Shown here: positions 1 through 64,000 of the stretch, in pieces
Position numbering within the stretch: position 1 is the stretch's first letter
Layout of the letters: each line of letters opens with the position of its first letter
Origin: Candidatus Parcubacteria bacterium
GTDB lineage: Bacteria > Patescibacteriota > Minisyncoccia > Minisyncoccales > JAGLUP01
Length of the DNA stretch: 64,000 nucleotides
Assembly (NCBI GenBank): GCA_023134715.1
Contig: JAGLUP010000003.1
Coordinates: 2,019-66,018 of the forward strand
Reading direction: 5' to 3'
Position numbers and translations under genes: made by a program
Notes under the pieces: generated by a model
What the model saw: only the letters and a program-made list of their open reading frames with translations
Databases searched by the model: none
Told to the model about the DNA's origin: nothing

Positions 1-260
1 ACCAACGCGCGAATGTCATGTTTTATCCGCCCTTCTTCATCATAAATATCTTCAGTTGTTACTTTTTCACAAGCCAATTCAACCTCTTTAATAACATCAG
101 CTCCGCATATGCCTCGCTTATGCAAGGTTTTTATTAGTGCAATTTCCACCAAAAGCTTATAGCGGGTAAAACCATTTTCAGAAAGATAATGGACAACCTC
201 CTTATCTGGATATCGATAATCTATCGGCGATATACTATCAAACACATCTTGTTTTTTCAT
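1..260 (-). CDS. purB: adenylosuccinate lyase, N-terminal part only (gene runs off window start)
   Basis: Not in ORF track (no stop in window). My translation from ATG at 260..258: MKKQDVFDSISPIDYRYPDKEVVHYLSENGFTRYKLLVEIALIKTLHKRG...GRIKHDIRAL. The SPxDxRY start and HD(I/V) motif match PurB N-termini as I remember them. GAGGTGA Shine-Dalgarno lies 8 nt upstream. Confidence 0.7.
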   Translation of the reverse strand, partial: MKKQDVFDSISPIDYRYPDKEVVHYLSENGFTRYKLLVEIALIKTLHKRGICGADVIKEVELACEKVTTEDIYDEEGRIKHDIRAL

Positions 261-299
261 TTTTTTTATTCACCTCAGTTTTGTTTTTTTTGAATATTC

Positions 300-350
300 A
301 GTTCGTAACGAACTATAGTTCTATCTTATTGAAAAAACAGCAAATGTCAA
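300..350 (-). promoter_or_regulatory. candidate purB promoter (TTGACA-N16-TAAGAT) followed by GTTCG-TAA-CGAAC hairpin
   Basis: Minus-strand TTGACA at 350..345 and TAAGAT at 328..323. Hairpin at 314..300 sits near the predicted 5' end of the mRNA. Confidence 0.4.
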
Positions 351-360
351 ATTTTTAAAT

Positions 361-385
361 AAAAAAAGAGGAAGCTTAGCTTCCT
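361..385 (-). terminator. intrinsic terminator of pyrF (GGAAGC-TTA-GCTTCC plus T-run on minus strand)
   Basis: Perfect 6-7 bp stem directly after the pyrF stop codon, followed on the minus strand by T7. Confidence 0.6.
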
Positions 386-1113
386 TAGTTTTCTTTTTCT
401 TCTATCGCTTGCTCAATTTCTTCATTGATTTTTTGAGCTTCTTCAGCTGGATTTTCTGCTTCTGTTATTGCTCTTCCTATTACCAACAAATCTGCCCCGT
501 TTTTTATTGCTTCTGAGGGCGTGTTTACTCTTTTCTGGTCGTCTTCTGACACTCCCTTTGGTCTAATTCCTGGCGTGATTTTTATTAAATCATCCAATTC
601 TGGAAATTGTTGTAGAAATAGAAGTTCTTGGGCAGAACAAACTATTGCCGGGCATCCAGCAAGAACAGCATTCCTTGCATATTGCAAAACCTTTGCCTTT
701 ACTGGTCCTCCAAGATTGATCTGGCACTCTTCTTCGCCCAACGAAGTAAGCACTGTAACGGCTGCAATTTTAGTCATTGGGAACTCTCTGCTTGAGCTTT
801 GCTGTTTTACTGCATCAACAGCAGATCTCATCATTTCTATGCCTCCGGGAGCCATTACGGTTATAATATCCACTTCCTTAATTTCATTTCTTAATTCTGC
901 GTCAATATAGATATTTACTCTATTCTTCACTGTATTTGGAATATCGTGAAGTTTTGGATCTGCCATTACGTGTCCATATTTTTGGAGCTCTTTAATGCAC
1001 CTAACTGGACCCATTATGTCAAGTAAAGCATTTGCTTTAAATCCCCAAACTTTTCCTTTTAAGCTCTTTGCTAATTTAAGAGCTTCTTCTTCGCTCATAT
1101 CATCCAATGCCAC
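385..1113 (-). CDS. pyrF: orotidine 5'-phosphate decarboxylase
   Basis: Motifs (II)VALD, DPKLHDIPNTV, ITPGIR, DDQKRVxTP, GADLLVIGRAI. The track start is a GTG. The SD-proximal ATG at 1139 is 1 nt out of frame across an A7 run (see findings). Confidence 0.85.
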   Translation of the reverse strand: MALDDMSEEEALKLAKSLKGKVWGFKANALLDIMGPVRCIKELQKYGHVMADPKLHDIPNTVKNRVNIYIDAELRNEIKEVDIITVMAPGGIEMMRSAVDAVKQQSSSREFPMTKIAAVTVLTSLGEEECQINLGGPVKAKVLQYARNAVLAGCPAIVCSAQELLFLQQFPELDDLIKITPGIRPKGVSEDDQKRVNTPSEAIKNGADLLVIGRAITEAENPAEEAQKINEEIEQAIEEKEN

Positions 1114-1281
1114 AATAATTCTACTTTCGTTTTTTTCATTTGCATCACCTCATTTTTAAGGAGCTATTTCGCTCTCCTTGGTTTTTATAATAAACAAATT
1201 AAAATTTATGTCAAATTTTAGACAATACAAAAACCCTTTTTCTGATTTTTATAATAAAAAATAAAAAAAGAAAAAAGGGTT

Positions 1282-1425
1282 TTAAATGATAGACATTTCG
1301 ATAACATTGTTGCCGTCGCCATCACGACAGCACTTTGGATTGTACACTTCTTCTTCTTCTTCTTCTTCGCATCCGTTTTCTCGTGGTTGGTTTTCGCTTC
1401 CTGCAGGTCTTCCTGTAATTTCCAT
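1282..1425 (-). CDS. hypothetical 47-aa acidic, Cys-containing peptide with poly-Glu tract
   Basis: My translation: MEITGRPAGSENQPRENGCEEEEEEEVYNPKCCRDGDGNNVIEMSII. Contains (TTC)7 = (GAA)7 at 1348..1368. No clear SD, and it is below the track length cutoff. Confidence 0.25.
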   Translation of the reverse strand: MEITGRPAGSENQPRENGCEEEEEEEVYNPKCCRDGDGNNVIEMSII

Positions 1426-1582
1426 TTTTGTGGTTGGTATATTTTATTTGCAAGGAACTATCTAAAAAAAGGAAATAATTCCTTCCTTACACTTATATAA
1501 TACTTGAAAATAAAAAAAAGTCAAGTATTCAAGTATTATTGATAAATTAGTCAATAAGAGTTAAAATAAAGACAAAAAATAT

Positions 1583-1676
1583 ATGTCAAAGAAATGCAAA
1601 TATTGCGAAATTATAAAAGGGAAAAGAAAAAGAATTAAAAGAAATAGCTGATGCTATAAGAAAAGAGATAAAATGA
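1583..1676 (+). pseudogene. remnant of a HIT-family gene (N-terminus fused to C-terminal tail by internal deletion/frameshift)
   Basis: ATG at 1583 gives MSKKCKYCEIIKGK... (compare MDCLFCKIVNKE of the intact HIT gene at 44613), then loses the frame. An adjacent frame reads GKEKELKEIADAIRKEIK-stop. Confidence 0.3.
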
Positions 1677-1706
1677 ACTCCCGGACAAGTCGGGGGTAGT
1701 TCTTTG

Positions 1707-1778
1707 TGCCCTCGAGAGGAGTCGAACCTCTATCACGAACTCCGCAAGTTCGCATTCTGTCCATTGAACTACGAGGGC
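1707..1778 (-). tRNA. tRNA-Arg, anticodon read as GCG
   Basis: Hand-folded 72-nt cloverleaf: acceptor GCCCTCG/CGAGGGC, anticodon stem CGAAC/GTTCG, loop TTGCGGA, T arm AGAGG-TTCGACT-CCTCT. Confidence 0.8.
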
Positions 1779-1820
1779 GATTACTTTAAATTAGCATAAA
1801 AAAAGGGTAAAATAAAGACA

Positions 1821-3590
1821 ATGGTGCGAAACGAGATTAAAAGTTTAATAGAGCAGGCGATAAAACAACTTCAAAAGCAAAAAAAACTTGCTAAATTTGA
1901 TATTCCTGAAATTTTAGTAGAGCATCCAGAAAATAGAGCGTATGGAGATTATAGTACAAATATTGCTTTACAGATTGCCAAGACGATTAAAAAAAATCCA
2001 AAAGAAATAGCAGAAGCTATCAAATCCAAAATCCAAAATCCAAATTATTCCAAATCAAATCCAAAATCCAAAATCCAAATTTTGGAAAAAATTGAAATAG
2101 CAGGTCCGGGATTTATCAATTTTTTTGTTTCAAAAGAATTTTTACAAAAACAAATCGCAGATGTTTTAAGGCAGGGCGATAAATTCGGTTCAAGTAAAAC
2201 AGGAAAAGGGAAAACCGTTGTTATAGATTATTCTTCTCCAAATATAGCCAAAGCGTTTGGAATAGGACATTTGCGTTCAACAATTATTGGTCAATCTCTT
2301 TATAATATCTATAAATTTTTGGGATGGAAAACTATTGGAGACAATCATCTTGGAGATTGGGGGACTCAATTCGGGAAGCTTATTTATCAAATTAAAGAAA
2401 AAAAAGTATTTCTTAAAGATTTAACAATTGAAAAATTAGAAAAATTATATATTGAATTCCACAGGGAAGCAGAAAAAAATCCAGAGATGGAAAAACAAGC
2501 AAGAGCTTGGTTTCAAAAATTAGAAGCGAGAGACAAGGAAGCTAAAAAAATTTGGCAGGATTGTAGGGCTATAAGCTTAAAAGAATTTCAGAAAATTTAC
2601 AATTTGCTTGGAATAAAAATTGATTATACGATTGGAGAAAGTTTTTATAAAGATATGGCTAAAGACATTATTGCTGAGGCAATCGAGAAAAAAGTTGCGA
2701 TTCAAAGTCAGGGAGCAATAATTATTAAATACAAAAAGGATAAGTTTCCTCCAGTTATAATTTTAAAGTCGGACAAAGCAACCACTTATTTAGCTAGAGA
2801 TTTAGCGGCTGTTAAATATAGGATATCTCGCTGGCATCCAAACCTTTTTATTTATGAAGTCGGAGCCGATCAATATCTTTTTTTAAGGCAATTATTTTTA
2901 GCTGTTGAATTTTTGGGATGGGAGAAGAAAGAAAAATTTATTCATGTTGTCCATGGATTAGTTCGCCGAAAACAAGGAAAATTTTCAACCAGAAAAGGGG
3001 AGACCATCCATTTAGAAGATGTTTTGAAAGAAGCAGTAAAAAGAGCAAGAGAGATTATTGAAAAATCAGAGACGAGCAAGGGATTTTCTAAAAAAGAAAA
3101 AGAAAAAATCGCAAAAATGGTCGGCATAGGAGCGATAAAATACAATGATCTGTCTCAACATTACAGTAAAGATATAATTTTTAATTGGGAAAAAGTTTTA
3201 AATCTTAAAGGAAATTCTGGACCTTACCTTCAATATACAATTACCCGTTGCCAAAGCGTAATAAAGAAGTCAAAAGTCCAACCTAGGAGTTTGCAAAAAG
3301 CTGATTTTGAATTATTTGATTTTAAAAAAGAAGAAGAAAATATTTTAAAAACTATTTATAAATTTCCTGAAATTGTTCAAGAGTCAGCTGATAAATTTTC
3401 GCCTAATTTGCTTTGTAATTTTGCCTTTGATTTGGCTCAAAAATATAATCATTTTTATAATATTTGTCCGATTATTCAAGCGGAAAGTATCAAGGAGAAA
3501 GAATTTAGATTGGCTTTAACTGCGGCTACGAGTCAGGTTTTAAAAAATTGCCTTAATCTTTTAGGTATTTCCGCGCCAGAAAAGATGTAA
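1821..3590 (+). CDS. argS: arginine--tRNA ligase
   Basis: 589 aa. AGPGFINFF, SSPNIAKAFGIGHLRST (HIGH-type), DNHLGDWGTQFG and a C-terminal anticodon-binding region. Confidence 0.95.
   Translation: MVRNEIKSLIEQAIKQLQKQKKLAKFDIPEILVEHPENRAYGDYSTNIALQIAKTIKKNPKEIAEAIKSKIQNPNYSKSNPKSKIQILEKIEIAGPGFINFFVSKEFLQKQIADVLRQGDKFGSSKTGKGKTVVIDYSSPNIAKAFGIGHLRSTIIGQSLYNIYKFLGWKTIGDNHLGDWGTQFGKLIYQIKEKKVFLKDLTIEKLEKLYIEFHREAEKNPEMEKQARAWFQKLEARDKEAKKIWQDCRAISLKEFQKIYNLLGIKIDYTIGESFYKDMAKDIIAEAIEKKVAIQSQGAIIIKYKKDKFPPVIILKSDKATTYLARDLAAVKYRISRWHPNLFIYEVGADQYLFLRQLFLAVEFLGWEKKEKFIHVVHGLVRRKQGKFSTRKGETIHLEDVLKEAVKRAREIIEKSETSKGFSKKEKEKIAKMVGIGAIKYNDLSQHYSKDIIFNWEKVLNLKGNSGPYLQYTITRCQSVIKKSKVQPRSLQKADFELFDFKKEEENILKTIYKFPEIVQESADKFSPNLLCNFAFDLAQKYNHFYNICPIIQAESIKEKEFRLALTAATSQVLKNCLNLLGISAPEKM
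2021..2085 (+). repeat. in-frame heptamer array (AAATCCA)x3 ... (AAATCCA)x3 inside argS
   Basis: Sequence caaatccaaaatccaaaatccaaattattccaaatcaaatccaaaatccaaaatccaaattttgg encodes KSKIQNPNYSKSNPKSKIQ. Confidence 0.85.
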
Positions 3591-3595
3591 AAAAT

Positions 3596-4327
3596 ATGAA
3601 GTTTAATATTAATACAATAAGTGATGAGAAAATTAAAGAAATAGAAAAGATAAAGAATAAACGTTCAATAATTTCGACAATTCAAAAAACAAAACAAAAA
3701 GGATTAAATCCTATTATTGCTGAAATTAAAAGAAAAAGTCCGAGCATTGGGATAATAAAAGATATTGACATTGTGGAAGCTGCGAAACAAATGGAAAAAG
3801 GAGGAGCAAGTGGAATATCAGTGCTTACAGATAAGCATTTTAGCGGGAGATTAGATGATTTAAAAAAAGCAAAACAAGCAGTAAAAATTCCAGTATTATG
3901 CAAAGATTTTTTTGTAGATGAATTTCAGATTTATCAAGCGTATGCTTGCGGCGCAGACATAGTGCTTTTAATTGCAAGGATATTAAAAGAAAAAACCAAA
4001 AGATTTGTAGAAAAAGTTCATGAATTAGGAATGGAGGCCTTGGTTGAAATACACAATGAAGAAGATTTGAAATTTGCTTTAAATTCTAACGCAAAATTAA
4101 TTGGAATAAATAACAGAGATTTGAAGACATTAAAAATAGATTTAGCTGTTACAGAAAGATTGGCGTCAAAAATTCCGCAAGACAGAATAAAAATAAGCGA
4201 AAGCGGAATCAGGAGCAGAACTGATTTAGATAGAATGTTTAATCTCGGCATTGACGCGGCTTTAATCGGAACAGAAATAATGCTGTCTGATAATATAGAA
4301 AAAAAGGTAAAAGAATTAGTTTATTAG
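3596..4327 (+). CDS. trpC: indole-3-glycerol phosphate synthase
   Basis: IIAEIKRKSPS, ISVLTD, CKDFF, EIHNEE, GINNRDL, ISESGI motifs. Confidence 0.85.
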   Translation: MKFNINTISDEKIKEIEKIKNKRSIISTIQKTKQKGLNPIIAEIKRKSPSIGIIKDIDIVEAAKQMEKGGASGISVLTDKHFSGRLDDLKKAKQAVKIPVLCKDFFVDEFQIYQAYACGADIVLLIARILKEKTKRFVEKVHELGMEALVEIHNEEDLKFALNSNAKLIGINNRDLKTLKIDLAVTERLASKIPQDRIKISESGIRSRTDLDRMFNLGIDAALIGTEIMLSDNIEKKVKELVY

Positions 4328-4338
4328 TATTTAATTTA

Positions 4339-4361
4339 AAGAGCGAAAAGCTCTTTTTTTT
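4339..4361 (+). terminator. intrinsic terminator after trpC
   Basis: AGAGC-GAAAA-GCTCT followed by T8. Confidence 0.6.
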
Positions 4362-4420
4362 GAAGAAAAATTTGTTAAAATAAAAAAACAGCTGAATGCA
4401 GCTGAGAATAAAAAAAATGT

Positions 4421-4633
4421 TTATTTAAATCTTTCTTTAGGAATTTTTGACTGTTTAATAATTGCCATTAAGGTACCAATTGGAATAGGTTTAGATTTTC
4501 CATGTAATGGAACAGGGACGATTATATTAGTTTTAAGATTTTTCCAAATCATATGACTTTCTTTTTGGCGGGAAAGCATAAATTCATTTTCTTTTAAGAT
4601 TTTTATTAATTTTTTGGCGCTGATTGGCCGCAT
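4421..4633 (-). CDS. hicA: HicA-family mRNA interferase toxin
   Basis: 70 aa. SAKKLIKILKENEF...SHMIW...PVPLHG...IPIGTLMAIIKQSKI pattern typical of HicA/YcfA. Minus-strand terminator CAGCTG-CATT-CAGCTG+T7 at 4404..4382. Confidence 0.8.
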   Translation of the reverse strand: MRPISAKKLIKILKENEFMLSRQKESHMIWKNLKTNIIVPVPLHGKSKPIPIGTLMAIIKQSKIPKERFK

Positions 4634-4647
4634 AAATATTTTTTGGA

Positions 4648-4908
4648 TTAAAATACTTTTTGAGGTAGAGCAATTTTTATTTCATCAACAATGGGTCTAT
4701 TAATTTTTAAAGGTATTTCTTGCTTTTGAGAGATTAATTCCTCAATCCATAATTCTAAAATTTCTTTTGCTTTTTCTTTAGCTTCTTCAAAAGTTCTTCC
4801 AAAGGTAATACAGCCCGGAAAATCAGGGAAAGAAACATTATAGCCACCTTCTTCAGCTGGGTCAAACACGGCAAAATATGATGAAATTTTTTGAATTTTC
4901 TTTAACAT
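4648..4908 (-). CDS. hicB: HicB-family antitoxin (UPF0150)
   Basis: 86 aa. FDPAEEGGYNVSFPDFPGCITFGRTFEEA motif, upstream partner of hicA. Promoter TTGACA-N17-TAATCT ends 9 nt before the ATG. Confidence 0.8.
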   Translation of the reverse strand: MLKKIQKISSYFAVFDPAEEGGYNVSFPDFPGCITFGRTFEEAKEKAKEILELWIEELISQKQEIPLKINRPIVDEIKIALPQKVF

Positions 4909-4953
4909 ATTGATTTTAGATTACCAATTTTAAAAAAGAATGTCAACAATAGA

Positions 4954-5012
4954 TTGACAAAGTTGGGATATTTGGTATGCTTTGCTGTAGAAGGAGCTAA
5001 GCTCCTTTTTTT
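4954..5012 (+). promoter_or_regulatory. candidate ileS promoter (TTGACA-N16-TATGCT) plus leader hairpin AAGGAGC-TAA-GCTCCTT followed by T7
   Basis: TTGACA at 4954..4959, hairpin 4991..5007, T-run to 5012. The -35 is back-to-back with the hicB -35 (TGTCAAcaatagaTTGACA). Confidence 0.45.
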
Positions 5013-5062
5013 ATTTTAGATTTATTTGAAAAAAAGTGGAAAAGATGATATTTTAGAAGTAT

Positions 5063-8000
5063 ATGGAATTTAGTTTGCCTAAGAATGAGGAAAAGATTTT
5101 AAAGTTTTGGAAAGAACACAAAATTTTTGAGAAATCAATTGAACAGCGCAAAGGAGCGCGGATTTTTAGTTTTTATGATGGTCCTCCTTTTGCCACTGGC
5201 CTGCCTCATTATGGCCATATTTTGGCAACTACTATTAAAGACGCTGTTTTGCGCTATTGGGCAATGCAGGGATATCAAGTTCCCCGCCGAGTTGGCTGGG
5301 ATTGCCATGGTTTGCCAGTCGAAAATTTAATTGAAAAAGAGCTGGGATTGAAAACTAAAAAAGATATTGAAAAATTAGGCATTGGAAAATTTAACGAGTC
5401 GTGCCATGGTTCTGTTTTTCGATGCGTTAAAGAGTTTCAAAAGACATTGGAACGAGTCGGCCGTTGGGCTGATTATTCTAACGCTTACGCCACAATGGAC
5501 AATAATTACATAGAGTCGGTTTGGTGGGTGCTTGCTCAATTACATAAAAAAGGATTGGTTTATAAAGATTTTCGTGTAACTCCTTATTGTCCTCGTTGCG
5601 GCACTGCTCTTTCTAATTTTGAATTAAACCAGCCAGGGGCTTATCAAGAGATAGAAGATGAATCAATATATATAAAATTTTCGCTAAAAAAGAAAAAAAA
5701 TACTTATTTGTTGGTTTGGACAACCACCCCGTGGACTTTGCCGGCAAATACAGCTATTGCTATAAATCCTAAATTTGATTATGTGAAAATAAAAATTAAA
5801 AATGAGTATTTTATTTTAGCCAAAGAAAGATTAAATGTGTTAAGTAGTGATTATAAAGTTATAGAAAAATTTAAAGGAAAAGAGTTGATTGGGTTAGAGT
5901 ATAAAGCGTTATATCAAAAAATAGCAGACAAAACACAAAAAACAGGAAATATCTACAAAGTTGTGGCAGCGGATTTCGTGAGTTTGGAGGATGGAACCGG
6001 AATGGTTCATATCGCGCCGGCTTTTGGGGTAGATGATATGGAATTGGGCAAAAAAGAGAATTTGCCTGTTTTAATAACAGTAGATTTAGAAGGAAAAATT
6101 GTTAAGGATTCAGATATTCCAGGAGAGGGAAGATTTGTTAAAACAGCCGATAAAGACATTAAAGAGGATTTAGAAAAAAGAGATTTACTATTTAAGCAAG
6201 AGAAAATAATTCATAAGTATCCCTTTTGCTGGCGGTGCGACACGCCATTGCTTTATTATCCTCTTGATAGCTGGTATGTGGCTGTAACAAAATTTAAAGA
6301 ACAATTAATTAAAAATAATAAAAAAATCAGATGGGTGCCTGCTCATCTTAAAGAGGGTCGGTTTGGCAAGTGGCTTGAAAAAGCAAGAGATTGGTCGTTT
6401 TCCCGCAACCGTTATTGGGGAGCGCCTCTTCCAATTTGGGAGTGTAAAGAATGCGGACATAATAAGGTTATTAGCTCAAAAGAAGACCTGAAAAAGCAAA
6501 AATTTTCAAATAATAAATATTTTACTCTTAGACACGGATTAGCTCAGCAAAATGTGAAAGGAATTATTAGCATAACCCCTAATAATAATTATCATTTAAC
6601 CAAAATTGGAGAAATTCAGATAAAGAAAGCGGCAAGAGAAATAAAAAAACTTCTCAAAACACAAAAACTTGATTTAATTTTTGCTTCTGATTTTTTAAGA
6701 ACCAAAGAAACAGCGGAGATTATTGCTAAAGAAACTATGGCTAAAATAAAGTTTGATAAACGGCTTTGGGATATTAATTTAGGAGTTTGGGACGGCAAGT
6801 CAGTTTTACGATTTAAAGCAGAATTTTTAAAATCAAATAAAAAGCTTTTTTATGAAGCGCCGGAAAAAGGAGAGACATGGGTTAATTGTCGGAAAAGAAT
6901 GATTGATTTTATCCAGGATGTTGAGAAAAAATATAAAAATAAAAATATTTTAATTGTTTCCCATGGAGACCCTTTATGGCTTTTAGGCGGCGCGATGCAA
7001 GGATTAGAAAACGAGGAAATGTTTGGTTTTCTGGACAGAAAAAAGGGAGGCGTTAAGCCAGGAGAGCTTCAAGAAATTGAATACAGAAAATTTCCTTACA
7101 ATGAACAAGGAAAATTAGATTTTCATCGTCCTTATATTGATGAGGTAAAATTTATTTGTTCTAAGTGCGGCAAAAAGATGGAAAGAGTAAAAGAGGTTTT
7201 TGATTGTTGGTTTGAAAGCGGTTCAATGCCATACGCGCAATGGCATTATCCTTTTGAAAATAAAGAATTTGTTGAAAAAACTTTTCCTGCGGATTTTATA
7301 GCAGAAGGCATAGATCAAACCAGGGGATGGTTTTATACTTTAAATGTTCTTTCAACCGCTCTTTTCAATGAACCGGCTTTTAAAAATGTTGTTGTTAACG
7401 GATTAGTATTAGGCGAGGACGGGAAAAAACTTTCAAAACGTTTGAAAAATTATACTGCCCCAGAAATTATTTTTGACAACCAAGGAGCTGACGCTTTGCG
7501 TTATTTTTTGCTTTCCAGTGCTCAAATTGGCGAAAATTATATTGTTTCTGAAAAAAGAATTGCCGAGGTTTTGCGTCGAACAATTTTAACATTTTGGAAC
7601 TCTTTTATTTTTTTTGATACTTATGCTGATAAAAAATTTAGGTCAAGCAAAATCAAAAAATCAAAAAATATTTTAGATAAATGGATTATTTCTAAATTAA
7701 ATAGTTTGGATTTAGAAGTAGTTGAGTTGATGAATAAGTATGAGTTAACTAAAGCCACTCGCTTATTTGATGATTTTATTAATGATCTTTCAAATTGGTA
7801 TATTCGTCGGTCTAGAAGACGACTTCAAAAACCAAAAACAAAACAAGAAAAAGAAGAAGCGTCCCAGATTTTATATTACTTGCTTTTAAGTTTAACTAAA
7901 TTATTAGCTCCATTTACTCCTTTTATCAGCGAGGAAGTTTATCAAAAATTAGGAGGCAGAAAAGAGTCGGTTCACTTAGAGGACTATCCAAAGCCGGATA

Positions 8001-8524
8001 AAAAATTGATTGATAATGATTTAGAAAAAAAAATGAAGCGAGTACGAGAGATTACAGCTTTAGCTTTGGCAGAGCGAGCAGAAATAGGAATAAAAGTCAG
8101 ACAACCACTTAAAAAGCTAAAAATTAAAACACAAAACACAAAAATTCCAGAGGAATTATTAGAGCTAATAAAAGAAGAGGTTAATGTTAAAGAGATAGTT
8201 TTTGATAAAAAAATTAAAAAAGAGATAGAACTTGATGTAAAGATTACTTCAGAGCTAAAAGAAGAGGGAATGCTCAGAGAGGTTATTCGTCAGATTCAGG
8301 TAATGCGGAAAAAAGCTGGGTATAAGCCAAGACACAGAGTTTTGGTCCGCTATTTTGGTTCTTCTTTCTTAAATAAAGTTTTAGCCAGAAATAAAGAGTT
8401 TATTCTAAAAGAAGTTGTGGCTGAAGATTTTCGAGCAGGAGATAGACCGAGAATGGTTTTTGATATTGAACGGGAGGTAAAAGTTAATCAAGAAAAACTC
8501 TGGCTGGGAATCAGAAAAATTTAA
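5063..8524 (+). CDS. ileS: isoleucine--tRNA ligase (type 2-like) with inserted histidine-phosphatase domain
   Basis: 1153 aa. PPFATGLPHYGH (HIGH), WDCHGLP, editing-domain motifs, KLSKRLKN (KMSKS), DCWFESGSMPYAQ. Extra RHG...SHG domain encoded at about 6515..7085. Confidence 0.95.
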   Translation: MEFSLPKNEEKILKFWKEHKIFEKSIEQRKGARIFSFYDGPPFATGLPHYGHILATTIKDAVLRYWAMQGYQVPRRVGWDCHGLPVENLIEKELGLKTKKDIEKLGIGKFNESCHGSVFRCVKEFQKTLERVGRWADYSNAYATMDNNYIESVWWVLAQLHKKGLVYKDFRVTPYCPRCGTALSNFELNQPGAYQEIEDESIYIKFSLKKKKNTYLLVWTTTPWTLPANTAIAINPKFDYVKIKIKNEYFILAKERLNVLSSDYKVIEKFKGKELIGLEYKALYQKIADKTQKTGNIYKVVAADFVSLEDGTGMVHIAPAFGVDDMELGKKENLPVLITVDLEGKIVKDSDIPGEGRFVKTADKDIKEDLEKRDLLFKQEKIIHKYPFCWRCDTPLLYYPLDSWYVAVTKFKEQLIKNNKKIRWVPAHLKEGRFGKWLEKARDWSFSRNRYWGAPLPIWECKECGHNKVISSKEDLKKQKFSNNKYFTLRHGLAQQNVKGIISITPNNNYHLTKIGEIQIKKAAREIKKLLKTQKLDLIFASDFLRTKETAEIIAKETMAKIKFDKRLWDINLGVWDGKSVLRFKAEFLKSNKKLFYEAPEKGETWVNCRKRMIDFIQDVEKKYKNKNILIVSHGDPLWLLGGAMQGLENEEMFGFLDRKKGGVKPGELQEIEYRKFPYNEQGKLDFHRPYIDEVKFICSKCGKKMERVKEVFDCWFESGSMPYAQWHYPFENKEFVEKTFPADFIAEGIDQTRGWFYTLNVLSTALFNEPAFKNVVVNGLVLGEDGKKLSKRLKNYTAPEIIFDNQGADALRYFLLSSAQIGENYIVSEKRIAEVLRRTILTFWNSFIFFDTYADKKFRSSKIKKSKNILDKWIISKLNSLDLEVVELMNKYELTKATRLFDDFINDLSNWYIRRSRRRLQKPKTKQEKEEASQILYYLLLSLTKLLAPFTPFISEEVYQKLGGRKESVHLEDYPKPDKKLIDNDLEKKMKRVREITALALAERAEIGIKVRQPLKKLKIKTQNTKIPEELLELIKEEVNVKEIVFDKKIKKEIELDVKITSELKEEGMLREVIRQIQVMRKKAGYKPRHRVLVRYFGSSFLNKVLARNKEFILKEVVAEDFRAGDRPRMVFDIEREVKVNQEKLWLGIRKI

Positions 8525-8530
8525 AATTTT

Positions 8531-9247
8531 ATGTTTACTCATTATCGAACGCAGGGCATTATTATAAAAAAAATTGATAAGGGAGAAGCTGCTCGGATTT
8601 TTACAATCTATACTCGCGATTTTGGGAAATTAAAAGTTTTAGCCAAAGCAGAAAGAAAAATTAAGTCAAAATTAAGAGCAGGGTTGGAACTTTTTTATTT
8701 ATCAGAAATTGAGTTTATTCAAGGCAAGAACTATAAAACCCTTACTGATGTTGTTTTAATTGACAGTTTTCAGAGTATAAGAGAAGATTTAGAACGATTA
8801 AAAATCGCCTATAAAATTTCCGAAATTTTGGATAATTTTATAAAGGAGGAACAGGCAGACAAAAAAATTTGGGGCTTATTAAGTGAAACTTTTGATAGAT
8901 TAAATAATTTAAAATTAGAAATTATATACTATTATTTCCTTTGGAATTTTTTTTCAATTTTAGGATATCAGCCAGAGCTTTATCTTTGTTCTATTTGTCA
9001 AAACAAGCTTGCCCCTGAAAAACTTTATTTTAGTTATAAAGATGGTGGGATAATTTGCAGCCGATGTTTTGAGAAAATAAAATCAGAAGAATTTGAAGCA
9101 ACAACTTCAGAAACAGTTAAGATTTTACGCCTTATTTTGAAAAGAAAATGGGAAGTTGTTAAACATCTTAAAATAGAGAACAAAAATATAGAAAATCTTA
9201 AGAATATTTCTAATTATTATATTTCTGAATTGCAAAATAATTTTTAA
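8531..9247 (+). CDS. recO: DNA repair protein RecO
   Basis: 238 aa. N-terminal OB-fold pattern (GIIIKKIDKGEAARIFTIYTRDFGKL) and CxxC...CxxC zinc motif. Confidence 0.8.
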   Translation: MFTHYRTQGIIIKKIDKGEAARIFTIYTRDFGKLKVLAKAERKIKSKLRAGLELFYLSEIEFIQGKNYKTLTDVVLIDSFQSIREDLERLKIAYKISEILDNFIKEEQADKKIWGLLSETFDRLNNLKLEIIYYYFLWNFFSILGYQPELYLCSICQNKLAPEKLYFSYKDGGIICSRCFEKIKSEEFEATTSETVKILRLILKRKWEVVKHLKIENKNIENLKNISNYYISELQNNF

Positions 9248-9262
9248 AAAGTTATTATAAAG

Positions 9263-10066
9263 ATGATGAATATAAAACAAAAAGGGTTTACTATCGTAGA
9301 GCTTTTAGTTGTTCTTGCTATATTTGGAATTTTATCTGGTCTTGTTGTAGTAACACTTAAAAGCATGAAAGACGAAGCTCGGCTGAAAAAAGCAATGGAA
9401 TTTGCTCATACCGTGAGAGTTAGCTTGGGTTCTGACTTAGTCGGCGAATGGACTTTTGACGATTCCAGCGATTTAGGAAGAGATACCAGCGGTTATGAAA
9501 ACCATGCAACTGTTCACGGAACTACTCCAGTTGATGGAATCGTTAGGGGAGCTTTGAGTTTTAATGGAACCAGTGACCATATTGACTGTGGAAACAATGA
9601 GAGTTTATGCTCTAATGATAATTCATGGACTATAGAAGCGTGGTTTAACTGGGGCGGCAAAAGTGGAGAGAATATAATTTATAATAAAGAAAATTTATAT
9701 GAGGCAAGAGTTAATAATGGTTATTTTCAATATGCATGGCAGCCTCATTGGCATTGGGATGGAGGAACAGATTTTTCTGTAGATTCAAATAAGTGGCATC
9801 ATGCAGTAGTTGTTTATGATAAGTCGAGCCAATATGTTTATAAAGATGGAGAGCTTGTTTATACAAGGCCTCAAGAAGGGAATATAGGAAATAATACTAA
9901 TAAATTATTAATAGGCGCTCGCGGTCATACATCTCCTCGCAATTATTTTGATGGCGCAATCGATGAAGTGCGGATTTATAATCGGGCATTGACAACAGCG
10001 GAGATTCAAAAGTATTATGCCGAAGGCGCTGCTAAATATGGAATATGTCTTTTAGAAAAAAAATAA
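9263..10066 (+). CDS. type IV pilin-like protein with LamG/concanavalin-type lectin head
   Basis: Prepilin motif KGFTIVELLVVLAIFGIL. C-terminal LamG_3-like pattern (GALSFNGTSDHID..., WHHAVVVYD, FDGAIDEVRIYNRAL). Confidence 0.8.
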   Translation: MMNIKQKGFTIVELLVVLAIFGILSGLVVVTLKSMKDEARLKKAMEFAHTVRVSLGSDLVGEWTFDDSSDLGRDTSGYENHATVHGTTPVDGIVRGALSFNGTSDHIDCGNNESLCSNDNSWTIEAWFNWGGKSGENIIYNKENLYEARVNNGYFQYAWQPHWHWDGGTDFSVDSNKWHHAVVVYDKSSQYVYKDGELVYTRPQEGNIGNNTNKLLIGARGHTSPRNYFDGAIDEVRIYNRALTTAEIQKYYAEGAAKYGICLLEKK

Positions 10067-11700
10067 CAATTTTAATTATAGTTTTAACCTTGGGATTAGG
10101 GATAGTCGGCTATTGGGAGCATCAGAAAAATCTTTATTCAAAAGATATTTTAAAATTGGAAATTTTAGGCCCGGAAACAGCAGAAACAGGAGAAGAGATT
10201 GAATATACGGTAAAATATAAGAATAACGGAAATGTTCGATTAGAAGACGCTAAGCTTATTTTTGAATATCCAGAATATTCTTTAATCAAGCAAGGCGATT
10301 CATTAAGGGTAGAACAGGAATTAGACGATATTTATCCTGGGGAGGAAAAAACCTTTCACTTTGAATGTCGGCTTTTAGGGAAAGAGAAAGAGATGAAAAC
10401 TGCCAAGGCCTTTATTTTTTATCGTCCTAAAGATTTAAAAGCTCGATATGAGTCAAAAACAAGTTTTAGCACAAAGATTGAATTTATCCCTTTGACTTTT
10501 GAATTTGACCTTTCTTCTAAAGTTGACAGTATGAAAGAAATTTCTTTTGCTCTAAATTATTTTTCCAACATAGATTATTCCTTAACTGATTTAAGAGTTA
10601 AAATTGAATATCCTTCTGGATTTGAATTTTTAGAGAGTCAGCCTCAATCTTTAGAAAAAATAGAATGGGAAATTGGCTCTTTAAATAAAGCTGAAGGAGG
10701 AAGGATAAAAATTAAAGGAAAACTGCAAGGAGAAATAGGAGATCAAAAAACTTTTCGAGCGATTTTGGGCATTTGGCAGGAAGGAGAGTTTATCCTTTTA
10801 AAAGAGGCGGTTAAAACAGTAGAAATTATTGAACCCTCTTTATACATAAATCAGGAAATTAATGGTTCTTCTCAATATACTGCTGCTCCTGGCGATTTTT
10901 TGCATTATGAGATTTTCTTTAAAAATATTGGAGAAGAGGCGTTTGAGAAATTATTTTTGGTAGTAAAACTTGAAGGCAAGCCATTTGATTTAGAATCTTT
11001 AAAAACGTCAGAAGGGGAATATAAATCTGGAGATAATTCAATTATTTGGGATTGGAGAAAAGTTTCAAAACTTCGATTTTTGGACGCTCAAGAAGAGGGG
11101 GTAGTTGAATTTTGGGTGAACTTAAAAGAGGAATGGCAAGTGTCTGGACCCCAAGATAAAAACTCTTTTATTAAAAATACAGTTATTCTTTCTCAAACCA
11201 AAGAAGAATTTAAAACAAAAATCAATTCAAAAATAGAATTGACTCAAAAAGGTTATTTTGAGCAGGAATTTTGGGAAAATTCAGGAACAATTCCTCCAAA
11301 AGTTGGAGAAACAACTGCTTATACAATTTTGTGGCAGGCTAAGAATTTTTATAACGACGCAGAGAATGTAAAAGTAAAAGCTATTTTGCCTCAAGAAGTT
11401 AAATTAACCGGCGAAATTTTTCCAAAAGAATCAAAGCTTAGTTTTGATTTTAAATCCAGGGAGCTTGTTTGGGACATAGGAGATCTTAAAGCAGGTGAAG
11501 AAAATCCCGTGCTTGCCTTTCAAGTTGTCTTAACTCCAAGTTCTCAACAAAAAGGTCAGACACCGTCTCTTATTGGAGAAGCAAGAATTATTTGCGAAGA
11601 CCAGTGGACAGAGCAGATTTTAGAAAGCAATGCCGAAACTGTCAACACCACTTTACCGGATGATGAAACAGTTAGCGAAGAACAGGGAATAGTTCAATAG
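10045..11700 (+). CDS. membrane-anchored surface protein with repeated Ig-like (DUF11/CARDB-like) segments; function unknown
   Basis: 551 aa. N-terminal TM helix, repeated segments of type GEEIEYTVKYKNNGNV. Overlaps the preceding pilin gene by 22 nt. Confidence 0.55.
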   Translation: MSFRKKITILIIVLTLGLGIVGYWEHQKNLYSKDILKLEILGPETAETGEEIEYTVKYKNNGNVRLEDAKLIFEYPEYSLIKQGDSLRVEQELDDIYPGEEKTFHFECRLLGKEKEMKTAKAFIFYRPKDLKARYESKTSFSTKIEFIPLTFEFDLSSKVDSMKEISFALNYFSNIDYSLTDLRVKIEYPSGFEFLESQPQSLEKIEWEIGSLNKAEGGRIKIKGKLQGEIGDQKTFRAILGIWQEGEFILLKEAVKTVEIIEPSLYINQEINGSSQYTAAPGDFLHYEIFFKNIGEEAFEKLFLVVKLEGKPFDLESLKTSEGEYKSGDNSIIWDWRKVSKLRFLDAQEEGVVEFWVNLKEEWQVSGPQDKNSFIKNTVILSQTKEEFKTKINSKIELTQKGYFEQEFWENSGTIPPKVGETTAYTILWQAKNFYNDAENVKVKAILPQEVKLTGEIFPKESKLSFDFKSRELVWDIGDLKAGEENPVLAFQVVLTPSSQQKGQTPSLIGEARIICEDQWTEQILESNAETVNTTLPDDETVSEEQGIVQ

Positions 11701-11714
11701 AATTACTAATTTTC

Positions 11715-12159
11715 AATTTCTAATTTCTATTAAATCTTCAATGACTAAATTTTCAAACAGCAAGAACAAAGAATATGATTTAGAGGAAAGAACAGCGAAA
11801 TTTAGCGAAGATATAATAGAATTTATAAAGAGCATTAAGCGAGATGATATTAACAGAAATATTATTACACAATTAGCAAGAGCAGCAACCTCTGTTGGAG
11901 CAAATTGCTGCGAAGCAAATGCCTCAAGCTCAAAACGAGATTTTAGAAATAAGATATACATCTGTAAAAAGGAAACTAATGAAACAAAATACTGGCTTAG
12001 AATATTGGCTAAATATTACCCTGAGTCAAAAGAAAAAATAAGAGTTTTCTGGAAAGAAGCTCATGAATTTCATCTAATTTTTCAAAAAATCACCAACACG
12101 CTGGACAAGAAAAAAGTTTAGAAATTAAAAAATTAGACATTTAATAGAAATTAGAAATT
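11715..12159. mobile_element. IVS-like cassette: four-helix-bundle ORF bounded by perfect 21-bp inverted repeats built from AATTTCT heptamers
   Basis: 11715..11735 AATTTCTAATTTCTATTAAAT is the exact reverse complement of 12139..12159. Extra AGAAATT units extend to about 12173. Confidence 0.6.
11741..12121 (+). CDS. four-helix-bundle protein (23S rRNA intervening-sequence protein family)
   Basis: 126 aa. QLARAATSVGANCCEA, RDFRNKIYICKKETNETKYWL motifs typical of the family. Confidence 0.8.
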   Translation: MTKFSNSKNKEYDLEERTAKFSEDIIEFIKSIKRDDINRNIITQLARAATSVGANCCEANASSSKRDFRNKIYICKKETNETKYWLRILAKYYPESKEKIRVFWKEAHEFHLIFQKITNTLDKKKV

Positions 12160-12181
12160 AGAAATTAGAAATTCTTAAATT

Positions 12182-13447
12182 ATGTATAAAAAAATTACAT
12201 TAAAAAACGGTTTGCGGATTATTACTGTTCCTATGAAAAACACTCAGACAGCGACTGTTTTAGTGTTGGTTGGAGCTGGTTCAAAATATGAGAATAAAGA
12301 AAATAACGGCATTTCTCATTTTTTAGAACATATGTTTTTTAAGGGAACAAAGAAGAGACCGAATACTTTAAAAATTGCCGAGACGCTGGATAAAGTTGGA
12401 GGAGTGTTTAACGCTTTCACTGGAAAAGAATATACCGGCTATTGGGCAAAAGTTGATTCTCAACATTTAGATTTAGCCATGGATTGGGTTTCAGATATGT
12501 TTTTAAATTCAAAAATAGAGGAAAAAGAAATAAAAAAAGAAAAAGGAGTGATAATTGAAGAATTAAATATGATTTTAGACACACCAATGAGTTATATTGG
12601 AGATCTTTGGGAAAAACTTCTTTACGGGAATCAGCCAGCTGGATGGTTTATAATTGGAGAAGAGAAGAATATCTTAAAATTTAAGAGAAAACATTTTTTA
12701 AATTACCAAAAAAATCATTATTCAGCTCATAATACTATAATTTGTGTCGCCGGGAATATAAATCCAAAAAATGTAGAGAAAAAAATTAAGAAATATTTTA
12801 AAAGCATAGGAGCAATTATCCCAAAGTCAAAATTGAAAACAATTGAAAAGCAAAATCAGCCGCAATTTTTAATTCATTTTAAGAAAACAGACCAAACCCA
12901 CCTTTGCTTGGGAGTAAGAGGTTGTGATTTATTTGCCTCGCAAAAATACGCGCAAGCGGTTTTAGCCGCGATTTTAGGCGGTTATATGAGTTCCCGGCTT
13001 CATATTTCTGTAAGAGAAAGACAGGGATTGGCTTATTATATCCATACTTATTCAGAAAACACCACTGATACTGGTTACTTAATGACGTTAGCCGGAATAA
13101 ACAATCAATCAGTAGAAAAAGCGATAAAATTGATTTTAAAAGAATATAAAGATTTGAAAAATAGAAAGATAAATCAAGAAGAACTGCAAAAAGCAAAGGA
13201 CTATTTGAAAGGAACTATGACGTTGTCCTTAGAGCCATCTGACGCTCAAGCGTCTTTCTATGCCAGTCAGGAATTATTATCTCAAAAAACCTTAACTTTA
13301 AAAGAAAAATGCGCTAAAATTGATAAAATAACCAGAGAAGATATTTTAAATACAGCTCAAGATATTTTTCAGCCGGAAAAACTGAATTTAGCCCTTATCG
13401 GACCGTTTAGAGATAAAAATAAATTTCAGAAATTATTAAAATTATGA
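12182..13447 (+). CDS. M16 (pitrilysin/insulinase) family zinc peptidase
   Basis: 421 aa. HFLEHMFFKGT (HxxEH) motif. Confidence 0.85.
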   Translation: MYKKITLKNGLRIITVPMKNTQTATVLVLVGAGSKYENKENNGISHFLEHMFFKGTKKRPNTLKIAETLDKVGGVFNAFTGKEYTGYWAKVDSQHLDLAMDWVSDMFLNSKIEEKEIKKEKGVIIEELNMILDTPMSYIGDLWEKLLYGNQPAGWFIIGEEKNILKFKRKHFLNYQKNHYSAHNTIICVAGNINPKNVEKKIKKYFKSIGAIIPKSKLKTIEKQNQPQFLIHFKKTDQTHLCLGVRGCDLFASQKYAQAVLAAILGGYMSSRLHISVRERQGLAYYIHTYSENTTDTGYLMTLAGINNQSVEKAIKLILKEYKDLKNRKINQEELQKAKDYLKGTMTLSLEPSDAQASFYASQELLSQKTLTLKEKCAKIDKITREDILNTAQDIFQPEKLNLALIGPFRDKNKFQKLLKL

Positions 13448-14484
13448 ATAATCAAAAAGTATTAGACATTTCATGGGGAACGATTTTTAAGCTTTTTATA
13501 GCTATTGTTTGTTTTTATATTCTTTTTTTAATAAAAGACATTATTGTCTGGTTTCTTTTTGCTTTGATTATTTCAATTCTTTTTAATCCGGCAATAGATT
13601 TTTTACAAAGGAGAAGAATTCCGCGAGTAGTGAGCGTTGTTTTTATCTATTTATGTATCTTCGGCATATTAAGCTATTTAATTTTTTCCTTTCTTCCTTT
13701 ATTTATTTCGGAAATTGAAAATTTTTCTAAACTTCTTCCTCAATATTTTGAAAAAGCGTTTCCCTTTTTTCAAGGACTTGGAATTCAGGCGTTTCAAGAC
13801 ACGGAGAGCTTTGTTGGAATTTTAGGAGATGATTTGCAGGGAGTAGCCGCAAATATGTTTAGCGCCTTTTTCGCGATTTTTGGAGGAATTTTTTCAACGA
13901 TGTTTGTTATTACCATGGCTATTTTTCTTTCTTTAGAAGAAAAAGTCGTAGAAAAAACCTTGATTCTTTTTTTTCCAAAAGAATATGAGGAATATGCTTT
14001 AAATCTTTGGCCGAGATGCCAAAAAAAGGTAGGCGGTTGGTTTTTGACTAGGGTTATCGCCTGCTTGTTTGTGGGAGCATTCTCTTACCTTGCTTTTGCG
14101 CTTCTTAATACGGAATATCCTTTTTCCTTGGGTCTTTTAGCCGGAGTTCTTAATTTTATTCCCATAGTGGGGCCGATTATTACTAGTCTTTTGATTTTCT
14201 TTATTGTTGCATTGGATTCTTTTACTAAAGCGATATTTGCTTTGGTTGCTTTTACTTTGATTCAGCAAATTGAAAATAATATTTTGACCCCGATACTTTC
14301 TCAGAGATTTGTCGGACTTTCTCCGGTTTTAACTTTAGTGGCTCTGGCAGTTGGAGGAACGCTTTGGGGTATTTTGGGAGCGATTTTAGTTATTCCCTTA
14401 GTCGGAATATTGTTTGAATTTACTAAAGATTTTTTACAGAAGAGAAAAAAAGAATTTGAGGAAGAGAAAGCGCCAATATTGTGA
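13444..14484 (+). CDS. AI-2E family transporter (PerM/UPF0118-like)
   Basis: 346 aa polytopic membrane protein. Family-typical IPIVGP and QQIENNILTP segments. Confidence 0.7.
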   Translation: MNNQKVLDISWGTIFKLFIAIVCFYILFLIKDIIVWFLFALIISILFNPAIDFLQRRRIPRVVSVVFIYLCIFGILSYLIFSFLPLFISEIENFSKLLPQYFEKAFPFFQGLGIQAFQDTESFVGILGDDLQGVAANMFSAFFAIFGGIFSTMFVITMAIFLSLEEKVVEKTLILFFPKEYEEYALNLWPRCQKKVGGWFLTRVIACLFVGAFSYLAFALLNTEYPFSLGLLAGVLNFIPIVGPIITSLLIFFIVALDSFTKAIFALVAFTLIQQIENNILTPILSQRFVGLSPVLTLVALAVGGTLWGILGAILVIPLVGILFEFTKDFLQKRKKEFEEEKAPIL

Positions 14485-14549
14485 ATAACTTTCTTGTTAA
14501 TAATTTTAAAAATGATATTATAAAATAATAATAAGTAATTATAAAAAAT

Positions 14550-15074
14550 ATGTTTAAAATTATTTTAGATTTTGTAAAAAAATATCTTCTTCCTCTCGTC
14601 ATTATTGTTTTAGTAATTTTTGTTTTGTTATTAATGAATCATATCTCTGTTTTAAACAAGGAAATAGCTTCTTTGTATCAAAAATCTTTACCCGAGACAA
14701 TTAAACCGCAGGAATCTGGAGCTGGAAATGTAGGAGAAATTATGGTTGAAGATGAAGAAACCGGCGAACAAGCTCCTTTAGTTTCTCCTATTATGCCTCC
14801 GGAAATTTTTAGCACTACTGGAATTATTATTGAAGTAAAAACAGACAGAGTAATTATCAAAGGCAAAGGCACTAATTTTGCCGATGGCAAAGCCAGGGTC
14901 TTAACAGTTGTTTTTACTAACGAGACAATAACTTTTGACAAAACCTCTACTTTTCGCCAAACAGGCGCCATAGGATTAAAGCAGCTTGAATCAGCAATGG
15001 AAGTTTTAATAGGAAGTTCAGAAAATATTCGGGGAAAAACTGAATTTAAAGCAAAAACACTTAAAATCCTTTAA
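14550..15074 (+). CDS. hypothetical membrane-anchored protein
   Basis: 174 aa with a single N-terminal TM helix. No recognised domain. Confidence 0.5.
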   Translation: MFKIILDFVKKYLLPLVIIVLVIFVLLLMNHISVLNKEIASLYQKSLPETIKPQESGAGNVGEIMVEDEETGEQAPLVSPIMPPEIFSTTGIIIEVKTDRVIIKGKGTNFADGKARVLTVVFTNETITFDKTSTFRQTGAIGLKQLESAMEVLIGSSENIRGKTEFKAKTLKIL

Positions 15075-15085
15075 TTATTAAATTC

Positions 15086-15146
15086 CAGTTTCTAAATTTT
15101 AAATTCTAAATATAATTTTGGATTTTGGATTTTGGATTTTGGATTT
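15086..15146 (+). repeat. heptamer arrays TTCTAAA/TTTTAAA/TTCTAAA then (TTTTGGA)x4
   Basis: (TTTTGGA)x4 at 15116..15143 is the reverse complement of the TCCAAAA array inside argS. The track ORF start at 15125 lies in this repeat and is probably spurious. Confidence 0.8.
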
Positions 15147-15154
15147 ATGTTATT

Positions 15155-16714
15155 ATGCTTAAATCAAAAAATCTTATTTCAATATTTACTGTTGTTTGCG
15201 CGACCTTGTTTGTCGCGGCAGTAATTTTCGCTTGGAACGAACCCTCGTCTGTTCCTCCTGGAGATAATGTTCCTACTCCTCTTAACACAGGAACCACTGC
15301 TCAAGTAAAAAACGCGAGATTATCCGCTACTGAGTTTTACGACGCTAATGACTCTAAATGCTACATTGATCCAGATGGAGAGAGCGTTCTCGGCAAACAT
15401 TCTAAATTGATTTTTCCTGGTAGTGAAAATTACTGTAAGCCCGATAGCAATTCTTCTTTTGGTGTCGTCATCAGGGTTCATGCCTTAGAAGATATCAGCA
15501 AATTTGACGCAGTAAGCGTAGAGTCTATGAATGCTGTTATTGCTTACAGAGCAGATGCTGATAATATAGATAGACGTCCGGCAATAGGAATAGCGACAGA
15601 AGATATTCCTTCCGGTACTTACGGCCGCGTTTTAATATCGGGTGAGGCGAGCAAGAATAACTGGTTTCCGTTGCCGACAAATCCATCGAGGCAGGTTTAT
15701 TTATCCACAACTCCTGGTCAGCTTACCGTTACTCCTCCCACATCTGCTGACGCTGTGATTCAAGTAATGGGTATTGCAATCGGTCGTCACGCTTTGTTTT
15801 TAAACCCATCGCTTCAATATGAAACAAGCGGCGGCGGAGGCGGAGATGGTAATAATTATGTTACGGGTATTTCATTCTCGGGCGACACTACTAAAACTCT
15901 TACTCTTAATAGAAGCGGTTTAAGCAATCTTACTGCCAATTTTACAGATCTTACTGGCGGAGCCGGCGGCGACGGCAACGATTATGTTGATAGTGTTAAT
16001 TTCAATACAGGCAATGGATTTTTTACTCTTGGTCGTACCGGAACATTATCTGACTTAAGCATAGATTTAGATGGAAGGTATTTGACAAGTTATTCCGAAA
16101 CTGATCCTCAGGTAGGAACTTTAACTAACGGTAAATGGTGTACCACTAACGGTTCCGTAGTGAATTGTACCTCAGATGCTCCTGGCGCCAGCAGTAGCGG
16201 CGATATTAGATTTCCTGACGGATACGAGGGAACCGCCAAAAATATAATTCTTGCTACAGGGAGTTATACCGTGCCTGCGGGAAAGACATTGTATATTACT
16301 ACAATGTTCAACCATCATGGTCTTGGAAACAGTCTTAAGATAGGAGGTGAATTTTATTACGTGATACCACACTATGTTTCTCTTTCTTCGCCTTTAATAG
16401 TCCCAGCAGGCAGTGTTCTAACTAGCAGTTGGGATTCATTAAACATTACGGGCATTGAAGTAAGCTCGGGAGTAACCGCCAAAAATGTAATTCTTGCTAC
16501 AGGAAGCTATACCGTGCCTGCGGGAAAGACATTGTATATTACTACAATGTTCAACCATAAGGATCTTCCGAACTATCTTAAGATAGGAGGTGAATTTTAT
16601 TACGGGATTCCAGCGTCAGACTGTGTTTCTCTTTCTTCGCCTTTAATAGTCCCAGCAGGCAGTGTTCTAACTAGCAGTTGGGATTCATTAAACATTACGG
16701 GCTATGAAAAGTAA
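15155..16714 (+). CDS. membrane-anchored, fibre-like surface protein with internal tandem repeats; function unknown
   Basis: Start moved to in-frame ATG MLKSKN. TM helix, then AWNEPSSVPPGDNVPTPLNTG. Gly-rich GDGNxYV repeats and two ~80-aa C-terminal repeats. Visibly GC-richer than its surroundings. Confidence 0.6.
   Translation: MLKSKNLISIFTVVCATLFVAAVIFAWNEPSSVPPGDNVPTPLNTGTTAQVKNARLSATEFYDANDSKCYIDPDGESVLGKHSKLIFPGSENYCKPDSNSSFGVVIRVHALEDISKFDAVSVESMNAVIAYRADADNIDRRPAIGIATEDIPSGTYGRVLISGEASKNNWFPLPTNPSRQVYLSTTPGQLTVTPPTSADAVIQVMGIAIGRHALFLNPSLQYETSGGGGGDGNNYVTGISFSGDTTKTLTLNRSGLSNLTANFTDLTGGAGGDGNDYVDSVNFNTGNGFFTLGRTGTLSDLSIDLDGRYLTSYSETDPQVGTLTNGKWCTTNGSVVNCTSDAPGASSSGDIRFPDGYEGTAKNIILATGSYTVPAGKTLYITTMFNHHGLGNSLKIGGEFYYVIPHYVSLSSPLIVPAGSVLTSSWDSLNITGIEVSSGVTAKNVILATGSYTVPAGKTLYITTMFNHKDLPNYLKIGGEFYYGIPASDCVSLSSPLIVPAGSVLTSSWDSLNITGYEK
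16232..16702 (+). repeat. tandem duplication (period 243 nt) inside the surface-protein gene with two short hypervariable patches
   Basis: 16232..16452 vs 16475..16702 are near-identical. They differ at HHGLGNS/HKDLPNY and VIPHY/GIPASDC. Confidence 0.85.
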
Positions 16715-16810
16715 GTAGAAAATAGCGTTAACTCTATTTTAAAATGGTTTGAAATGGCTTAAAATCAGAGGTTAAATCTAAAAGAAAAAATATGAAATTA
16801 GAATTTTATT

Positions 16811-18280
16811 ATGAAATGTTTTAAAAGAATAAATTATCTAATTATTTTTTTAATAGTTTTTGCGTTTTTTGCTGTGGGGATGGCAAATGCTGATGTTTCT
16901 GATAATGTTTCGGGTTGGGCTTGGTCAGAAAATATTGGCTGGATTAGCTTTAATTGCGTTAATGAGAACTGGTGCGCCACCTCAAGTTATGGTGTAGATA
17001 TTGATGAAACCACGGGCGTGTTTTTTGGTTATGCATGGGCTGGAGGTGGAGAAGATGCTGACGGCACGCCAAAACCAACTATTGGCTGGATAGCTTTTGC
17101 TGATTATGATGGAAGTGGCACAGAAGGTGATGCCGGAGATAATAATGCTGGTTTTCCTTGTTTTCCAAATTGCGAAGCTAAAATTGATACTATCACTAAT
17201 GAAGTTTCTGGATGGGCAAGAGCTTTGGCTCATGGCGACGGCTGGGACGGCTGGATAAAATTAAGAAAAGATCCTACTGATGCAGGCGCAGATTATGGAG
17301 TATCTTTAAATATAAGCTCAGGCGAATTAGAAGGGTTTGCCTGGGGAGGCGGAACGGTAGTAGATTCAATTAGTTTTAATCATCTTAATTGTGATCCAGA
17401 CAATGACGGATTTTCTAATGGAGTTGGAGCTTGTCCTATCGCTGGCACTCCTGTTTCAAATTATAAAGTAACAACTACTGCTTTTTTTGCGCTTCCTAAT
17501 TCACCGCCAACAATTACTGACATGAACGATCCTAATGGTTCTCAGATTTATTGTGATATTGGGTCCGGATTGAGTCATGTAAGCTTTGACTGGAAATATA
17601 ACGATGCTGACGGAGATGATGAGCTGAAATATGACCTTATAATTAATGATATAAATAATGTAAATGATACAAGTCCAGAAATTAATATCACTATAAACAG
17701 TCCCGCTTGTATTGACTTAGATCCTGGTTTAGCCATCTCTTGTATAAACACTTCAGGAGCTGTTATTGGGACTCAATTGGACTACAATAAAACTTATTAC
17801 TGGTGGGCAAAGGTTTATGATGACCAGGGCAATGATTCTGGCTGGGCGGCAGGATTATCTTTTGATACACCTGATCATCCTTGGCCTTGGCCTGATTTTA
17901 CTCACAGTCCTCAAAATCCAGGCGTTGGAGAAATAGTAATTTTTACCGATGAATCTCAATGTTGGACTACCGGCATCCCTGCCTCTGTTCCCTGTAAAAA
18001 TTTAGGCAGCACTTCTTATGGGTGGGATTTTGATTATAATTATAATCCAGGCATAGATTCTACAATAAAAGGAGATGCTACCACATCTTACCCAATTACT
18101 CAATCATATGATGTAAGATTGCATGTATCTGATGAATTAGGAGCTTGTATTGGCACAGGCGATAGTCCAGTTGGAGCGGAAATTCTTTTGCCTGAATGGA
18201 AGGAAACATCGCCTATTATTTTGATTAAAATTTTTTTAGCTGGAATTTTTAATTATTTCAATGAATTAATTTCTTTGTAG
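16811..18280 (+). CDS. secreted/anchored protein with GWAWSENIGWISFN-type repeats and a C-terminal PKD-like domain
   Basis: 489 aa. Signal/TM N-terminus, four copies of an aromatic GW-rich repeat, PKD-like segment (YGWDFD...YDVRLHVSD) and a hydrophobic C-terminus. Confidence 0.6.
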   Translation: MKCFKRINYLIIFLIVFAFFAVGMANADVSDNVSGWAWSENIGWISFNCVNENWCATSSYGVDIDETTGVFFGYAWAGGGEDADGTPKPTIGWIAFADYDGSGTEGDAGDNNAGFPCFPNCEAKIDTITNEVSGWARALAHGDGWDGWIKLRKDPTDAGADYGVSLNISSGELEGFAWGGGTVVDSISFNHLNCDPDNDGFSNGVGACPIAGTPVSNYKVTTTAFFALPNSPPTITDMNDPNGSQIYCDIGSGLSHVSFDWKYNDADGDDELKYDLIINDINNVNDTSPEINITINSPACIDLDPGLAISCINTSGAVIGTQLDYNKTYYWWAKVYDDQGNDSGWAAGLSFDTPDHPWPWPDFTHSPQNPGVGEIVIFTDESQCWTTGIPASVPCKNLGSTSYGWDFDYNYNPGIDSTIKGDATTSYPITQSYDVRLHVSDELGACIGTGDSPVGAEILLPEWKETSPIILIKIFLAGIFNYFNELISL

Positions 18281-18289
18281 AAAATTTTT

Positions 18290-18335
18290 AAGACCCGACC
18301 TTAAAGAATCCAAAAGGTCGGGTCTTTATTTTTTT
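18290..18335 (+). terminator. intrinsic terminator, member of the GACCCGACC palindrome family
   Basis: AAGACCCGACCTT-(11 nt)-AAGGTCGGGTCTT then a T-run. The rny promoter TTGACA(18334)-N17-TATGAT follows. Confidence 0.75.
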
Positions 18336-18398
18336 GACAAAACAGAAATTTTTTGTTATGATAATTTAATAATTAATATAACAATATGAATCAACAAT

Positions 18399-19928
18399 AT
18401 GAATCAAATTATTATTTTAGGGATAGGCGTGATATGCTTATCTATGGGAGCGGTTTTAGGATATTTGACCCGTCAGTCCATTGCCAGAAGAGACCATAGA
18501 ACAATTGAGGCAAAAATTCACAAAAAGATTTCTCAGGCGAAAGAAGAGGTGGAGACAATACTTTCTTCTGCTCGAAATAAGGCGGCTAAAATCGCCGAGC
18601 AAGCTCAAAAAGAGACAATTCAGGGAAGGAGAGAGCTTTCTAAAACAGAGCAACTTTTATTAAAAAGAGAACATGTCTTAGATAAAAGAATTTCTGGTTT
18701 AGACCAGCAAGAAAAGGATTTTCAGCAAAAAGTAGAGAAGCTTAAAGGAATTAAAGAAAGATTGGAAGAACTGAAGGAAGAAACCTTGAAAAAATTAGAA
18801 AAAGCAGGTAATCTTTCAGAAAAAGAAGCAAAAAAAGAGCTTTTAAAGAATGTAGAACAGAAACACCAACAGGAAATTTTAAGCAAGATAAGAGAATTGG
18901 AAAAACAGGGGATTGAAAAGTTTGAAAAAAAAGCCAAAGAGATTGTCGCTTTAGCAATTCAGAAATATGCGCCTTCGCAAGCGCAGGAAATAACAACAAC
19001 CACTATTAGCCTGCCTAATGAAGAAATTAAGGGAAGAATTATTGGAAAAGAAGGAAGAAACATTAGAGCATTTGAAAAATTGACAGGAGTAGAAGTGGTA
19101 ATTGACGAAACTCCGCAATTGGTCGTTCTTTCCGCCTTTAATCCAATTCGGCGACATATCGCTAAAATTGCTTTAGAAAAATTAATTCAGGATGGCCGAA
19201 TTCAGCCGACAAGAATTGAGGAAGAGATAGCCGCTGCTCAGGAGCAAATTACCAAAGAAGTAAAAGAAGCTGGAGAAGCCGCGGTTTATGACGTCGGAGT
19301 AATCGGGCTTGACCCAAAGCTTATTCAGCTTTTAGGTCGACTGAAGTTCAGGACCAGTTTCGGGCAGAGCGTTTTGCTTCACTCAATTGAAGTTGCTCAT
19401 TTAGCCGGAGCCTTGGCTCAAGAGCTTGGAGCTGATGTTAGAATAGCAAGAACAGCTGGCCTTTTGCATGATATAGGAAAATCAATTGACCGCCAGATAG
19501 AGGGCTCCCATGTTGACATTGGAATAAAAATTTTAGAAAAATTTAAAGTAGAAAAGGAGGTTATTGACGCGATGAAATCTCATCATGAAGAGTATCCTTA
19601 TGAAAGCTTAGAAGCGGTTTTGATTCAGACAGCAGACGCTATTTCCGGAGCCAGACCGGGCGCGAGAAAAGATACTTTAGAAAATTATCTTAAACGGTTA
19701 GGAGAGTTAGAAGATATCGCTACTTCTTTTTCTGGCGTGAATAAAGCGTACGCGATTCAAGCTGGAAGAGAAATTAGGGTTTTTGTCAATCCTCAAGAGG
19801 TTGACGACATTGGAGCTTATAATTTAGCTCGGGGTATTGCGAAACGAATTGAAGAAGAATTAAAATATCCAGGAGAAATAAAAGTTAATGTGATTAGAGA
19901 AAGCAGAGTAGTAGAATACGCTAAGTAA
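18399..19928 (+). CDS. rny: ribonuclease Y
   Basis: 509 aa. N-terminal TM, coiled coil, KH (GRIIGKEGRNIRAFE) and HD (GLLHDIGK) domains. Confidence 0.95.
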   Translation: MNQIIILGIGVICLSMGAVLGYLTRQSIARRDHRTIEAKIHKKISQAKEEVETILSSARNKAAKIAEQAQKETIQGRRELSKTEQLLLKREHVLDKRISGLDQQEKDFQQKVEKLKGIKERLEELKEETLKKLEKAGNLSEKEAKKELLKNVEQKHQQEILSKIRELEKQGIEKFEKKAKEIVALAIQKYAPSQAQEITTTTISLPNEEIKGRIIGKEGRNIRAFEKLTGVEVVIDETPQLVVLSAFNPIRRHIAKIALEKLIQDGRIQPTRIEEEIAAAQEQITKEVKEAGEAAVYDVGVIGLDPKLIQLLGRLKFRTSFGQSVLLHSIEVAHLAGALAQELGADVRIARTAGLLHDIGKSIDRQIEGSHVDIGIKILEKFKVEKEVIDAMKSHHEEYPYESLEAVLIQTADAISGARPGARKDTLENYLKRLGELEDIATSFSGVNKAYAIQAGREIRVFVNPQEVDDIGAYNLARGIAKRIEEELKYPGEIKVNVIRESRVVEYAK

Positions 19929-19934
19929 AAATCA

Positions 19935-19978
19935 AAGACCCGACCTTAAAGAATTCAAAAGGTCGGGTCTTTTTGTTT
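19935..19978 (+). terminator. intrinsic terminator, near-identical copy of the 18290 hairpin
   Basis: AAGACCCGACCTTAAAGAATTCAAAAGGTCGGGTCTTTTTG. Differs from the 18290 copy by one loop base. Confidence 0.75.
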
Positions 19979-19985
19979 TCAAATG

Positions 19986-20057
19986 AGCGGGTAACGGGAA
20001 TCGAACCCGTATTGCAACTTTGGAAAAGTCGCGTAATAACCTTTATACCATACCCGC
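19986..20057 (-). tRNA. tRNA-Gly (anticodon TCC)
   Basis: Hand-folded: acceptor GCGGGTA/TACCCGC, anticodon stem CGACT/AGTTG, loop TTTCCAA, T-loop TTCGATT. Confidence 0.8.
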
Positions 20058-20060
20058 GTG

Positions 20061-20131
20061 TGGACCCAGCGAGAGTCGAACTCGCGATTCCTCTATGCCA
20101 TAGAGGTGTTTTACCACTATACTATGGGCCC
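20061..20131 (-). tRNA. tRNA-Ala (anticodon GGC)
   Basis: Hand-folded: acceptor GGGCCCA/TGGGTCC with the G3:U70 Ala identity pair, anticodon stem CCTCT/AGAGG, loop ATGGCAT. Confidence 0.8.
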
Positions 20132-20139
20132 CTTTTTTG

Positions 20140-20211
20140 TACCCCTGACGGGAATCGAACCCATATCTAGAGTTTAGGAAACTCTTACTTTATCCGTTAA
20201 GCTACAGGGGC
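20140..20211 (-). tRNA. tRNA-Arg (anticodon CCT)
   Basis: Hand-folded: acceptor GCCCCTG/CAGGGGT (G1:U72), anticodon stem AGAGT/ACTCT, loop TTCCTAA, T-loop TTCGATT. Confidence 0.75.
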
Positions 20212-20279
20212 AGATTTTAATTTTAAATTAACATATTTTTTTGTTGTTGACAATAAAATCTTATGGTATTATAGATTTA

Positions 20280-21407
20280 ATGACTAAAGAATTATCAGTT
20301 GTAGATATAGTAAAAAAAGTTTGTCCGGCAGTAATAACTATTATTGTCTCCAAGAATCTTCCCAAGATAGAAGGTTTTTATATGTTTCCGTTCGGAGGGC
20401 AAAAGCTTGTTATGCCAAAAATTTCCCGCTCTGCGGGATCCGCCTCGGGCGGAAAAATTGAAAAAGAAATGATAAAAATAGGAGGCGGTTCTGGCTTTAT
20501 TGTTTCTTCGGACGGTTTTGTTATCACCAGCCAGCATGTAGTTGGAGACCCTAAAGCAGAATATACAGTTGTATTAAGTCCAAAAAAGAAATATCCTGCC
20601 AAGGTTTTGGCCAGAGACCCAATAAATGATATTGCGATTTTAAAAATTCAGGGAAAGAATTTTCCTTATTTAGAATTAGGAGATTTAGACAAGATTGAAT
20701 TAGGAGAGTCGGTAATTGCGGTGGGAAACGCTTTGGGAGAATTTGACGATACGGTGAGCACAGGAGTTGTTTCCGGCTTAAGCCGTTATATTACCGCTAC
20801 TGATCCGGTTGCTTTTCAGGCAGAACGTTTAAAGGGCTTAATTCAAACAGACGCGGCGATAAATCCGGGAAATTCAGGCGGTCCGTTAATAAATATGGAG
20901 GGAAGAGTTATAGGAGTTAATACTGCCACAGTAATGGGCGCTCAGAATATTGGATTTGCCATTCCTATAAATTACGTTAAAGAGGATTTAGAAGAAATTA
21001 AAAAATATGGCCGGCTAAGAACGCCGTTTTTGGGATTAAAATATGTTTTAATTTCTAAGGAAATGGCAGAAAAAAATAAATTATCAGTAGATTATGGCGC
21101 TTTAGTAATCCGAGAAAGCTTGGGCGAGTCGCCGATAGTTAAAGGAAGCACTGCTGATAAAGCGGGAATCAAGGAATTTGATATAATTTTAGAATGTGAA
21201 GGGAAAAAAATTACTTTGAAAAATCCTTTAAGAAATATTTTACAGGAATTTGAAATTAACAAGATAATTGCATTAAAAATTTTAAGACCTGCCCGCAATG
21301 CTTCGCCAGCCCGACAGCCTGACGGCAGTCATGGCGGCGGGCATAGCGATGCAGGCGGGGGTATGCAAGAAAAAATAATTAAAGTTAAACTTGAAGAAAA
21401 AAAATAG
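20280..21407 (+). CDS. htrA: HtrA/DegP-family serine protease (trypsin-like domain + PDZ) with GC-rich C-terminal insert
   Basis: GSGFIVSSDGFVITSQHVV, DIAILKI, GNSGGPLIN catalytic-triad contexts plus a PDZ region. I prefer the ATG at 20280 (MTKELSVV) to the track TTG at 20241. Confidence 0.85.
   Translation: MTKELSVVDIVKKVCPAVITIIVSKNLPKIEGFYMFPFGGQKLVMPKISRSAGSASGGKIEKEMIKIGGGSGFIVSSDGFVITSQHVVGDPKAEYTVVLSPKKKYPAKVLARDPINDIAILKIQGKNFPYLELGDLDKIELGESVIAVGNALGEFDDTVSTGVVSGLSRYITATDPVAFQAERLKGLIQTDAAINPGNSGGPLINMEGRVIGVNTATVMGAQNIGFAIPINYVKEDLEEIKKYGRLRTPFLGLKYVLISKEMAEKNKLSVDYGALVIRESLGESPIVKGSTADKAGIKEFDIILECEGKKITLKNPLRNILQEFEINKIIALKILRPARNASPARQPDGSHGGGHSDAGGGMQEKIIKVKLEEKK
21288..21362. 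repeat. GC-rich imperfect palindromic insert inside the htrA 3' region
   Basis: CCTGC-c-CGCAATGC ... GCATAGCG-at-GCAGG with an inner CGCCA/TGGCG pair. Encodes PARNASPARQPDGSHGGGHSDAGGG. Confidence 0.6.
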
Positions 21408-21417
21408 AACATTAAAA

Positions 21418-22152
21418 ATGGAAAATACAATAAAACAATGGATAGAGGCAAAAGGAAAATTACATTTTTCTTTGATAGACCCGGACAAGCAAACACCTGA
21501 CGAGGCGGGAGAAATGGCTGATTTTTGCGTGTCTTGCGGAACTGACGCTATAATGGTGGGCGGCTCTACTATTGATTTTCAAAAATCTCAAGAAACAACA
21601 ATAGCCATAAAAGATGCTGTGAATGTTCCTGTGGTTTTATTTCCCAGTTCCGCGGAAGCAATAAATGAGTTTGCTGATTACATATTCTTTATGAAGCTGA
21701 TGAATTCTAAAAAAAGGCAGTTTATTATGGAGGAACAATTAAGAGGAGCTCCGCTTGTTAAAAAATTTGGACTTATACCAATAAGTATGGGTTATGTCTT
21801 AATAGGCACAAGCGAGAGAAAAACAGCGGTAGAGCAGGTTAGCGGAAATTTAGATATAATAGAGAAAGATGATGTTGAAAAAGCTCTAAAATATGCCTTG
21901 ACTACTCAATATTTTGGCATGAGCTGTGTTTATTTGGAGGCAGGTTCGGGCGCGGAAAAACCGGTTTCTAATAAAATGATTAGAATGGTTAAAAAAGAGA
22001 TAGATATTCCTCTAATTGTAGGAGGAGGGATTAGGAATGCGGCAACAGCAAGAAAAAAGATAAAATCCGGCGCTGATATTATTGTCACAGGAACAGTCAT
22101 TGAGAAAGACAAGGAAAGATTAAAAGAGATTATAAGCGTAATAAAAAAATAA
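21418..22152 (+). CDS. geranylgeranylglyceryl phosphate synthase family (GGGPS/PcrB)
   Basis: LIDPDK, GTDAIMVGGS, YLEAGSGA, GGGIR, GADIIVTG motifs. Start moved to the ATG after the htrA stop (MENTIKQW). Confidence 0.8.
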   Translation: MENTIKQWIEAKGKLHFSLIDPDKQTPDEAGEMADFCVSCGTDAIMVGGSTIDFQKSQETTIAIKDAVNVPVVLFPSSAEAINEFADYIFFMKLMNSKKRQFIMEEQLRGAPLVKKFGLIPISMGYVLIGTSERKTAVEQVSGNLDIIEKDDVEKALKYALTTQYFGMSCVYLEAGSGAEKPVSNKMIRMVKKEIDIPLIVGGGIRNAATARKKIKSGADIIVTGTVIEKDKERLKEIISVIKK

Positions 22153-22186
22153 AAGCCCAAAATTAAATGGGCATTTTTTTATAGAA

Positions 22187-23017
22187 ATGAAAAAACAAAT
22201 ACAAACAATAAAAGTGTTTATTGAATTAATCAGGCCTTTAAATTGTTTAATGGTTTCAGCTGGGGTAATTATTGGCTCTATTGCTGGTATTGGTATGGAT
22301 TTTTCTTTTGCTTTGTTGATTTTTTTAGCTGTTTTATCTGCGGCAATAACTAACGCGGGAGGAAACGCTATGAATGATTATTTTGATAGGGAAACAGATA
22401 TTATGACTCATCCCAAAAGGCCTATTCCCTCTAAAAGATTGACTCCTAAATCTGTTTTAATGTTTGCTATTGCTTGTTTTATTTTAGCAATAATTTTTTC
22501 AGTGCGCATTAATTTAATTTGTTTTATTTTAGTAATAATCAATACGGCCATGCTCATTTTTTATGAAAGATATTTGAAAAATAAGGGATTAATAGGCAAC
22601 ATTGCTGTTGCTTATTTAACCGGCTCTATTTTTCTTTTTGGAGGAGCCGTTGTAGGAAGAATTACAACTTCTGCGATATTGGCTATTTTAGCTTTTTTTG
22701 CCACATTAGGTAGAGAAATAATAAAAGATGTTGAAGATATTAGCGGCGACAGAAAAGAAAGAGAGACCATGCCAATGAAAATAGGCGAAAAGAATTCAAT
22801 AATTATAGCTAATTTCTGTTTAATCACGGCTGTTCTTTTTTCTTTTCTGCCTTTAGTCGCGAATATTTTAGGAAAAGGATATTTAATAGTGGTTGCGGCT
22901 GACTCGGTCTTTATTTATTCAATGTTTATTGCTTTTAAAAACCCGCATTCTGCTCAAAAAGCAATTAAATTAGGAATGATTTTAGCTTTAATTTCTTTTT
23001 TCTTCGGAAGCATTTGA
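22187..23017 (+). CDS. UbiA-family prenyltransferase, DGGGP synthase-like
   Basis: 276 aa polytopic protein. GGNAMNDYFDRETD...HPKRPIPS first Asp-rich motif and a second motif region KDVEDISGD. Confidence 0.7.
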   Translation: MKKQIQTIKVFIELIRPLNCLMVSAGVIIGSIAGIGMDFSFALLIFLAVLSAAITNAGGNAMNDYFDRETDIMTHPKRPIPSKRLTPKSVLMFAIACFILAIIFSVRINLICFILVIINTAMLIFYERYLKNKGLIGNIAVAYLTGSIFLFGGAVVGRITTSAILAILAFFATLGREIIKDVEDISGDRKERETMPMKIGEKNSIIIANFCLITAVLFSFLPLVANILGKGYLIVVAADSVFIYSMFIAFKNPHSAQKAIKLGMILALISFFFGSI

Positions 23018-23073
23018 CTTTTTGTTTTATTTCATTAGAATTATAGCATAAGCAGTAAATTAAAAATTAGGAT

Positions 23074-24411
23074 GTGATTAAAATGAATGAAACTGATAAA
23101 AAAACGGGACAAGGAACGGAAGATATAAAAGATGATTGGAGGGGATTGGTTGCTGAACGTTGTGGAGGAGAGAATTTTGATGCTCCAGGAGAAGGATATT
23201 CTTTTAGCAAAATTTTAGCTGAAGAAAGGGAATTAGAAAAAGGAAATATTAAAGGAGATCCAAGCTCAGCTTTAATAAAGCTTAGCGTAGCTGATCCGGT
23301 TTGGAAAATGCAAAAAGAAGCTATGGAAGCGGCAATGCTTTTTTATAAGGAATCTCTTAACGCTACTCGATATACAGACTTAACTGGTATTTTTGATGGC
23401 AACCCTTTTCTTAACAAAACAAATGAAGAGATTTGTCGGTTAATAGTTGAGCGTAAGTATGCGGGAATTTCTGATAGTTTCAGCGTGGATTGGGTGCAGT
23501 ATTCGCCAGGTAGTATAAAGATGGCCTTGTCAACATATATTTCGACTGCTTTTTTTGACAAAGACACATTGATAATTTTTCCCACGCCAGGATATCCAGT
23601 GATTATATCGCCGATGAATCGGAATGGAGCAATGGTTGAAGAAGTGGCGATGAATCAAACTAAAAAAGGATGGGAAATTCCTTTTAATTATATTGGATCG
23701 CGTGAAAAAGTTTTTCTATATTTTAATGTACCGCATAATCCGACAGGAATGACTTATTCCAGGGAGGAGTTGAAGGAAATAGTGGATTGGGCCATTAAGC
23801 GTAATGTAAGGCTTGTCGTTGACGAAGCGTATGATGACATCAGATATGATGATTCAGTTAGTATTTTAGAGATACCAGGATGGGAACAATGTTGTATTGT
23901 TCTTAAAAGCGTGTCTAAGGGATACAATGCTACTGGGCTTCGGTTTGGTATTATTATAGCTAAACCAACAGCAATTAAAGCGTTGCGCAAGGCAATGGAT
24001 GTGAAGGATTCAGGACTTTTTGGACCGTCAATTGCGGCTGGACTAGAGTGTTCACGCCATCCTGAGTGGACGATAAAAACAAAGCGGGACTATAGAAAGC
24101 TTCATCAGTTATTAGCTAATGGCTTAAAGAAAGCTGGATTTGAGGATGCAGGAATACCTGGAGCTGGATTATGTCAGCTCACAAAAGCGCCTCGGGCTGT
24201 TGACGGGCATTGTTTTGAATCTTTAGTCGAGTGTGTCCAGTATTTCAGGGAAAATTTGCAGATTTCAGTAATGCATTATGAAGTGAACAGTGATTGGTTT
24301 TTCCGATGGGCAGTGACTTTTAGGCCAATGCCGGAATATGGACTTCCAACAGAGGAATCAGTGATAGAGGAGGCTGTTTCTCGGCTTCAGCAAGCAGAAT
24401 TAGTATTTTAA
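23074..24411 (+). CDS. class I/II PLP-dependent aminotransferase
   Basis: 445 aa. NVPHNPTG, VDEAYDD, SVSKGYNATGLRFG (PLP lysine context). GC-richer than its neighbours. Confidence 0.75.
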   Translation: MIKMNETDKKTGQGTEDIKDDWRGLVAERCGGENFDAPGEGYSFSKILAEERELEKGNIKGDPSSALIKLSVADPVWKMQKEAMEAAMLFYKESLNATRYTDLTGIFDGNPFLNKTNEEICRLIVERKYAGISDSFSVDWVQYSPGSIKMALSTYISTAFFDKDTLIIFPTPGYPVIISPMNRNGAMVEEVAMNQTKKGWEIPFNYIGSREKVFLYFNVPHNPTGMTYSREELKEIVDWAIKRNVRLVVDEAYDDIRYDDSVSILEIPGWEQCCIVLKSVSKGYNATGLRFGIIIAKPTAIKALRKAMDVKDSGLFGPSIAAGLECSRHPEWTIKTKRDYRKLHQLLANGLKKAGFEDAGIPGAGLCQLTKAPRAVDGHCFESLVECVQYFRENLQISVMHYEVNSDWFFRWAVTFRPMPEYGLPTEESVIEEAVSRLQQAELVF

Positions 24412-24563
24412 AGCTCATTCATTGAGCTTTCTTTTTTTACAAATTCAAAAATTATCCTATTTCATCAACGGCCGTGGACGATTTAGGATAATTTATAATA
24501 TGGTATGATTGGGTTTTTTATTTTATTTTTTGTTATATTTGCTATAATAAGAAATATAAAAAC

Positions 24564-26879
24564 ATGCAAGAATATAATCCACAAAAAATAGAGGAAAAAT
24601 GGCAGAAAAGATGGGCAAAGGATAAAATATTTAAAACAAAAGATGGCTCTAAAAATCCAAAATTTTATGTTTTAGATATGTTTCCCTATCCTTCGGGCGC
24701 AGGCCTTCATGTCGGACATCCTAAAGGATATATTGCCACAGACATTGTTTCCAGAATGAAAAGAATGCAGGGCTTTGAGGTTTTACATCCAATGGGCTGG
24801 GACGGTTTTGGCTTGCCGGCTGAAAATTACGCGCTTAAGAATAAAATTCATCCTAAAAGCGCGGTAAAAGAAAATATTAAAAAATTTAAAGCCCAGTTAA
24901 ATAAAATTGGTTTTGATTATGACTGGTCAAGAGAAATAAATACCACGGAGCCAAATTATTATAAATGGACGCAATGGATTTTTTTACAAATGTTTAAAAA
25001 AGGACTGGCTTATGAATCTTATGAGCCGATTAATTGGTGTCCGAGTTGTAAAACAGGTCTTGCAAACGAAGATTTAGAACATGGAAAATGCGAACGATGC
25101 GGAAGTGATATTGAACAAAAGCCAATGAGGCAGTGGGTTTTAAAAATAACAGATTATGCTGAGCGCTTGCTTGAAGATTTAAAACTGCTTGATTGGGAAG
25201 AGCAAATTTTAGAAATGCAGAAAAACTGGATTGGGAAAAGTTGCGGCGCAGATGTTGATTTTAAGATAGATAAGCGCGATGAAATAATAAAAGTTTTTAC
25301 TACTCGTCCTGATACTTTATTTGGCGCGACTTTTATGGTTCTTTCGCCAGAGCATTCATCAGTGGAAGAAATAACAACTAATGTCCAGAAATCTGAAGTA
25401 AAAAAATATCAGGAGCAAGCGCGAAAAAAAAGCGATTTAGAGAGAACTGATTTAGAAAAAGAAAAAACAGGAGTTTTTACCGGAGCGTACGCAATTAATC
25501 CAGTAAATAATGAAAAAATTCCTATTTGGATTGCTGATTATGTTTTAATGTCTTATGGCTATGGCGCGATTATGGCAGTTCCAGCGCACGATGAAAGAGA
25601 TTTTGAATTCGCGAAAAAATTTAAACTTCCTATAGTTCAAATTGATTTAGAAGATAAAGAAAAAATGATTAAATGGCTGGAGAAAAATAAAAATGGCAGG
25701 AGAGCGGTGAATTATAAGCTAAAGGACTGGGTTTTTTCAAGACAAAGATATTGGGGCGAGCCAATTCCAATTATTAAATGCGAAAAGTGCGGAAATGTGG
25801 CAGTACCAGAAAAAGAACTTCCCTTAAAGCTTCCTGAAGTAAAACATTATGAGCCAACTGGAACAGGCGAGTCCCCTCTGGCAAATATTAAAGAATGGGT
25901 TAATACAACCTGTCCAAAGTGCAAAAAACGAGCGAAAAGAGAAACTAACACAATGCCTCAGTGGGCTGGAAGTTGTTGGTATTATTTAAGGTATATTGAC
26001 CCTGAAAACAAGAAAGAATTAGTTGATAAAAATAAGGAAAAATACTGGATGAAACCTAAAGGGGTTGACCTTTATGTCGGAGGCGCGGAGCACGCTACCC
26101 GCCATCTTATTTACGCAAGGTTTTGGCATAAGTTTTTACAGGACATAGGCGTTGTTTCAACTTCAGAGCCGTTTCATAGATTGTTTCATGTTGGTTTGAT
26201 TGCGGCTGAAGATGGTCGGAAAATGAGCAAGCGATGGAATAATGTTATTAACCCTGATGATGTGATTCAAGAATATGGCGCAGATAGCTTGCGGCTTTAT
26301 GAAATGTTTATGGGTGGTTTTTCAGAGGGTACTGCTTGGAATACAAAAGGACTGGTTGGGACAACAAGGTTTTTAAAAAAAGTTTGGCAGATTCAATATA
26401 AGCCTAAAAAGCAAAGTTCTAAATCTGATAGACTGCTTCATCAAACTATAAAAAAGGTTACTGAAGACATTGAGAATTTTAAATTTAATACAGCGATTTC
26501 TCAAATGATGATTTTAACAAATGAAATGGAAAAACAAAAAGAAATTGACATTAATCATTATTTATTATTTCTTATTATTTTAGCGCCTTTTGCTCCGCAT
26601 ATTTCAGAAGAGCTTTGGGAAAGCTTAAAGAATAAAAAAAGTATTTTTTTGGAAAAATGGCCTGAATATAATCCTAAACTTATAAAAGAGGAAACCTTTA
26701 ATTTAATTATTCAAATAAATGGAAAGGTTCGAGATAAAATAGAAGTTGAGGCAGGTATTTCAGAAGAAAAAGCTGAAGAATTGGCCTTGTCTCAAGAAAA
26801 GATTAAAAAATGGCTGGAAAATAAAAAAATCAAAAAAATTATCTCTGTGGAAAACAAATTAGTAAATATTGTAGTATAA
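24564..26879 (+). CDS. leuS: leucine--tRNA ligase
   Basis: 771 aa. [12 protein letters not shown] (HIGH), [32 protein letters not shown] (KMSKS). Confidence 0.95.
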
Positions 26880-26889
26880 TATAAGTATT

Positions 26890-28326
26890 ATGCCTATAGC
26901 GCCAAAAAGATATTTAGTCAAAACCGGAATAGGGGTTTCTCAAAAAAACGATTTAGTTGAAGCGGCAAGAGAGGCAGCCCAGAAAGCAAAACAAGAAATG
27001 AAAGGAAAAAAGCCAGGACTTTTAATGTTTTATTGTGTTTACACCTATCAGGGTGATTATGAAAAAGCGTTGAAAGTAATAAGAGATGAGTTTGGAGATG
27101 AAACTATCCCCTTGGTTGGAGGACAAGTTTTAGGATTTTTCGCCAAAGATAAATATTATTTTGATATAGAGGCTTTGAGCAAAATAGCAGCGAAAATAAC
27201 CAAACCGTTGGGAAAAATAATAAAGCCCTTAAGATTTTCTGGTCTTTGTGTGATTGCTTTACAATCTCCATTTTTACAATTTGGCACAGGAATAGGATTT
27301 GAGACAAATAAAGAGCCAGTTAAAGCAGGAAAAAATTGTGTTGAAATGGCTTTAAAAAATCTTCCTTATTCAACAATGACCGCTTACATGGGTTTAATGA
27401 GAAAAGGACCTCAAGAAATAAGGAAAATAAGGCCTTTAAATGGAATAATTCTTACTCCAGGAGGATTTGGTTCAAGAGATGGGTTTTTTCGGGGATATTT
27501 GGATAATCAAATTCTTGAAGGAATAACATCGTATAGCAAGGAATGGGTGAAATTTACAGGAGGCGGCTTAGGAGGAAAGTTTGTTTTAGTAGAGAAAGGA
27601 GGGGTGATTGAAGATCCTTATATTTTTTTTAATAATAAAGTTTACCAAAATGCGGTAATATCTATTGTTTTTAGTTCTGATTTAGAGGTTGGTTATGGTA
27701 CTGATACTGGAGCAGAGTTTGTAACGTCAATAGGAGTTGTTACTAAAACTCAAGGATGGGAAATTGAAGAGATAAATCAAAAACCGGCCTTAGATGTTTT
27801 CGCAGAAATATTTGAAAAACATACAGGAGCAAAAAAAGAAGAGCTGCTTACTGATTTTATGAATGTTCTTTATAAAAGGGGATATTATTTAGGTCTTTCT
27901 GAGCCAAATACAGATTTTTTCTGGCCCCTTAGCATTTCTCAAATTTTAAATAAAAAATTACTAACCCTTGGTCCAGTTAAGGTGGGGACAGGTTTGAGTT
28001 TGGTAAAGATAAGCAAAGAATCGGCTCAGACAGCGGCAAGAGATGCTGCTAAAATGATGCAGGAAAGCGCAAAAGAAGAGTTTTTCCATTTTGTTATGTT
28101 TTTCTCCTGCGCAGCCAGGGGATGGGTTTTGGGGCCTAAATATATGAAAGAGATGCAAATAATTAAAAATATTCTTGGCCAAAAAGATATTCCTATTTTT
28201 GGAATTTGTTCATCCGGAGAAATTGCCTTTTTTAAAACAGGATTGGCTAGAGGTTCAAATGCTACTATTAATATGCTGGGAGTAAGCGACCGATTTTTAA
28301 TGGCAAGGTATCCAGAAGAGGAATAA
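26890..28326 (+). CDS. FIST-domain (FIST_N + FIST_C) sensor-like protein
   Basis: 478 aa. Overall pattern, with C-terminal FFSCAARG...PIFGICSSGEI resembling FIST_C. Confidence 0.5.
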   Translation: MPIAPKRYLVKTGIGVSQKNDLVEAAREAAQKAKQEMKGKKPGLLMFYCVYTYQGDYEKALKVIRDEFGDETIPLVGGQVLGFFAKDKYYFDIEALSKIAAKITKPLGKIIKPLRFSGLCVIALQSPFLQFGTGIGFETNKEPVKAGKNCVEMALKNLPYSTMTAYMGLMRKGPQEIRKIRPLNGIILTPGGFGSRDGFFRGYLDNQILEGITSYSKEWVKFTGGGLGGKFVLVEKGGVIEDPYIFFNNKVYQNAVISIVFSSDLEVGYGTDTGAEFVTSIGVVTKTQGWEIEEINQKPALDVFAEIFEKHTGAKKEELLTDFMNVLYKRGYYLGLSEPNTDFFWPLSISQILNKKLLTLGPVKVGTGLSLVKISKESAQTAARDAAKMMQESAKEEFFHFVMFFSCAARGWVLGPKYMKEMQIIKNILGQKDIPIFGICSSGEIAFFKTGLARGSNATINMLGVSDRFLMARYPEEE

Positions 28327-28407
28327 AAATTATAAATTCACAGAAAATAAAATGCGTCTCTTCTTGAGGCGCTTTGTAATTTTTAAAAATAGTGTTAAAT
28401 TAAAAAT

Positions 28408-30417
28408 ATGAAATTAGTAATAGTGGAGAGTCCTACTAAATCTAAAACAATATCAAAGTTTTTAGGACCTGATTATCAGGTTTTGTCTTCTTATGGGCAT
28501 ATCCGCGATTTGCCTAAAGGAGAGTTGGGAATTGATGTTGAGCAAGATTTTAAGCCAAAATATGTTATTCCAACTAAATCAAGAAAAGCAGTAGGACTTT
28601 TAAAAAAAGCTGCTAAAGACAAGGAATTGATTATTTTAGCTACAGATGAAGACAGGGAGGGCGAAGCAATCGCTTATCACCTAGCGAACATTTTAGATTT
28701 AAAAGAGGAAAAATCTTATCAAAGAATTGTATTCCACGAAATTACTAAATCAGCGATTGAGCAAGCATTAAAAAATCCTAGAAAAATTAATAAGAATTTA
28801 TTTGACGCTCAGCAAGCCCGACGGATATTAGATCGGCTTGTTGGCTATAAGCTTTCTCCGTTTTTATGGAAAAAAGTAATGAGAGGGCTTTCTGCCGGAA
28901 GAGTGCAGTCAGTGGCTGTGAGATTAGTTTGCGAAAGAGAAAAAGAAATTAAAGATTTTATAGCTCAAGAATACTGGAGTGTCGTTGCTTTGCTTTTCAA
29001 GAATAAAAAATTTGAAACATTGTTGGTTAAAAAAGATAATAAGGTTATTGCTAAATTAGGGATTGAGTCAAAAAAAGAAGCAGATGAAATTTTAAAGGAT
29101 TTAGATGGAGCTGAATACCAGATTATTAAGATAGAGAAGAAGCAAGTTAAAAGAAATCCTTTGCCGCCTTTTATAACAAGCACTTTGCAACGAGAAGCAT
29201 GGGCAAGGTTTCATTGGTCAGCTAAATTTACAATGCGAGTGGCGCAGAATTTATATGAGAAAGGATTTATAACTTATCACAGAACTGATTCTTTAAACCT
29301 TAGCGATTTATCTCTTTTTGCGGCTAAAAAGTTTGTAATAACAAATTATGGCAAGAATTATTGGTCTGGATTTTTAAGAAAATTTAAAACAAAAACAAAA
29401 GGCGCGCAGGAGGCCCATGAAGCCATAAGACCATCCTATCCAGAAAAAACTCCCGAGCTATTGAAAGCTAAATTAGATGATAATCAATTTCGTCTTTACG
29501 ATTTAATTTGGCGCAGATTTATTTCATCGCAAATGAGCCAGGCTATTTTTGATTCTACGAAAATTGATATAAAAGCCAAAAATTATGTTTTTAGAGCAAG
29601 CGGACAAACCTTAAAATTTGATGGATTTTTGAAGGTTTATCCTATTAAATATAAAGAAAATGAATTTCCTGTTTTAGATGAAAAAGAAATTTTAAAGCTT
29701 ATAAAATTAATCCCTGCGCAGCATTTTACTCAACCGCCTCCAAGATATACTGAAGCAAGTTTAATTAAAATTTTAGAAGAAAACGGAATTGGCCGTCCTT
29801 CCACTTACGCTCCTGTTATTTCTGTGATTCAAGCAAGAAATTATATTGAGAAAAATGAAGACAAAAGGTTTAAACCCACAGAGATTGGAATGAAAGTAAA
29901 TAATGTTTTAATAAAACATTTTTCCAAGATTGTAGATGTTAAATTTACAGCTCAAATGGAACAAGATTTAGATAAGATTGCCCAAGGAGAAGAAAAATGG
30001 AGCTCTACTGTAAAAGAATTTTATGAGCCGTTTGAAAAAATTTTAGAACAGAAATATAAAGAGGTTCCAGACAAAAAAACGATTCTTGAAGAAACAGACA
30101 AGAAATGTCCAAAATGTAAAGCCAATCTTGTTATTCGTTTAGGAAGATTTGGCAAGTTTTACGCTTGTTCTGATTTTCCAAAGTGTAAACATACCGAGCC
30201 ATTAGAGCAATCAACATTAGGGATTAAATGTCCGGAATGCCAAAAAGGCGAAATTAGAGAAAAAAGAACCAGAAAAGGAAAAATATTTTATAGCTGTTCA
30301 AGCTGGCCTAAGTGTGATTTTGCTTTATGGGACAAACCGACCGGCGAAATTTGCGCTAAGTGCGGTTCTTTAATAGTAGAAACAAAAAAAGGCGAGAAAT
30401 GCGTTAAGTGTAAATGA
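28408..30417 (+). CDS. topA: DNA topoisomerase I with C-terminal zinc ribbons
   Basis: 669 aa. Toprim start MKLVIVESPTK, DEDREGEAI, active-site region YHRTDS, three CxxC...CxxC fingers. Confidence 0.95.
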   Translation: MKLVIVESPTKSKTISKFLGPDYQVLSSYGHIRDLPKGELGIDVEQDFKPKYVIPTKSRKAVGLLKKAAKDKELIILATDEDREGEAIAYHLANILDLKEEKSYQRIVFHEITKSAIEQALKNPRKINKNLFDAQQARRILDRLVGYKLSPFLWKKVMRGLSAGRVQSVAVRLVCEREKEIKDFIAQEYWSVVALLFKNKKFETLLVKKDNKVIAKLGIESKKEADEILKDLDGAEYQIIKIEKKQVKRNPLPPFITSTLQREAWARFHWSAKFTMRVAQNLYEKGFITYHRTDSLNLSDLSLFAAKKFVITNYGKNYWSGFLRKFKTKTKGAQEAHEAIRPSYPEKTPELLKAKLDDNQFRLYDLIWRRFISSQMSQAIFDSTKIDIKAKNYVFRASGQTLKFDGFLKVYPIKYKENEFPVLDEKEILKLIKLIPAQHFTQPPPRYTEASLIKILEENGIGRPSTYAPVISVIQARNYIEKNEDKRFKPTEIGMKVNNVLIKHFSKIVDVKFTAQMEQDLDKIAQGEEKWSSTVKEFYEPFEKILEQKYKEVPDKKTILEETDKKCPKCKANLVIRLGRFGKFYACSDFPKCKHTEPLEQSTLGIKCPECQKGEIREKRTRKGKIFYSCSSWPKCDFALWDKPTGEICAKCGSLIVETKKGEKCVKCK

Positions 30418-32195
30418 TCATGACAATAGATACTCTTCTTAAAAAAATAAAAACTTATAATCCTGATGCAGATTTTGAATTGATAAAAAAAGCTTATGAC
30501 TTTGCAAAGAAAGCTCATCAAGGACAGAAAAGAGAATCAGGCGAAGATTATATCCAGCATCTTTTGCGTACTGCTTGTTGTTTAGCAGAGATGAAATTAA
30601 GCGCCAACACTATTGCCGCAGGATTGCTTCATGATACAGTAGAAGATACTGAAATTACCAATAAAGATATTCAAAAAGAATTTGGCAAAGAAATTGCTTT
30701 TTTAGTTGAGGGCATAAGTAAATTAGGAAAGATTAAATATCATGGAGTTCAGCGGCATGTAGAGAATTTAAGAAAAATATTTTTAGCTATGGCGAAAGAT
30801 ATCAGGGTGGTGCTGATAAAATTTTGCGACCGACTTCATAATTTAGAAACTTTGAATTATTTGCCGCCAGAAAAGCAAAAAAGAATTGCCATGGAAACAT
30901 TAGAGATTTATGCTCCTTTATGTTATAGATTAGGGATGGGAGGATTAAAGGGTCGGCTGGAAGATGTTTCTTTTCCTTATGTTTATCCAAAAGAATATCA
31001 AGAACTATTAAATCAAGTTAAAGAACAATATGAAGAACGAGAAAAATATTTAAAAAAAGTAAATTCGGTTGTTGAAAAAAAGTTGAGAAAAGCAGGTGTA
31101 AGGGTAATAGAAATTCATTCCCGGAGTAAACGTTATTATAGTTTATACAAAAAACTTCAACGTTATGACAATGATTTAAGTAAAATTTATGATTTAGTCG
31201 CTTTAAGGATAATTGTTAAAGATGTTAAGGATTGTTATCGGACATTAGGCATTATCCATAAGCTTTGGAAGCCGTTGCCCGGACGGATTAAGGATTATAT
31301 TGCTATGCCAAAGCTTAATACTTATCGCTCTCTGCATACTACTGTTTTTTGTTTAGGAGGTAAGATTATTGAATTTCAGATTAGGACTCCTAAAATGCAC
31401 AAAGAAGCTGAATTTGGAATTGCCGCTCATTGGTATTATTCAGAACAAAGAGGACTTGCGTCCCGCATTAAGAAATTAATTACTAAAGCTCCGGAAAAAA
31501 AGCTGCAATGGGTGAAACAGCTTCAAGAATGGCAGGAAGAAGCTAAAGATTTTTCTCCTGATGAGTACCTAAAATCATTGAAAATTGATTTTTTTAAGAA
31601 TAGAATTTTTGTTTTTACGCCAAGAGGCGATGTTATTGATTTGCCTGATGGCGCGACTGCGGTTGACTTTGCTTACGCCGTTCACACTGAAGTTGGGAAC
31701 CAATGTGCTGGCGCCAAAATAAACGAAAAAATGGTTTCCTTGTCTCAACCTTTAAAAAATGAGGATGTGGTAGAAATCATTATAGATAAAAAAAGAATCC
31801 CTTCTCAGGACTGGCTTAAATTTGTTAAGACAAATATGGCTCGTTCTCGGATTAAAAATTGGTTTAAAAGAGAATCTCAATCTAGTCGCTTAATTAAAGG
31901 AAAGCAGATATTGGGCAAGGCCATTCAAGATATTAAGATTAAAGAAAAAAAAGTTATTAAATCATTGAAAATTTCTTTGAAGCCCAAGAAAAAGCCAAAA
32001 GTTTTTATTGCTGGAAAAACAGGTTATTTAATAAATTTGGCTAAATGCTGCGACCCAAAACCTGGTGATAAAATTCAAGCGTATATTACAAAAGACCAGG
32101 GAGCTTCGGTTCATAAGATTGATTGCGCGAGATTAAAGCAAGCTCAAAAAAAATGGCCTCAAAAAATAATACAGGCGTCTTGGAAAAAACAATAA
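30414..32195 (+). CDS. rel: RelA/SpoT-family (p)ppGpp synthetase/hydrolase
   Basis: 593 aa. HD domain (HLLRTA...GLLHDTVEDT), synthetase region (YRSLHTTV, EFQIRT) and a TGS-like region. Confidence 0.9.
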   Translation: MIMTIDTLLKKIKTYNPDADFELIKKAYDFAKKAHQGQKRESGEDYIQHLLRTACCLAEMKLSANTIAAGLLHDTVEDTEITNKDIQKEFGKEIAFLVEGISKLGKIKYHGVQRHVENLRKIFLAMAKDIRVVLIKFCDRLHNLETLNYLPPEKQKRIAMETLEIYAPLCYRLGMGGLKGRLEDVSFPYVYPKEYQELLNQVKEQYEEREKYLKKVNSVVEKKLRKAGVRVIEIHSRSKRYYSLYKKLQRYDNDLSKIYDLVALRIIVKDVKDCYRTLGIIHKLWKPLPGRIKDYIAMPKLNTYRSLHTTVFCLGGKIIEFQIRTPKMHKEAEFGIAAHWYYSEQRGLASRIKKLITKAPEKKLQWVKQLQEWQEEAKDFSPDEYLKSLKIDFFKNRIFVFTPRGDVIDLPDGATAVDFAYAVHTEVGNQCAGAKINEKMVSLSQPLKNEDVVEIIIDKKRIPSQDWLKFVKTNMARSRIKNWFKRESQSSRLIKGKQILGKAIQDIKIKEKKVIKSLKISLKPKKKPKVFIAGKTGYLINLAKCCDPKPGDKIQAYITKDQGASVHKIDCARLKQAQKKWPQKIIQASWKKQ

Positions 32196-32217
32196 TTTTT
32201 GCTATATTGAACTGTAA

Positions 32218-32301
32218 GCCGAGGTGGTGAAATTGGTAAACACGATGGATTCAAAATCCATTGCTCGCAAGGGCTTGTGGGTTCAAGTCCCACCCTCGGC
32301 A
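32218..32301 (+). tRNA. tRNA-Leu (anticodon CAA)
   Basis: 84 nt. Acceptor GCCGAGG/CCTCGGC, anticodon stem ATGGA/TCCAT, loop TTCAAAA, long variable arm. Confidence 0.85.
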
Positions 32302-32310
32302 CAAATAAAA

Positions 32311-32337
32311 AATGGTCTAAGACGGGCTTAGACCATT
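32311..32337. terminator. bidirectional terminator hairpin between tRNA-Leu and the convergent kinase gene
   Basis: AATGGTCTAAG-ACGGG-CTTAGACCATT flanked by an A-run and a T-run. Confidence 0.7.
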
Positions 32338-33273
32338 TTATTGTTTTGGGATTTGTTCAATGGCTAATTTTACTGCTCCGGCGACTGGTTTATTTTTTGG
32401 ACGAATGAATTCTGCTTTTGGAGCAGTTTTTTTGACCTCTTTTTTTACCGTATCAAGAAGGATTTTTGATTTAAACATACTGCCGACTAAAACCAAAGGA
32501 AAAGATTGTTTTTGAAAGTTTAATTTTTTTATAACTGTATTTACCGCTAATGCCAATTCTTGCCCTGCTTGTTTTAAAATATTGCAGGCAATTTTATCTT
32601 TTTTTATAGCGGCTTCATCTGTAAAAATTGTGAGCAGGGGAATGCTTTTTGTTGGATTTGAATATATTTTTTTGACAAAGCTTTCTTTATTTTTAATTTT
32701 CAATTTTCGGAAGACCAATTTTGTAATTAGGGTTTTTGCTCCTCGTCCGCCCAGGTCTTTTAAGATCGCTTGATAAGTTTTTTGACCTGCCCAAAAAGCT
32801 GAACCTTCGTCGCCTAAATAACCCCAACCGCTTATTTTAGATTGTTTTTTGCCTCGCCATCCATGAGCAACACAACCGGTGCCGGCAATCAAAACAATGC
32901 CGTTTTTTTTATCAGTGCCTGACTTAAAAGCAATGATTTGGTCGCTTGCAACGCTTATTTTATTTTGAGAAATTTTTAAAATAGAGCCAAGTTTTGCTTT
33001 AATTTTTTTCTTTTTGAATTTATATTCTTCTTCAATCGCAGGCAGAGCAACAAAAATAGATATAATTTTATCTTTTTTAGTGTCTTTTATAACTTTTTTA
33101 ATTCCTTGAGCAAGATTAAGAACCGATTTTTCTACTCCTATGTTTCTGGGATTAGATGGACCTGTTTTTGCTTTTTTTAAAATTTTTCCTTGCAAATCAG
33201 CTAAAACAGCAAGGGTTTTTGTTCCTCCGCCATCAACGCCAATAATGTATTTTTTTGGGTTTTTATTTTTCAT
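32338..33273 (-). CDS. BadF/BadG/BcrA/BcrD-type ATPase, N-acetylglucosamine kinase-like
   Basis: 311 aa. IIGVDGGGTKT, LIAGTGCVAHG motifs. Confidence 0.7.
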   Translation of the reverse strand: MKNKNPKKYIIGVDGGGTKTLAVLADLQGKILKKAKTGPSNPRNIGVEKSVLNLAQGIKKVIKDTKKDKIISIFVALPAIEEEYKFKKKKIKAKLGSILKISQNKISVASDQIIAFKSGTDKKNGIVLIAGTGCVAHGWRGKKQSKISGWGYLGDEGSAFWAGQKTYQAILKDLGGRGAKTLITKLVFRKLKIKNKESFVKKIYSNPTKSIPLLTIFTDEAAIKKDKIACNILKQAGQELALAVNTVIKKLNFQKQSFPLVLVGSMFKSKILLDTVKKEVKKTAPKAEFIRPKNKPVAGAVKLAIEQIPKQ

Positions 33274-34688
33274 TTTATATTAGAAATTTTGAATTTCATA
33301 TTTTTTTTATTTCGTGTTTTAGTTGAATAATATTGAGTTAATTTTTTCGCCTTATTTAAGGAGCTTAGCTCCCGGAGCTTAGCTCCTTGGTAATTACGGA
33401 TTAAGGCTAGAGGACCGGGATAATCTTTCATTTCAATTAAAATATCGTGGGGTTTTGCGAGTTTTTTGATTTTTTTATTTTCTTCATTATTTCGCCCAAC
33501 GATAATTTTTACCCAAATTTTTTCGCGTAGTTTTGCGTTTCTGGTTTTGTGTCTGTTTTGCGGTTTTAACCAGAAATGCCGTCCTACTTTTAGTAATTCA
33601 ATATCATTACCCTGACATTGAGGATAAATTTTCAACAATTTTTTAAATCGTTTGCTAAATTCCGGGTCAGTCAAGAGACAGCCGCCAGAAGGAGATGGGT
33701 ATTGTTTGACTTTGAATTTTTTAGCCAAAGCAATTTGTTTTTTTCTTGAACGACCGGAGATATTAAAAGGTTTGGCAGAGAGCGGTCTTATCAGTAACCC
33801 TTCAAGAGATGATTTTTTTTCAGTGAATTCAAGAGATTTTTTGTTTTGCGTCATTGGCCTTTGCCCTAAAACTTCACCTGTGGCAATAAATCCATATTTT
33901 TCTTTTTCCATTATTTCCTTGGCTTTTTTTAACATTAGAATGCGGCAGTCAAGGCATGGGTTCATTTCTTTTCCATAACCATATTCTGGCGATTTCATTA
34001 CTTTTAAATGTTCTTTAGAAATATCAATTATTTTTAATTTAATTCCTAAATTTTTTGCCGATTTTTTCGCTTCTTTAGCGCCAAAAAAATAACTTTTAAA
34101 AGTTATCCCTGTTATTTTTATTCCCTGTTTTTGTAGAATTTTTGCGACTAAAATAGAATCCAGCCCTCCAGAGAACAAGACAAGAGCCGTAGAAGATTTT
34201 ATGAAATAAATTTTTCGCAAGATAGCTTCAAATTCTTTTAAATTTTTTACGCAATAATCAATTTTTTTATTGTTTGGTTTTTGGAAATATCTTCCTTCGC
34301 CTCGGTTCATTCTTATAGTTATTAAATTAGGAAAGAATTTTTTGGTTTCAAGCAGAGCTTGAGGATTGTCATCAATAAATATAGCTGTCTCTTGTTTCTT
34401 GAGAATTTTTTTCATTCCCTCCATCTTTGCAATATTTGGAGTGACAACTATTTTTTTAAAATAATGAGCTATTTTTGAATTTTGAATTTTCTTTTTTTGG
34501 AATTTTTCTTCTCCGAAAGATAAAATAAAAAGTTCAAAATTTTTCTTTACCTTTCTTAGAAGAGGAATAACATCAGGATATAAAAATTGGCAAGATTGAT
34601 TTAGCCCTTTTTCTAAATTTTTTTTTATAACTTTGCGGAATTTTTCTGTTTCAAATAGAGTATGGTCAAAATCAAAAATAATTTTCAT
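33270..34688 (-). CDS. fusion of HAD-like hydrolase domain and PP-loop ATPase (ThiI/MnmA-like tRNA thiolation family)
   Basis: 472 aa. DFDHTLF (HAD motif I), LFSGGLDS (PP-loop), NPCLDCR, TGEVLGQRPMTQ. Confidence 0.65.
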   Translation of the reverse strand: MKIIFDFDHTLFETEKFRKVIKKNLEKGLNQSCQFLYPDVIPLLRKVKKNFELFILSFGEEKFQKKKIQNSKIAHYFKKIVVTPNIAKMEGMKKILKKQETAIFIDDNPQALLETKKFFPNLITIRMNRGEGRYFQKPNNKKIDYCVKNLKEFEAILRKIYFIKSSTALVLFSGGLDSILVAKILQKQGIKITGITFKSYFFGAKEAKKSAKNLGIKLKIIDISKEHLKVMKSPEYGYGKEMNPCLDCRILMLKKAKEIMEKEKYGFIATGEVLGQRPMTQNKKSLEFTEKKSSLEGLLIRPLSAKPFNISGRSRKKQIALAKKFKVKQYPSPSGGCLLTDPEFSKRFKKLLKIYPQCQGNDIELLKVGRHFWLKPQNRHKTRNAKLREKIWVKIIVGRNNEENKKIKKLAKPHDILIEMKDYPGPLALIRNYQGAKLRELSSLNKAKKLTQYYSTKTRNKKNMKFKISNIK

Positions 34689-34721
34689 TTTTTAAATTTA
34701 TAGATAAAAAACGCAGAAAAT

Positions 34722-34792
34722 AAATTTTGAAATCGTAGGTGTGGGCGAGCGCCCGAGCGAAGCGAGGGTAGGGATAAACGATTTCAAAATTT
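34722..34792. other. 15-bp perfect AT-rich stem enclosing a 41-nt GC-rich loop (unknown element or small RNA)
   Basis: AAATTTTGAAATCGT (34722..34736) pairs with ACGATTTCAAAATTT (34778..34792). Loop is aggtgtgggcgagcgcccgagcgaagcgagggtagggataa. Confidence 0.5.
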
Positions 34793-34830
34793 CGTTTTCA
34801 AAGTTTTGGCGATTTAGAATCTACGCGCGT

Positions 34831-35787
34831 TTAATCCTCATCAAACAATATTTTCATTATGGTCTTGGCTAATTTTTCAGAGTCGTGACGGATAAATCCT
34901 CTGGTTCTTAAAAAATTTTCCTCAATCACTTGAAAATTTTTATTTTTTCCTATTTGTTTTGGATTATATTCTACAAAACAAGCTTTTTCTTTTTCATATT
35001 TTACTACTCGCGCATTAGAGGGTTTTTTATTATTAAAAATAACATAGTTTAAAACATCTTTTCCTAAGTATTTTTCAATAGTTTCTATGAAATCTTGACC
35101 GTTAAAGTTGTTTGTCTCTCCCAATTTTGTCATTAAGTTGCAGATATAAATTTTTTTGGCTTTATTTCCTTGAATTACTTGCGGAATTCGCTTGACTAAC
35201 AGATTGGGAATAATACTGGTATATAAATCACCAGGTCCAATAATAATAAGATTTGCCTTTGTGATTGCTTGCAGAGCTCGTTTGTTTATTTTACATTCTG
35301 GTTTAAGAAAAACATTTTCTATTTTTAGATTGCTGTTGTGTTTAGGAATATCAATATTGGTTTCTCCTTTAATAATTTTTCCATTTTCTAATTGAGCAAA
35401 GAGACAGGCGTTGTCTAATGTAGAAGGAATTACCGCTCCTTTAATATTAAGAAGTTTGCCTGCTTCGGCAATAGCTTTTTCAAAATCACCATACATTTCA
35501 GATAAAGCAGTAATTAAGAGATTGCCAAAATTATGATTTTTTAAATTTCCTTGAGAAAATCTATGGTTAAATAAATTAGCAATTTTTTGTTCAGAATTAG
35601 AAAGAGCGATTAAAGCAGGCCTAACGCTTCCTGGCGGTAAAATCCCGAATTCCTCCATTAAGATTTTAGTAGAGCCGCCGTCATCAGCCATAGAAACAAT
35701 AGCCGAGAGATTTACCGGATATTTTTTCAAGCCAGACAATACTGTAAAAATCCCTGTGCCGCCGCCAATAACAACAACATTTTTCAT
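34831..35787 (-). CDS. YvcK/CofD-family protein (gluconeogenesis factor-like, UPF0052)
   Basis: 318 aa. VVIGGGTG, MADDGGSTK, PPGSVRPAL motifs. Confidence 0.8.
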   Translation of the reverse strand: MKNVVVIGGGTGIFTVLSGLKKYPVNLSAIVSMADDGGSTKILMEEFGILPPGSVRPALIALSNSEQKIANLFNHRFSQGNLKNHNFGNLLITALSEMYGDFEKAIAEAGKLLNIKGAVIPSTLDNACLFAQLENGKIIKGETNIDIPKHNSNLKIENVFLKPECKINKRALQAITKANLIIIGPGDLYTSIIPNLLVKRIPQVIQGNKAKKIYICNLMTKLGETNNFNGQDFIETIEKYLGKDVLNYVIFNNKKPSNARVVKYEKEKACFVEYNPKQIGKNKNFQVIEENFLRTRGFIRHDSEKLAKTIMKILFDED

Positions 35788-36383
35788 AGATTTTTTGTTT
35801 TAGCTAAAAGCCAGGTTTTTTTGTTTAGTTCAAGATATTTTTCAGGAACTATTTTTTTGATTGCCTGTAAAATTGAGTCGGGGCTTAAGGGAATTAAATT
35901 TTTAAAGCAAGCCAAAGAGATTAAAAAAACTCCGGCTGTCACAGGGGTTCCAGTTTGTTTTTTACAAAGAGCTGAAGCTGGGATTAAAATTGTTTCCTGG
36001 GAAAATTTTTCCAAGTTTTTTAAAATAGCGCTTTTTCCCAATAATTTTTTACCGGGAATCGGGATAAAAAAATCATTCACTAAAAAAATTGTCTTTGCTT
36101 GTTTTGAAGCGTAATAACAGGCCTTTAATGTTTCCTGCATTTCTAAAGCAATTACTAAATCTGCGCTTCCTTGTTTCACTAAAGGAGAAAAAATTTCTTT
36201 GCCAAAACGCAAATGAACCTCAACCGAGCCGCCTCGTTGAGATAAACCGTGAAGCTCAGAGGTTTTAATATCTTTTCCTTCTATCAAAACTGCTTGGCTG
36301 ATGATTTTAAGAATTGTAATCAGCCCCTGGCCGCCAGTTCCAACAATTACGATATTAAATTGATTTTTTGTTATATGTTCCAT
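35784..36383 (-). CDS. iorB: indolepyruvate/2-oxoacid:ferredoxin oxidoreductase, beta (gamma-like) subunit
   Basis: 199 aa. IVGTGGQGLITILKII...HGLSQRGGSV. Confidence 0.75.
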   Translation of the reverse strand: MEHITKNQFNIVIVGTGGQGLITILKIISQAVLIEGKDIKTSELHGLSQRGGSVEVHLRFGKEIFSPLVKQGSADLVIALEMQETLKACYYASKQAKTIFLVNDFFIPIPGKKLLGKSAILKNLEKFSQETILIPASALCKKQTGTPVTAGVFLISLACFKNLIPLSPDSILQAIKKIVPEKYLELNKKTWLLAKTKNL

Positions 36384-36393
36384 GTTCTATGTT

Positions 36394-38061
36394 TTATGTT
36401 TTTAGTCGGACGCAGGGACGGCGGGCGATAATTACGGAAACCTCTTTTTTATTTAAAAATTCTTTAATAGTTTTTTCCATTTCTTTTGTATTTATCGGGT
36501 CAATAACTTTCAAGCTTTTAACTCCGCAGGCGCTAACAATATTTTCAATTTTTATTGTATCTGCGCCTCCTGGATGCGGCTGCTGTCCGGTCATTGCCGT
36601 GGTGCTGTTATTCATAATAATTATTAAAGGATTTGATTTGTTGAAAATAGTATTAATTAACGCGGGAATGCCTGAGTGGAAAAAAGATGAATCACCAATA
36701 AAAGTAATTAATTTTTGCTTGCTAATGCGTTTAATGCCGTGAGCAATTCCTATTGAGGAGCCCATACAGTAAAGATAATCTTGAATATTATGAGGAGGGA
36801 ATCCAGCTAACATATAGCAGCCGATTCCTCCGCCAAAAATTGTTCCTTTCGGAGCAGCTTTTTTAACTGCTGAAAATACAAACCAGTAGGGGCAGCCCGG
36901 ACAAAGGTTAGGATGGCGCTTGGCCAATTTTATTTTCTTGAATTTTTGAATATGCTTTTGAAAATTAAGATTTACTTTTTTGCCTGTGATTTCAGAAATA
37001 GCTGAAATTACATATTCTGGCTTGAGCTCTCCGACCTCCGGTAAAACATTTTTCCCAAAAATTTCTATAGATGAGTTTGCTTTTCTGGCTAAAATTTCAA
37101 TTTCTCTTTCAAGATAAGGGTCAAGTTCTTCAACTATTAAAACTTTTTTTAATCTGCCAATAAATTTTTGTATTTTTTTATTTGGCAAAGGGTGAAAAAA
37201 TCCTAATTTTAAAACAGGCAAAGAAATGTTTAGTTCTTTTAAGGCCTCCATTACATATAAATAAGAAGCTCCAGAAGCAATTATCCCAACCTTAGAAGCA
37301 AAGGAGACCCGACCTCCTTTATTCATGAAGGAGGTCGGGTCTCCTGTTTTAATTTTGTTGAGGGTGCTTTTTTCAGAAAATTCTCTTATTTTTTCAATTT
37401 TTTCCAAAAGTTCTTGATGCATTTCTAAAACCCTGGGCGGCATTGTTGAGAATTGGTGGACATTTTTGACAAATTTTGCTTTTATTTTTCCTTTTTTGAT
37501 TTTTTCTAAAACAACTGGCGCTGATTGGTGGGAAACTCTGGTTGTTTCTCTAATCATTATTGGAATTTTAAATTTTTCAGAAAGCTCAAAAGCAAATTTA
37601 GTAAAGTCTTTACACTCTTGAGGAAAAGAAGGTTCTAAAATTGGAATATGAGAGAGCGAAGCAAAACCACGGGTGTTTTCTTCTGATTGGGCCGAACTCC
37701 AACAACTGGGGTCGTCAGCTATTAAGATTACCATTCCTCCTTTAATGCCAGTATAAACCAATGGCAGCAAAAAGTCAGAAGCAACGTTTAAGCCAAAATT
37801 TTTCATTGCTACTAAAGTTCTTAAACCGCAAAAAGAAGCTCCGGCTGCCGCTTCCATTGCTGTTTTTTCATTTGTAGAGAATTCAAAAACTACTCCTGCT
37901 TTTTTAGCGATTTTATAAAAGGTGTTTCCAATTTCTGAAGCAGGAGTGCCAGGATAAGTTGAAACAAATTGAACTCCAGCTTCCAACGCTCCTCTTACAA
38001 TCGCCTCATTACCTAAAAGCATTATTTCCTTGCCTTGTTTGTTTTCTAAAATTTCTTCCAT
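36394..38061 (-). CDS. iorA: indolepyruvate ferredoxin oxidoreductase alpha-like subunit (TPP-binding)
   Basis: 555 aa. LLGNEAIVRGALEAGV...YPGTPASEI, CPGCPY, GDSSFFHSG. No ferredoxin-type Cys clusters seen at the C-terminus. Confidence 0.75.
   Translation of the reverse strand: MEEILENKQGKEIMLLGNEAIVRGALEAGVQFVSTYPGTPASEIGNTFYKIAKKAGVVFEFSTNEKTAMEAAAGASFCGLRTLVAMKNFGLNVASDFLLPLVYTGIKGGMVILIADDPSCWSSAQSEENTRGFASLSHIPILEPSFPQECKDFTKFAFELSEKFKIPIMIRETTRVSHQSAPVVLEKIKKGKIKAKFVKNVHQFSTMPPRVLEMHQELLEKIEKIREFSEKSTLNKIKTGDPTSFMNKGGRVSFASKVGIIASGASYLYVMEALKELNISLPVLKLGFFHPLPNKKIQKFIGRLKKVLIVEELDPYLEREIEILARKANSSIEIFGKNVLPEVGELKPEYVISAISEITGKKVNLNFQKHIQKFKKIKLAKRHPNLCPGCPYWFVFSAVKKAAPKGTIFGGGIGCYMLAGFPPHNIQDYLYCMGSSIGIAHGIKRISKQKLITFIGDSSFFHSGIPALINTIFNKSNPLIIIMNNSTTAMTGQQPHPGGADTIKIENIVSACGVKSLKVIDPINTKEMEKTIKEFLNKKEVSVIIARRPCVRLKT
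37302..37345. repeat. 18-bp perfect palindrome of the GACCCGACC family inside the iorA coding sequence
   Basis: AGGAGACCCGACCTCCTT-tattcatg-AAGGAGGTCGGGTCTCCT. Read in frame on the minus strand as TGDPTSFMNKGGRVSF. Confidence 0.85.
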
Positions 38062-38071
38062 ATAATTTATT

Positions 38072-39880
38072 TTATTCCACGGTTACGCTTTTTGCTAAAT
38101 TTCTTGGCTTGTCTATGTCTAAGCCAAGCTCAAGACCTAAATAAGCGGCGAATAAATGCAAAGGAATGGCCGCTAAAATAGGGGTTAGCATTTCTAATGT
38201 TTTTGGGATATAGATAACATCATCGGCTAAGTTTTTAATTTCTTGATTTTTTTCAGTAGTAATAGCAATTACTAATCCTTTTCTGGCTTTAATTTCTTCT
38301 ATTGCATTTTTCATTTTATCATAAACTGAATCATAAGGACAGAGGCAAACTGTAGGAAAATTTTCATCAATTAAAGCGAGCTGACCGTGTTTTATTTCGC
38401 CGGCAGGCATTCCTTCGGCATGAATTTTCCATGCAATTTCTTTTAATTTTAATGCTCCTTCTAAAGCAATAGGATAATTATATTTTCTTCCTAAAAAGAA
38501 AAAGTTTTTATATTCAGAATATTTTTCAGCCAATTCTTTTATTTTATCAGCTTGTTCTAATGTTTTTTTAGCTAGCTCAGGTAATTTTTGCAATTCGTTT
38601 AGAATTTTTTTGCCGGTTACTAAGTCCATTTCTCTTTGTCTGCCCAAGGCAACCGTAATAAGAACTAAAATACATAGTTGAGAGATAAAGGATTTAGTGG
38701 CAGCCACGCCGATTTCAGGCCCAATTCGATTATAGACCCCAGCGTCAGTTTCTCGAGCGATTGAAGACCCAACTGCATTAACTATTCCTAAAGTTAAGCA
38801 TTTTTTTCTTTTTGCTTCTTTTATTGCTTCTAATGTGTCAGCTGTTTCTCCAGATTGAGAAATGGCTAAAACAGCTGTTTTTTCATCTAAAATTGGTTTT
38901 TTATAGCGAAATTCTGAAGATATTTCTGTTTTTATTGGCAGGCCAATATATTCTTCAAACATATACTCTCCAACTTGAGCCGCGTGTTGGGCCGTGCCGC
39001 AGCCAATAAGAGTTATTTTTTCTATTTTTTTTAATCTATCTAAAACCTCTTCTAGCCCTCCTAATTTAACCAACCCTTTATCTGGAATTATTCTTCCAGC
39101 TATGCTTTTTTCAATTGATTCAGGTATTTCAAAAATTTCTTTCAGCATAAAATGGGAAAATTCTTTTTTCTCTGCTTCCTCAATTTTCCATTCAATTTTT
39201 TCTATAGGTTTTTCTTTTAAAATAAAAAAATCATTAGGCGAGATTACGGCTATTTCATTGTCGTCTAAAGTAATTACCTGCCGAGTATGAGAAACTATAG
39301 CAGATGGATCTGACGCCACTAAAAATTCGTTATGGTTAATTCCTAATAACAACGGAGAACCAAGTTTTGCCGCTACTAATTTTTCAGGGTCTTTTTTAGA
39401 AATTACAGCAATTCCATAAGTTCCTCTAAGTTTTTTTAATGTTTTTCTTACTGCTTCTTCTAAGTTGTTTTGAAAGTGTTTTTCAATTAAATGAGCAATA
39501 ACTTCAGAGTCAGTTTCTGAAGAAAATTTATGTCCTTCAGAAATTAATTTTTCCTTTAGCTTTTTATAATTCTCAATAATTCCGTTATGAACAACAAAAA
39601 TATTTTTTTGACAGTCAAAATGCGGATGCGCGTTAGCGTCAGTAACAGCGCCGGTAGTCGCCCAACGAGTATGACCAATGCCTAAATTTCCTTTAATATT
39701 TTTCTGTGATTTATTTTTATATTCAGAAATTTTTCCTGTTTTTTTCAACAAAAAGTCATTATTTTTTCCTAAAATAAAAAAGCCAAAAGAGTCATACCCT
39801 CTGTACTCTAATTTTTTTAATCCTGAAAGCAAAATCGGAAAAGCATTTTTTTTACCAATGTAGCCAATAATCCCACACAT
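38072..39880 (-). CDS. glmS: glutamine--fructose-6-phosphate aminotransferase
   Basis: 602 aa. MCGIIGY start, two SIS domains, C-terminal KSVTVE. Confidence 0.95.
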   Translation of the reverse strand: MCGIIGYIGKKNAFPILLSGLKKLEYRGYDSFGFFILGKNNDFLLKKTGKISEYKNKSQKNIKGNLGIGHTRWATTGAVTDANAHPHFDCQKNIFVVHNGIIENYKKLKEKLISEGHKFSSETDSEVIAHLIEKHFQNNLEEAVRKTLKKLRGTYGIAVISKKDPEKLVAAKLGSPLLLGINHNEFLVASDPSAIVSHTRQVITLDDNEIAVISPNDFFILKEKPIEKIEWKIEEAEKKEFSHFMLKEIFEIPESIEKSIAGRIIPDKGLVKLGGLEEVLDRLKKIEKITLIGCGTAQHAAQVGEYMFEEYIGLPIKTEISSEFRYKKPILDEKTAVLAISQSGETADTLEAIKEAKRKKCLTLGIVNAVGSSIARETDAGVYNRIGPEIGVAATKSFISQLCILVLITVALGRQREMDLVTGKKILNELQKLPELAKKTLEQADKIKELAEKYSEYKNFFFLGRKYNYPIALEGALKLKEIAWKIHAEGMPAGEIKHGQLALIDENFPTVCLCPYDSVYDKMKNAIEEIKARKGLVIAITTEKNQEIKNLADDVIYIPKTLEMLTPILAAIPLHLFAAYLGLELGLDIDKPRNLAKSVTVE

Positions 39881-39919
39881 TATTTAATTCTACCCTAACC
39901 AGTCAAAGAAATCAAAACA

Positions 39920-40009
39920 TTGACAAATCCATTAAAACAGGTAAGTTAAAACTACGAGAGAGTTCGCTCTTTCAAAATTTAATTTAAACAAAAACGAGGT
40001 GAATGAAAA
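39920..40009 (+). promoter_or_regulatory. leader cassette copy 1: TTGACA-N16-TAAGTT promoter, GAGAGAG-UUCG-CUCUUUC hairpin, GAGGTGA RBS
   Basis: About 80% identical to the copies at 41046 and 41526. Hairpin at 39956..39973. Confidence 0.6.
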
Positions 40010-41020
40010 ATGGAAGAATTTATACAAAAATTAACAGATGGCAAAAATCTAACTACAAAGGAGTCCGAAAAAGTAATGGAGATTATTATGTCTGGAAAGG
40101 CAACATGCGCGCAGATTAAATCTTTTTTAAGATTGTTAGATGAGAAAGGCGAAACATCTAAAGAGATTGCGGGTTTTGCAAAAATTATGCGAAAATTTGC
40201 AGAAACAATAAAGCCAGAGGTTGATAGAATGCTGGTTGATATGTGCGGGACAGGCGGTGATGCGCTTAAGACATTTAATATATCAACAACCTCAATGTTT
40301 ATCGTCGCGGCTTGCGGGATTCCTGTTGCAAAGCACGGGAACAGGGCGATAACATCCAAATGCGGAAGCGCCGACGTGCTTGAGGAATTAGGGATTAATC
40401 TAAATTTAAGTTTTGGAAAAATCAAAGAGGGAATTGAAAAAGTAGGAATAGGATTTATGTTTGCGCCCGCTCACCACTTAGCGATGAAGCATGTCATGCC
40501 TGCGCGACAAGAACTTAATATGAGAACGGTTTTTAATATACTTGGGCCGCTTACCAATCCGGCGAATGCAAACGCTCAAGTGATGGGAGTTTTCAATTCC
40601 AATCTTACGGAAACGCTTGCCGAGGTTTTTAGGATATTAGGGATTGAAAGGGCAATGGTCGTTCACGGTGAGCCGGGTCTTGATGAGATATCAACTATGG
40701 GAGAGACGAAAATTTCAGAATTATATAAAGGGAGGATTGAAACTTACCATATAATGCCTGAGGATTTTGGTTTACGCAGAGCAAAAGAAAAAGATTTAGT
40801 TGGTCGTAGTACAACAAAGAATGCGAGAATTTTAAAGAGTATTCTCAGAGGAGAGGATGCGGGCCCAAGAACAGATATTGTTCTTTTGAATTCTGCAGCC
40901 GGAATTGTGCTTGGAGGAAGAGCAAAGAATTTAAACCATGGTTTGAATATAGCGAGGGATGTGTTGGATAGAGGCGAGGCCTATGAGAAACTTCGGGAAT
41001 TTATTGAATTTGCAAGATAA
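40010..41020 (+). CDS. trpD: anthranilate phosphoribosyltransferase
   Basis: 336 aa. CGTGGDALKTFNIST, AKHGNRAITSKCGSADVLEELG motifs. Terminator ACATGGG-GCAA-CCTATGT+T8 at 41020..41044. Confidence 0.8.
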   Translation: MEEFIQKLTDGKNLTTKESEKVMEIIMSGKATCAQIKSFLRLLDEKGETSKEIAGFAKIMRKFAETIKPEVDRMLVDMCGTGGDALKTFNISTTSMFIVAACGIPVAKHGNRAITSKCGSADVLEELGINLNLSFGKIKEGIEKVGIGFMFAPAHHLAMKHVMPARQELNMRTVFNILGPLTNPANANAQVMGVFNSNLTETLAEVFRILGIERAMVVHGEPGLDEISTMGETKISELYKGRIETYHIMPEDFGLRRAKEKDLVGRSTTKNARILKSILRGEDAGPRTDIVLLNSAAGIVLGGRAKNLNHGLNIARDVLDRGEAYEKLREFIEFAR

Positions 41021-41045
41021 CATGGGGCAACCTATGTTTTTTTTA

Positions 41046-41136
41046 TTGACAAATTTAGAAAAACAGGTAAGTTAAAACTACGAGAGGGCGTTGCTCTTTC
41101 CAAACTTAATTTGAATGAAATGAGGTGAATGAAAAA
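41046..41136 (+). promoter_or_regulatory. leader cassette copy 2
   Basis: TTGACAAATTTAGAAAAACAGGTAAGTTAAAACTACGAGAGGGCGTTGCTCTTTCC...GAGGTGAATGAAAAAATG. Hairpin at 41082..41100. Confidence 0.6.
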
Positions 41137-41493
41137 ATGGGAATAGCTAAATTCATATCAGACGCAAGAAAGGAAGATAATAAAAGATTGGAAGAGCAAA
41201 TAGCAAGAAATTTATTGATAAACTGGCATCGCGCGCTGGAAGAAAGCAACGAAACCGATGTAAAATGGTATATCCAAGAAGAATCGGTTGAAGTGTTAAA
41301 AAGAATAGCTGGAATGGACGTGGAGTCGCCAGTAAAAAAGTTGGTAGAGAAAGAGCTTTTGCGCAGGAGAAAGGAGCAATTGGATAATAAGCAGGAGCAA
41401 AGGATGAGAAAAAGAGAATTAAAAGTGAAGAGAGCAAGAGAAACAGGAGGAAAGACGGTGATAGGCGGTAAATGTTGCGCTAACGTAAAATAA
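41137..41493 (+). CDS. hypothetical 118-aa K/E/R-rich protein
   Basis: Start set to the ATG 7 nt after GAGGTGA (MGIAKFISD...); the track uses an upstream GTG. No recognised domain. Own terminator at 41493..41525. Confidence 0.55.
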   Translation: MGIAKFISDARKEDNKRLEEQIARNLLINWHRALEESNETDVKWYIQEESVEVLKRIAGMDVESPVKKLVEKELLRRRKEQLDNKQEQRMRKRELKVKRARETGGKTVIGGKCCANVK

Positions 41494-41525
41494 CCTGGGA
41501 ATTAATCTCAGGTCTTTTATTTTTG

Positions 41526-41622
41526 TTGACAAATTTGGGAAAGCGAGTAAAGTAAAATCACTGAGAGAGCATTGCTCTTTCCAAATTTAATTGATGAAAA
41601 ACAAAAATAGGTGAATGAAAAA
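41526..41622 (+). promoter_or_regulatory. leader cassette copy 3
   Basis: TTGACAAATTTGGGAAAGCGAGTAAAGTAAAATCACTGAGAGAGCATTGCTCTTTCC...AGGTGAATGAAAAAATG. Hairpin at 41563..41581. Confidence 0.6.
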
Positions 41623-42057
41623 ATGGACACAATAGTTCAAACTGGACTTAAGAAAGGAGAAGAGGATAGAAAAAGAAAAAAAGAAGAAAAGAAAAAACCG
41701 GAAGAAAAAAAAAGGTTTTTGAAAGAAGACGCAAAAAAATTAATCAGAACGGAAAAGGAAGTGAGGAAAGCGATAAAGATAATAAGAGCGAGGGAGCAAG
41801 AACTACTTACAGAGGAAGAATTCAAAACAGCGATGGGCAAAATTTCAGAAGATGCTCTTAGAAAATTGGCTAAGGGTGAAGAGTTTATGGCTGGTCCTGC
41901 GTTAGAGTCTCTTTGCGCAAAGGGAAAAATGGACCCTGAAGTACTTTTAACAAATCCGAATCTAAGTATTAGAAAGATAGGCGCGAAGATACTTAGGCAG
42001 GTTTTTGAAACTGTGAGCAAAAAGGCTGAATTTAAAAATCGCCTTGGGGCGATTTAA
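41623..42057 (+). CDS. hypothetical 144-aa protein, very K/E-rich N-terminus with a helical-repeat-like C-terminus
   Basis: Start set to the ATG after the RBS (MDTIVQTGL...). No recognised domain. Terminator GACCTAA-TTCAAC-TTAGGTC at 42076..42106. Confidence 0.55.
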   Translation: MDTIVQTGLKKGEEDRKRKKEEKKKPEEKKRFLKEDAKKLIRTEKEVRKAIKIIRAREQELLTEEEFKTAMGKISEDALRKLAKGEEFMAGPALESLCAKGKMDPEVLLTNPNLSIRKIGAKILRQVFETVSKKAEFKNRLGAI

Positions 42058-42097
42058 GAGACATATTTGTTTAATGACCTAATTCAACTTAGGTCTT

Positions 42098-42682
42098 TTA
42101 TTTTTGTTTCATTACTGCTTCAATCGCTTCAACTGTTTGTTTCATAATTTGTTTAACAATTTTTTCTTCGTCTTTTGTGAATTTTTCCAGAACAAAATTT
42201 TCAGCACCAGGGAACGGTCTATATGACTGCTCGGGTTTTATTCCGAGGCGGAAGCGGGTAAAGTTTTTTGTTTTAATTTCGTCAATTATTGATTGGACTC
42301 CTTTATGGCCGGCAGAGCGACTATCTTGAGAAATTTTTATTTTTCCTAAAGGCAAATCTAAATCGTCATGTATTACTATAATATCTGAGCTTTTAATTTT
42401 ATAAAAAGCAATTAGAGATTTGACCGCTTGTCCAGAATTATTCATAAATGTCTGAGGTTTTGCCAAGATAATTTTTTCTCCACTCAAAACAGCCTTAGAA
42501 ATCAAAGCATTATTTTTTTTTGCTTGTCCGCCGAAGCCTCGGCGAAGGCGGAATAATTCAAAAACAGGAAAATCATTTTTCTTTCTAAATTCGTCAATAA
42601 CTTGAAAACCAAAATTATGCCGGGTTTTTTGATATTTTTCCTCAGGATTCCCTAATCCTATGATTAAAATTGATTGCTTCAT
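42098..42682 (-). CDS. pth: peptidyl-tRNA hydrolase
   Basis: 194 aa. GLGNPEEKYQKTRHNFGF, IVIHDDLDLPLGKIK, GHKGVQSI motifs. Confidence 0.9.
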   Translation of the reverse strand: MKQSILIIGLGNPEEKYQKTRHNFGFQVIDEFRKKNDFPVFELFRLRRGFGGQAKKNNALISKAVLSGEKIILAKPQTFMNNSGQAVKSLIAFYKIKSSDIIVIHDDLDLPLGKIKISQDSRSAGHKGVQSIIDEIKTKNFTRFRLGIKPEQSYRPFPGAENFVLEKFTKDEEKIVKQIMKQTVEAIEAVMKQK

Positions 42683-42734
42683 TATTTTATTATAACCTAT
42701 TTGTAAAATAAAAAAAACTTGCTATAATATAAGA

Positions 42735-43307
42735 ATGAAAATAATAAAAGAAACATTAGGTTTTACATGGGAAGTTGTTAAAATAGCGGTTATTGCCGCG
42801 GTAATAGTTATTCCCATTCGTTATTTTATATTCCAGCCCTTTGTTGTAAAAGGCGCTTCTATGCAGCCGAATTTTTTTGATAAAGATTATTTAATTGTAG
42901 ATGAAATTTCTTATCGTTTCCGTCCGCCAGAGAGAGGTGAAGTAATAATTTTTAATTATCCCCAAAATCCTTCTCAACGTTTTATAAAAAGAATTATTGG
43001 ATTACCCGGAGAAACTGTAGAGATAAGCAATGGCAAGATAGTAATTTTTAAAGATGATTATTATTGGATTTTAGACGAAACAAATTATATTCCTGAATCT
43101 TTACTCAAAGATACTGAAATATTTTTAAACGAAGGTGAATATTTTGTTTTAGGAGATAACAGGGAGCATTCTTTTGATTCAGAAGATTGGGGCGCTTTGC
43201 CTAAAGATTATATTATTGGGCGGGTTATTTTAAGAGCCCTGCCTTTTGATTCGTTGACAAAAATTGAAATTCCTAATTATTTATTAATAAAATTTGTAAA
43301 TCCTTAA
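42735..43307 (+). CDS. lepB: signal peptidase I
   Basis: 190 aa. GASMQPNF, RGEVIIF, FIKRIIGLPGE, GDNREHSFDS. Confidence 0.9.
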   Translation: MKIIKETLGFTWEVVKIAVIAAVIVIPIRYFIFQPFVVKGASMQPNFFDKDYLIVDEISYRFRPPERGEVIIFNYPQNPSQRFIKRIIGLPGETVEISNGKIVIFKDDYYWILDETNYIPESLLKDTEIFLNEGEYFVLGDNREHSFDSEDWGALPKDYIIGRVILRALPFDSLTKIEIPNYLLIKFVNP

Positions 43308-43318
43308 GCTATTTTTAT

Positions 43319-44608
43319 ATGTCAAAAAAGCCAAAATTTCAAACTCTTACAGGAATGCATGATATTTTAGGAGAAGAACAAAAATATTTTCAAAAAATAT
43401 ACAGTGTTGTTGAAAACATTGCTCAGTTTTATGGATTTCAGAAAATAGAGACGCCAATTTTAGAAGAAACAGAGCTTTTTTCAAAAGGCACTGGTTCAAG
43501 CACTGATGTTGTTCAAAAGGAAATGTATAGCTTTAGAACCAAGGGGGGCGATTATGTGAGTTTAAGGCCGGAGGGCACCCCTTCTATTGTTCGGGCATAT
43601 ATTGAACATGGTATGATTAGTCGTCCTCAGCCAGTAAAGCTTTATCATAATGTCGCACCCTTTTTTCGTTATGAGCGGCCTCAAGCAGGACGTTATCGCG
43701 AGTTTCATCAGTTTGACTTTGAGGTTTTAGGAGAAAAGAATTCAGTGATTGATGTTCAACTTATTCAAATTGGCTATAACATTTTAAAAGAACTTGGCCT
43801 TAAAGATTTGATTATAGAAATAAACAGCATCGGCGATGCCCAATGCCGCCCTTATTACAAAAAATCTTTAGTAAACTATCTTAGAAAACACCAAGTCGTT
43901 TTATGCGCTGACTGCAAGAGACGGTTAAAAGAGAATCCGTTAAGGATCTTAGATTGTAAAAAAGAGAAATGCCAAGAACTTGTAAATACTGCTCCTCAAA
44001 TAATTGACTATCTTTGCGAAGAATGCCATAATTATTTTAAAGAGGTTTTAGAATTTTTAGACGAGCTGGATTTGCCTTATCGTTTGAATCCTTTTTTAGC
44101 TCGTGGATTAGATTATTATACAAAAACAGTTTTTGAAATTTTTGAAGAAACTGAAGAAGGGAAAAAACAAGGAATTTTAATAGCAGGAGGAAGATACGAT
44201 GGTTTGATTAAGCTTTTAGGAGGCAAAGACGCGCCAGCATGCGGAATGGCAGGGGGCGTTGAGCGGATTATGAATATAATGAAGAATGCGGAGGTAAAAA
44301 TTACTCAAAGTTCTCCACCTAAAATATTTTTGGCGCAGTTAGGAGAATTGGCTAAAAAAAGGTCATTAAAGCTTTTAGAAGAATTCAGGAAAGCTAAAAT
44401 TCCTGTTGCCGAATCTTTAAGCAGAGATAGTTTAAAAATACAGTTAGGTATAGCTGATAAATTGGGAACAGAATATACTTTGATTTTAGGACAAAAAGAG
44501 GCACTTGAGCAATCAGTGATTGTACGAGAAATGACAACAGGAAGACAAAAAACAGTGAAGTTAGATAATGTAATAGCAGAAATGAGAAAGAGATTAAAGA
44601 AGTCTTAA
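43319..44608 (+). CDS. hisS: histidine--tRNA ligase
   Basis: 429 aa. GMHDIL, LRPEGTPS, FRYERPQAGRYREFHQ, GGRYDGL. Confidence 0.95.
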   Translation: MSKKPKFQTLTGMHDILGEEQKYFQKIYSVVENIAQFYGFQKIETPILEETELFSKGTGSSTDVVQKEMYSFRTKGGDYVSLRPEGTPSIVRAYIEHGMISRPQPVKLYHNVAPFFRYERPQAGRYREFHQFDFEVLGEKNSVIDVQLIQIGYNILKELGLKDLIIEINSIGDAQCRPYYKKSLVNYLRKHQVVLCADCKRRLKENPLRILDCKKEKCQELVNTAPQIIDYLCEECHNYFKEVLEFLDELDLPYRLNPFLARGLDYYTKTVFEIFEETEEGKKQGILIAGGRYDGLIKLLGGKDAPACGMAGGVERIMNIMKNAEVKITQSSPPKIFLAQLGELAKKRSLKLLEEFRKAKIPVAESLSRDSLKIQLGIADKLGTEYTLILGQKEALEQSVIVREMTTGRQKTVKLDNVIAEMRKRLKKS

Positions 44609-44612
44609 TTTT

Positions 44613-44942
44613 ATGGATTGTCTTTTTTGTAAAATTGTTAATAAAGAGATTTCTTCAGAAATTATTTACGAAGATGAAGAAATTTTAGTGCTTAAAGATA
44701 CAAATCCTAAAGCGGCAATTCATTTTTTAATTGTTCCCAAAAAGCATATTGAATCAATCAATCATTTACAAGAATCTGACAGAGAGATTATTAGTAATTT
44801 AATTTTTACGGCTAAGAAAATAGCAAAAGAGAAAAGTATTGAAGGTTATAAATTAGTTTTCAATGTTGGCAGAAAAGGAGGCCAAATAATTGACCACATT
44901 CACCTTCATTTTTTAGCCGGAGAATTAGCGCAAACACCATAA
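44613..44942 (+). CDS. HIT-family (histidine triad) protein
   Basis: 109 aa. CLFCKIV start, HIHLHFL triad. Confidence 0.85.
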   Translation: MDCLFCKIVNKEISSEIIYEDEEILVLKDTNPKAAIHFLIVPKKHIESINHLQESDREIISNLIFTAKKIAKEKSIEGYKLVFNVGRKGGQIIDHIHLHFLAGELAQTP

Positions 44943-45110
44943 AAAACTAAAAACTAAAAACGAAAAATGAAAAACGACAAAGAAAAATTAAAAATTTTTT
45001 AAAAATAATAAATAATAAATAATAAATAATAAATAATAAATAATAAATAATAAATTAAAAATTTTAGATTTTAGATTGTGATTTTACATTTTTCATTTTC
45101 TATTTTTAAT
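44942..45110. repeat. composite heptamer-repeat element: (AAAAACT-like)x5, (ATAATAA)x7 core, inverted (ATTTTAG-like)x7
   Basis: Left array 44942..44976, perfect (ATAATAA)7 at 45005..45053, right array 45061..45110. The arms are approximately reverse-complementary (for example CGAAAAATGAAAAACG vs CATTTTTCATTTTCT). Confidence 0.8.
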
Positions 45111-45124
45111 TTAGCGAAGCGTTT

Positions 45125-45361
45125 ATGCCTTTAGAAATCAAAAAAAAGGAAAGAGAGACATCTCAAAGTTTAATTCACCGTTTTTCACAAAGAATGCGAA
45201 GAAGCGGGATTTTGCGTCGGGCAAGAGAAATAAGGTTTAGGGAGCGCTCTTTGAGTCGTCAATTGAGAAAAAAAGCCGCTCTTAGAAGAGAAGAGCTTAA
45301 AAAAGAATACGAGAAACTGGAAAAACTTGGTAAGCCAAAAATTGGCAAATCAAGAAAGTAA
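45125..45361 (+). CDS. rpsU: ribosomal protein bS21
   Basis: 78 aa, very basic. SLIHRFSQRMRRSGILRRAREIRFRERS pattern typical of S21. Confidence 0.75.
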   Translation: MPLEIKKKERETSQSLIHRFSQRMRRSGILRRAREIRFRERSLSRQLRKKAALRREELKKEYEKLEKLGKPKIGKSRK

Positions 45362-45373
45362 TAAATTTATTAA

Positions 45374-46150
45374 ATGAGGAAAAATAACAAACTTCAAAAA
45401 GGTTTTACCCTCATTGAGTTATTGGTGGCCATTGCAATTATTGGCATTTTAGCGAATTTAATTTTAATTAATTTTAAAGATAGCAAAAAGAAAGCAGAGA
45501 TTGCTAAAGTTTTACAATGGAGCAATAGTAGTATTTATCATATGCTTGGAGCTAATTCTATGGGAGTTTGGAAATTTAATGGAAACCTCAACGATGCTTC
45601 TGGAAATAGAAATAGCTGCAGTATTACTGGGGACGCCGGTTATGTTTCCGGAGTAGCAGGACAGGGATTAGAATTTGACGGAACAGGAGATTATGTTAGT
45701 TGTCCAGATGATGATAGTTTAGATCCTATTAATGAGGCCACTATTGAAGCATGGATTTATTTGAGAAATTCTGGAGCTGGCAGCCAAATAATAGTTTCTA
45801 AAAGTGATTCCAATTACAGCGTTAAATATAATTCCGCGACCGGGAAAATAGATTTTGTTCTTTTTTGCAATACGATTTCCTCTGATTCAGCTATATCTTC
45901 AAATAGCTGGACTCATATTGCAGCTATAAAAGGGGCAAGCGATGAAATGAGATTATATATAAATGGAGAAAAGCAATTAGCTGTAAATAGCTGTTCGCAC
46001 CCTCTTCAATCTGCCACCCCTCTTTATATAGGAGGAGACGGAACTAATGACTTTGAGGGCATTATTGATGAAGTGAGAATTTATAGTGAGGGATTTTCAG
46101 AAAATATAGCTCGCGAACATTATTTAAAAGGCGAATTAACTCATAGATAA
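45374..46150 (+). CDS. type IV pilin-like protein with LamG-type lectin head (second copy of this architecture)
   Basis: KGFTLIELLVAIAIIGIL prepilin motif. GQGLEFDGTGDYV, WTHIAAIKG, FEGIIDEVRIYS. Confidence 0.8.
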   Translation: MRKNNKLQKGFTLIELLVAIAIIGILANLILINFKDSKKKAEIAKVLQWSNSSIYHMLGANSMGVWKFNGNLNDASGNRNSCSITGDAGYVSGVAGQGLEFDGTGDYVSCPDDDSLDPINEATIEAWIYLRNSGAGSQIIVSKSDSNYSVKYNSATGKIDFVLFCNTISSDSAISSNSWTHIAAIKGASDEMRLYINGEKQLAVNSCSHPLQSATPLYIGGDGTNDFEGIIDEVRIYSEGFSENIAREHYLKGELTHR

Positions 46151-46153
46151 ATT

Positions 46154-47377
46154 ATGCCGCAATCTCATATAATTACTGCCGTAGATATAGGAACTGACAG
46201 CATTAAAACTTTAGTAGTTAAGAAAAATAATGGAGATTCAGATCTTGAGGTTTTAGATATTATTTTTACTTCTTCTTTAGGTATGAGAAAAGGAGTTGTC
46301 GTTAACCCGGATAAGGTTTCTAAAAATCTTCAAAACTCAATAGCTGAAATCAGGGAACCACTTAGACAAAGCTTTAACGGTATTTATACAAATATTGGAG
46401 GCAACCATCTTTTTGTCACCTCAAGTCACGGATTAGTTTCTGTGTCCAGAGCTGACCAAAAGATTTCTCGAGAAGATATTAATCGAGTAATCCAAGCTGC
46501 TGAAGTGGTAAACTTGCCTCTTAATAATGAAATTTTAGAAACTTTTCCCAAGGAGTTTATTATAGACGGTCAGAAAGGAATAAAAGAACCATTAGGCATG
46601 AGAGGATTAAGATTAGAGGTTGAAATTTTAGCTCTTTGTGTTTTTTCTCCTTATTTAAAAAATTTAACTCAGGCGATTTTAGATTCTAATCTTCAAATAA
46701 ACGATGTAATTTTTTCTCCTTTAGCCGCGGCTCAAGCCGTGCTTACTCCTCAACAAAAAGAAGTTGGGGTGGCCTTAATAGATATCGGAGCGGGGGCTAC
46801 GAGCTTGGCAGTATTTGAGGAGGGAAATTTAATTCATACAGCTGTTTTTCCTTTAGGTTCTATTAATATTACTAATGATATTGCCATTGGCTTGCGGACT
46901 GAAATTGATATTGCCGAGAGAATAAAGAAAGAGTTTGGCTCTTGTTTGCTTCAAAAAAATAATAAAAAAGAAAAGATTAAAATTCCCCAATTAAAAGAGC
47001 CGTTGGTATTTTCCAAGAAAATGTTAGCTGAGATTATTGAAGCCAGGATTGAAGAAATTCTTGATTTAGTAAATAAAGATTTAAAAAAGATTTCTCGCCA
47101 GGGATTATTGCCGGCAGGAATAGTTTTAACCGGAGGAGGGGCGAAATTGCCTAAAATTGTTGAATTAACAAAAAAAGAATTAAAACTTCCTGTTAGGATC
47201 GGGATTCCCAAAGGAATTTCCGGCATAGAAGAAGATCCTACCTTAGCCACAGTTTGCGGGCTTGCTTTGAGAGGAGCTGAGTCAGACGATGACGGGCATT
47301 TTTCTGATATTGGGAAGGGAGCTGTTAAGGAGGTTATTGGTAGAATAAAAAAAATACTCAAAACCTTTATTCCTTAA
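46154..47377 (+). CDS. ftsA: cell division protein FtsA
   Basis: 407 aa. ITAVDIGTDSIK, IDIGAGATSLAVF, actin-like fold pattern, VLTGGGAKLP. Confidence 0.9.
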   Translation: MPQSHIITAVDIGTDSIKTLVVKKNNGDSDLEVLDIIFTSSLGMRKGVVVNPDKVSKNLQNSIAEIREPLRQSFNGIYTNIGGNHLFVTSSHGLVSVSRADQKISREDINRVIQAAEVVNLPLNNEILETFPKEFIIDGQKGIKEPLGMRGLRLEVEILALCVFSPYLKNLTQAILDSNLQINDVIFSPLAAAQAVLTPQQKEVGVALIDIGAGATSLAVFEEGNLIHTAVFPLGSINITNDIAIGLRTEIDIAERIKKEFGSCLLQKNNKKEKIKIPQLKEPLVFSKKMLAEIIEARIEEILDLVNKDLKKISRQGLLPAGIVLTGGGAKLPKIVELTKKELKLPVRIGIPKGISGIEEDPTLATVCGLALRGAESDDDGHFSDIGKGAVKEVIGRIKKILKTFIP

Positions 47378-47422
47378 GATAAAGGTCGTGTCATTTTGTA
47401 ATTAAAAGATATAAAATTTTAT

Positions 47423-47962
47423 ATGATTTGTCCAAATTGTAAAAAAGAGACCTTAAAAAAAATTACTTTTCATAAAAATAAAGTAGATATATGCAAAGAA
47501 TGCCATGGGATTTGGTTTGATAAAGATGAGTTAAGGAAAGCAAAGGACGAGAAAGACCAATACTTAAAGTGGTTAGATGTTGACCTTTGGAAAGAAAAAA
47601 AAGAATTTCAAGCTTCTTCTTCTCAAAAAGTATGTCCCCTATGTAAAAAGAATCTTTATGAGATAAAATACGGAAAATCTAATATCAAAATAGATATTTG
47701 TAATTCATGCAAGGGGGTTTGGCTTGATAAAGGAGAATTTAAAAAAATTATAATTTATTTGGAAAATATAGTAAATACTGAAACTTTATCTCAATATTTT
47801 AAAGATATGCTTGAAGAAGCAAAAGAGATTTTTACGGGACCGGAAGAGTTGTCTTCAGAAATCAAAGATTTTTTTATAGTCACGAAACTGCTTCAATATA
47901 GATTTTGCGTTCAATATCCAATAATTAATGATATAATTCTTAATCTCCCGTTTACTAAATAA
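47423..47962 (+). CDS. protein with two zf-TFIIB-type zinc ribbons
   Basis: 179 aa. CPNC...CKECHGIWFDKDEL and CPLC...CNSCKGVWLDKGEF. Confidence 0.6.
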   Translation: MICPNCKKETLKKITFHKNKVDICKECHGIWFDKDELRKAKDEKDQYLKWLDVDLWKEKKEFQASSSQKVCPLCKKNLYEIKYGKSNIKIDICNSCKGVWLDKGEFKKIIIYLENIVNTETLSQYFKDMLEEAKEIFTGPEELSSEIKDFFIVTKLLQYRFCVQYPIINDIILNLPFTK

Positions 47963-47984
47963 ATTATAATAAATTAAAAAAGTA

Positions 47985-48173
47985 ATGACAAATAATTTAG
48001 CGATAACAATATGTGATGCAGGATGGGCAAGCGGGTGTGGTCGAATGCATCCATGGTATAATAAAATAATATGTGCCATAGAATGTTTTCCTGAATATTT
48101 TTTATTAATTCCCATAATTATTGCAATAATCATAGTAGTTTTATATGTCGTCAGAAAGAAAAAGAATACTTAA
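47985..48173 (+). CDS. hypothetical 62-aa protein with C-terminal TM helix
   Basis: Track ORF only, no recognised motif. Its status as a real gene is uncertain. Confidence 0.25.
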   Translation: MTNNLAITICDAGWASGCGRMHPWYNKIICAIECFPEYFLLIPIIIAIIIVVLYVVRKKKNT

Positions 48174-48232
48174 AATTTTTATTCCTTAAGAAATTTGATT
48201 TTTATAGAAAAATTTGTTAAAATTAAAATAAT

Positions 48233-48478
48233 ATGAAGAAAATATTTCGGTACAATGTTATTTTCCGACCAGAACCAGAAGGCGGTTTTACAGTAATTGT
48301 TCCCAGCTTGCCTGGCTGTATTAGTTATGGAAAGGATTTGAAACAGGCAAAGGAAATGGCTATAGACGCGATTAAAGGATATATAGTTAGTTTAAAAAAA
48401 CATAAAGAGCCAGTTCCTACTGACGAGGAAGATTTTTTTACTTCAGTAGAAATTAAAAGAACTCCCGCTTATGCCTAA
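48233..48478 (+). CDS. hicB: HicB-family antitoxin (UPF0150)
   Basis: 81 aa. PEPEGGFTVIVPSLPGCISYGKDLKQAKEMA. Promoter TTGATT(48195)-N17-TAAAAT ends 9 nt before the ATG. Confidence 0.8.
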   Translation: MKKIFRYNVIFRPEPEGGFTVIVPSLPGCISYGKDLKQAKEMAIDAIKGYIVSLKKHKEPVPTDEEDFFTSVEIKRTPAYA

Positions 48479-48703
48479 ACTTCCCAATATTACTCCTAAA
48501 AATTAGTAAAAGTTTTAAAAGATTTTGGTTTCCAGATAGATCATACTACTGGAAGCCATTTTATTTTCTATAATTTTGAAAATAAAAAGAGAGCGGTAAT
48601 TCCCTATCACACTAAAGACCTGCCAAAAGGAACATTAATGAGCATTTTAAGAGAAGCAGGCATTAGCAAAAAAGAATTTGAAAAAGCAATAAAAAACAAG
48701 TAA
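48471..48703 (+). pseudogene. hicA: HicA-family toxin gene interrupted by a 1-nt frameshift in an A5 run
   Basis: Frame 1: MPKLPNITPKN-stop. Adding one A restores ...PKKLVKVLKDFGFQIDHTTGSHFIFYNFENKKRAVIPYHTKDLPKGTLMSILREAGISKKEF, a full HicA. Confidence 0.75.
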
Positions 48704-48704
48704 A

Positions 48705-48878
48705 ATGAAGTTAATAAAAAGAAATCCGAATGTGAATAACCAAACTCAATCTAAATTATTTTCATTTTTTAATAAACCAGTTTCTACTCACGCGGGAATC
48801 GCAATCATTATGGTTGCGTTTTCCGTTTTTGGAGTAAAGGATTTGATTTTTAGGGAAAAATTTGTTAAAGTAAAATAA
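48705..48878 (+). CDS. 57-aa ORF: duplicated 5' fragment of the 49362 membrane-protein gene reading through into the next cassette promoter
   Basis: MKLIKRNPNVNNQTQSKLFSFFNKPVSTHAGIAIIMVAFSVFGVKDLIFREKFVKVK. 48791..48823 is identical to 49421..49453. Confidence 0.6.
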   Translation: MKLIKRNPNVNNQTQSKLFSFFNKPVSTHAGIAIIMVAFSVFGVKDLIFREKFVKVK

Positions 48879-48882
48879 AAAT

Positions 48883-49116
48883 ATGATAATATTTACTCAG
48901 CATGCTTTATTGAAATTAGAGCAGAGAAATATTCCCAAATTACTGGTTGTGAAAACATTAGAATTCCCTGATTATGAATTTGATAGTTATGGTGAAAGAG
49001 GAATTGTTTATAAAAAATTTAGCAAATTATATCTGAAAGTGATTTATATGAAAGAAGGGGGGAATATTATCGTTATTACCCAATATTGGGAAGAAAAACC
49101 AAGATTAATAAAATAA
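48883..49116 (+). CDS. DUF4258-family putative toxin
   Basis: 77 aa. MIIFTQHALLKLEQRNI...IIVITQYW pattern. Promoter TTGATT(48843)-N17-TAAAGT. Confidence 0.65.
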   Translation: MIIFTQHALLKLEQRNIPKLLVVKTLEFPDYEFDSYGERGIVYKKFSKLYLKVIYMKEGGNIIVITQYWEEKPRLIK

Positions 49117-49136
49117 TTTAAAGGAATATAAAAAAT

Positions 49137-49346
49137 ATGGAAATTACTTATGACTCAAAAGCTGACGCAATGAATATTACTTTTAAGAGAGGCAAAGTTG
49201 ATAAAACTTTGGAAGTCGCTCCAGAGATAATTTTTGATTTAGACAAAAATGGCGAACCTTTATATTTAGAAATTCTTGGAGCCAGCAAGAAAATAGGCAA
49301 GCAAAAAGTAAATGAAATTTTAATGAGAAATCTTGTGTCCGCTTAA
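49137..49346 (+). CDS. DUF2283-family putative antitoxin
   Basis: 69 aa. ITYDSKADAMNITF...DLDKNGEPLYLEILGASK. Confidence 0.65.
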   Translation: MEITYDSKADAMNITFKRGKVDKTLEVAPEIIFDLDKNGEPLYLEILGASKKIGKQKVNEILMRNLVSA

Positions 49347-49361
49347 ATTAGTTTTAAAGAT

Positions 49362-50582
49362 ATGAACATCCGAAATCAATCTAATTTACTTTCATTTTTC
49401 AATAAACGACTCTCTGCTCGCGCGGGAATCGCAATCATTATGGTTGCGTTTTCTATTTGCGCGGGAATTCTGGTTTGGCAAGCGGAATTATTGAAACAGG
49501 AAATGAGGGCATTAGAAATGGTTCCAGAATCAAAAGAAAAAACCAAGATATACTTAACCATAGACGCTCTTGAAAATGCTAAATATTATGTTGTTGCGTA
49601 TGGTGAAACAGTTTTGCTTAAAGATGGTTATTATCGAGAGGAACATCCTGGAATGGCATCTGGATTGGAAGTTGCTATTTATAAAAATAAGATAGTTTTT
49701 GGCGATTTGAATAATGACGGAAAAAAGGATGCCGCTGTGATTTTACGTAGCAGTGGAGGAGGAAGCGGTGATTTTCGCGAGCTGGCTATTATGATAAATG
49801 AAGACGGAAAACCCAATTATTTTATTTCAAAAGAATTAGGGGATAGAGTAATAATAGATTCTATAACCATACAATCAGGAATAATTGTTCTTGATATGAT
49901 TGTTCACGGTCCTAGCGATGGTTTGTGTTGCCCTACATTAAAAAAGATAGGTAGATACAAATTATCTAAAGATCAATTATTAGAGATGACAGAAGACGAA
50001 ACTATGAATTGGAAAACTTATATAAATGAAGAATATGAGTTTGAGATAAAATATCCGTCCAAGTATGAGATTTCTAAAATGACCGCAACAGATGTTGCTC
50101 CTGCAATTAAAGCAGATTCGTATGCTCAAATAATCTTTAGAGATTTAACAGGATTTTTTACAAAAGAAGAAATAGACCAGAAAAAAATCAATTCAGAAAA
50201 AATAATAGTAGGGGGGATAGAAGCATTTCGTTCTTCTTTAGGAGGAAATATGGATAGCGGAATAGAATTTTTTGTTTCATTTTACGATTATCCGAAAAAA
50301 GGAATGATTTTTAATATCCTTTTTTCTACTCATCAGCCCGAAAGAGAAGAAGAAATAAATACTTTTAATCAAATGCTTTCTACTTTTAAGTTTATTGAAA
50401 AAATTCCTGAAATATTGAAATCTCCACTAATTGGTGCTCCTGAAGAAATCGAAAAGGCTAAATTAGAATTTTGTCGAGAGGTTTGTAAGGCCTGGCTAGG
50501 AAAAATGGTGGAAGATTCAAAATGTGAATTGCAAACGGGTGAAGTTTATTCTTGCGAAGAGCTGATTGAAAAATTACGTTAA
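49362..50582 (+). CDS. membrane-anchored extracytoplasmic protein of unknown function (full-length copy of the duplicated 5' end)
   Basis: 406 aa. N-terminal signal anchor AGIAIIMVAFSICAGILVW, a GDLNNDGKKDAAVIL (FG-GAP/VCBS-like) segment and WKTYINEEYEFEIKYP. Confidence 0.6.
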   Translation: MNIRNQSNLLSFFNKRLSARAGIAIIMVAFSICAGILVWQAELLKQEMRALEMVPESKEKTKIYLTIDALENAKYYVVAYGETVLLKDGYYREEHPGMASGLEVAIYKNKIVFGDLNNDGKKDAAVILRSSGGGSGDFRELAIMINEDGKPNYFISKELGDRVIIDSITIQSGIIVLDMIVHGPSDGLCCPTLKKIGRYKLSKDQLLEMTEDETMNWKTYINEEYEFEIKYPSKYEISKMTATDVAPAIKADSYAQIIFRDLTGFFTKEEIDQKKINSEKIIVGGIEAFRSSLGGNMDSGIEFFVSFYDYPKKGMIFNILFSTHQPEREEEINTFNQMLSTFKFIEKIPEILKSPLIGAPEEIEKAKLEFCREVCKAWLGKMVEDSKCELQTGEVYSCEELIEKLR

Positions 50583-50712
50583 TAAGAACCTCCTTTTAAA
50601 ACTTTACTTTTTTGGCTACTTTTCAGTTTTTGGAATGAAGAAAATTTGACAAAGTTTTTGGAAAGGGTTAAAATTAAAGTAAGGAATGAAAAATAAGTAA
50701 GATTTAAATTTT

Positions 50713-50952
50713 ATGACTTACTCAACAACAATTACTAAAAAAGGACAAATTACTATCCCTAAAGAAATTAGGGAAATTTTGAGGTTGAAAGAAGGAGAAA
50801 GGATTTTTTTGGAAGTTGAAAAGAAGAAAAAGGAAATAAGAATTAAGTCAGAGCCAAGCATTTTTGAATTAGCAGGCAAGTTTAAGCCCAAAAAAGTAGA
50901 AAACGCTGTGAAGCTTCGGGAAAAAATGGCAAAAATGTATAAGCCCCGATAA
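50713..50952 (+). CDS. vapB: AbrB/SpoVT-fold antitoxin (VapB-like)
   Basis: 79 aa. ITKKGQITIPKEIREILRLKEGERIFLEV. Promoter TTGACA(50646)-N17-TAAAAT. Confidence 0.8.
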   Translation: MTYSTTITKKGQITIPKEIREILRLKEGERIFLEVEKKKKEIRIKSEPSIFELAGKFKPKKVENAVKLREKMAKMYKPR

Positions 50953-50957
50953 TTTTT

Positions 50958-51386
50958 ATGGAATATTTTATTGATACTAATATTTTTTTGAGGATTTTAG
51001 CCAAAGAAGATGAAAAGAGCTTTAGAGAGTGTTATTCTTTTTTAAAATTAGTGGAAATAAAACAAATCAAGGCAGTTACTTCTCCCTTAGTTTTAGCAGA
51101 AATAGATTGGGTTTTAGAGAATTTTTATAAATATAAGAAAGCAGAAGCAGTTAAGGCATTAAAAAGTATTTCAAAGCTGAGAGGACTAAAGATAATTAGT
51201 GATGTAAATATTTTTTTAGCAGTAGAGATTTATAAAAATCATTCTATCAAATTTATTGACGCTCTTATCGCTTCTAATTCTAAAATTATAAAAAAAGAGA
51301 TAATGATTGTTTCTTATGACAAGGATTTTGATAAAATAAAAGTAATCAGAAAAGAGCCCAGAGAACTAATTAAAAAGATAAAATAA
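50958..51386 (+). CDS. vapC: PIN-domain toxin (VapC-like)
   Basis: 142 aa. YFIDTNIFLRIL start, later acidic residues (AEIDW, FIDAL, YDKDFD). Confidence 0.8.
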   Translation: MEYFIDTNIFLRILAKEDEKSFRECYSFLKLVEIKQIKAVTSPLVLAEIDWVLENFYKYKKAEAVKALKSISKLRGLKIISDVNIFLAVEIYKNHSIKFIDALIASNSKIIKKEIMIVSYDKDFDKIKVIRKEPRELIKKIK

Positions 51387-51388
51387 TT

Positions 51389-51565
51389 ATGGATAGTCAA
51401 ACCCAATCTAATTTATCTTTATTTTTTAACAAACGAATTTCTACTCTTTTAGGATTCGCAATCATTATGATTGCGATTTTAATTTGTGTAGGAATTTTGT
51501 CTAAGCAATATTTACAAATGGCGAGAGCAGAAATCAAAATGCTTGAAATAAAGGTGTCGGAATAA
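51389..51565 (+). CDS. 58-aa ORF: truncated paralogue of the 49362 gene 5' end
   Basis: MDSQTQSNLSLFFNKRISTLLGFAIIMIAILICVGILSKQYLQMARAEIKMLEIKVSE aligns with residues 1-55 of the 49362 product, then stops. Confidence 0.55.
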   Translation: MDSQTQSNLSLFFNKRISTLLGFAIIMIAILICVGILSKQYLQMARAEIKMLEIKVSE

Positions 51566-51675
51566 GCAATGCCAGAAACAAAATTTAATGATTTTTTAGA
51601 TTTAATTTAAAGAGAGCCGGGAAAAGCTCTTTTTTGTTGATTTAAGGTTTTTAATTTGGTAGAATTAGATAAAGT

Positions 51676-51891
51676 ATGAAAAATTATAAAATTATAAAAA
51701 AGAATAAATTGCAAAGACGCAGAGAACTCACGCGAGCTTTTCTTTTGTATAATTTTTTGAAACTTTCTCGTCGTGAAAAAGAAAAATATTTCAATAAACA
51801 GGTCCCGGAAGTAATATTGCGGACAATGAAGCTTGAGGGCGAGAAAATAAGTCGTCAAGATATTAAAAAATTATTAAAGTCCAGTTTTTGA
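51676..51891 (+). CDS. VbhA-like Fic antitoxin carrying the (S/T)xxxE(G/N) inhibitory motif
   Basis: 71 aa. TMKLEG matches the inhibitory-helix motif. Sits immediately upstream of fic. Promoter TTGATT(51637)-N17-TAGAAT ends 10 nt before the ATG. Confidence 0.6.
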   Translation: MKNYKIIKKNKLQRRRELTRAFLLYNFLKLSRREKEKYFNKQVPEVILRTMKLEGEKISRQDIKKLLKSSF

Positions 51892-51892
51892 A

Positions 51893-52537
51893 ATGTCAAA
51901 AAAGAAAGATTCTACAAAACCAAAAGGCGCTACGAGTTTTAAAGAAACTAAATTTGGAATTATTCCTCGTTCTAAATTAGTGAAATTAGAAGCTGATGGA
52001 GTAGGAAGAGGTTTAAAGTTTATAAAAGTTCAGGCAAAACAAGATTTTTTAATTTCTCCTGAATTGATTTTACTTATTCATAAAAAATCTTTTGCATGGA
52101 TTTTTCCCAAATGGTCTGGAAAATTTAGAAAAATTGAGGTAGAAGTTTCTGGCTATCAGCCGCCAGATTTTTACAAAGTGCCAGTTTTAATAAAACAATT
52201 TTGTGATGATTTAAACAAACGTTTAAAACATATTCCTCCCAAAACAACAGTAGATAAATATCTTGAAGAAGTTGTAAGTTTGACCGCTTGGGCACAGCAT
52301 CGTTTTGTCTGGATTCATCCTTTTAACGATTATAACGGCAGAGCAGCTCGGCTTTTAACCAATCTTATTTTTCTAAAATTGGGACTTCCGCTTTTAGAAA
52401 TTAAGGTTGAAACCAGAAAAGACAGAAACCAGTATATTAAAGCAATGCAGCTTGCTGATAAACATGACTATTTATTATTAGAGGAGATTATATCATCAGC
52501 GTTGCAAGAAGCGCTAAAGAAAGGTCTTTTGGAGTAA
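51893..52537 (+). CDS. fic: Fic-domain protein (putative AMPylating toxin)
   Basis: 214 aa. HPFNDYNGRAAR, near-canonical HxFx(D/E)GNGRxxR with Tyr in place of the first Gly. Confidence 0.8.
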   Translation: MSKKKDSTKPKGATSFKETKFGIIPRSKLVKLEADGVGRGLKFIKVQAKQDFLISPELILLIHKKSFAWIFPKWSGKFRKIEVEVSGYQPPDFYKVPVLIKQFCDDLNKRLKHIPPKTTVDKYLEEVVSLTAWAQHRFVWIHPFNDYNGRAARLLTNLIFLKLGLPLLEIKVETRKDRNQYIKAMQLADKHDYLLLEEIISSALQEALKKGLLE

Positions 52538-52556
52538 AATAAATTAAATAGATATT

Positions 52557-53492
52557 ATGAAGAAAAATGTAAAAATTAAAGTAATAGGAGTGGGCGGTTC
52601 TGGCTGTAACGCCATAACCCGGATGATGAAATGCCATATTCAAGGCGTTGATTTAATTGCCTTAAATACTGACGCTCAAGACCTTAAAAATACCAATGCT
52701 CATCAAAAGCTTCAAATCGGAAAAGAATCAACAAAGGGATTGGGAGCGGGAATGAATCCAGAAATCGGCAAACAAGCTGCTGAAGAGCAAAAACAAGAAA
52801 TTCAAGACATATTAAAAGATTCAGATATGGTGTTTATTGCCTATGGAGCAGGCGGGGGCACTGGCACGGGAGCAGGGCCGGTTGTGGCTGATATTGCTAA
52901 AAAATTGGGAATTTTGACCATTGCCGTGGTTACCAAACCGTTTTCCTTTGAGGGCGCTTATCGAATGAAAGCCGCTGAGAAAGGAATAGATGATTTGAAA
53001 AGCAAGGTTGACACTTTATTGGTCATTCCAAATAATAAGTTGCTTAAGTTAATTAATGAAGAAACATCTCTTTTGCAGAGTTTTTGGATTTGTGATGAGG
53101 TCTTAAGGCAGGCGGTTCAAGGAATTTCTGACTTGATTGTTTTGCCGGGCATTATTAATGTTGATTTTGCTGACCTTAAGGCGATTATGAGAAATTCTGG
53201 ACAGGCATTATTCGGAATGGGTAAGTCAAAAGGCGAGAAAAGAGCTGTAGAAGCAGCTGTAAAAGCAATCAGCTCTCCGTTGGTTGATTTTTCTATTGAA
53301 GGAGCAAAAGGAGTTCTATTTAATGTAAGCGGCGGAGCAGATCTTTCTTTGACAGAAGTAGATGAAATAGCAAAATTGATTACTCAACGCATTCATTCAA
53401 AAGCCAAAGTAATTTTTGGAGCGGTTCAAGACAGAAGATTAGGAAAAGGAGAGATAAGAGTAACAGTCATCGCGACAGGGTTCGTCCAGTAG
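52557..53492 (+). CDS. ftsZ: cell division protein FtsZ (short, without long C-terminal tail)
   Basis: 311 aa. [22 protein letters not shown] tubulin signature, NTDAQ. Confidence 0.95.
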
Positions 53493-53584
53493 TGGAAATT
53501 TTTAATTATCCACAGTTTTGTTAAATTTGACCGCGCTTGACCAAAGAGGTAAACTATAATTACCTCTTTAATTTTTATTTCATT

Positions 53585-55696
53585 ATGATAAATAAAATTA
53601 CAAACAAAATTACAAAAGTAATAAAAAGAGACGGTTTAATAGCTGATTTTAAACAGGAAAAAATTGCAGATGCGATTTTAAAAGCGCTCACCGCTTCTAA
53701 GCAAGGCAACGGGAAAACATCAAAAGATCTTGCTGCAAAGGTAGTTGAAATTTTAAATAGAAGATTCAGAAAAAAAGAAATTCCAGATGTTGAGCAAATT
53801 CAAGACATTATTGAAGAAGTTTTAATTTTAGAGAATTTAGTAGAAACATCCAAGGCGTATATTTTATATAGAGAGCAAAGAAGGAAAATCAGGGAAACGA
53901 CAGGAACTTTAGATGAAACAGTTGAAATGGTGGACAAATATATTGGCGAACTTGACTGGGAGGTTAAAGAAAATGCCAATATGGCTTATTCTTTGCAGGG
54001 CTTGAATCATTACTGCACTTCAGCTATTACTAAAAAATATTGGTTAAATAAAGTTTATCCAAAAGAAATAAGAGAAGCGGTTGAAGACGGTGATTTTCAT
54101 TTGCATAATTTAGACAGCTTAAGCACTTACTGTTGCGGATGGGATTTATACGACCTTTTATTAAAAGGATTTGGAGGCGTTAAAGGAAAAGTAGAGTCAA
54201 AACCAGCAAAGCATTTTGGAACAGCTTTAGGCCAATTAGTTAATTTTTTCTATACGCTTCAGGGCGAGTCCGCTGGCGCTCAAGCTGTTTCCTCTTTTGA
54301 CACTTTGCTTGCTCCTTTTATAAGATACGATAATTTAAATTATCATCAGGTAAAGCAAGCAATTCAGGAATTTTTATTTAATTGCGCTATACCTACCAGA
54401 GTAGGATTTCAAAATCCTTTTACAAATCTTACATTAGATATCACGCCATCTCCCTCTCTTGCCAAACAGCCGATTATTATTGGCGGTATGCCGCAAAAAG
54501 AAATTTACGGGGAATTTCAAGATGAAATGAATATGCTTAACAAGGCGTTTTATGAGTGTATGATGGAGGGCGATGCTAAGGGCAGGCCTTTTACTTTTCC
54601 AATTCCAACCATTAATATTACTGAAGATTTCGCTTGGGACGAACCGACATTAGAACCAATGTGGGAAGCAACAGCGAAATACGGTGTTAATTATTTTGCT
54701 AATTTTATTCATTCGGATATGAAGCCAGAAGATGTAAGGTCAATGTGCTGTCGGCTTCGCTTGGATAATAAAGAACTTTATAAGAGAGGAGGAGGATTAT
54801 TTGGAAGCAATCCCTTGACTGGCAGCATCGGCGTAGTAACGATTGATATGCCTCGTATTGCTTATTTGTCCAAAACCAAAAAAGAATTTTTCCAGCGATT
54901 AGTAAAAATTATGGATTTAGCAAAAGAGAGTTTAGAAATAAAAAGGAAAGCGTTGGAAAACTTTATGGAAAAAGGGCTTTATCCTTACTCTAAATATTAT
55001 TTATCAGGGATTAAAAAAATGAGAGGAGATTATTGGGGCAACCATTTTTCAACTATTGGGCTTGTTGGGCTGAATGAGTGTTTGCTTAATTTCATCGGAG
55101 AAGACATTGGCTCTAAAAAAGGAAGAAAGTTTGGGCTTGAAATTTTAGATTTTATGCGCGATGTATTGGCAAAATATCAAAAAGAAACTGACAATCTTTA
55201 TAATTTAGAAGCAACGCCGGCTGAGGCGACCGCTTATCGTTTGGCGAAAAAAGATAGAGAAAAATATCCAGATATTATTACCGCTGGCACAAAAAAAGAG
55301 CCATATTATACAAATTCAAGCCAGCTTCCGGTTAATTATACTGAAGATCTTTTTGAGGCATTAGAACTCCAAGACGAAATTCAGTGTAAATATACTGGCG
55401 GTACCACTTTGCATCTCTTTTTAGGAGAAAAGATTTCTGATGTTCGGACTGTTAAAAATTTAATAAAGAAAATTTTTGAAAAGTTTCATTTGCCTTATAT
55501 TACGCTTACTCCTACTTTTTCAATTTGCCCTGTCCACGGTTATATTTCAGGAGAACATTTTAATTGTCCAAGATGCGCCATAAAACAGCCATGCGAGGTT
55601 TATTCTCGGGTAGTGGGATATCTTAGGCCTGTTAATCAGTGGAATGAAGGTAAGCAAGTTGAATATCACGAAAGAAAAACATTTAAAGTCAAATGA
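53585..55696 (+). CDS. nrdD: anaerobic ribonucleoside-triphosphate reductase with ATP-cone
   Basis: Start moved to ATG MINKITNK. ATP-cone (VIKRDGLIADF), CCRLRLD, C-terminal CPVHG...CPRC and RVVGYLRP glycyl-radical context. Confidence 0.9.
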   Translation: MINKITNKITKVIKRDGLIADFKQEKIADAILKALTASKQGNGKTSKDLAAKVVEILNRRFRKKEIPDVEQIQDIIEEVLILENLVETSKAYILYREQRRKIRETTGTLDETVEMVDKYIGELDWEVKENANMAYSLQGLNHYCTSAITKKYWLNKVYPKEIREAVEDGDFHLHNLDSLSTYCCGWDLYDLLLKGFGGVKGKVESKPAKHFGTALGQLVNFFYTLQGESAGAQAVSSFDTLLAPFIRYDNLNYHQVKQAIQEFLFNCAIPTRVGFQNPFTNLTLDITPSPSLAKQPIIIGGMPQKEIYGEFQDEMNMLNKAFYECMMEGDAKGRPFTFPIPTINITEDFAWDEPTLEPMWEATAKYGVNYFANFIHSDMKPEDVRSMCCRLRLDNKELYKRGGGLFGSNPLTGSIGVVTIDMPRIAYLSKTKKEFFQRLVKIMDLAKESLEIKRKALENFMEKGLYPYSKYYLSGIKKMRGDYWGNHFSTIGLVGLNECLLNFIGEDIGSKKGRKFGLEILDFMRDVLAKYQKETDNLYNLEATPAEATAYRLAKKDREKYPDIITAGTKKEPYYTNSSQLPVNYTEDLFEALELQDEIQCKYTGGTTLHLFLGEKISDVRTVKNLIKKIFEKFHLPYITLTPTFSICPVHGYISGEHFNCPRCAIKQPCEVYSRVVGYLRPVNQWNEGKQVEYHERKTFKVK

Positions 55697-56394
55697 TTTT
55701 AGGCGGTTTTCAAAAAACTACTCTAATTGATTATCCGGGCAAAATAGCTTGCACGGTTTTTTTAACTGGCTGCAATTTTCGCTGTCCTTTTTGTTATTCA
55801 ATTGAGCTTGTTTTGCCGGAGAAAATAAAAGACCAGCCAAAAATTGCAGAAGATATTTTTTTTGATTTTTTAAAACAGCGAAAAGAATTATTAGATGGTG
55901 TGGTTTTATGCGGAGGAGAGCCGACAATTCATAAAGATTTGCCGCAATTTTGTAAAAAAATTAAAAAATTAGGATATTTAATAAAACTTGATACTAACGG
56001 CTCTAATCCAGAAATGCTATCAGAATTAATTGATAAAAAATTAATTAACTATGTAGCGATGGATATAAAAGCTCCGCTTAAAAATAAATATGAAAAGATG
56101 GCTGGAGTAAAAGTTAATATGGAAGATATAAATAAAAGCGTTGATATTTTACGGCAGGGGAAAATTGATTTTGAATTTAGAACAACAGTTGCCCCTGGTC
56201 TTGAAAAACAAGATATTTTAGAAATTGCCGATTGGATAGGGGGGGAAAAGGTAAAATATTTTCTTCAAGAATTTAATACTCAAAAACAAGTTTTAAATCC
56301 AGAAATTTTAAAACTTCCAATTCTAAAAAAAGAAGAGATTGAAAAAATAATTGCCGAAATAAAACCCAAATTCCAAACCTGCCAGCTAAGATAA
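55693..56394 (+). CDS. nrdG: anaerobic RNR activating protein (radical SAM)
   Basis: 233 aa. GCNFRCPFCY radical-SAM cluster motif. Overlaps the nrdD stop. Confidence 0.85.
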   Translation: MILGGFQKTTLIDYPGKIACTVFLTGCNFRCPFCYSIELVLPEKIKDQPKIAEDIFFDFLKQRKELLDGVVLCGGEPTIHKDLPQFCKKIKKLGYLIKLDTNGSNPEMLSELIDKKLINYVAMDIKAPLKNKYEKMAGVKVNMEDINKSVDILRQGKIDFEFRTTVAPGLEKQDILEIADWIGGEKVKYFLQEFNTQKQVLNPEILKLPILKKEEIEKIIAEIKPKFQTCQLR

Positions 56395-56461
56395 ATGTTT
56401 AATCCACGGGATTAAACATTTTTTTGTTTTATAAATTTTAGAGATTGGTTATAATAGAATA

Positions 56462-57940
56462 ATGACAGTTTCTAAAATTTTTTTGTATTTTTGTTTGTCT
56501 TTTATTTTAGGAATTTTTGTAAATTCCTTTTTTAATATCTCTTTAATCTTAACGCTCATTGTTTTAATTTTGGGAATTTTATTGATTTCAGTTTTTTGGC
56601 GTCGTAAAGATATAGTAGTTATTGGTTTTTGTTTAATTTTTCTAGTTCTGGGAATTTCGCGGCACCAAATGGTTGAACCATCAGTAGTAGATTATCAAGA
56701 ACAAAAAGTTATTTTAACAGGAGTAGTTATAAAAGAGCCAGACATTAGAGAGGATAATATTAAATTAACAATAAGCAGTAAACAAATAGACGGGAAGGTT
56801 TTGGTGACCGTGGAGCGGTATCCAGAATATCAATATGGAGATGAGCTAAAAATTACCGGGAGATTAAAACCGCCAGCAGAGTTTCCAGATTTTAATTATA
56901 AAGATTATTTGGCTAAAGATGGAATTTATTCAGTAATGTATAAGCCAAAAATTGAGTTGATAAATAGAAAAAATTACCGAGGACAGGCCTCGGTAATTTA
57001 TGGGAAGATTTTGGGTTTTAAGGATAAGTTAAGAAAAAATATTGAACAAAATTTTTCTCCGCCGCAATCTTCAATTTTAGGAGCTATAATTTTAGGAGAT
57101 AAACGCCAAATTTCTCAGCAATGGCAGGAAAAGCTTAATATCGCGGGCGTAAGGCATATTACTTGCGTATCTGGAATGCACATTGTTATTCTTTCCGGGA
57201 TTTTAATGTGGCTGGGAATTAGATTAGGTTTATACCGAGGGCAGGCGTTTTATTTTGCTCTAATTTTAATTTTTCTTTTTATCATTATGATAGGCGCTCC
57301 AGCTTCAGCGATTAGAGCCGGCATTATGGGCGGGCTTTTTCTTTTAGGCCAGAAATTAGGGCGGCTTTCAACCTCTTCCAGGGCTATAGTTTTTGCTGGC
57401 GCTATAATGCTATTTCATAACCCTTTGCTTTTAAAATCAGATGTTGGGTTTCAACTTTCTTTTTTAGCGGTTTTGGGGATAATTTATTTAATGCCTGTTT
57501 TCCAAAAGTTGCTTGCCCGCCTAAATTTTTCTTCAGAAAATTTTGGCGGGTTAAGAGATATTATTTCTATGACAATAGCCGCGCAGATTTTTACCCTGCC
57601 TCTTCTGATTTTTAACTTTGGATATATATCTTTAGTTTCATTGATTGCTAATGTTTTAATTGTTCCGATTGTTTCTTTTATTATGATTTCTGGGTTTATT
57701 TTTGTTATTTCAGGAATAATTTATCAGCCCCTTGCCTGGATTTTAGCTTTGCCTTGCTGGATGTTATTAACTTATCTAATAAAAATAGTAGATTTTCTTT
57801 CGCAGATTCCTTTTGCTACTTTGAGCTTAGAAGTTTCTTGGATTTGGCTAATAATTTTTTATTTAATTTTGGCTTATACAACACGGCAATTAACTAAAAA
57901 AGATAAATATGATATTATGGGTCAATGGCAAGAATATTAA
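56462..57940 (+). CDS. comEC: ComEC/Rec2-family DNA uptake channel (no metallo-beta-lactamase domain)
   Basis: 492 aa polytopic protein. DUF4131-like OB region followed by a competence-domain pattern (AGVRHITCVSGMHI). Confidence 0.8.
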   Translation: MTVSKIFLYFCLSFILGIFVNSFFNISLILTLIVLILGILLISVFWRRKDIVVIGFCLIFLVLGISRHQMVEPSVVDYQEQKVILTGVVIKEPDIREDNIKLTISSKQIDGKVLVTVERYPEYQYGDELKITGRLKPPAEFPDFNYKDYLAKDGIYSVMYKPKIELINRKNYRGQASVIYGKILGFKDKLRKNIEQNFSPPQSSILGAIILGDKRQISQQWQEKLNIAGVRHITCVSGMHIVILSGILMWLGIRLGLYRGQAFYFALILIFLFIIMIGAPASAIRAGIMGGLFLLGQKLGRLSTSSRAIVFAGAIMLFHNPLLLKSDVGFQLSFLAVLGIIYLMPVFQKLLARLNFSSENFGGLRDIISMTIAAQIFTLPLLIFNFGYISLVSLIANVLIVPIVSFIMISGFIFVISGIIYQPLAWILALPCWMLLTYLIKIVDFLSQIPFATLSLEVSWIWLIIFYLILAYTTRQLTKKDKYDIMGQWQEY

Positions 57941-59112
57941 AATTTCCAAACGGTTTTTTATGGGGAAGCGCTACCTCCAGTCATCAGGTTGAAGGAAATA
58001 ATATTCACAATGATTGGTGGGAGGCCGAACAAACTGGAAAATTAAAATATAAATCCGGTAAGACCTGCGAGCATTATAATCGCTATGAGCAGGATTTTGA
58101 CTTAATAAAAAAGCTAAATCAAAATGCTCACCGTTTTTCTATTGAATGGTCGAGGATTGAACCAAAAGAGGGAGAGTTTAATCAGAAAGAAATTGAACAT
58201 TATAGAAAAGTGCTTTTAGCTTTGAAGAAAAGAGATATTAAAATAATGCTTACTTTGCATCATTTTGCTACTCCTTTATGGCTGGCAAAAAAAGGCGGCT
58301 GGGCAAACCCAAAAGTTATTTTTTATTTTTCCCGATTCGCTGAAAAAGTTTTTAAAGAATATCAGGATTTAGTTGATTTCTGGGTTACTATTAATGAGCC
58401 ATTTTTAGTTTATGCTATTTATAGTTATTTATTAGGCATTTTCCCGCCTCAAAAGAGAAATCCTATTTTATTTTTAAAAGTGGCTAAAAATCAAATAGCT
58501 GTTCATAAAAAAATTTATAATGTTTTTCACAAATTAAATTCAGACGTAAAGGTTGGAATAGCTAAACATAATAGTTGCGTTGAACCGTATTTTTCTAAAT
58601 TTCCATTAGATAAATTAAGCGCAAAATTGGCTCGGTATTTTGGGAATGAATATTTTTTGAATAGAATTAAAAATCATCAGGATTTTATTGGTCTAAATTA
58701 TTATTTTCATAATAAAATTTTATTTCCATTTTTCACAAAAAACGAAAATAAAATAGTCAGCAATCTTAATTGGGAGATTTATCCAAAAGGAATTTATTAT
58801 GTTTTAAAAGAGCTTAAGAAATATAAAAAACCGATTTATATTACTGAAAATGGTTTGGCTGATTCCAAAGATAGATTAAGAGAGGATTTCATAAAAGACC
58901 ATCTTTTTTGGCTTCATAAGGCAATTGAACAAGGAGTAGACGTGCGGGGTTATTTTCACTGGTCTTTAATGGATAATTTTGAATGGGCAGAGGGCTTTAG
59001 TCCGAGATTTGGCTTAATTGAAGTTGATTATAAAAGCATGAAAAGAACAATAAGACCAAGCGCATTGGAATATGCTAAGATTTGTAAAGAAAATCAATTA
59101 TGTTGTGGATAA
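57925..59112 (+). CDS. glycoside hydrolase family 1 (beta-glucosidase-like)
   Basis: 395 aa. FPNGFLWGSATSSHQVEG, TINEPF, YITENG, FHWSLMDNFEW. Confidence 0.85.
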   Translation: MARILKFPNGFLWGSATSSHQVEGNNIHNDWWEAEQTGKLKYKSGKTCEHYNRYEQDFDLIKKLNQNAHRFSIEWSRIEPKEGEFNQKEIEHYRKVLLALKKRDIKIMLTLHHFATPLWLAKKGGWANPKVIFYFSRFAEKVFKEYQDLVDFWVTINEPFLVYAIYSYLLGIFPPQKRNPILFLKVAKNQIAVHKKIYNVFHKLNSDVKVGIAKHNSCVEPYFSKFPLDKLSAKLARYFGNEYFLNRIKNHQDFIGLNYYFHNKILFPFFTKNENKIVSNLNWEIYPKGIYYVLKELKKYKKPIYITENGLADSKDRLREDFIKDHLFWLHKAIEQGVDVRGYFHWSLMDNFEWAEGFSPRFGLIEVDYKSMKRTIRPSALEYAKICKENQLCCG

Positions 59113-60005
59113 TAATTGCAATCATTTCTTATCTTCTTTTCGCAGTTGTTGCTTTAGTTGATAAATATCTTTTAAGAGGACCTATTCCCGGTCCCCATAT
59201 TTATTCATTTTATGTGGGCATATTTGGAATTTTTACTTTGGCTCTTATCCCTTTCGGATTTTTATCAGTTCCTGGGTTTGAACAAATAGTTTTAGCTCTT
59301 TTTGCCGGAGCTGTTTCTATTTTTGCGCTTTTTGTTTTTTACAGCGCTTTACAGCGCTTTGAAGTTTCGCGGGTGGTTCCGGCTATTGGCGGGATTTTAC
59401 CTTTATTTACTTTAGTTTTAGTTTTTATCTTTTCTCGCGGTAAAGAGGCTTTGGGGTTTTTTGAAATTTTAGCTTTTATTTTTTTAATTTCAGGAACTGT
59501 TTTAATCACTTTAAAAAAAGAAAAATCAATTACTTTAAAAAGCATTCAACTTTCGGTTTTAGCGGCTTTTTTGTTTTCTTTAACATTTGTTTTGTCTAAG
59601 TTTGTTTATATTTCTCAGCCATTTTGGTCTGGTTTTATTTGGATGAGAATAGGCGGTCTTCTGGCTGGTGTTTGTTTTCTTTTTACAAAACAAGTGAGAA
59701 TAGAGCTCTTTACAAAAAAGACCAGTTTTAAACAAAAAACAGCTAAGATTTTTTTAGGTAATCAGGTTTTAGGAGGAAGCGCTTTTATTTTGCAAAATTG
59801 GGCGATTGCATTAGTGCCTTTAGGTTTTTTAGCTTTTGTTAATGCTTTAGAAGGAATTAAATATGTATTTTTATTAATTTTTATCATTTTTCTATCTTCT
59901 ATGTTTCCTCAAGTTTTAAAAGAAGAAATTTCCAGAAAAATTATTTTTCAAAAACTTTTGGCTATTTTATTAATTATAATAGGACTTATTCTTTTAGCTT
60001 TTTAA
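59100..60005 (+). CDS. polytopic membrane protein, EamA/DMT-like
   Basis: 301 aa, about 10 predicted TM helices in two halves. Family call is tentative. Confidence 0.45.
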   Translation: MLWIIIAIISYLLFAVVALVDKYLLRGPIPGPHIYSFYVGIFGIFTLALIPFGFLSVPGFEQIVLALFAGAVSIFALFVFYSALQRFEVSRVVPAIGGILPLFTLVLVFIFSRGKEALGFFEILAFIFLISGTVLITLKKEKSITLKSIQLSVLAAFLFSLTFVLSKFVYISQPFWSGFIWMRIGGLLAGVCFLFTKQVRIELFTKKTSFKQKTAKIFLGNQVLGGSAFILQNWAIALVPLGFLAFVNALEGIKYVFLLIFIIFLSSMFPQVLKEEISRKIIFQKLLAILLIIIGLILLAF

Positions 60006-60051
60006 AAACTTTTCCACATGTAAATTTTTGAAAAAGTGTTAAACTAACCTA

Positions 60052-61173
60052 ATGTTTATGAAATCAAAAAAAGTTTACCCTGTAGGGAGCCAAAGGTTAT
60101 CCTTCAGGGGATTTACGTTAATAGAGCTATTAGTGGCTATTGCTATTTTAGGGCTTTTAGCTTCTATAGTTTTTGTTCATTTGAAAGGAGCTAAGGCCTC
60201 AGCCAGAGACGCTGAAAGAAAAGGAGAAGTGGATTCTATCCGTAAAGCATTAGCTTTTTACTACACAGAACATAATAAATATCCTGAATCTGAGGAATGG
60301 ATCAGCGTTGAAGAAGATGCTGATTTTTCTCAAGCATTAAGTGAGTGGCTTCCTGAAATGCCCGAAGATCCTTTCTATCCCAACCTTAAAGACGGAGATG
60401 AGAATAAACCATTTTCCTACCAATACTCTACAGGAAACACCGGAGGACATGGATACAGAATTCATGTTGAAATGGAAGGCGAGGCCTATTCTTCACATGA
60501 AGTTTCTTCTGTCGGAGGCGGAGGGATAGTTTATGGAGGAGGAGAATGGACTTGCGGAGATGTGATTAGTTATGCTGGGCAGGATTATACTACTGCTCTA
60601 ATTGGAACACAATGCTGGCTTGCTGAAAACCTGAATATCGCCACTGCCCAAGCTGACAAGGGCGATTGTTCGGGTTATGGTTCCAAATATTGCCACAGCG
60701 ACATTAGCTCTAATTGCGACACTTACGGCGGCTTATACCAATGGACAACTATGATGTGCGGGGAAGCAAGCAGTGGTTCTGAACCGAGTGGAGTCCAAGG
60801 TATTTGTCCGACCGGCTGGCATATACCAAGCGACGATGAATGGAAAACTCTGGAAATGAATCAAGGAATGTCGCAAGCAACGACTGATTCCATCTTTTGG
60901 CGAGGCGATGACGAAGGCTCTAAATTAGCAGGCAATGCCGCGTTGTGGACTGACGGAGCGTTAGATGCCCACGCGAATTTTGGAACTTCCGGCTTTACAG
61001 CATTACCCGCTGGCTATCGCAGTACTGTCGGCAGTTACTACCATCTGGGTTACTACACGAATTTCTGGTCTTCTAGTACATGGGTTCGGAGCTTGAGTTA
61101 CGGACATACGGATGTCTACCGGTATGCTTACGATAAGTTATCTGGTTGTTCTGTCCGCTGCATCAAGGATTGA
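60052..61173 (+). CDS. type IV pilin-like protein fused to a Fibrobacter-type major paralogous (FISUMP) domain
   Basis: RGFTLIELLVAIAILGLL prepilin motif. C-terminal IGTQCWLAENLN, YGGLYQW, CPTGWHIPSDDEW, GFTALPAGYR, FWSSS. Confidence 0.75.
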   Translation: MFMKSKKVYPVGSQRLSFRGFTLIELLVAIAILGLLASIVFVHLKGAKASARDAERKGEVDSIRKALAFYYTEHNKYPESEEWISVEEDADFSQALSEWLPEMPEDPFYPNLKDGDENKPFSYQYSTGNTGGHGYRIHVEMEGEAYSSHEVSSVGGGGIVYGGGEWTCGDVISYAGQDYTTALIGTQCWLAENLNIATAQADKGDCSGYGSKYCHSDISSNCDTYGGLYQWTTMMCGEASSGSEPSGVQGICPTGWHIPSDDEWKTLEMNQGMSQATTDSIFWRGDDEGSKLAGNAALWTDGALDAHANFGTSGFTALPAGYRSTVGSYYHLGYYTNFWSSSTWVRSLSYGHTDVYRYAYDKLSGCSVRCIKD

Positions 61174-61243
61174 TTCATCTTTTTTTAATTTTATCCCCGT
61201 TCTAATTTTAGGGCGGGGGTTTGTTTTATGATACAATAGAAAA

Positions 61244-62284
61244 ATGAGGAAAGCTTTCAAATATATTTTATTCGGCTTTTTGGGATTATTTTTGATTTTT
61301 GTTATTTTTATCGGGTATTTTTTTCTTGGTACTCCTCCTGAAGCGGAAAAGATTATATGGGGGGTTAATTTTTCCCAAAAACATGCTAAAGATATGGGGC
61401 TTGATTGGCAGGAGTGTTATTTATCTTTATTAGATGATTTAGGCGTAAAAAATATAAAAATACTTACGCATTGGGATTTAATTGAGCCAAAGCAAGGGGA
61501 ATACAATTTTAAGGATTTAGATTGGCAGATAAAAACAGCAGAAGAAAAAGGAGCTGACATTTTTTTAGTGCTTGGAAGAAAAACAGGCCGTTGGCCTGAA
61601 TGCCATATTCCTGAATGGGCTAAAAATTTAAGACCCGAAGAGCAGGAACAGGAAGTTTTAAAATTACTAAAAAAAATAGTTTTAAGATATAAAGATAGCG
61701 AATTTATTTCTAGATGGCAGGTGGAAAATGAACCATTTTTTGTTTTTGGCGAGTGTCCAGAAATTAAAGAAAAATTTGTAAAAAAAGAAATTAATTTAGT
61801 GAAATCGCTTGATTCTTCTCGGCAAATAATAATTTCTGACAGCGGAGAATTTTCACTTTGGATTAGGGCGGCTCGTTTAGGAGATATGGTCGGCACTACT
61901 ATGTATCTAAAAACCTGGTTCACCCCCGCTTTTTTAAATAAATGGCAGAGATTTAAACATGTTGGCAGATATTCTTCCAGTCCTTTGCCTCCTGCTTTTT
62001 ATTGGAGGAAAGCCCAAATTATCAAAAAATTATTTAATAAAAAAATAATTTGCGTTGAATTGCAGGCAGAGCCATGGGGACCTGTTTTACTTTATGATTC
62101 GCCATTAGAAGAGCAAGAAAAATCAATGGATTTAGAGCAATTTAGAAAAAATATTGATTTTGCCAAAAAAACAGGGCTTGATGAATTTTATTTATGGGGG
62201 AGTGAATGGTGGTATTGGTTAAAAATTGAGAAAAACCAGCCAGAAATTTGGCAAGAAGCAAAATTATTATTTATAAATCAGTAG
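61244..62284 (+). CDS. membrane-anchored TIM-barrel glycoside hydrolase-like protein (GH5/GH42-like)
   Basis: 346 aa. N-terminal TM, WDLIEPKQGEYNF, WQVENEPF. Family assignment is tentative. Confidence 0.45.
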   Translation: MRKAFKYILFGFLGLFLIFVIFIGYFFLGTPPEAEKIIWGVNFSQKHAKDMGLDWQECYLSLLDDLGVKNIKILTHWDLIEPKQGEYNFKDLDWQIKTAEEKGADIFLVLGRKTGRWPECHIPEWAKNLRPEEQEQEVLKLLKKIVLRYKDSEFISRWQVENEPFFVFGECPEIKEKFVKKEINLVKSLDSSRQIIISDSGEFSLWIRAARLGDMVGTTMYLKTWFTPAFLNKWQRFKHVGRYSSSPLPPAFYWRKAQIIKKLFNKKIICVELQAEPWGPVLLYDSPLEEQEKSMDLEQFRKNIDFAKKTGLDEFYLWGSEWWYWLKIEKNQPEIWQEAKLLFINQ

Positions 62285-62302
62285 CGTGTTTAATAAAAGT
62301 TT

Positions 62303-63037
62303 ATGGAAAAAGTTTTTAGCAAGGCAGATCTTCATTGCCATTCAAAATATAGCCCAGATGGTTATTCTTCAATTGAAACAATTTTAGAAAAAGCTAAACA
62401 AGAAAATTTAGTTTTTATCGCTATTACTGACCACAATACTATTGAAGGAGCAGTAAAAGCCCAGAAAATAGCTTCAGATTTCGGGGTAGAAGTAATAATA
62501 GGAGAAGAAATTGACACCAAAGTTGGCCACTTAATAGGATTGTTTCTGAGCAGACATATTTCTCCTTGGAGAACGCTTAGCGAAACAATTAAAGAAATTC
62601 ACGAGCAAGGAGGGTTGGCGATTGCGCCTCATCCTGGCAGTTTTCCCAGCGGAATACCATTGTCAATAATTGCTAAAGTTTTTAACCATTTGGACGGAAT
62701 TGAAACCTTTAATGGAGGATGGAATTCTGTGATTTGGATAGGCAAAAAAAAGCAAAAACAAGTAGAGCGTTTAAATCGAGAGATTTTTCACCTTGCCTCA
62801 ACTGGAGGAAGCGACGCCCATATATCTTCTCAAGTCGGTTCAGGTTATACTGTTTTTCAAGGAAAAACCAGCTCTGAACTTTATAAAGCCATTAAAGAAA
62901 AGAAAACTTTTACCGGAGGACAAGGATGGAATTTTTCAGATTATATTAATTTACAGTTCAGAGGGCTTACTCGACTTCCCTTATTTATTAAGAATTTTAA
63001 ACAAATTTTCAATAGAGTTCGCAACCAAAGAAAATGA
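62303..63037 (+). CDS. PHP-domain metal-dependent phosphoesterase
   Basis: 244 aa. DLHCHSKYSPDG, IAITDHNT, GGSDAH. Confidence 0.8.
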   Translation: MEKVFSKADLHCHSKYSPDGYSSIETILEKAKQENLVFIAITDHNTIEGAVKAQKIASDFGVEVIIGEEIDTKVGHLIGLFLSRHISPWRTLSETIKEIHEQGGLAIAPHPGSFPSGIPLSIIAKVFNHLDGIETFNGGWNSVIWIGKKKQKQVERLNREIFHLASTGGSDAHISSQVGSGYTVFQGKTSSELYKAIKEKKTFTGGQGWNFSDYINLQFRGLTRLPLFIKNFKQIFNRVRNQRK

Positions 63038-64000
63038 GAATTGGATTTTTTACAGATTCATATAATTTAAAATGTCTTACAGGAGTAGATGTTTCAGTAG
63101 AAAGCTTTAGAAAAGAGTTGGAGGATTTAGATAATCAAGTTTTTTTGTATGCTCCCAAGGTTCCGGATTGGGAAGATAAAAATCCTCGCGTGTTCAGATT
63201 TAGAGGGATAAAAGTATTTAAAAAACCGCCTATGCGACTGGCTTTGCCTTTTCTTTTAACAAATCCTAAAAAAGAAAAGGCCAAGATTGATAATAAGCTG
63301 GATATTGTTCATACTCATTCTTTTTTTTCAATGGGGCTTTTAGGGAAATATATTGCTTATAATCAAAAAATTCCTTTGATATATACTCATCATACTTTTT
63401 ATACTGAATATGCTAAAATTTATCTTAAAGAAAAGATAATTTCTCCTCATATAACAAAATTATGGACCAAATGGTATGCGGCTCAAGCTGACGCGATAAT
63501 TGCTCCTTCTTTTAAAATAAAAAAACATTTAGAGAATTATGGAGCGAAAAAACCGATTTTTGTTCTGCCCACAGGGGTTAATCTTAAACTTTTTAAAAAA
63601 TCAAAAAAAACAAAGCGCTTTTTAAGGAAAAAACTTGGACTTCCGCTTGAGAAAAAATTATTACTTTTCGTTGGAAGAATCGGCAAGGAAAAAAATCCTG
63701 ATTTTTTAGTAAAAATGATAAAACAATTATCCAGAAAAAGAAAAGATACAATTCTTATAATGGTGGGGGATGGTTTTTATTTAAAAAAACTTAAAACTTT
63801 GGTTAAAAATTTAGGAATTGATGAATTTGTAAAATTTATTGGCCGGGTTGCTCATCAAAAAATTTCAGAATATTATCAATCTTCCGATGTTTTTGTTTTT
63901 TCTTCATCAACCGAAACTCAGGGTTTAGTAATTTTAGAAGCAATGGCTTGCGAATTACCAATAGTTGTTTTAGAAGACCAGGCCTTTGAGGGTATAGTTA
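63034..64000 (+). CDS. GT4-family glycosyltransferase (runs off window end)
   Basis: Not in track (no stop). ATG overlaps the preceding stop (ATGA). My translation: MRIGFFTDSYNLKCLTGVDVSVESF...DIVHTHSFF...LLFVGRIGKEKN...ETQGLVILEAMACELPIV. Confidence 0.8.
   Translation, partial: MRIGFFTDSYNLKCLTGVDVSVESFRKELEDLDNQVFLYAPKVPDWEDKNPRVFRFRGIKVFKKPPMRLALPFLLTNPKKEKAKIDNKLDIVHTHSFFSMGLLGKYIAYNQKIPLIYTHHTFYTEYAKIYLKEKIISPHITKLWTKWYAAQADAIIAPSFKIKKHLENYGAKKPIFVLPTGVNLKLFKKSKKTKRFLRKKLGLPLEKKLLLFVGRIGKEKNPDFLVKMIKQLSRKRKDTILIMVGDGFYLKKLKTLVKNLGIDEFVKFIGRVAHQKISEYYQSSDVFVFSSSTETQGLVILEAMACELPIVVLEDQAFEGIV

What the first reader, a model, noticed from the sequence alone, without database searches (positions are those of the whole stretch)
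39920..42108. trpD and two unknown K/E-rich small genes each sit behind a paralogous ~90-nt promoter/5'-hairpin/RBS cassette
Seen: 39920..40009, 41046..41136 and 41526..41622 align at about 80% identity. Each has TTGACAAAT..., GTAAGTTAAAACTAC, a 7-8 bp hairpin GAGAG(N)...CUCUUUC whose loop varies (UUCG / GGCGUUG / CAUUG) while the pairing is kept, an A/T-rich spacer, and GAGGTGAATGAAAAA(A)ATGG. The two small genes also end with terminators sharing an identical 18-nt tail, AGGTCTTTTATTTTTGTT (41510..41527 and 42091..42108), although their proteins show no similarity I can see. The block looks GC-richer than average: I count 28 G+C in the 60-nt line starting 40201, against 19 in the line starting 6601. 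Inference: these are modular expression cassettes with conserved flanks and swapped ORFs, or a shared cis-regulatory leader (mRNA-stabilising 5' hairpin or protein-binding site) coupling trpD to two uncharacterised proteins.
Basis: partly seen in the sequence, partly recalled or inferred. Interest (0 to 1): 0.65.

Follow-up and report, generated by a model that had tools for sequence, protein, structure and literature searches.

The report
Duplicated promoter-leader module before three genes
In a Parcubacteria (CPR) genome, one ~95-base promoter / 5'-hairpin / ribosome-binding module has been copied three times in a row, driving a trpD gene of archaeal type and two orphan small genes; this is a clean example of the known phenomenon of promoter reuse, not a new regulatory RNA.

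Summary
Three ~95-nt copies lie at 39920-40013, 41046-41140 and 41526-41626, 79-86% identical without gaps. Homology starts at the TTGACA -35 box and stops at ATG(G). No further close copy exists in the window or in 9 kb beyond it, and none was found in three public collections. Each copy has TTGACA-16 nt-TAAGTT/TAAAGT, a 7-8 bp hairpin starting 8-9 nt after the -10 box, an A/U-rich spacer, a GAGGTGA Shine-Dalgarno and ATG. Each gene ends in an intrinsic terminator, so these are three monocistronic units. TrpD is intact. Its nearest relatives (71-72% identity) sit in complete archaeal trpEGDCFBA operons, so it was probably acquired horizontally. The two small proteins are unrelated to each other and have no homologue in billions of proteins, yet show normal coding signal. 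Rfam finds nothing. The design is not trp-specific: the purB, pyrF and ileS leaders share the promoter-plus-5'-hairpin design, and purB and pyrF also carry the SD. It is also not generic: 49 of 54 gene starts lack any SD and many look leaderless. Best reading: local promoter/leader propagation ("putative mobile promoter") wiring foreign or novel genes. Interest is moderate-low.

The parts
39920..40012 (+). Cassette copy 1, upstream of trpD: -35 TTGACA 39920-39925; -10 TAAGTT 39942-39947; hairpin GAGAGAG/UUCG/CUCUUUC 39956-39973; SD GAGGTGA 39996-40002; ATG 40010
   Evidence: 109 bits; -7.9 kcal/mol
40010..41020 (+). trpD, anthranilate phosphoribosyltransferase, 336 aa, full length with native N-terminus and conserved GTGGD / KHGNR / GPLTNP / GLDE motifs; the relatives that carry a source name are archaeal (Altiarchaeota, Alkanophagales) apart from one Patescibacteria entry
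   Evidence: (TIGR01245 433.7 bits, cutoff 199)
41019..41046 (+). Intrinsic terminator of trpD (8-bp stem, GCAA loop, T-run) running into the -35 box of copy 2
41046..41139 (+). Cassette copy 2, upstream of orf118: -35 41046-41051; -10 TAAGTT 41068-41073; hairpin GAGAGGGC/GUU/GCUCUUUC 41082-41100; SD 41122-41128; ATG 41137
   Evidence: 115.5 bits; -9.1 kcal/mol
41137..41493 (+). orf118 (KAS79_01480): 118-aa orphan protein, 42% K/R/E/D, predicted helical
   Evidence: self hit only; coding log-odds 0.309 vs genes 0.349 sd 0.064; no shuffle gives an ORF this long
41493..41527 (+). Intrinsic terminator of orf118; its tail AGGTCTTTTATTTTTGTT runs into the -35 box of copy 3
41526..41625 (+). Cassette copy 3, upstream of orf144: -35 41526-41531; -10 TAAAGT 41548-41553; hairpin GAGAGAGC/AUU/GCUCUUUC 41563-41581; SD AGGTGA 41609-41614; ATG 41623
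   Evidence: 104.4 bits; -9.7 kcal/mol
41623..42057 (+). orf144 (KAS79_01485): 144-aa orphan protein, 44% K/R/E/D, long N-terminal helix
   Evidence: exhaustive HMMER over 1.84 billion representatives: self only; log-odds 0.384
42076..42108 (+). Intrinsic terminator of orf144, homologous to the orf118 terminator (28 nt at 89%, with one G-C to A-U compensatory change); its T-tail overlaps the last codons of the convergent pth gene
   Evidence: sequence
258..350 (-). Probable distant fourth family member: purB leader with TTGACA-16-TAAGAT, a hairpin of different sequence (AGUUCG/UUA/CGAACU) at the same position, an A-rich spacer, GAGGTGA and ATG
   Evidence: 37.1 bits, E about 2e-4, full-length match; 5 of 8 pairs changed on both sides, all still paired

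Best explanation
The 2.2-kb block between glmS and pth consists of three autonomous monocistronic units, arranged as P-L-trpD-T, P-L-orf118-T', P-L-orf144-T'. I think they arose by local duplication (propagation) of one promoter-leader-RBS module, in two cases together with the adjoining terminator tail. The copies were placed, or kept by selection, exactly in front of three unrelated ORFs. The module works as a general-purpose expression adaptor, in five steps. (1) A sigma-70-type promoter: TTGACA, 16 nt, TAAGTT or TAAAGT. (2) Transcription starts about 7 nt after the -10 box, so the 7-8 bp GAGAGAG(C)/(G)CUCUUUC stem-loop sits at the very 5' end of the mRNA. There it would hinder 5'-end-dependent decay by RNase Y or RNase J type enzymes. 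(3) An unstructured A/U-rich spacer follows. (4) A canonical SD (GAGGUGA) lies 7-8 nt before the ATG. (5) An intrinsic terminator ends each unit. The module gives bacterial expression signals to a trpD gene taken out of an archaeal-type trp operon, and to two lineage-specific orphan genes. Shown here: the motifs, the spacing, the sharp homology boundaries, the terminators, the archaeal affinity of TrpD, the orphan status and coding signal of the small ORFs, and the recurrence of the architecture at other leaders. Inferred: the transcription start, the stabilising role of the hairpin, actual SD use, and the direction and order of the duplications.
For: Homology runs exactly from the -35 box to ATG(G) and has no continuation into the ORFs. 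Conservation is concentrated in the functional elements: the -35 box, the -10 box and the start region, both stem arms (8 of 8 columns in the 3' arm), and the stretch from SD to ATG. The -35/-10 spacer, the hairpin loop and the A-rich spacer vary. This is the pattern expected for duplicated and still functional signals. All three genes have terminators, and two of these are homologous to each other. The family meets the published operational definition of putative mobile promoters: at least 50 nt at 80% identity or more upstream of non-homologous CDSs (PMC3488235). Copies c1-c2 are 83.9% identical over 93 nt. TrpD's closest relatives (71-72%) lie in trpEGDCFBA operons next to archaeal markers. 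Of the named top hits, 13 are Altiarchaeota, 3 are Alkanophagales and 1 is Patescibacteria. TrpD is full length with its native start. GC3 of all three genes is above the host mean. No Rfam family matches. The hairpin is far more stable on the sense RNA (-7.9, -9.1, -9.7) than on the antisense (-4.1, -1.5, -6.5 kcal/mol). Four independent leadered promoters in the window carry a hairpin starting 7-9 nt after the -10 box. In the purB leader the stem sequence is different but the pairing is kept. An RNase Y gene is present at 18399-19928. 5'-terminal stem-loops are established stabilisers in ompA, papA and aprE (reference list of PMC3997798).
Against: No transcription start data exist, so the 5'-terminal position of the hairpin rests only on the -10 spacing. 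The hexamer TAAGTT matches TATAAT at only 3 of 6 positions, and the promoter scan tool listed only copy 3. The stem is almost invariant in the three copies, and the only covariation comes from one distant, model-fitted sequence. Only 73 kb of the 391-kb scaffold could be searched, so the true family size in the genome is unknown. Most genes here lack an SD, and about half of Parcubacteria reportedly lack the anti-SD motif (PMC9297842). Whether GAGGUGA acts as an SD in this organism is therefore unproven. Precise junctions at the start codon are not easily produced by random duplication, so selection, gene conversion or another mechanism must be invoked.
Confidence: 0.6

Rival explanations
1. 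The conserved leader is a dedicated cis-regulatory site: an operator at +1 to +20 for a repressor, or a hairpin bound by an RNA-binding protein. On this view trpD, orf118 and orf144 form a small regulon, and the small proteins are functionally linked to TrpD.
For: The imperfect palindrome GAGAGAGC/GAAAGAGC overlaps the predicted start, which is a typical repressor position. The 11-mer CAAAYTTAATT after the stem is conserved without an obvious role. Identical signals necessarily give similar expression to all three genes.
Against: No Rfam family matches. The -35/-10 spacer and the upstream DNA are not conserved. The same architecture with other stem sequences precedes the unrelated genes purB, pyrF and ileS. 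The small proteins have no homologues, so no co-occurrence with trpD exists, and trpD relatives lack the element. The G-U pairs favour an RNA structure over a DNA palindrome.
Confidence: 0.15
2. The whole island, cassettes included, was acquired en bloc from an SD-using bacterial donor in which the duplications had already happened. The cassette would then be foreign rather than a host module.
For: All three ORFs have raised GC3 (0.32-0.39 against 0.263) and extreme purine skew. A perfect SD is exceptional in this window. Canonical TTGACA promoters, strong SDs and 5' stabilisers are typical of Firmicute-like genomes (general knowledge).
Against: A related leader precedes purB about 40 kb away, and the same design precedes pyrF and ileS. 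This argues that the module is at home in this genome. Pattern scans of 185,579 species genomes, the JGI metagenomes and IMG/VR found no copy of the leader elsewhere; all 15 loci hit lacked the cassette flanks. The cassette's own GC (0.30-0.33) is host-like.
Confidence: 0.12
3. The two small genes are de novo genes, created when copies of the promoter-RBS-ATG module were placed in front of previously non-coding, purine-rich sequence.
For: There are no homologues in 5.8 billion clustered proteins, nor, for orf144, in an exhaustive HMMER scan of 1.84 billion representatives. The proteins are K/E/R-rich and predicted as long, low-confidence helices with no fold match. Homology ends exactly at ATGG.
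Against: Codon log-odds in the annotated frame are typical of real genes and negative in the other five frames. ORFs of 118 and 144 codons never arise in 2000 shuffles. Their GC (0.37-0.39) is well above that of host intergenic DNA. Orphan status is common in CPR genomes and is equally explained by fast evolution or by unsampled donors.
Confidence: 0.1
4. The repeats are parts of a mobile genetic element (integron-type gene cassettes, a MITE with an outward promoter, or prophage morons), or they are an assembly artefact.
For: The layout of promoter, ORF and terminator with atypical composition resembles phage morons. Conserved flanks around swapped ORFs resemble cassette arrays.
Against: No integrase, transposase or phage gene lies within 10 kb either side (gene table). 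No terminal inverted repeats or flanking direct repeats were found. The terminator hairpins are 7-8 bp, not attC-like. There is no match in the phage, plasmid, PHROGs or PADLOC libraries. An independent assembly is identical.
Confidence: 0.03

Closest known systems
Putative mobile promoters / promoter propagation (Matus-Garcia, Nijveen & van Passel 2012, PMC3488235; PMC3575422)
   Same: Highly similar 50-100+ nt sequences immediately upstream of non-homologous CDSs within one genome. Conservation extends to within a few nt of the start codon, as in their Treponema brennaborense family (-5 to -120). They proposed a role in wiring silent or acquired genes.
   Different: Here the three copies are adjacent in tandem rather than dispersed. 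They carry a complete leader (5' hairpin plus SD). Two copies also share the upstream terminator tail. The host is a CPR bacterium whose other genes mostly lack an SD.
5'-terminal stem-loop mRNA stabilisers (E. coli ompA and papA; B. subtilis aprE leader; reviewed in PMC3997798)
   Same: A short stable hairpin predicted at or within a couple of nt of the mRNA 5' end, followed by a strong RBS. An RNase Y gene is present in the genome.
   Different: No sequence relationship. The transcription start and the stabilising effect are untested here.
Phage 'morons' (autonomous promoter-ORF-terminator units with atypical composition; from general knowledge, not checked in the literature here)
   Same: Each gene is an independent transcription unit with its own promoter and factor-independent terminator. 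The block differs in composition from its neighbours.
   Different: There is no prophage context, since the neighbours are glmS, pth, lepB and hisS. All three units share one paralogous promoter.
Integron gene cassettes
   Same: Conserved flanks with unrelated ORFs in a tandem array.
   Different: Integron cassettes are normally promoterless and carry attC sites next to an integrase. Here each unit has its own promoter, and there is no attC or integrase.

Membership tests
Putative mobile promoter (PMP) family, as defined in PMC3488235 | [quoted passage not shown] | tested here: met
   All three copies end at the ATG and begin 90-97 nt upstream
Putative mobile promoter (PMP) family, as defined in PMC3488235 | Alignment of at least 50 nt at 80% identity or more | tested here: met
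   c1-c2 is 83.9% over 93 nt. c2-c3 is 78.2% over 110 nt by BLAST, or 81% ungapped over the 95-nt cassette. c1-c3 is 74.8%. The three are linked as a family through c2.
Putative mobile promoter (PMP) family, as defined in PMC3488235 | Downstream and upstream CDSs not homologous | tested here: met
   BLASTP E = 5.2 between the small proteins. DNA alignments of the ORFs are no better than shuffles, apart from one low-complexity purine stretch. The upstream genes are glmS, trpD and orf118.
Sigma-70-type promoter | -35 and -10 hexamers with a 16-18 nt spacer | tested here: met
   TTGACA-16-TAAGTT in two copies and TTGACA-16-TAAAGT in the third. The -10 box matches the consensus at only 3-4 of 6 positions, and activity was not tested.
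5'-terminal stem-loop mRNA stabiliser | Stem-loop at or within a few nt of the transcript 5' end | tested here: inconclusive
   The hairpin starts 8-9 nt after the -10 box in all copies and 7-8 nt after it in three other leaders. The transcription start is not mapped.
5'-terminal stem-loop mRNA stabiliser | Removing or unpairing the stem shortens mRNA half-life | not testable with these tools
   Needs reporter or half-life experiments
Known cis-regulatory RNA (riboswitch, T-box, r-protein leader; Rfam 15) | Covariance-model match at or near the gathering score | tested here: not met
   Nothing reaches gathering score. The best hits at E up to 10 are chance-level snoRNA, sRNA and frameshift-element models at 16-20 bits.
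Intrinsic (factor-independent) terminator | G+C-containing stem-loop followed by a T-run directly after the stop codon | tested here: met
   Three sites at 41019-41038, 41493-41513 and 42076-42095, each followed by a T-run. Four were found in the region against 1.6 expected.
Integron gene cassette array | attC recombination sites and an adjacent integrase with attI | tested here: not met
   No integrase-family gene within 10 kb either side. The inter-ORF hairpins are 7-8 bp terminators, and no long imperfect attC-like inverted repeats were found.
TrpD (anthranilate phosphoribosyltransferase, TIGR01245) | Full-length match above the curated cutoff, with catalytic motifs present | tested here: met
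   433.7 bits against a cutoff of 199. GTGGD, KHGNR, GPLTNP and GLDE are conserved in the alignment with relatives.

The most novel reading that the evidence does not exclude
In a Parcubacterium whose core genes are translated without Shine-Dalgarno sequences (leaderless or SD-less), a self-propagating, hairpin-capped, SD-bearing promoter module might serve as the genome's 'plug-in adaptor' for accessory genes. It would domesticate genes captured from archaea (trpD) and switch on newly born or captured orphan ORFs. The genome would then run two translation-initiation regimes, one for core genes and one for acquired genes.
Probability: 0.15. Interest if true: 0.7.

Novelty: new member of a known kind. 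Interest (0 to 1): 0.35.

Why it matters
It is a compact natural example of how a gene cut out of a foreign operon (here of archaeal type) acquires a complete set of bacterial expression signals: by reuse of an existing promoter/leader module. It also shows that in this CPR genome a canonical SD-led leader with a 5' hairpin is the exception among mostly SD-less and apparently leaderless genes. That contrast bears on how translation initiation works in Parcubacteria, about half of which reportedly lack the anti-SD motif, and it could be tested directly on this genome. The cassette could also serve as a native expression part for future CPR genetics. It does not reveal a new class of regulatory RNA or a new trp regulation mechanism.

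Tried and rejected
- **Rfam.** I searched at gathering score over the window and at E up to 10 over the block. Only tRNAs and chance hits appeared.
- **Collection scans.** I scanned GTDB species genomes, JGI metagenomes and IMG/VR for GAGAGNGN{2,5}CTCTTTCNAAANTTAA. The 15 loci hit (14 distinct sites) all lacked the cassette flanks, so I treat them as chance matches. The source genome itself is evidently not in those collections, so the genome-wide copy number could not be obtained.
- **Covariance model.** The model was run on the window, on 9 kb beyond it and on the archaeal trp loci. It found only the three copies plus weak purB and ileS leader matches.
- **Homology between the ORFs.** I compared the two small ORFs, and each with trpD, at protein level, at DNA level and in all frames. 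Only a low-complexity purine stretch aligned.
- **Homologues of the small proteins.** I searched Pfam, NCBIfam, PHROGs, PADLOC, PDB sequences and a Foldseek search of the orf118 model. Nothing was found. The AlphaFold models are helical and of low confidence.
- **Antisense ORFs.** Two long antisense ORFs (94 and 127 aa) have no credible Pfam match (one sub-threshold chance hit) and negative coding scores.
- **Phage and plasmid DNA.** The small-gene region has no match in either collection.
- **Mobile-element signatures.** I looked for terminal inverted repeats, target-site duplications and a nearby integrase. None was found.
- **Left extension of the window.** The lookup through pyrF failed because the annotated product differs from the ORF I submitted.
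Full report
**What is there.**
The 129-nt gap between glmS (38072-39880, minus strand) and the first plus-strand gene opens a 2.2-kb block that ends at the stop codon of the convergent pth gene (42098-42682, minus strand). The block holds three plus-strand genes:
- trpD, 40010-41020. It scores 433.7 bits on TIGR01245, against a cutoff of 199.
- orf118, 41137-41493.
- orf144, 41623-42057.

The sequence comes from a Candidatus Parcubacteria MAG (locus tags KAS79_01480 and KAS79_01485; ENA scaffold of 391 kb). An independent Logan assembly is 100% identical over 7.8 kb.

**The repeat.**
The three upstream regions align from TTGACA to ATGG.
- Ungapped identity is 86%, 81% and 79%. BLAST gives 83.9% over 93 nt, 78.2% over 110 nt and 74.8% over 103 nt.
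- The homology has sharp edges. It starts at the -35 box (for copies 2 and 3 it also covers the preceding terminator tail) and stops at the start codon.
- Beyond ATGG, the first 70 nt of the ORFs align no better than shuffles. The last 90 nt of the two small ORFs likewise align no better than shuffles. Whole-ORF comparisons find only a purine-rich low-complexity stretch.
- Motif searches and a covariance model built from the three copies find no other close copy in the 64-kb window. The copies score 104-116 bits and the next hit 37 bits.
- There is none in 9 kb beyond the window, and none in the archaeal trp loci.
- Exact-pattern scans of 185,579 species genomes, the JGI metagenomes and IMG/VR returned only hits without the cassette flanks, which I treat as chance matches.

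**Anatomy.**
Each copy reads, in order:
- TTGACA, then 16 nt, then TAAGTT (TAAAGT in copy 3);
- 8-9 nt, then a 7-8 bp hairpin, GAGAGAG(C) paired with (G)CUCUUUC;
- CAAAYTTAATT and an A-rich spacer;
- (G)AGGTGA, then 7-8 nt, then ATG.

Other features of the units:
- The hairpins fold at -7.9 to -9.7 kcal/mol on the sense RNA, against -1.5 to -6.5 on the antisense, because of G-U pairs.
- Variation between the copies falls in the -35/-10 spacer, the loop and the A-rich spacer. The functional elements are nearly invariant.
- Each gene is followed by an intrinsic terminator (41019-41038, 41493-41513, 42076-42095).
- The terminators of the two small genes are homologous: 28 nt at 89%, including the identical 18-mer, with one G-C to A-U compensatory change.

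The block is therefore three monocistronic units: P-L-trpD-T, P-L-orf118-T', P-L-orf144-T'.

**The genes.**
- TrpD is full length, has its native N-terminus, and keeps the catalytic motifs.
- Its nearest relatives (71-72% identity) lie inside complete trpE-G-D-C-F-B-A operons, next to archaeal markers such as Fae-Hps and a Hel308-type helicase.
- The named top hits are 13 Altiarchaeota, 3 Alkanophagales and 1 Patescibacteria. The gene was therefore probably captured from an archaeal-type operon, where it has no promoter of its own.
- GC3 of the three genes (0.35, 0.39, 0.32) is above the window mean of 0.263 (sd 0.045). The coding strand is 60-72% purine (59.5% for trpD, 69-72% for the small ORFs).
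- The two small proteins have no homologue in 5.8 billion clustered proteins. For orf144, an exhaustive HMMER scan of 1.84 billion representatives also found only the protein itself.
- They match no family, PDB sequence or fold.
- They nevertheless show frame-specific codon scores typical of this genome's genes (0.31 and 0.38, against 0.35 with sd 0.06; the other five frames are negative). Their ORF lengths were never reached in 2000 shuffles.
- They are K/E/R-rich and predicted helical at low confidence.

**Is the leader specific or generic?**
It is neither a dedicated trp element nor a genome-wide consensus.
- Rfam finds no known RNA family.
- The same architecture occurs at three other leaders in the window: TTGACA, 16 nt, TAnnnT, then 7-8 nt, then a hairpin. 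In two of them an A-rich spacer and GAGGTGA follow. These are purB (350 to 258, minus strand), pyrF (1214 to 1143, minus strand) and, without a clear SD, ileS (4954-5062).
- The purB leader is a full-length 37-bit match (E about 2e-4) with similar -10 and SD regions but a completely different stem that still pairs. Five of its 8 pairs are changed on both sides. This is a single, model-fitted sequence.
- Random 32-nt windows reach -7.5 kcal/mol or lower only 4.6% of the time. Three of the four independent leaders do so, in the same register.
- By contrast, 49 of 54 gene starts in the window have no SD at all.
- Many first genes carry a TAnAAT box exactly 6 nt before the ATG (glmS, pth, lepB and others), which is the signature of leaderless mRNAs.
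- Published work reports the anti-SD motif in only 48% of Parcubacteria (PMC9297842).
- An RNase Y gene lies at 18399-19928.

**Interpretation.**
The data fit the published concept of promoter propagation, or "putative mobile promoters": at least 50 nt at 80% identity or more upstream of non-homologous CDSs. More than 4000 such families have been described, some conserved from -5 to -120 relative to the start codon (PMC3488235). Here one complete expression module has been copied locally and now drives a foreign trpD and two orphan genes. The module comprises a promoter, a 5'-terminal stem-loop, an SD and a start codon. The hairpin most likely acts like the 5' stem-loop stabilisers of ompA, papA and aprE (references in PMC3997798). 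That role and the transcription start are inferred, not shown. I found no evidence of a functional link between TrpD and the small proteins beyond their shared signals.

**Rivals.**
Four alternatives remain possible, in decreasing order of likelihood:
- a specific operator or RNA-binding site;
- en bloc acquisition of the island from an SD-using donor;
- de novo birth of the small genes behind duplicated cassettes;
- a mobile element or assembly artefact (no integrase, TIRs, TSDs or phage/plasmid similarity; an independent assembly is identical).

**Limits.**
- Only 73 kb of the 391-kb scaffold could be searched.
- The 16S rRNA is not in the window.
- orf118 did not receive the exhaustive profile search.

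**Verdict.**
This is a new member of a known kind (promoter reuse). Its interesting context is a rare SD-led, hairpin-capped leader in an otherwise SD-poor CPR genome, attached to a gene of archaeal origin and two orphans.

Noticed in passing
whole window; e.g. 39880 (glmS, -), 42682 (pth, -), 42735 (lepB, +), 56462 (+), 61244 (+): 49 of 54 gene starts have no Shine-Dalgarno motif. Many first genes have a TAnAAT box exactly 6 nt before the ATG, which is the leaderless-type signature. A perfect GAGGTGA SD occurs only at trpD, orf118, orf144 (AGGTGA), purB and the pyrF leader, plus two genes just beyond the window (L024 14619, GGR-like; L024 19714, an unknown 211-aa protein next to a Y1 transposase gene).
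   Followed up: partly
window 3596-4327 (+): A trpC gene (PF00218, 64% identical to the TrpC of the archaeal-type operons) sits 5 nt after argS, with no cassette and with host-like GC3 (0.225). The genome thus holds at least two trp genes of archaeal type, at separate loci 36 kb apart. No other trp gene is in the window.
   Followed up: partly
window 5063-8524 (+): The isoleucyl-tRNA synthetase-like gene (1153 aa) carries a histidine-phosphatase (His_Phos_1) domain inserted at residues 489-655, inside the catalytic domain.
   Followed up: no
window 1094-1150 (-): In the pyrF leader, the SD plus an ATG at 1138 opens only a 14-codon ORF (MKKTKVELLWHWMI*) that overlaps the in-frame GTG start at 1113. 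One extra A in the A7 run would fuse it to pyrF. This is either a homopolymer error or frameshift, or a small uORF with two Trp codons.
   Followed up: partly
window 371, 4993, 33360-33390; L024 19575-19605: A recurrent palindromic unit, GGAGC-TTA/TAA-GCTCC, occurs as the pyrF terminator, in the ileS leader, and as tandem pairs (one pair inside the 3' end of the thiI-like gene). It may be a small REP-like hairpin family.
   Followed up: no
window 4954-4988 and L024 19607-19641: The ileS promoter and the promoter of the unknown 211-aa gene share TTGACAAA...TATGCTT(T/A)GCTGT. This may be a second pair of paralogous core promoters in this genome.
   Followed up: partly
window 16231-16708 (+): Tandem repeats of 243-249 nt (91-96% identical) lie inside a 529-aa ORF (15125-16714) that has no Pfam match.
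   Followed up: no
window 48731-48851, 49361-49481, 51388-51508: Three copies of a 121-nt repeat (73-86% identical) lie in a region rich in small toxin-antitoxin-like genes (HicB-like, MazE, PIN).
   Followed up: no
window 41179-41199 vs 41091-41111 and 41572-41592: A stretch inside orf118 (AATAAAAGATTGGAAGAGCAA) is 71-76% complementary to the 3' arm and downstream part of the leader hairpin in copies 2 and 3. This is probably chance in purine-rich coding sequence.
   Followed up: no

Follow-up and report, generated by a model that had tools for sequence, protein, structure and literature searches.

An islet of predicted toxin-antitoxin pairs and surface-protein gene fragments between ftsA and ftsZ of an uncultured Parcubacteria bacterium looks like recombination scarring

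In this study we analysed a stretch of 64,000 nucleotides of DNA (64 kb, here called the window) from an uncultured Parcubacteria bacterium. Its ftsA-ftsZ interval contains four toxin-antitoxin (TA) pairs together with one intact and several fragmentary copies of a surface-protein gene, mem (Table 1). In about 30 related genomes ftsA lies directly beside ftsZ, with a gap of 0-90 nt. HicBA, VapBC, DUF4258/DUF2283 and FicA/Fic are predicted to be type II TA modules, each being a pair of adjacent small genes with recognised domains, and it is from these sequence features that TA activity is suggested here. The hicA frame is split by a frameshift in an A5 run (48498-48502), and the Logan contig is identical at this point. 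The DUF4258 protein scores 24.1 bits, slightly under the 25-bit cutoff of Pfam, and fifty homologues are 58-87% identical to it; the DUF4258 family has been placed in the RelE/ParE superfamily (PMC11980606). The DUF2283 gene was paired with a DUF4258 gene in every context fetched, and orf71 has no Pfam match.

Every TA pair is found immediately 3' of a predicted extended -10 promoter, within about 10 nt of the start codon in three of the four pairs and with vapB starting ~39 nt past its -10 box. The pairs end 1-19 nt upstream of the next start codon, and from these short gaps it is probable that they are co-transcribed with the genes that follow, ultimately with ftsZ. The P1/P2-type block was rejected as a general promoter consensus because there are only three good copies of it in 64 kb, all beside TA pairs. 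A 77% match of this block to the ftsZ start (E 0.11) and a 12-mer, TTTTGGAGTAAA, in common at the Fic stop were both within chance.

Table 1. Features of the ftsA-ftsZ islet and its borders (positions in the window)
Feature	Position	Strand	Remarks
ftsA, left border of islet	46154..47377	+	Pfam table; 77% nt identity to L004 ftsA
Zn-ribbon protein, 179 aa	47423..47962	+	96% nt identity to relative L042; absent from L004
Cys-rich membrane ORF, 62 aa	47985..48173	+	L042 homology stops at ATG of this ORF
Relic of ftsA last ~12 codons and stop (RKRILKIFIP-stop)	48155..48192	+	86% over 36 nt to 47344-47379, E 5e-5; matches L004 11184-11221
Promoter block P1 (TTGATT, 17 nt, TGT-TAAAAT)	48193..48232	+	Ends 9 nt before hicB ATG
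hicB antitoxin	48233..48478	+	PF15919, E 1.5e-8
hicA toxin	48471..48703	+	PF07927, E 3.8e-18 for 48500-48700
Copy A: mem-family gene, first 31 codons	48732..48823	+	Inside 57-aa ORF 48705-48878
33-nt core, copy A	48791..48823	+	Hairpin CGCAATCAT/ATGGTTGCG; readable as 11-7-11 imperfect palindrome
Relic of mem-family 3' end (..FLE-stop)	48820..48837	+	Joined to copy A at TTTTC microhomology; from alignment
Promoter block P2	48841..48882	+	83% identical to P1, E 2.5e-8
DUF4258 protein, RelE/ParE-superfamily toxin candidate	48883..49116	+	PF14076, E 4.5e-5
DUF2283 protein, antitoxin candidate	49137..49346	+	PF10049, E 2.8e-13
Copy B: intact 406-aa mem-family surface protein	49362..50582	+	
33-nt core, copy B	49421..49453	+	Exact match to copy A core
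Second relic of mem-family 3' end (NFTFLATFQFLE-stop)	50603..50638	+	50618-50673 matches L004 11851-11905
Promoter P3 (TTGACA, 17 nt, TAAAAT), upstream of vapB	50646..50674	+	
vapB, AbrB/MazE-type antitoxin	50713..50952	+	PF04014, E 5.6e-11
vapC, PIN toxin	50958..51386	+	PF01850, E 8.3e-13
Copy C (C58): truncated mem-type ORF, 58 aa	51389..51565	+	Same length in L042
Near-perfect palindrome TCGCAATCAT-T-ATGATTGCGA inside copy C	51456..51476	+	
Terminator hairpin and ftsZ promoter P4 (TTGATT, 17 nt, TGG-TAGAAT)	51609..51665	+	Conserved in L004, L042
orf71, FicA-like antitoxin candidate	51676..51891	+	TMKLEG fits [ST]xxxE[GN], motif read from sequence; absent in L042
Fic-domain protein, toxin candidate	51893..52537	+	PF02661, E 1.3e-14
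ftsZ, right border of islet	52557..53492	+	

The mem genes form an unnamed CPR surface-protein family with weak similarity to PsbP_2, and in an exhaustive HMMER search the N-terminus was found to belong to a broad CPR family. Members have an N-terminal anchor (MxNQxQSK..FxNK..ST..G..II), a WKTYxNEEYxFEIKYP motif and a C-terminal ..LSTFxFxE. The protein of copy B (M406) shows all three, its canonical family end (..QMLSTFKFIE) at about 50366-50399 being followed by an extension of ~60 aa, whereas copies A and C show the N-terminal part alone. That the start of the gene at 49362 recurs upstream and downstream, as the initial annotation had noticed, is borne out, with starts at 48732 and 51389. 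Copy A (48730-48828) is 85% identical to copy B (49360-49458) over 99 nt (E 2e-25) and copy C (51388-51508) is 73% identical to copy B over 121 nt (E 1e-18). Copy A originally started at what is now a GTG at 48732 (formerly ATG), and the spacers from hicA and vapC to the short ORFs, which had been given as 2 nt and 3 nt, are 1 nt and 2 nt. The 57-aa ORF containing copy A (A57) is a dead gene fragment. Comparison of C58 with L042 gave a dN/dS of 0.20 (binomial P = 0.003), which indicates that this ORF is under purifying selection and has been kept as a small, predicted membrane-protein gene. The copies differ from one another (73-80% identity) as much as from the orthologue in the relative L004 (75-80%), and therefore were not duplicated after the split from L042, whose ftsZ is 92% identical to that of the window. 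A seeming 60-aa stand-alone relative, P0127 in L060, proved to be an artefact of a scaffold gap.

Alignment of copies A and B, which lie 630 nt apart, confirmed both the perfect 33-nt run and the abrupt stop that had been claimed after it: identity is 78% over nt 1-59 and 100% over nt 60-92, and falls to 37% right at the 3' edge of the 33-mer. With 13 mismatches scattered randomly over 92 nt, an uninterrupted match of 33 nt or more would arise with P = 0.025. The core motif occurs three times in 64 kb compared with 0.01 expected, always in direct orientation, and the core of copy C, on the vapBC side, matches at 25/33. The best palindrome readings of the 33-nt core are 11-1/3-11 (9-10/11 complementary) or 11-7-11 (8/11), with hairpin folding z-scores of -3.5 to -6.2; the L004 orthologue lacks this palindrome. 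A match to the dif consensus was considered for the core and rejected, as there is no site in the window reaching 20/28 to dif of E. coli or B. subtilis. DUF4258/DUF2283 is the only one of the four TA modules to be bracketed by the core, hicBA and orf71/Fic being without core flanks. The attachment-site-like footprint that had been proposed, an identical core at both junctions with one-sided homology and a diverged start at the left, as att-type or Campbell-type integration would produce, is seen in that unit (for which the estimate of ~630 bp agrees with the measured spacing) but not around hicBA, vapBC or Fic.

The absence of mobility functions from the window, which had been noted previously, was confirmed. 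Neither the Pfam-scanned ORFs, several of which have no Pfam match, nor the precomputed gene tables yielded an integrase or transposase, and the 64 kb contain no Xer gene. Apart from the hairpin in the coding region, no inverted repeats were seen at the cassette boundaries, in agreement with the reported lack of attC-like structures. An Rfam search of 47-53 kb found nothing, and there is no tRNA target within the islet.

The sequence following the break in copy A had been likened to the left edge of the vapBC cassette, and it does resemble 50621-50638. However, this stretch and the supposed degraded 5' copy at 50598-50640 (the relic at 50603-50638) both match the final codons and the stop of the mem family itself (..STFRFLE-stop in L004 and in L047); the latter is not a degraded 5' copy. 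Copy A is therefore a 5' end joined to a 3' end and looks like an internally deleted gene copy, and the break is located at a TTTTC (5 nt) shared by gene position ~92 and the 3' end of the gene. As the left end that had been proposed is itself a mem-family 3' terminus, the units lie between remnants of whole gene copies. The Zn-ribbon insert has the duplicated ftsA 3' end beside it, and in L060 an intact mem-family gene is followed by a degenerate canonical 3' end (QLLSTF-stop-FLE-stop).

Among the relatives, the order in L004 is ftsA, mem, terminator/promoter, MNT/HEPN and ftsZ; L042, on a contig of 1.8 kb, has the Zn-ribbon gene, the C58 ORF, terminator/promoter and ftsZ with no TA genes, and lacks the whole 3.4-kb block rather than just one unit. 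The site just behind the ftsZ promoter is thus empty in L042, occupied by MNT/HEPN in L004 and by orf71/Fic in the window, and both of these TA gains occurred without gene-start repeats. By parsimony on the L042 gene order, the 3.4-kb block and the Fic pair would be gains in the window and not losses from L042. Set against the relatives, these arrangements support the view that the TA pairs are insertions and that the ftsA-ftsZ locus is a gene-gain hotspot. Synonymous divergence between the window and L042 is mosaic, with a dS of 0.04 for the Zn-ribbon gene and 0.36 for ftsZ. The collections searched contain only three genomes of this lineage. A scan of metagenomes with the N-terminal profile yielded only L041, which is the same organism as L004, and a search of 5.8 billion proteins with this profile yielded only 4, so that the lineage is too rare to be tested at the level of populations.

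Homologues of the DUF4258/DUF2283 pair were found in five other contexts, all with a different left end, promoter and gene start. The flanks in L050, L052, L058 and L059 are unrelated to those of the window; neither the core nor the unit was found in viral, plasmid and phage collections. Only L047, which has the nearest homologous pair (79% nt), has short flanks in common with the window, namely an 18-nt spacer, an ATG and a weakly similar leader-type start, and a second, unrelated DUF2283 gene there is again followed by a leader-type start. In L052/L053 a 145-aa gene and DUF4258/DUF2283 lie between direct repeats (221 nt, 72%) that cover a membrane-protein gene's 3' part, and the terminator is duplicated as well. 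A seeming duplicate of the rplJ 5' end in L058 was disregarded because it flanks a run of N.

Taken together, the region 47378-52556 looks like recombination scarring in a gain hotspot and not like a new kind of self-inserting cassette. We consider it moderately likely that this lineage-specific hotspot was filled by stacked partial copies of an ftsA end, mem, promoter, TA and ftsZ segment, joined by recombination and deletions. The ancestral arrangement could have been ftsA end, mem, a short promoter region, a TA pair and ftsZ, and the repeated 5' ends would then be the starts of three diverged mem copies, of which B is intact, A deleted or joined, and C truncated but kept. Copy A might have arisen by internal deletion or by joining at the TTTTC microhomology, leaving ~92 nt of its 5' end abutting the last five codons, and scars of the same type may be seen in the 3' stubs of mem and in the duplicate of the ftsA 3' end. 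The most likely process would be import of DNA from the versions of this locus in diverged relatives, with recombination that was homologous on one side and illegitimate, or guided by short homology, on the other (homology-facilitated illegitimate or Campbell-type recombination). One-sided events of this kind would duplicate the end of the anchor gene beside each insert, and the exact 33-mer could be a gene-conversion or crossover patch reaching the end of A/B homology. The ComEC, RecO and type IV pilin-like genes that are also encoded in the window, the independent example in L052/L053 and the degenerate 3' end in L060 count in favour of scarring. Against it, we infer the recombination route from anatomy and the microhomology is short (5 nt). 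A perfect run that ends exactly at the break would not be expected from a random deletion or an illegitimate joint and needs the extra conversion or crossover step, and the resemblance of P1 and P2 in front of unrelated TA families looks cassette-like.

Alternatively, the 630-bp unit (mem 3' stub, leaderless promoter, DUF4258/DUF2283 and mem-type start) could be a minimal mobile TA cassette with no recombinase of its own, crossing over at the 33-nt hairpin core. A trans-acting Xer-like tyrosine recombinase, or RecA acting on a circular form, would leave attL/attR-like repeats in the conserved 5' region of the multi-copy CPR mem genes and restore the gene start on insertion. The presence of an identical 33-mer at each junction, the homology break that coincides with its right edge, the mosaic identity profile, the folding of the core as an imperfect palindrome and the shared starts in L047 are all consistent with this; the circular form would hold a mini-gene of copy A's design, and the 768-bp 'add' dif module provides a precedent for recombinase-less TA modules (PMC6449649). 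Nevertheless we regard such a cassette as doubtful. Just three cores occur in the window and one of four TA modules is bracketed, the L004 orthologue lacks the palindrome, the unit has at its left a stub of the mem family's own 3' end, homologous pairs in four contexts have unrelated flanks, the core and unit are missing from the mobile-element collections, and the window has no recombinase gene. The serial displacement of gene starts envisaged by the initial annotation does not agree with an intact copy in mid-array and a truncated one furthest downstream. It had also named short ORFs conserved as stand-alone genes in relatives without adjacent TA genes as evidence against surrogate starts, and C58, resident in L042, is such an ORF.

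It is somewhat easier to envisage, yet still unlikely, that an old tandem array of mem, promoter and TA units formed in situ before the split from L004 and L042, with no import, and then decayed differently in each lineage, with wholesale loss in L004 and L042. Regular spacings of 648 and 630 nt, homologous P1/P2 and 5' ends, the single unit of like design kept by L004 and the high divergence between copies would fit an old duplication. However, independent clean losses in L004 and L042 would be required as well as absence from the ~30 other relatives, separate gains would still be needed since successive TA pairs come from unrelated families, and the ftsA 3' relic in mid-array and the mosaic dS point to exchange between lineages. 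An assembly artefact, by which strain variants differing in their TA pair at a single locus would have been strung together through the common 33-mer, is very improbable. The source is a metagenome-assembled scaffold and the 33-mer is a branch point in a k=31 graph; an independent Logan assembly made from the same sequencing run, which reproduces both flanks exactly, breaks inside the 33-mer; the DUF4258 and DUF2283 proteins are also missing from the Logan gene set. But copies A, B and C are 15-27% different and so would be separate graph nodes, the 33-mer is the sole ambiguous node and its other resolution is a 630-bp circle, not a second strain, and the junction of A with the stub has just 5 nt in common with any other sequence, which precludes a k-mer chimera. 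Contigs under about 1 kb seem simply to be left out of the Logan gene set, and short contigs that were not gene-called explain the missing proteins better than an element confined to a sub-population.

Several known systems resemble the islet in part. Integrative islands and prophages that target gene ends (tRNA/tmRNA and protein genes) carry a surrogate copy of that end, encode an integrase and are kilobases long. They have in common with the islet an identical core at both junctions and a diverged gene-end duplicate on one side, but the unit here is 630 bp, has no recombinase in the window and ends in a stub of the same family. Integron gene cassettes depend on attC sites, IntI and attI, and chromosomal superintegrons include TA cassettes. 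They too form serial arrays of short units with many TA pairs; the islet differs in having no attC, IntI or attI in the window, a promoter for each unit and gene fragments between units. TA-rich islets or hotspots between conserved core genes are known on chromosomes, with different TA families per strain, and likewise have accessory genes that vary at one fixed place flanked by conserved genes. What sets the present islet apart is its place in a streamlined CPR genome, within a cluster of division genes and immediately 3' of the ftsZ promoter.

The dif modules of Acinetobacter are small, lack a recombinase of their own, often consist of a single TA pair and occur in series on plasmids, between short palindromic 28-bp 11-6-11 XerC/XerD sites in alternating inverse orientation (PMC6449649, PMC13141974). 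As small recombinase-less TA modules in series, bounded by short palindromic sites, they resemble the islet, but the repeats of the islet are direct, lie within a coding region, do not match the dif consensus and bracket one module only. If the unit were nevertheless mobile it would be a chromosomal, gene-targeting counterpart of these plasmid modules. Homology-facilitated illegitimate recombination was first reported in Acinetobacter and Streptococcus. It is defined in PMC3240628, and the scars that it or Campbell-type events leave after natural transformation would resemble the islet in having one homologous anchor and one illegitimate or short-homology joint for the foreign DNA. Further likenesses are an anchor-gene end duplicated beside the insert, as in the L052 repeat, the mem stubs and the relic of the ftsA 3' end, and the competence genes present in the window. 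They differ in that the islet case is read from anatomy, has the additional 33-nt perfect patch and stacks several events at one site.

Read as recombination scarring, the islet would give a base-level picture of accessory-gene gain in a streamlined genome of an uncultured CPR bacterium, in which duplicated stubs of the flanking genes are the scars of gain. TA pairs are lodged directly behind promoters within the ftsA-ftsZ cluster, and this content differs in all three genomes of the lineage found. The two short ORFs also call for caution in annotation, as A57 is a dead fragment and the very similar C58 a conserved small membrane-protein gene.

The toxin-antitoxin (TA) genes considered here occupy an islet between ftsA and ftsZ on a 391-kb scaffold, of 34% G+C, from an uncultured member of the Parcubacteria (CPR). 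In about 30 related genomes, with FtsA as probe, ftsZ comes directly after ftsA at a distance of 0-90 nt and is usually followed by nrdD, so the entire stretch is specific to this lineage, of which three genomes were found in the collections searched. The contig L042 (1.8 kb, from a different sample) represents a close relative, with nucleotide identity of 92% in ftsZ and 96% in the Zn-ribbon gene. On it the Zn-ribbon gene is followed, after 18 nt, by the 58-aa orthologue of copy C (see below), a terminator, the same promoter and ftsZ, and none of the four TA pairs of the window (hicBA, DUF4258/DUF2283, vapBC and orf71/Fic) is present in it. Compared with L042 the window has two inserts, one of 3.4 kb whose right end coincides exactly with the copy C ATG and another of 0.87 kb that places orf71 and Fic between the promoter of ftsZ and its ATG. 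With L004, the closest relative (FtsA 79% identical), as outgroup, the TA pairs are by parsimony gains, which agrees with the initial annotation of them as insertions. The ftsZ promoter is kept in all three genomes, and the point behind it is empty in L042 and holds a nucleotidyltransferase (MNT)/HEPN pair in L004 and orf71/Fic in the window; it is a precise promoter-proximal gain site ahead of an essential gene. Divergence from L042 is mosaic, with a dS of 0.04 in the Zn-ribbon gene (segment 47716-47986) versus 0.36 in ftsZ (segment 52554-53840), and this sequence pattern indicates that the Zn-ribbon segment was exchanged recently between lineages. Elsewhere in L004 (13969-17997) nrdD matches in three pieces with gaps of ~1.4 kb and 0.5 kb, which suggests intein- or intron-type insertions.

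Features of the islet and of related loci (window positions unless a locus is named)
Feature	Position	Setting
Islet	47378-52556, 5.2 kb	between ftsA (46154-47377) and ftsZ (52557-53492)
Zn-ribbon gene, segment compared with L042	47716-47986	
ftsA 3' relic	48155-48192	beyond Zn-ribbon gene and 62-aa ORF
Promoter block P1	48193-48232	upstream of hicB
hicA	48471-48703	A5 run at 48498-48502
mem copy A	48730-48828	GTG start at 48732, in 57-aa ORF
33-nt core	48791-48823; 49421-49453	copies A and B
3' stub after copy A	48820-37	
Unit between cores	48824-49453	
Promoter block P2	48841-48882	upstream of DUF4258
mem copy B, repeated part	49360-49458	
mem copy B, gene	49362-50582	intact, 406 aa
Second mem 3' stub	50603-50638	
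mem copy C, repeated part	51388-51508	
mem copy C, ORF	51389-51565	58 aa
ftsZ promoter	51637-51665; L004 11925-11955; L042 505-535	
DUF4258/DUF2283 pair	L050	flanked by two NUDIX genes
DUF4258/DUF2283 pair	L058/L059	between pfpI and rplJ
DUF4258/DUF2283 pair	L052	adjoins nusA-linked genes
221-nt direct repeat	L052 2424-2644; 3712-3931	
Duplicated terminator	L052 3152-3179; 3977-4004	
Second hicBA pair	4421-4908, minus strand	between trpC-like gene and ileS
Block akin to P1/P2	4346-4388, plus strand	faces hicA 3' end of second hicBA pair

The start of one gene, mem, recurs in the islet as copies A, B and C, and this earlier observation is borne out far above chance, with A and B 85% identical over 99 nt (E 2e-25) and C and B 73% identical over 121 nt (E 1e-18). 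An exhaustive profile search places the mem N-terminus in a broad CPR family of membrane-anchored proteins, recognised by an N-terminal anchor (MxNQNQSK..LNKGISTP.GILIIV..GGILAWQY), a central motif (ETADWKTYRNEEYGFEIKYP) and a C-terminal ..LSTFRFLE; no member was found in the window outside this locus. The reported 33-nt perfect run, or core, and the abrupt stop of homology behind it are likewise present, A/B identity being 78% in nt 1-59, 100% in nt 60-92 and 37% beyond. A perfect run of this length has P ~0.025 given the number of mismatches, and 64 kb contain three occurrences of the core where 0.01 would be expected. In an independent Logan assembly made from the same run, two contigs match 45092-48820 and 49424-57180 exactly, both ending 30 nt inside the core, as expected of a k=31 graph. 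Behind hicA and vapC the spacers measure 1 and 2 nt, not 2 and 3, and copy A originally started at what is now a GTG.

Comparison with L004 clarifies what lies beyond the break. Its mem gene starts 2 nt past the ftsA stop, is 61% identical over its first 56 residues to the protein of copy B and ends in ..NQMLSTFRFLE-stop. Both the post-break sequence of copy A (TTTCCGTTTTTGGAGTAA) and the second stub, read as NFTFLATFQFLE-stop, align to the last codons and stop of this gene, and just as well to those of a family member in the locus L047. In copy A the first ~92 nt of the gene therefore run straight into its final five codons, and the point of fusion is a TTTTC that intact genes have at both positions. 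What had been described as a degraded 5' copy near 50600 is a 3' stub, and the supposed left end of a cassette is the 3' terminus of the mem family. The initial annotation did not notice that the 3' end of ftsA, ~12 codons with the stop, recurs in mid-array (86%, 36 nt; RKRILKIFIP-stop), and from this relic it follows that at least one piece was formerly directly behind an ftsA gene. The blocks P1 and P2 are 83% identical upstream of the unrelated hicB and DUF4258. Copy C, which had been taken for a cassette-borne start, is a conserved small gene, since it has equal length in L042 and a dN/dS of 0.20 (9 synonymous and 8 non-synonymous changes, binomial P 0.003); in L042 it stands without adjoining TA genes, the very situation that the initial annotation had named as refuting its reading. 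At the Fic stop (52527-52538) lies a 12-mer, TTTTGGAGTAAA, that also occurs in the stub after copy A (48827-48838), possibly by chance. The L004 mem orthologue, a pseudogene or split gene, has an in-frame TAG in two assemblies (11455-11457; 1703-1705 in L041, from the same organism).

The islet can be read as a stack of partial copies of a single arrangement, composed of an ftsA end, mem, a short promoter region and a TA pair. The copies are 73-80% identical to each other and equally far from the L004 orthologue; because their mutual divergence is as large as that from L004, a duplication later than the separation from L042 does not account for them. The simplest and most likely process would be recombination into the islet of DNA that came from diverged relatives with their own versions of the locus. 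One end would pair with a homologous anchor and the other would be joined through microhomology or a short identical stretch, so that the end of the anchor gene would be duplicated. Homology-facilitated illegitimate recombination (PMC3240628) or Campbell-type insertion might provide such a route, and the 33-nt identity would then be a conversion or crossover patch reaching as far as A and B are homologous. The window also encodes ComEC, pilin-like proteins and RecO.

It is also conceivable, but in our judgement improbable, that the 630-bp unit between the cores is mobile, recombination of core with core restoring an intact gene and releasing a 630-bp circle. The unit is indeed bracketed by the identical core, with homology breaking exactly at the core's right edge, as the att-like pair first proposed would have it. 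A hairpin fold is also obtained for the core (z-scores -3.5 to -6.2), which is readable as an 11-7-11 imperfect palindrome that is absent in L004 and hence not demanded by the protein. However, the other three TA modules lack flanking cores, neither core nor unit was found in viral, plasmid or phage collections, and no recombinase is in view, the scanned ORFs and gene tables containing no integrase or transposase, as noted initially. The cassette interpretation thus holds for the gains and for one att-like pair, and fails for the left end, serial displacement and copy C. In copy B (49419-49470) the 10-mer GCGCGGGAAT forms a direct repeat on either side of the hairpin (49419, 49457), lengthening the predicted DNA stem.

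Among known systems, an integron array is rejected, as attC and IntI are lacking in the window and each unit has its own promoter. The nearest precedent for TA modules without a recombinase is that of dif modules, whose 28-bp sites are of 11-6-11 design and inversely oriented (PMC6449649); the core tested negative against this design and the islet falls outside their definition. The likeness to integrative islands with surrogate gene ends is confined to a single junction pair. The best fit is with recombination scars in a chromosomal hotspot, and the islet is a fresh example of an already known phenomenon, the initial observation as a whole being largely right.

The gene assignments were upheld for HicB, HicA, DUF2283, a MazE/AbrB-type VapB, PIN VapC and Fic, with DUF4258 slightly under the Pfam cutoff. 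Each TA pair is preceded by a predicted extended -10 promoter, from which it would presumably be expressed; the start codon lies at most ~10 nt from the promoter in three of the four, that of vapB ~39 nt past the -10 box, and each pair ends 1-19 nt ahead of the next start. The hicA gene is frameshifted within its A5 run, also in the Logan assembly, and is either a real pseudogene or the product of a shared read error. In the orf71/Fic pair (51676-52537), TMKLEG of orf71 fits the FicA inhibitory motif [ST]xxxE[GN], and the active site of Fic has the motif HPFNDYNGRAAR, in which Y stands where G is usual.

Homologues of DUF4258 (n=50, 58-87% identical, mostly from CPR genomes) are paired with DUF2283 in every context fetched. 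Promoters and downstream sequences of the pairs in L050, L052 and L058/L059 are unrelated. The nearest pair, in L047 (79% nt), is the sole homologue to share an 11-nt -35 region, an 18-nt spacer and a weakly similar leader-type start, and L047 also has a mem-family gene and degenerate mem-type starts behind a second DUF2283 gene. In L052/L053, a 145-aa gene and the TA pair are flanked by a direct repeat (72%) that is the 3' part of a neighbouring 166-aa membrane-protein gene, and a terminator is likewise duplicated; gene-end duplications beside inserted TA pairs therefore recur in CPR without a common core site.

Long imperfect palindromes of GTTGGCGAT / TCGCCAAC repeats in L047 (2355-2460 and ~2905-2960), one after the mem-family gene and another after a 31-aa mem-type relic, may be a repeated extragenic element. 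In another genome (L060, 3198-4885), the interval between fusA and tuf contains a pair of overlapping ORFs whose HUH-like motif, HFHFYLLL, may mark the remnant of an IS200/RAYT-type element, and then a mem-family gene with a degenerate canonical end (QLLSTF*FLE*) downstream of its real stop. Within the window, a PF05635 ORF (23S rRNA-intervening-sequence protein family) stands alone among unrelated genes at 11741-12121.
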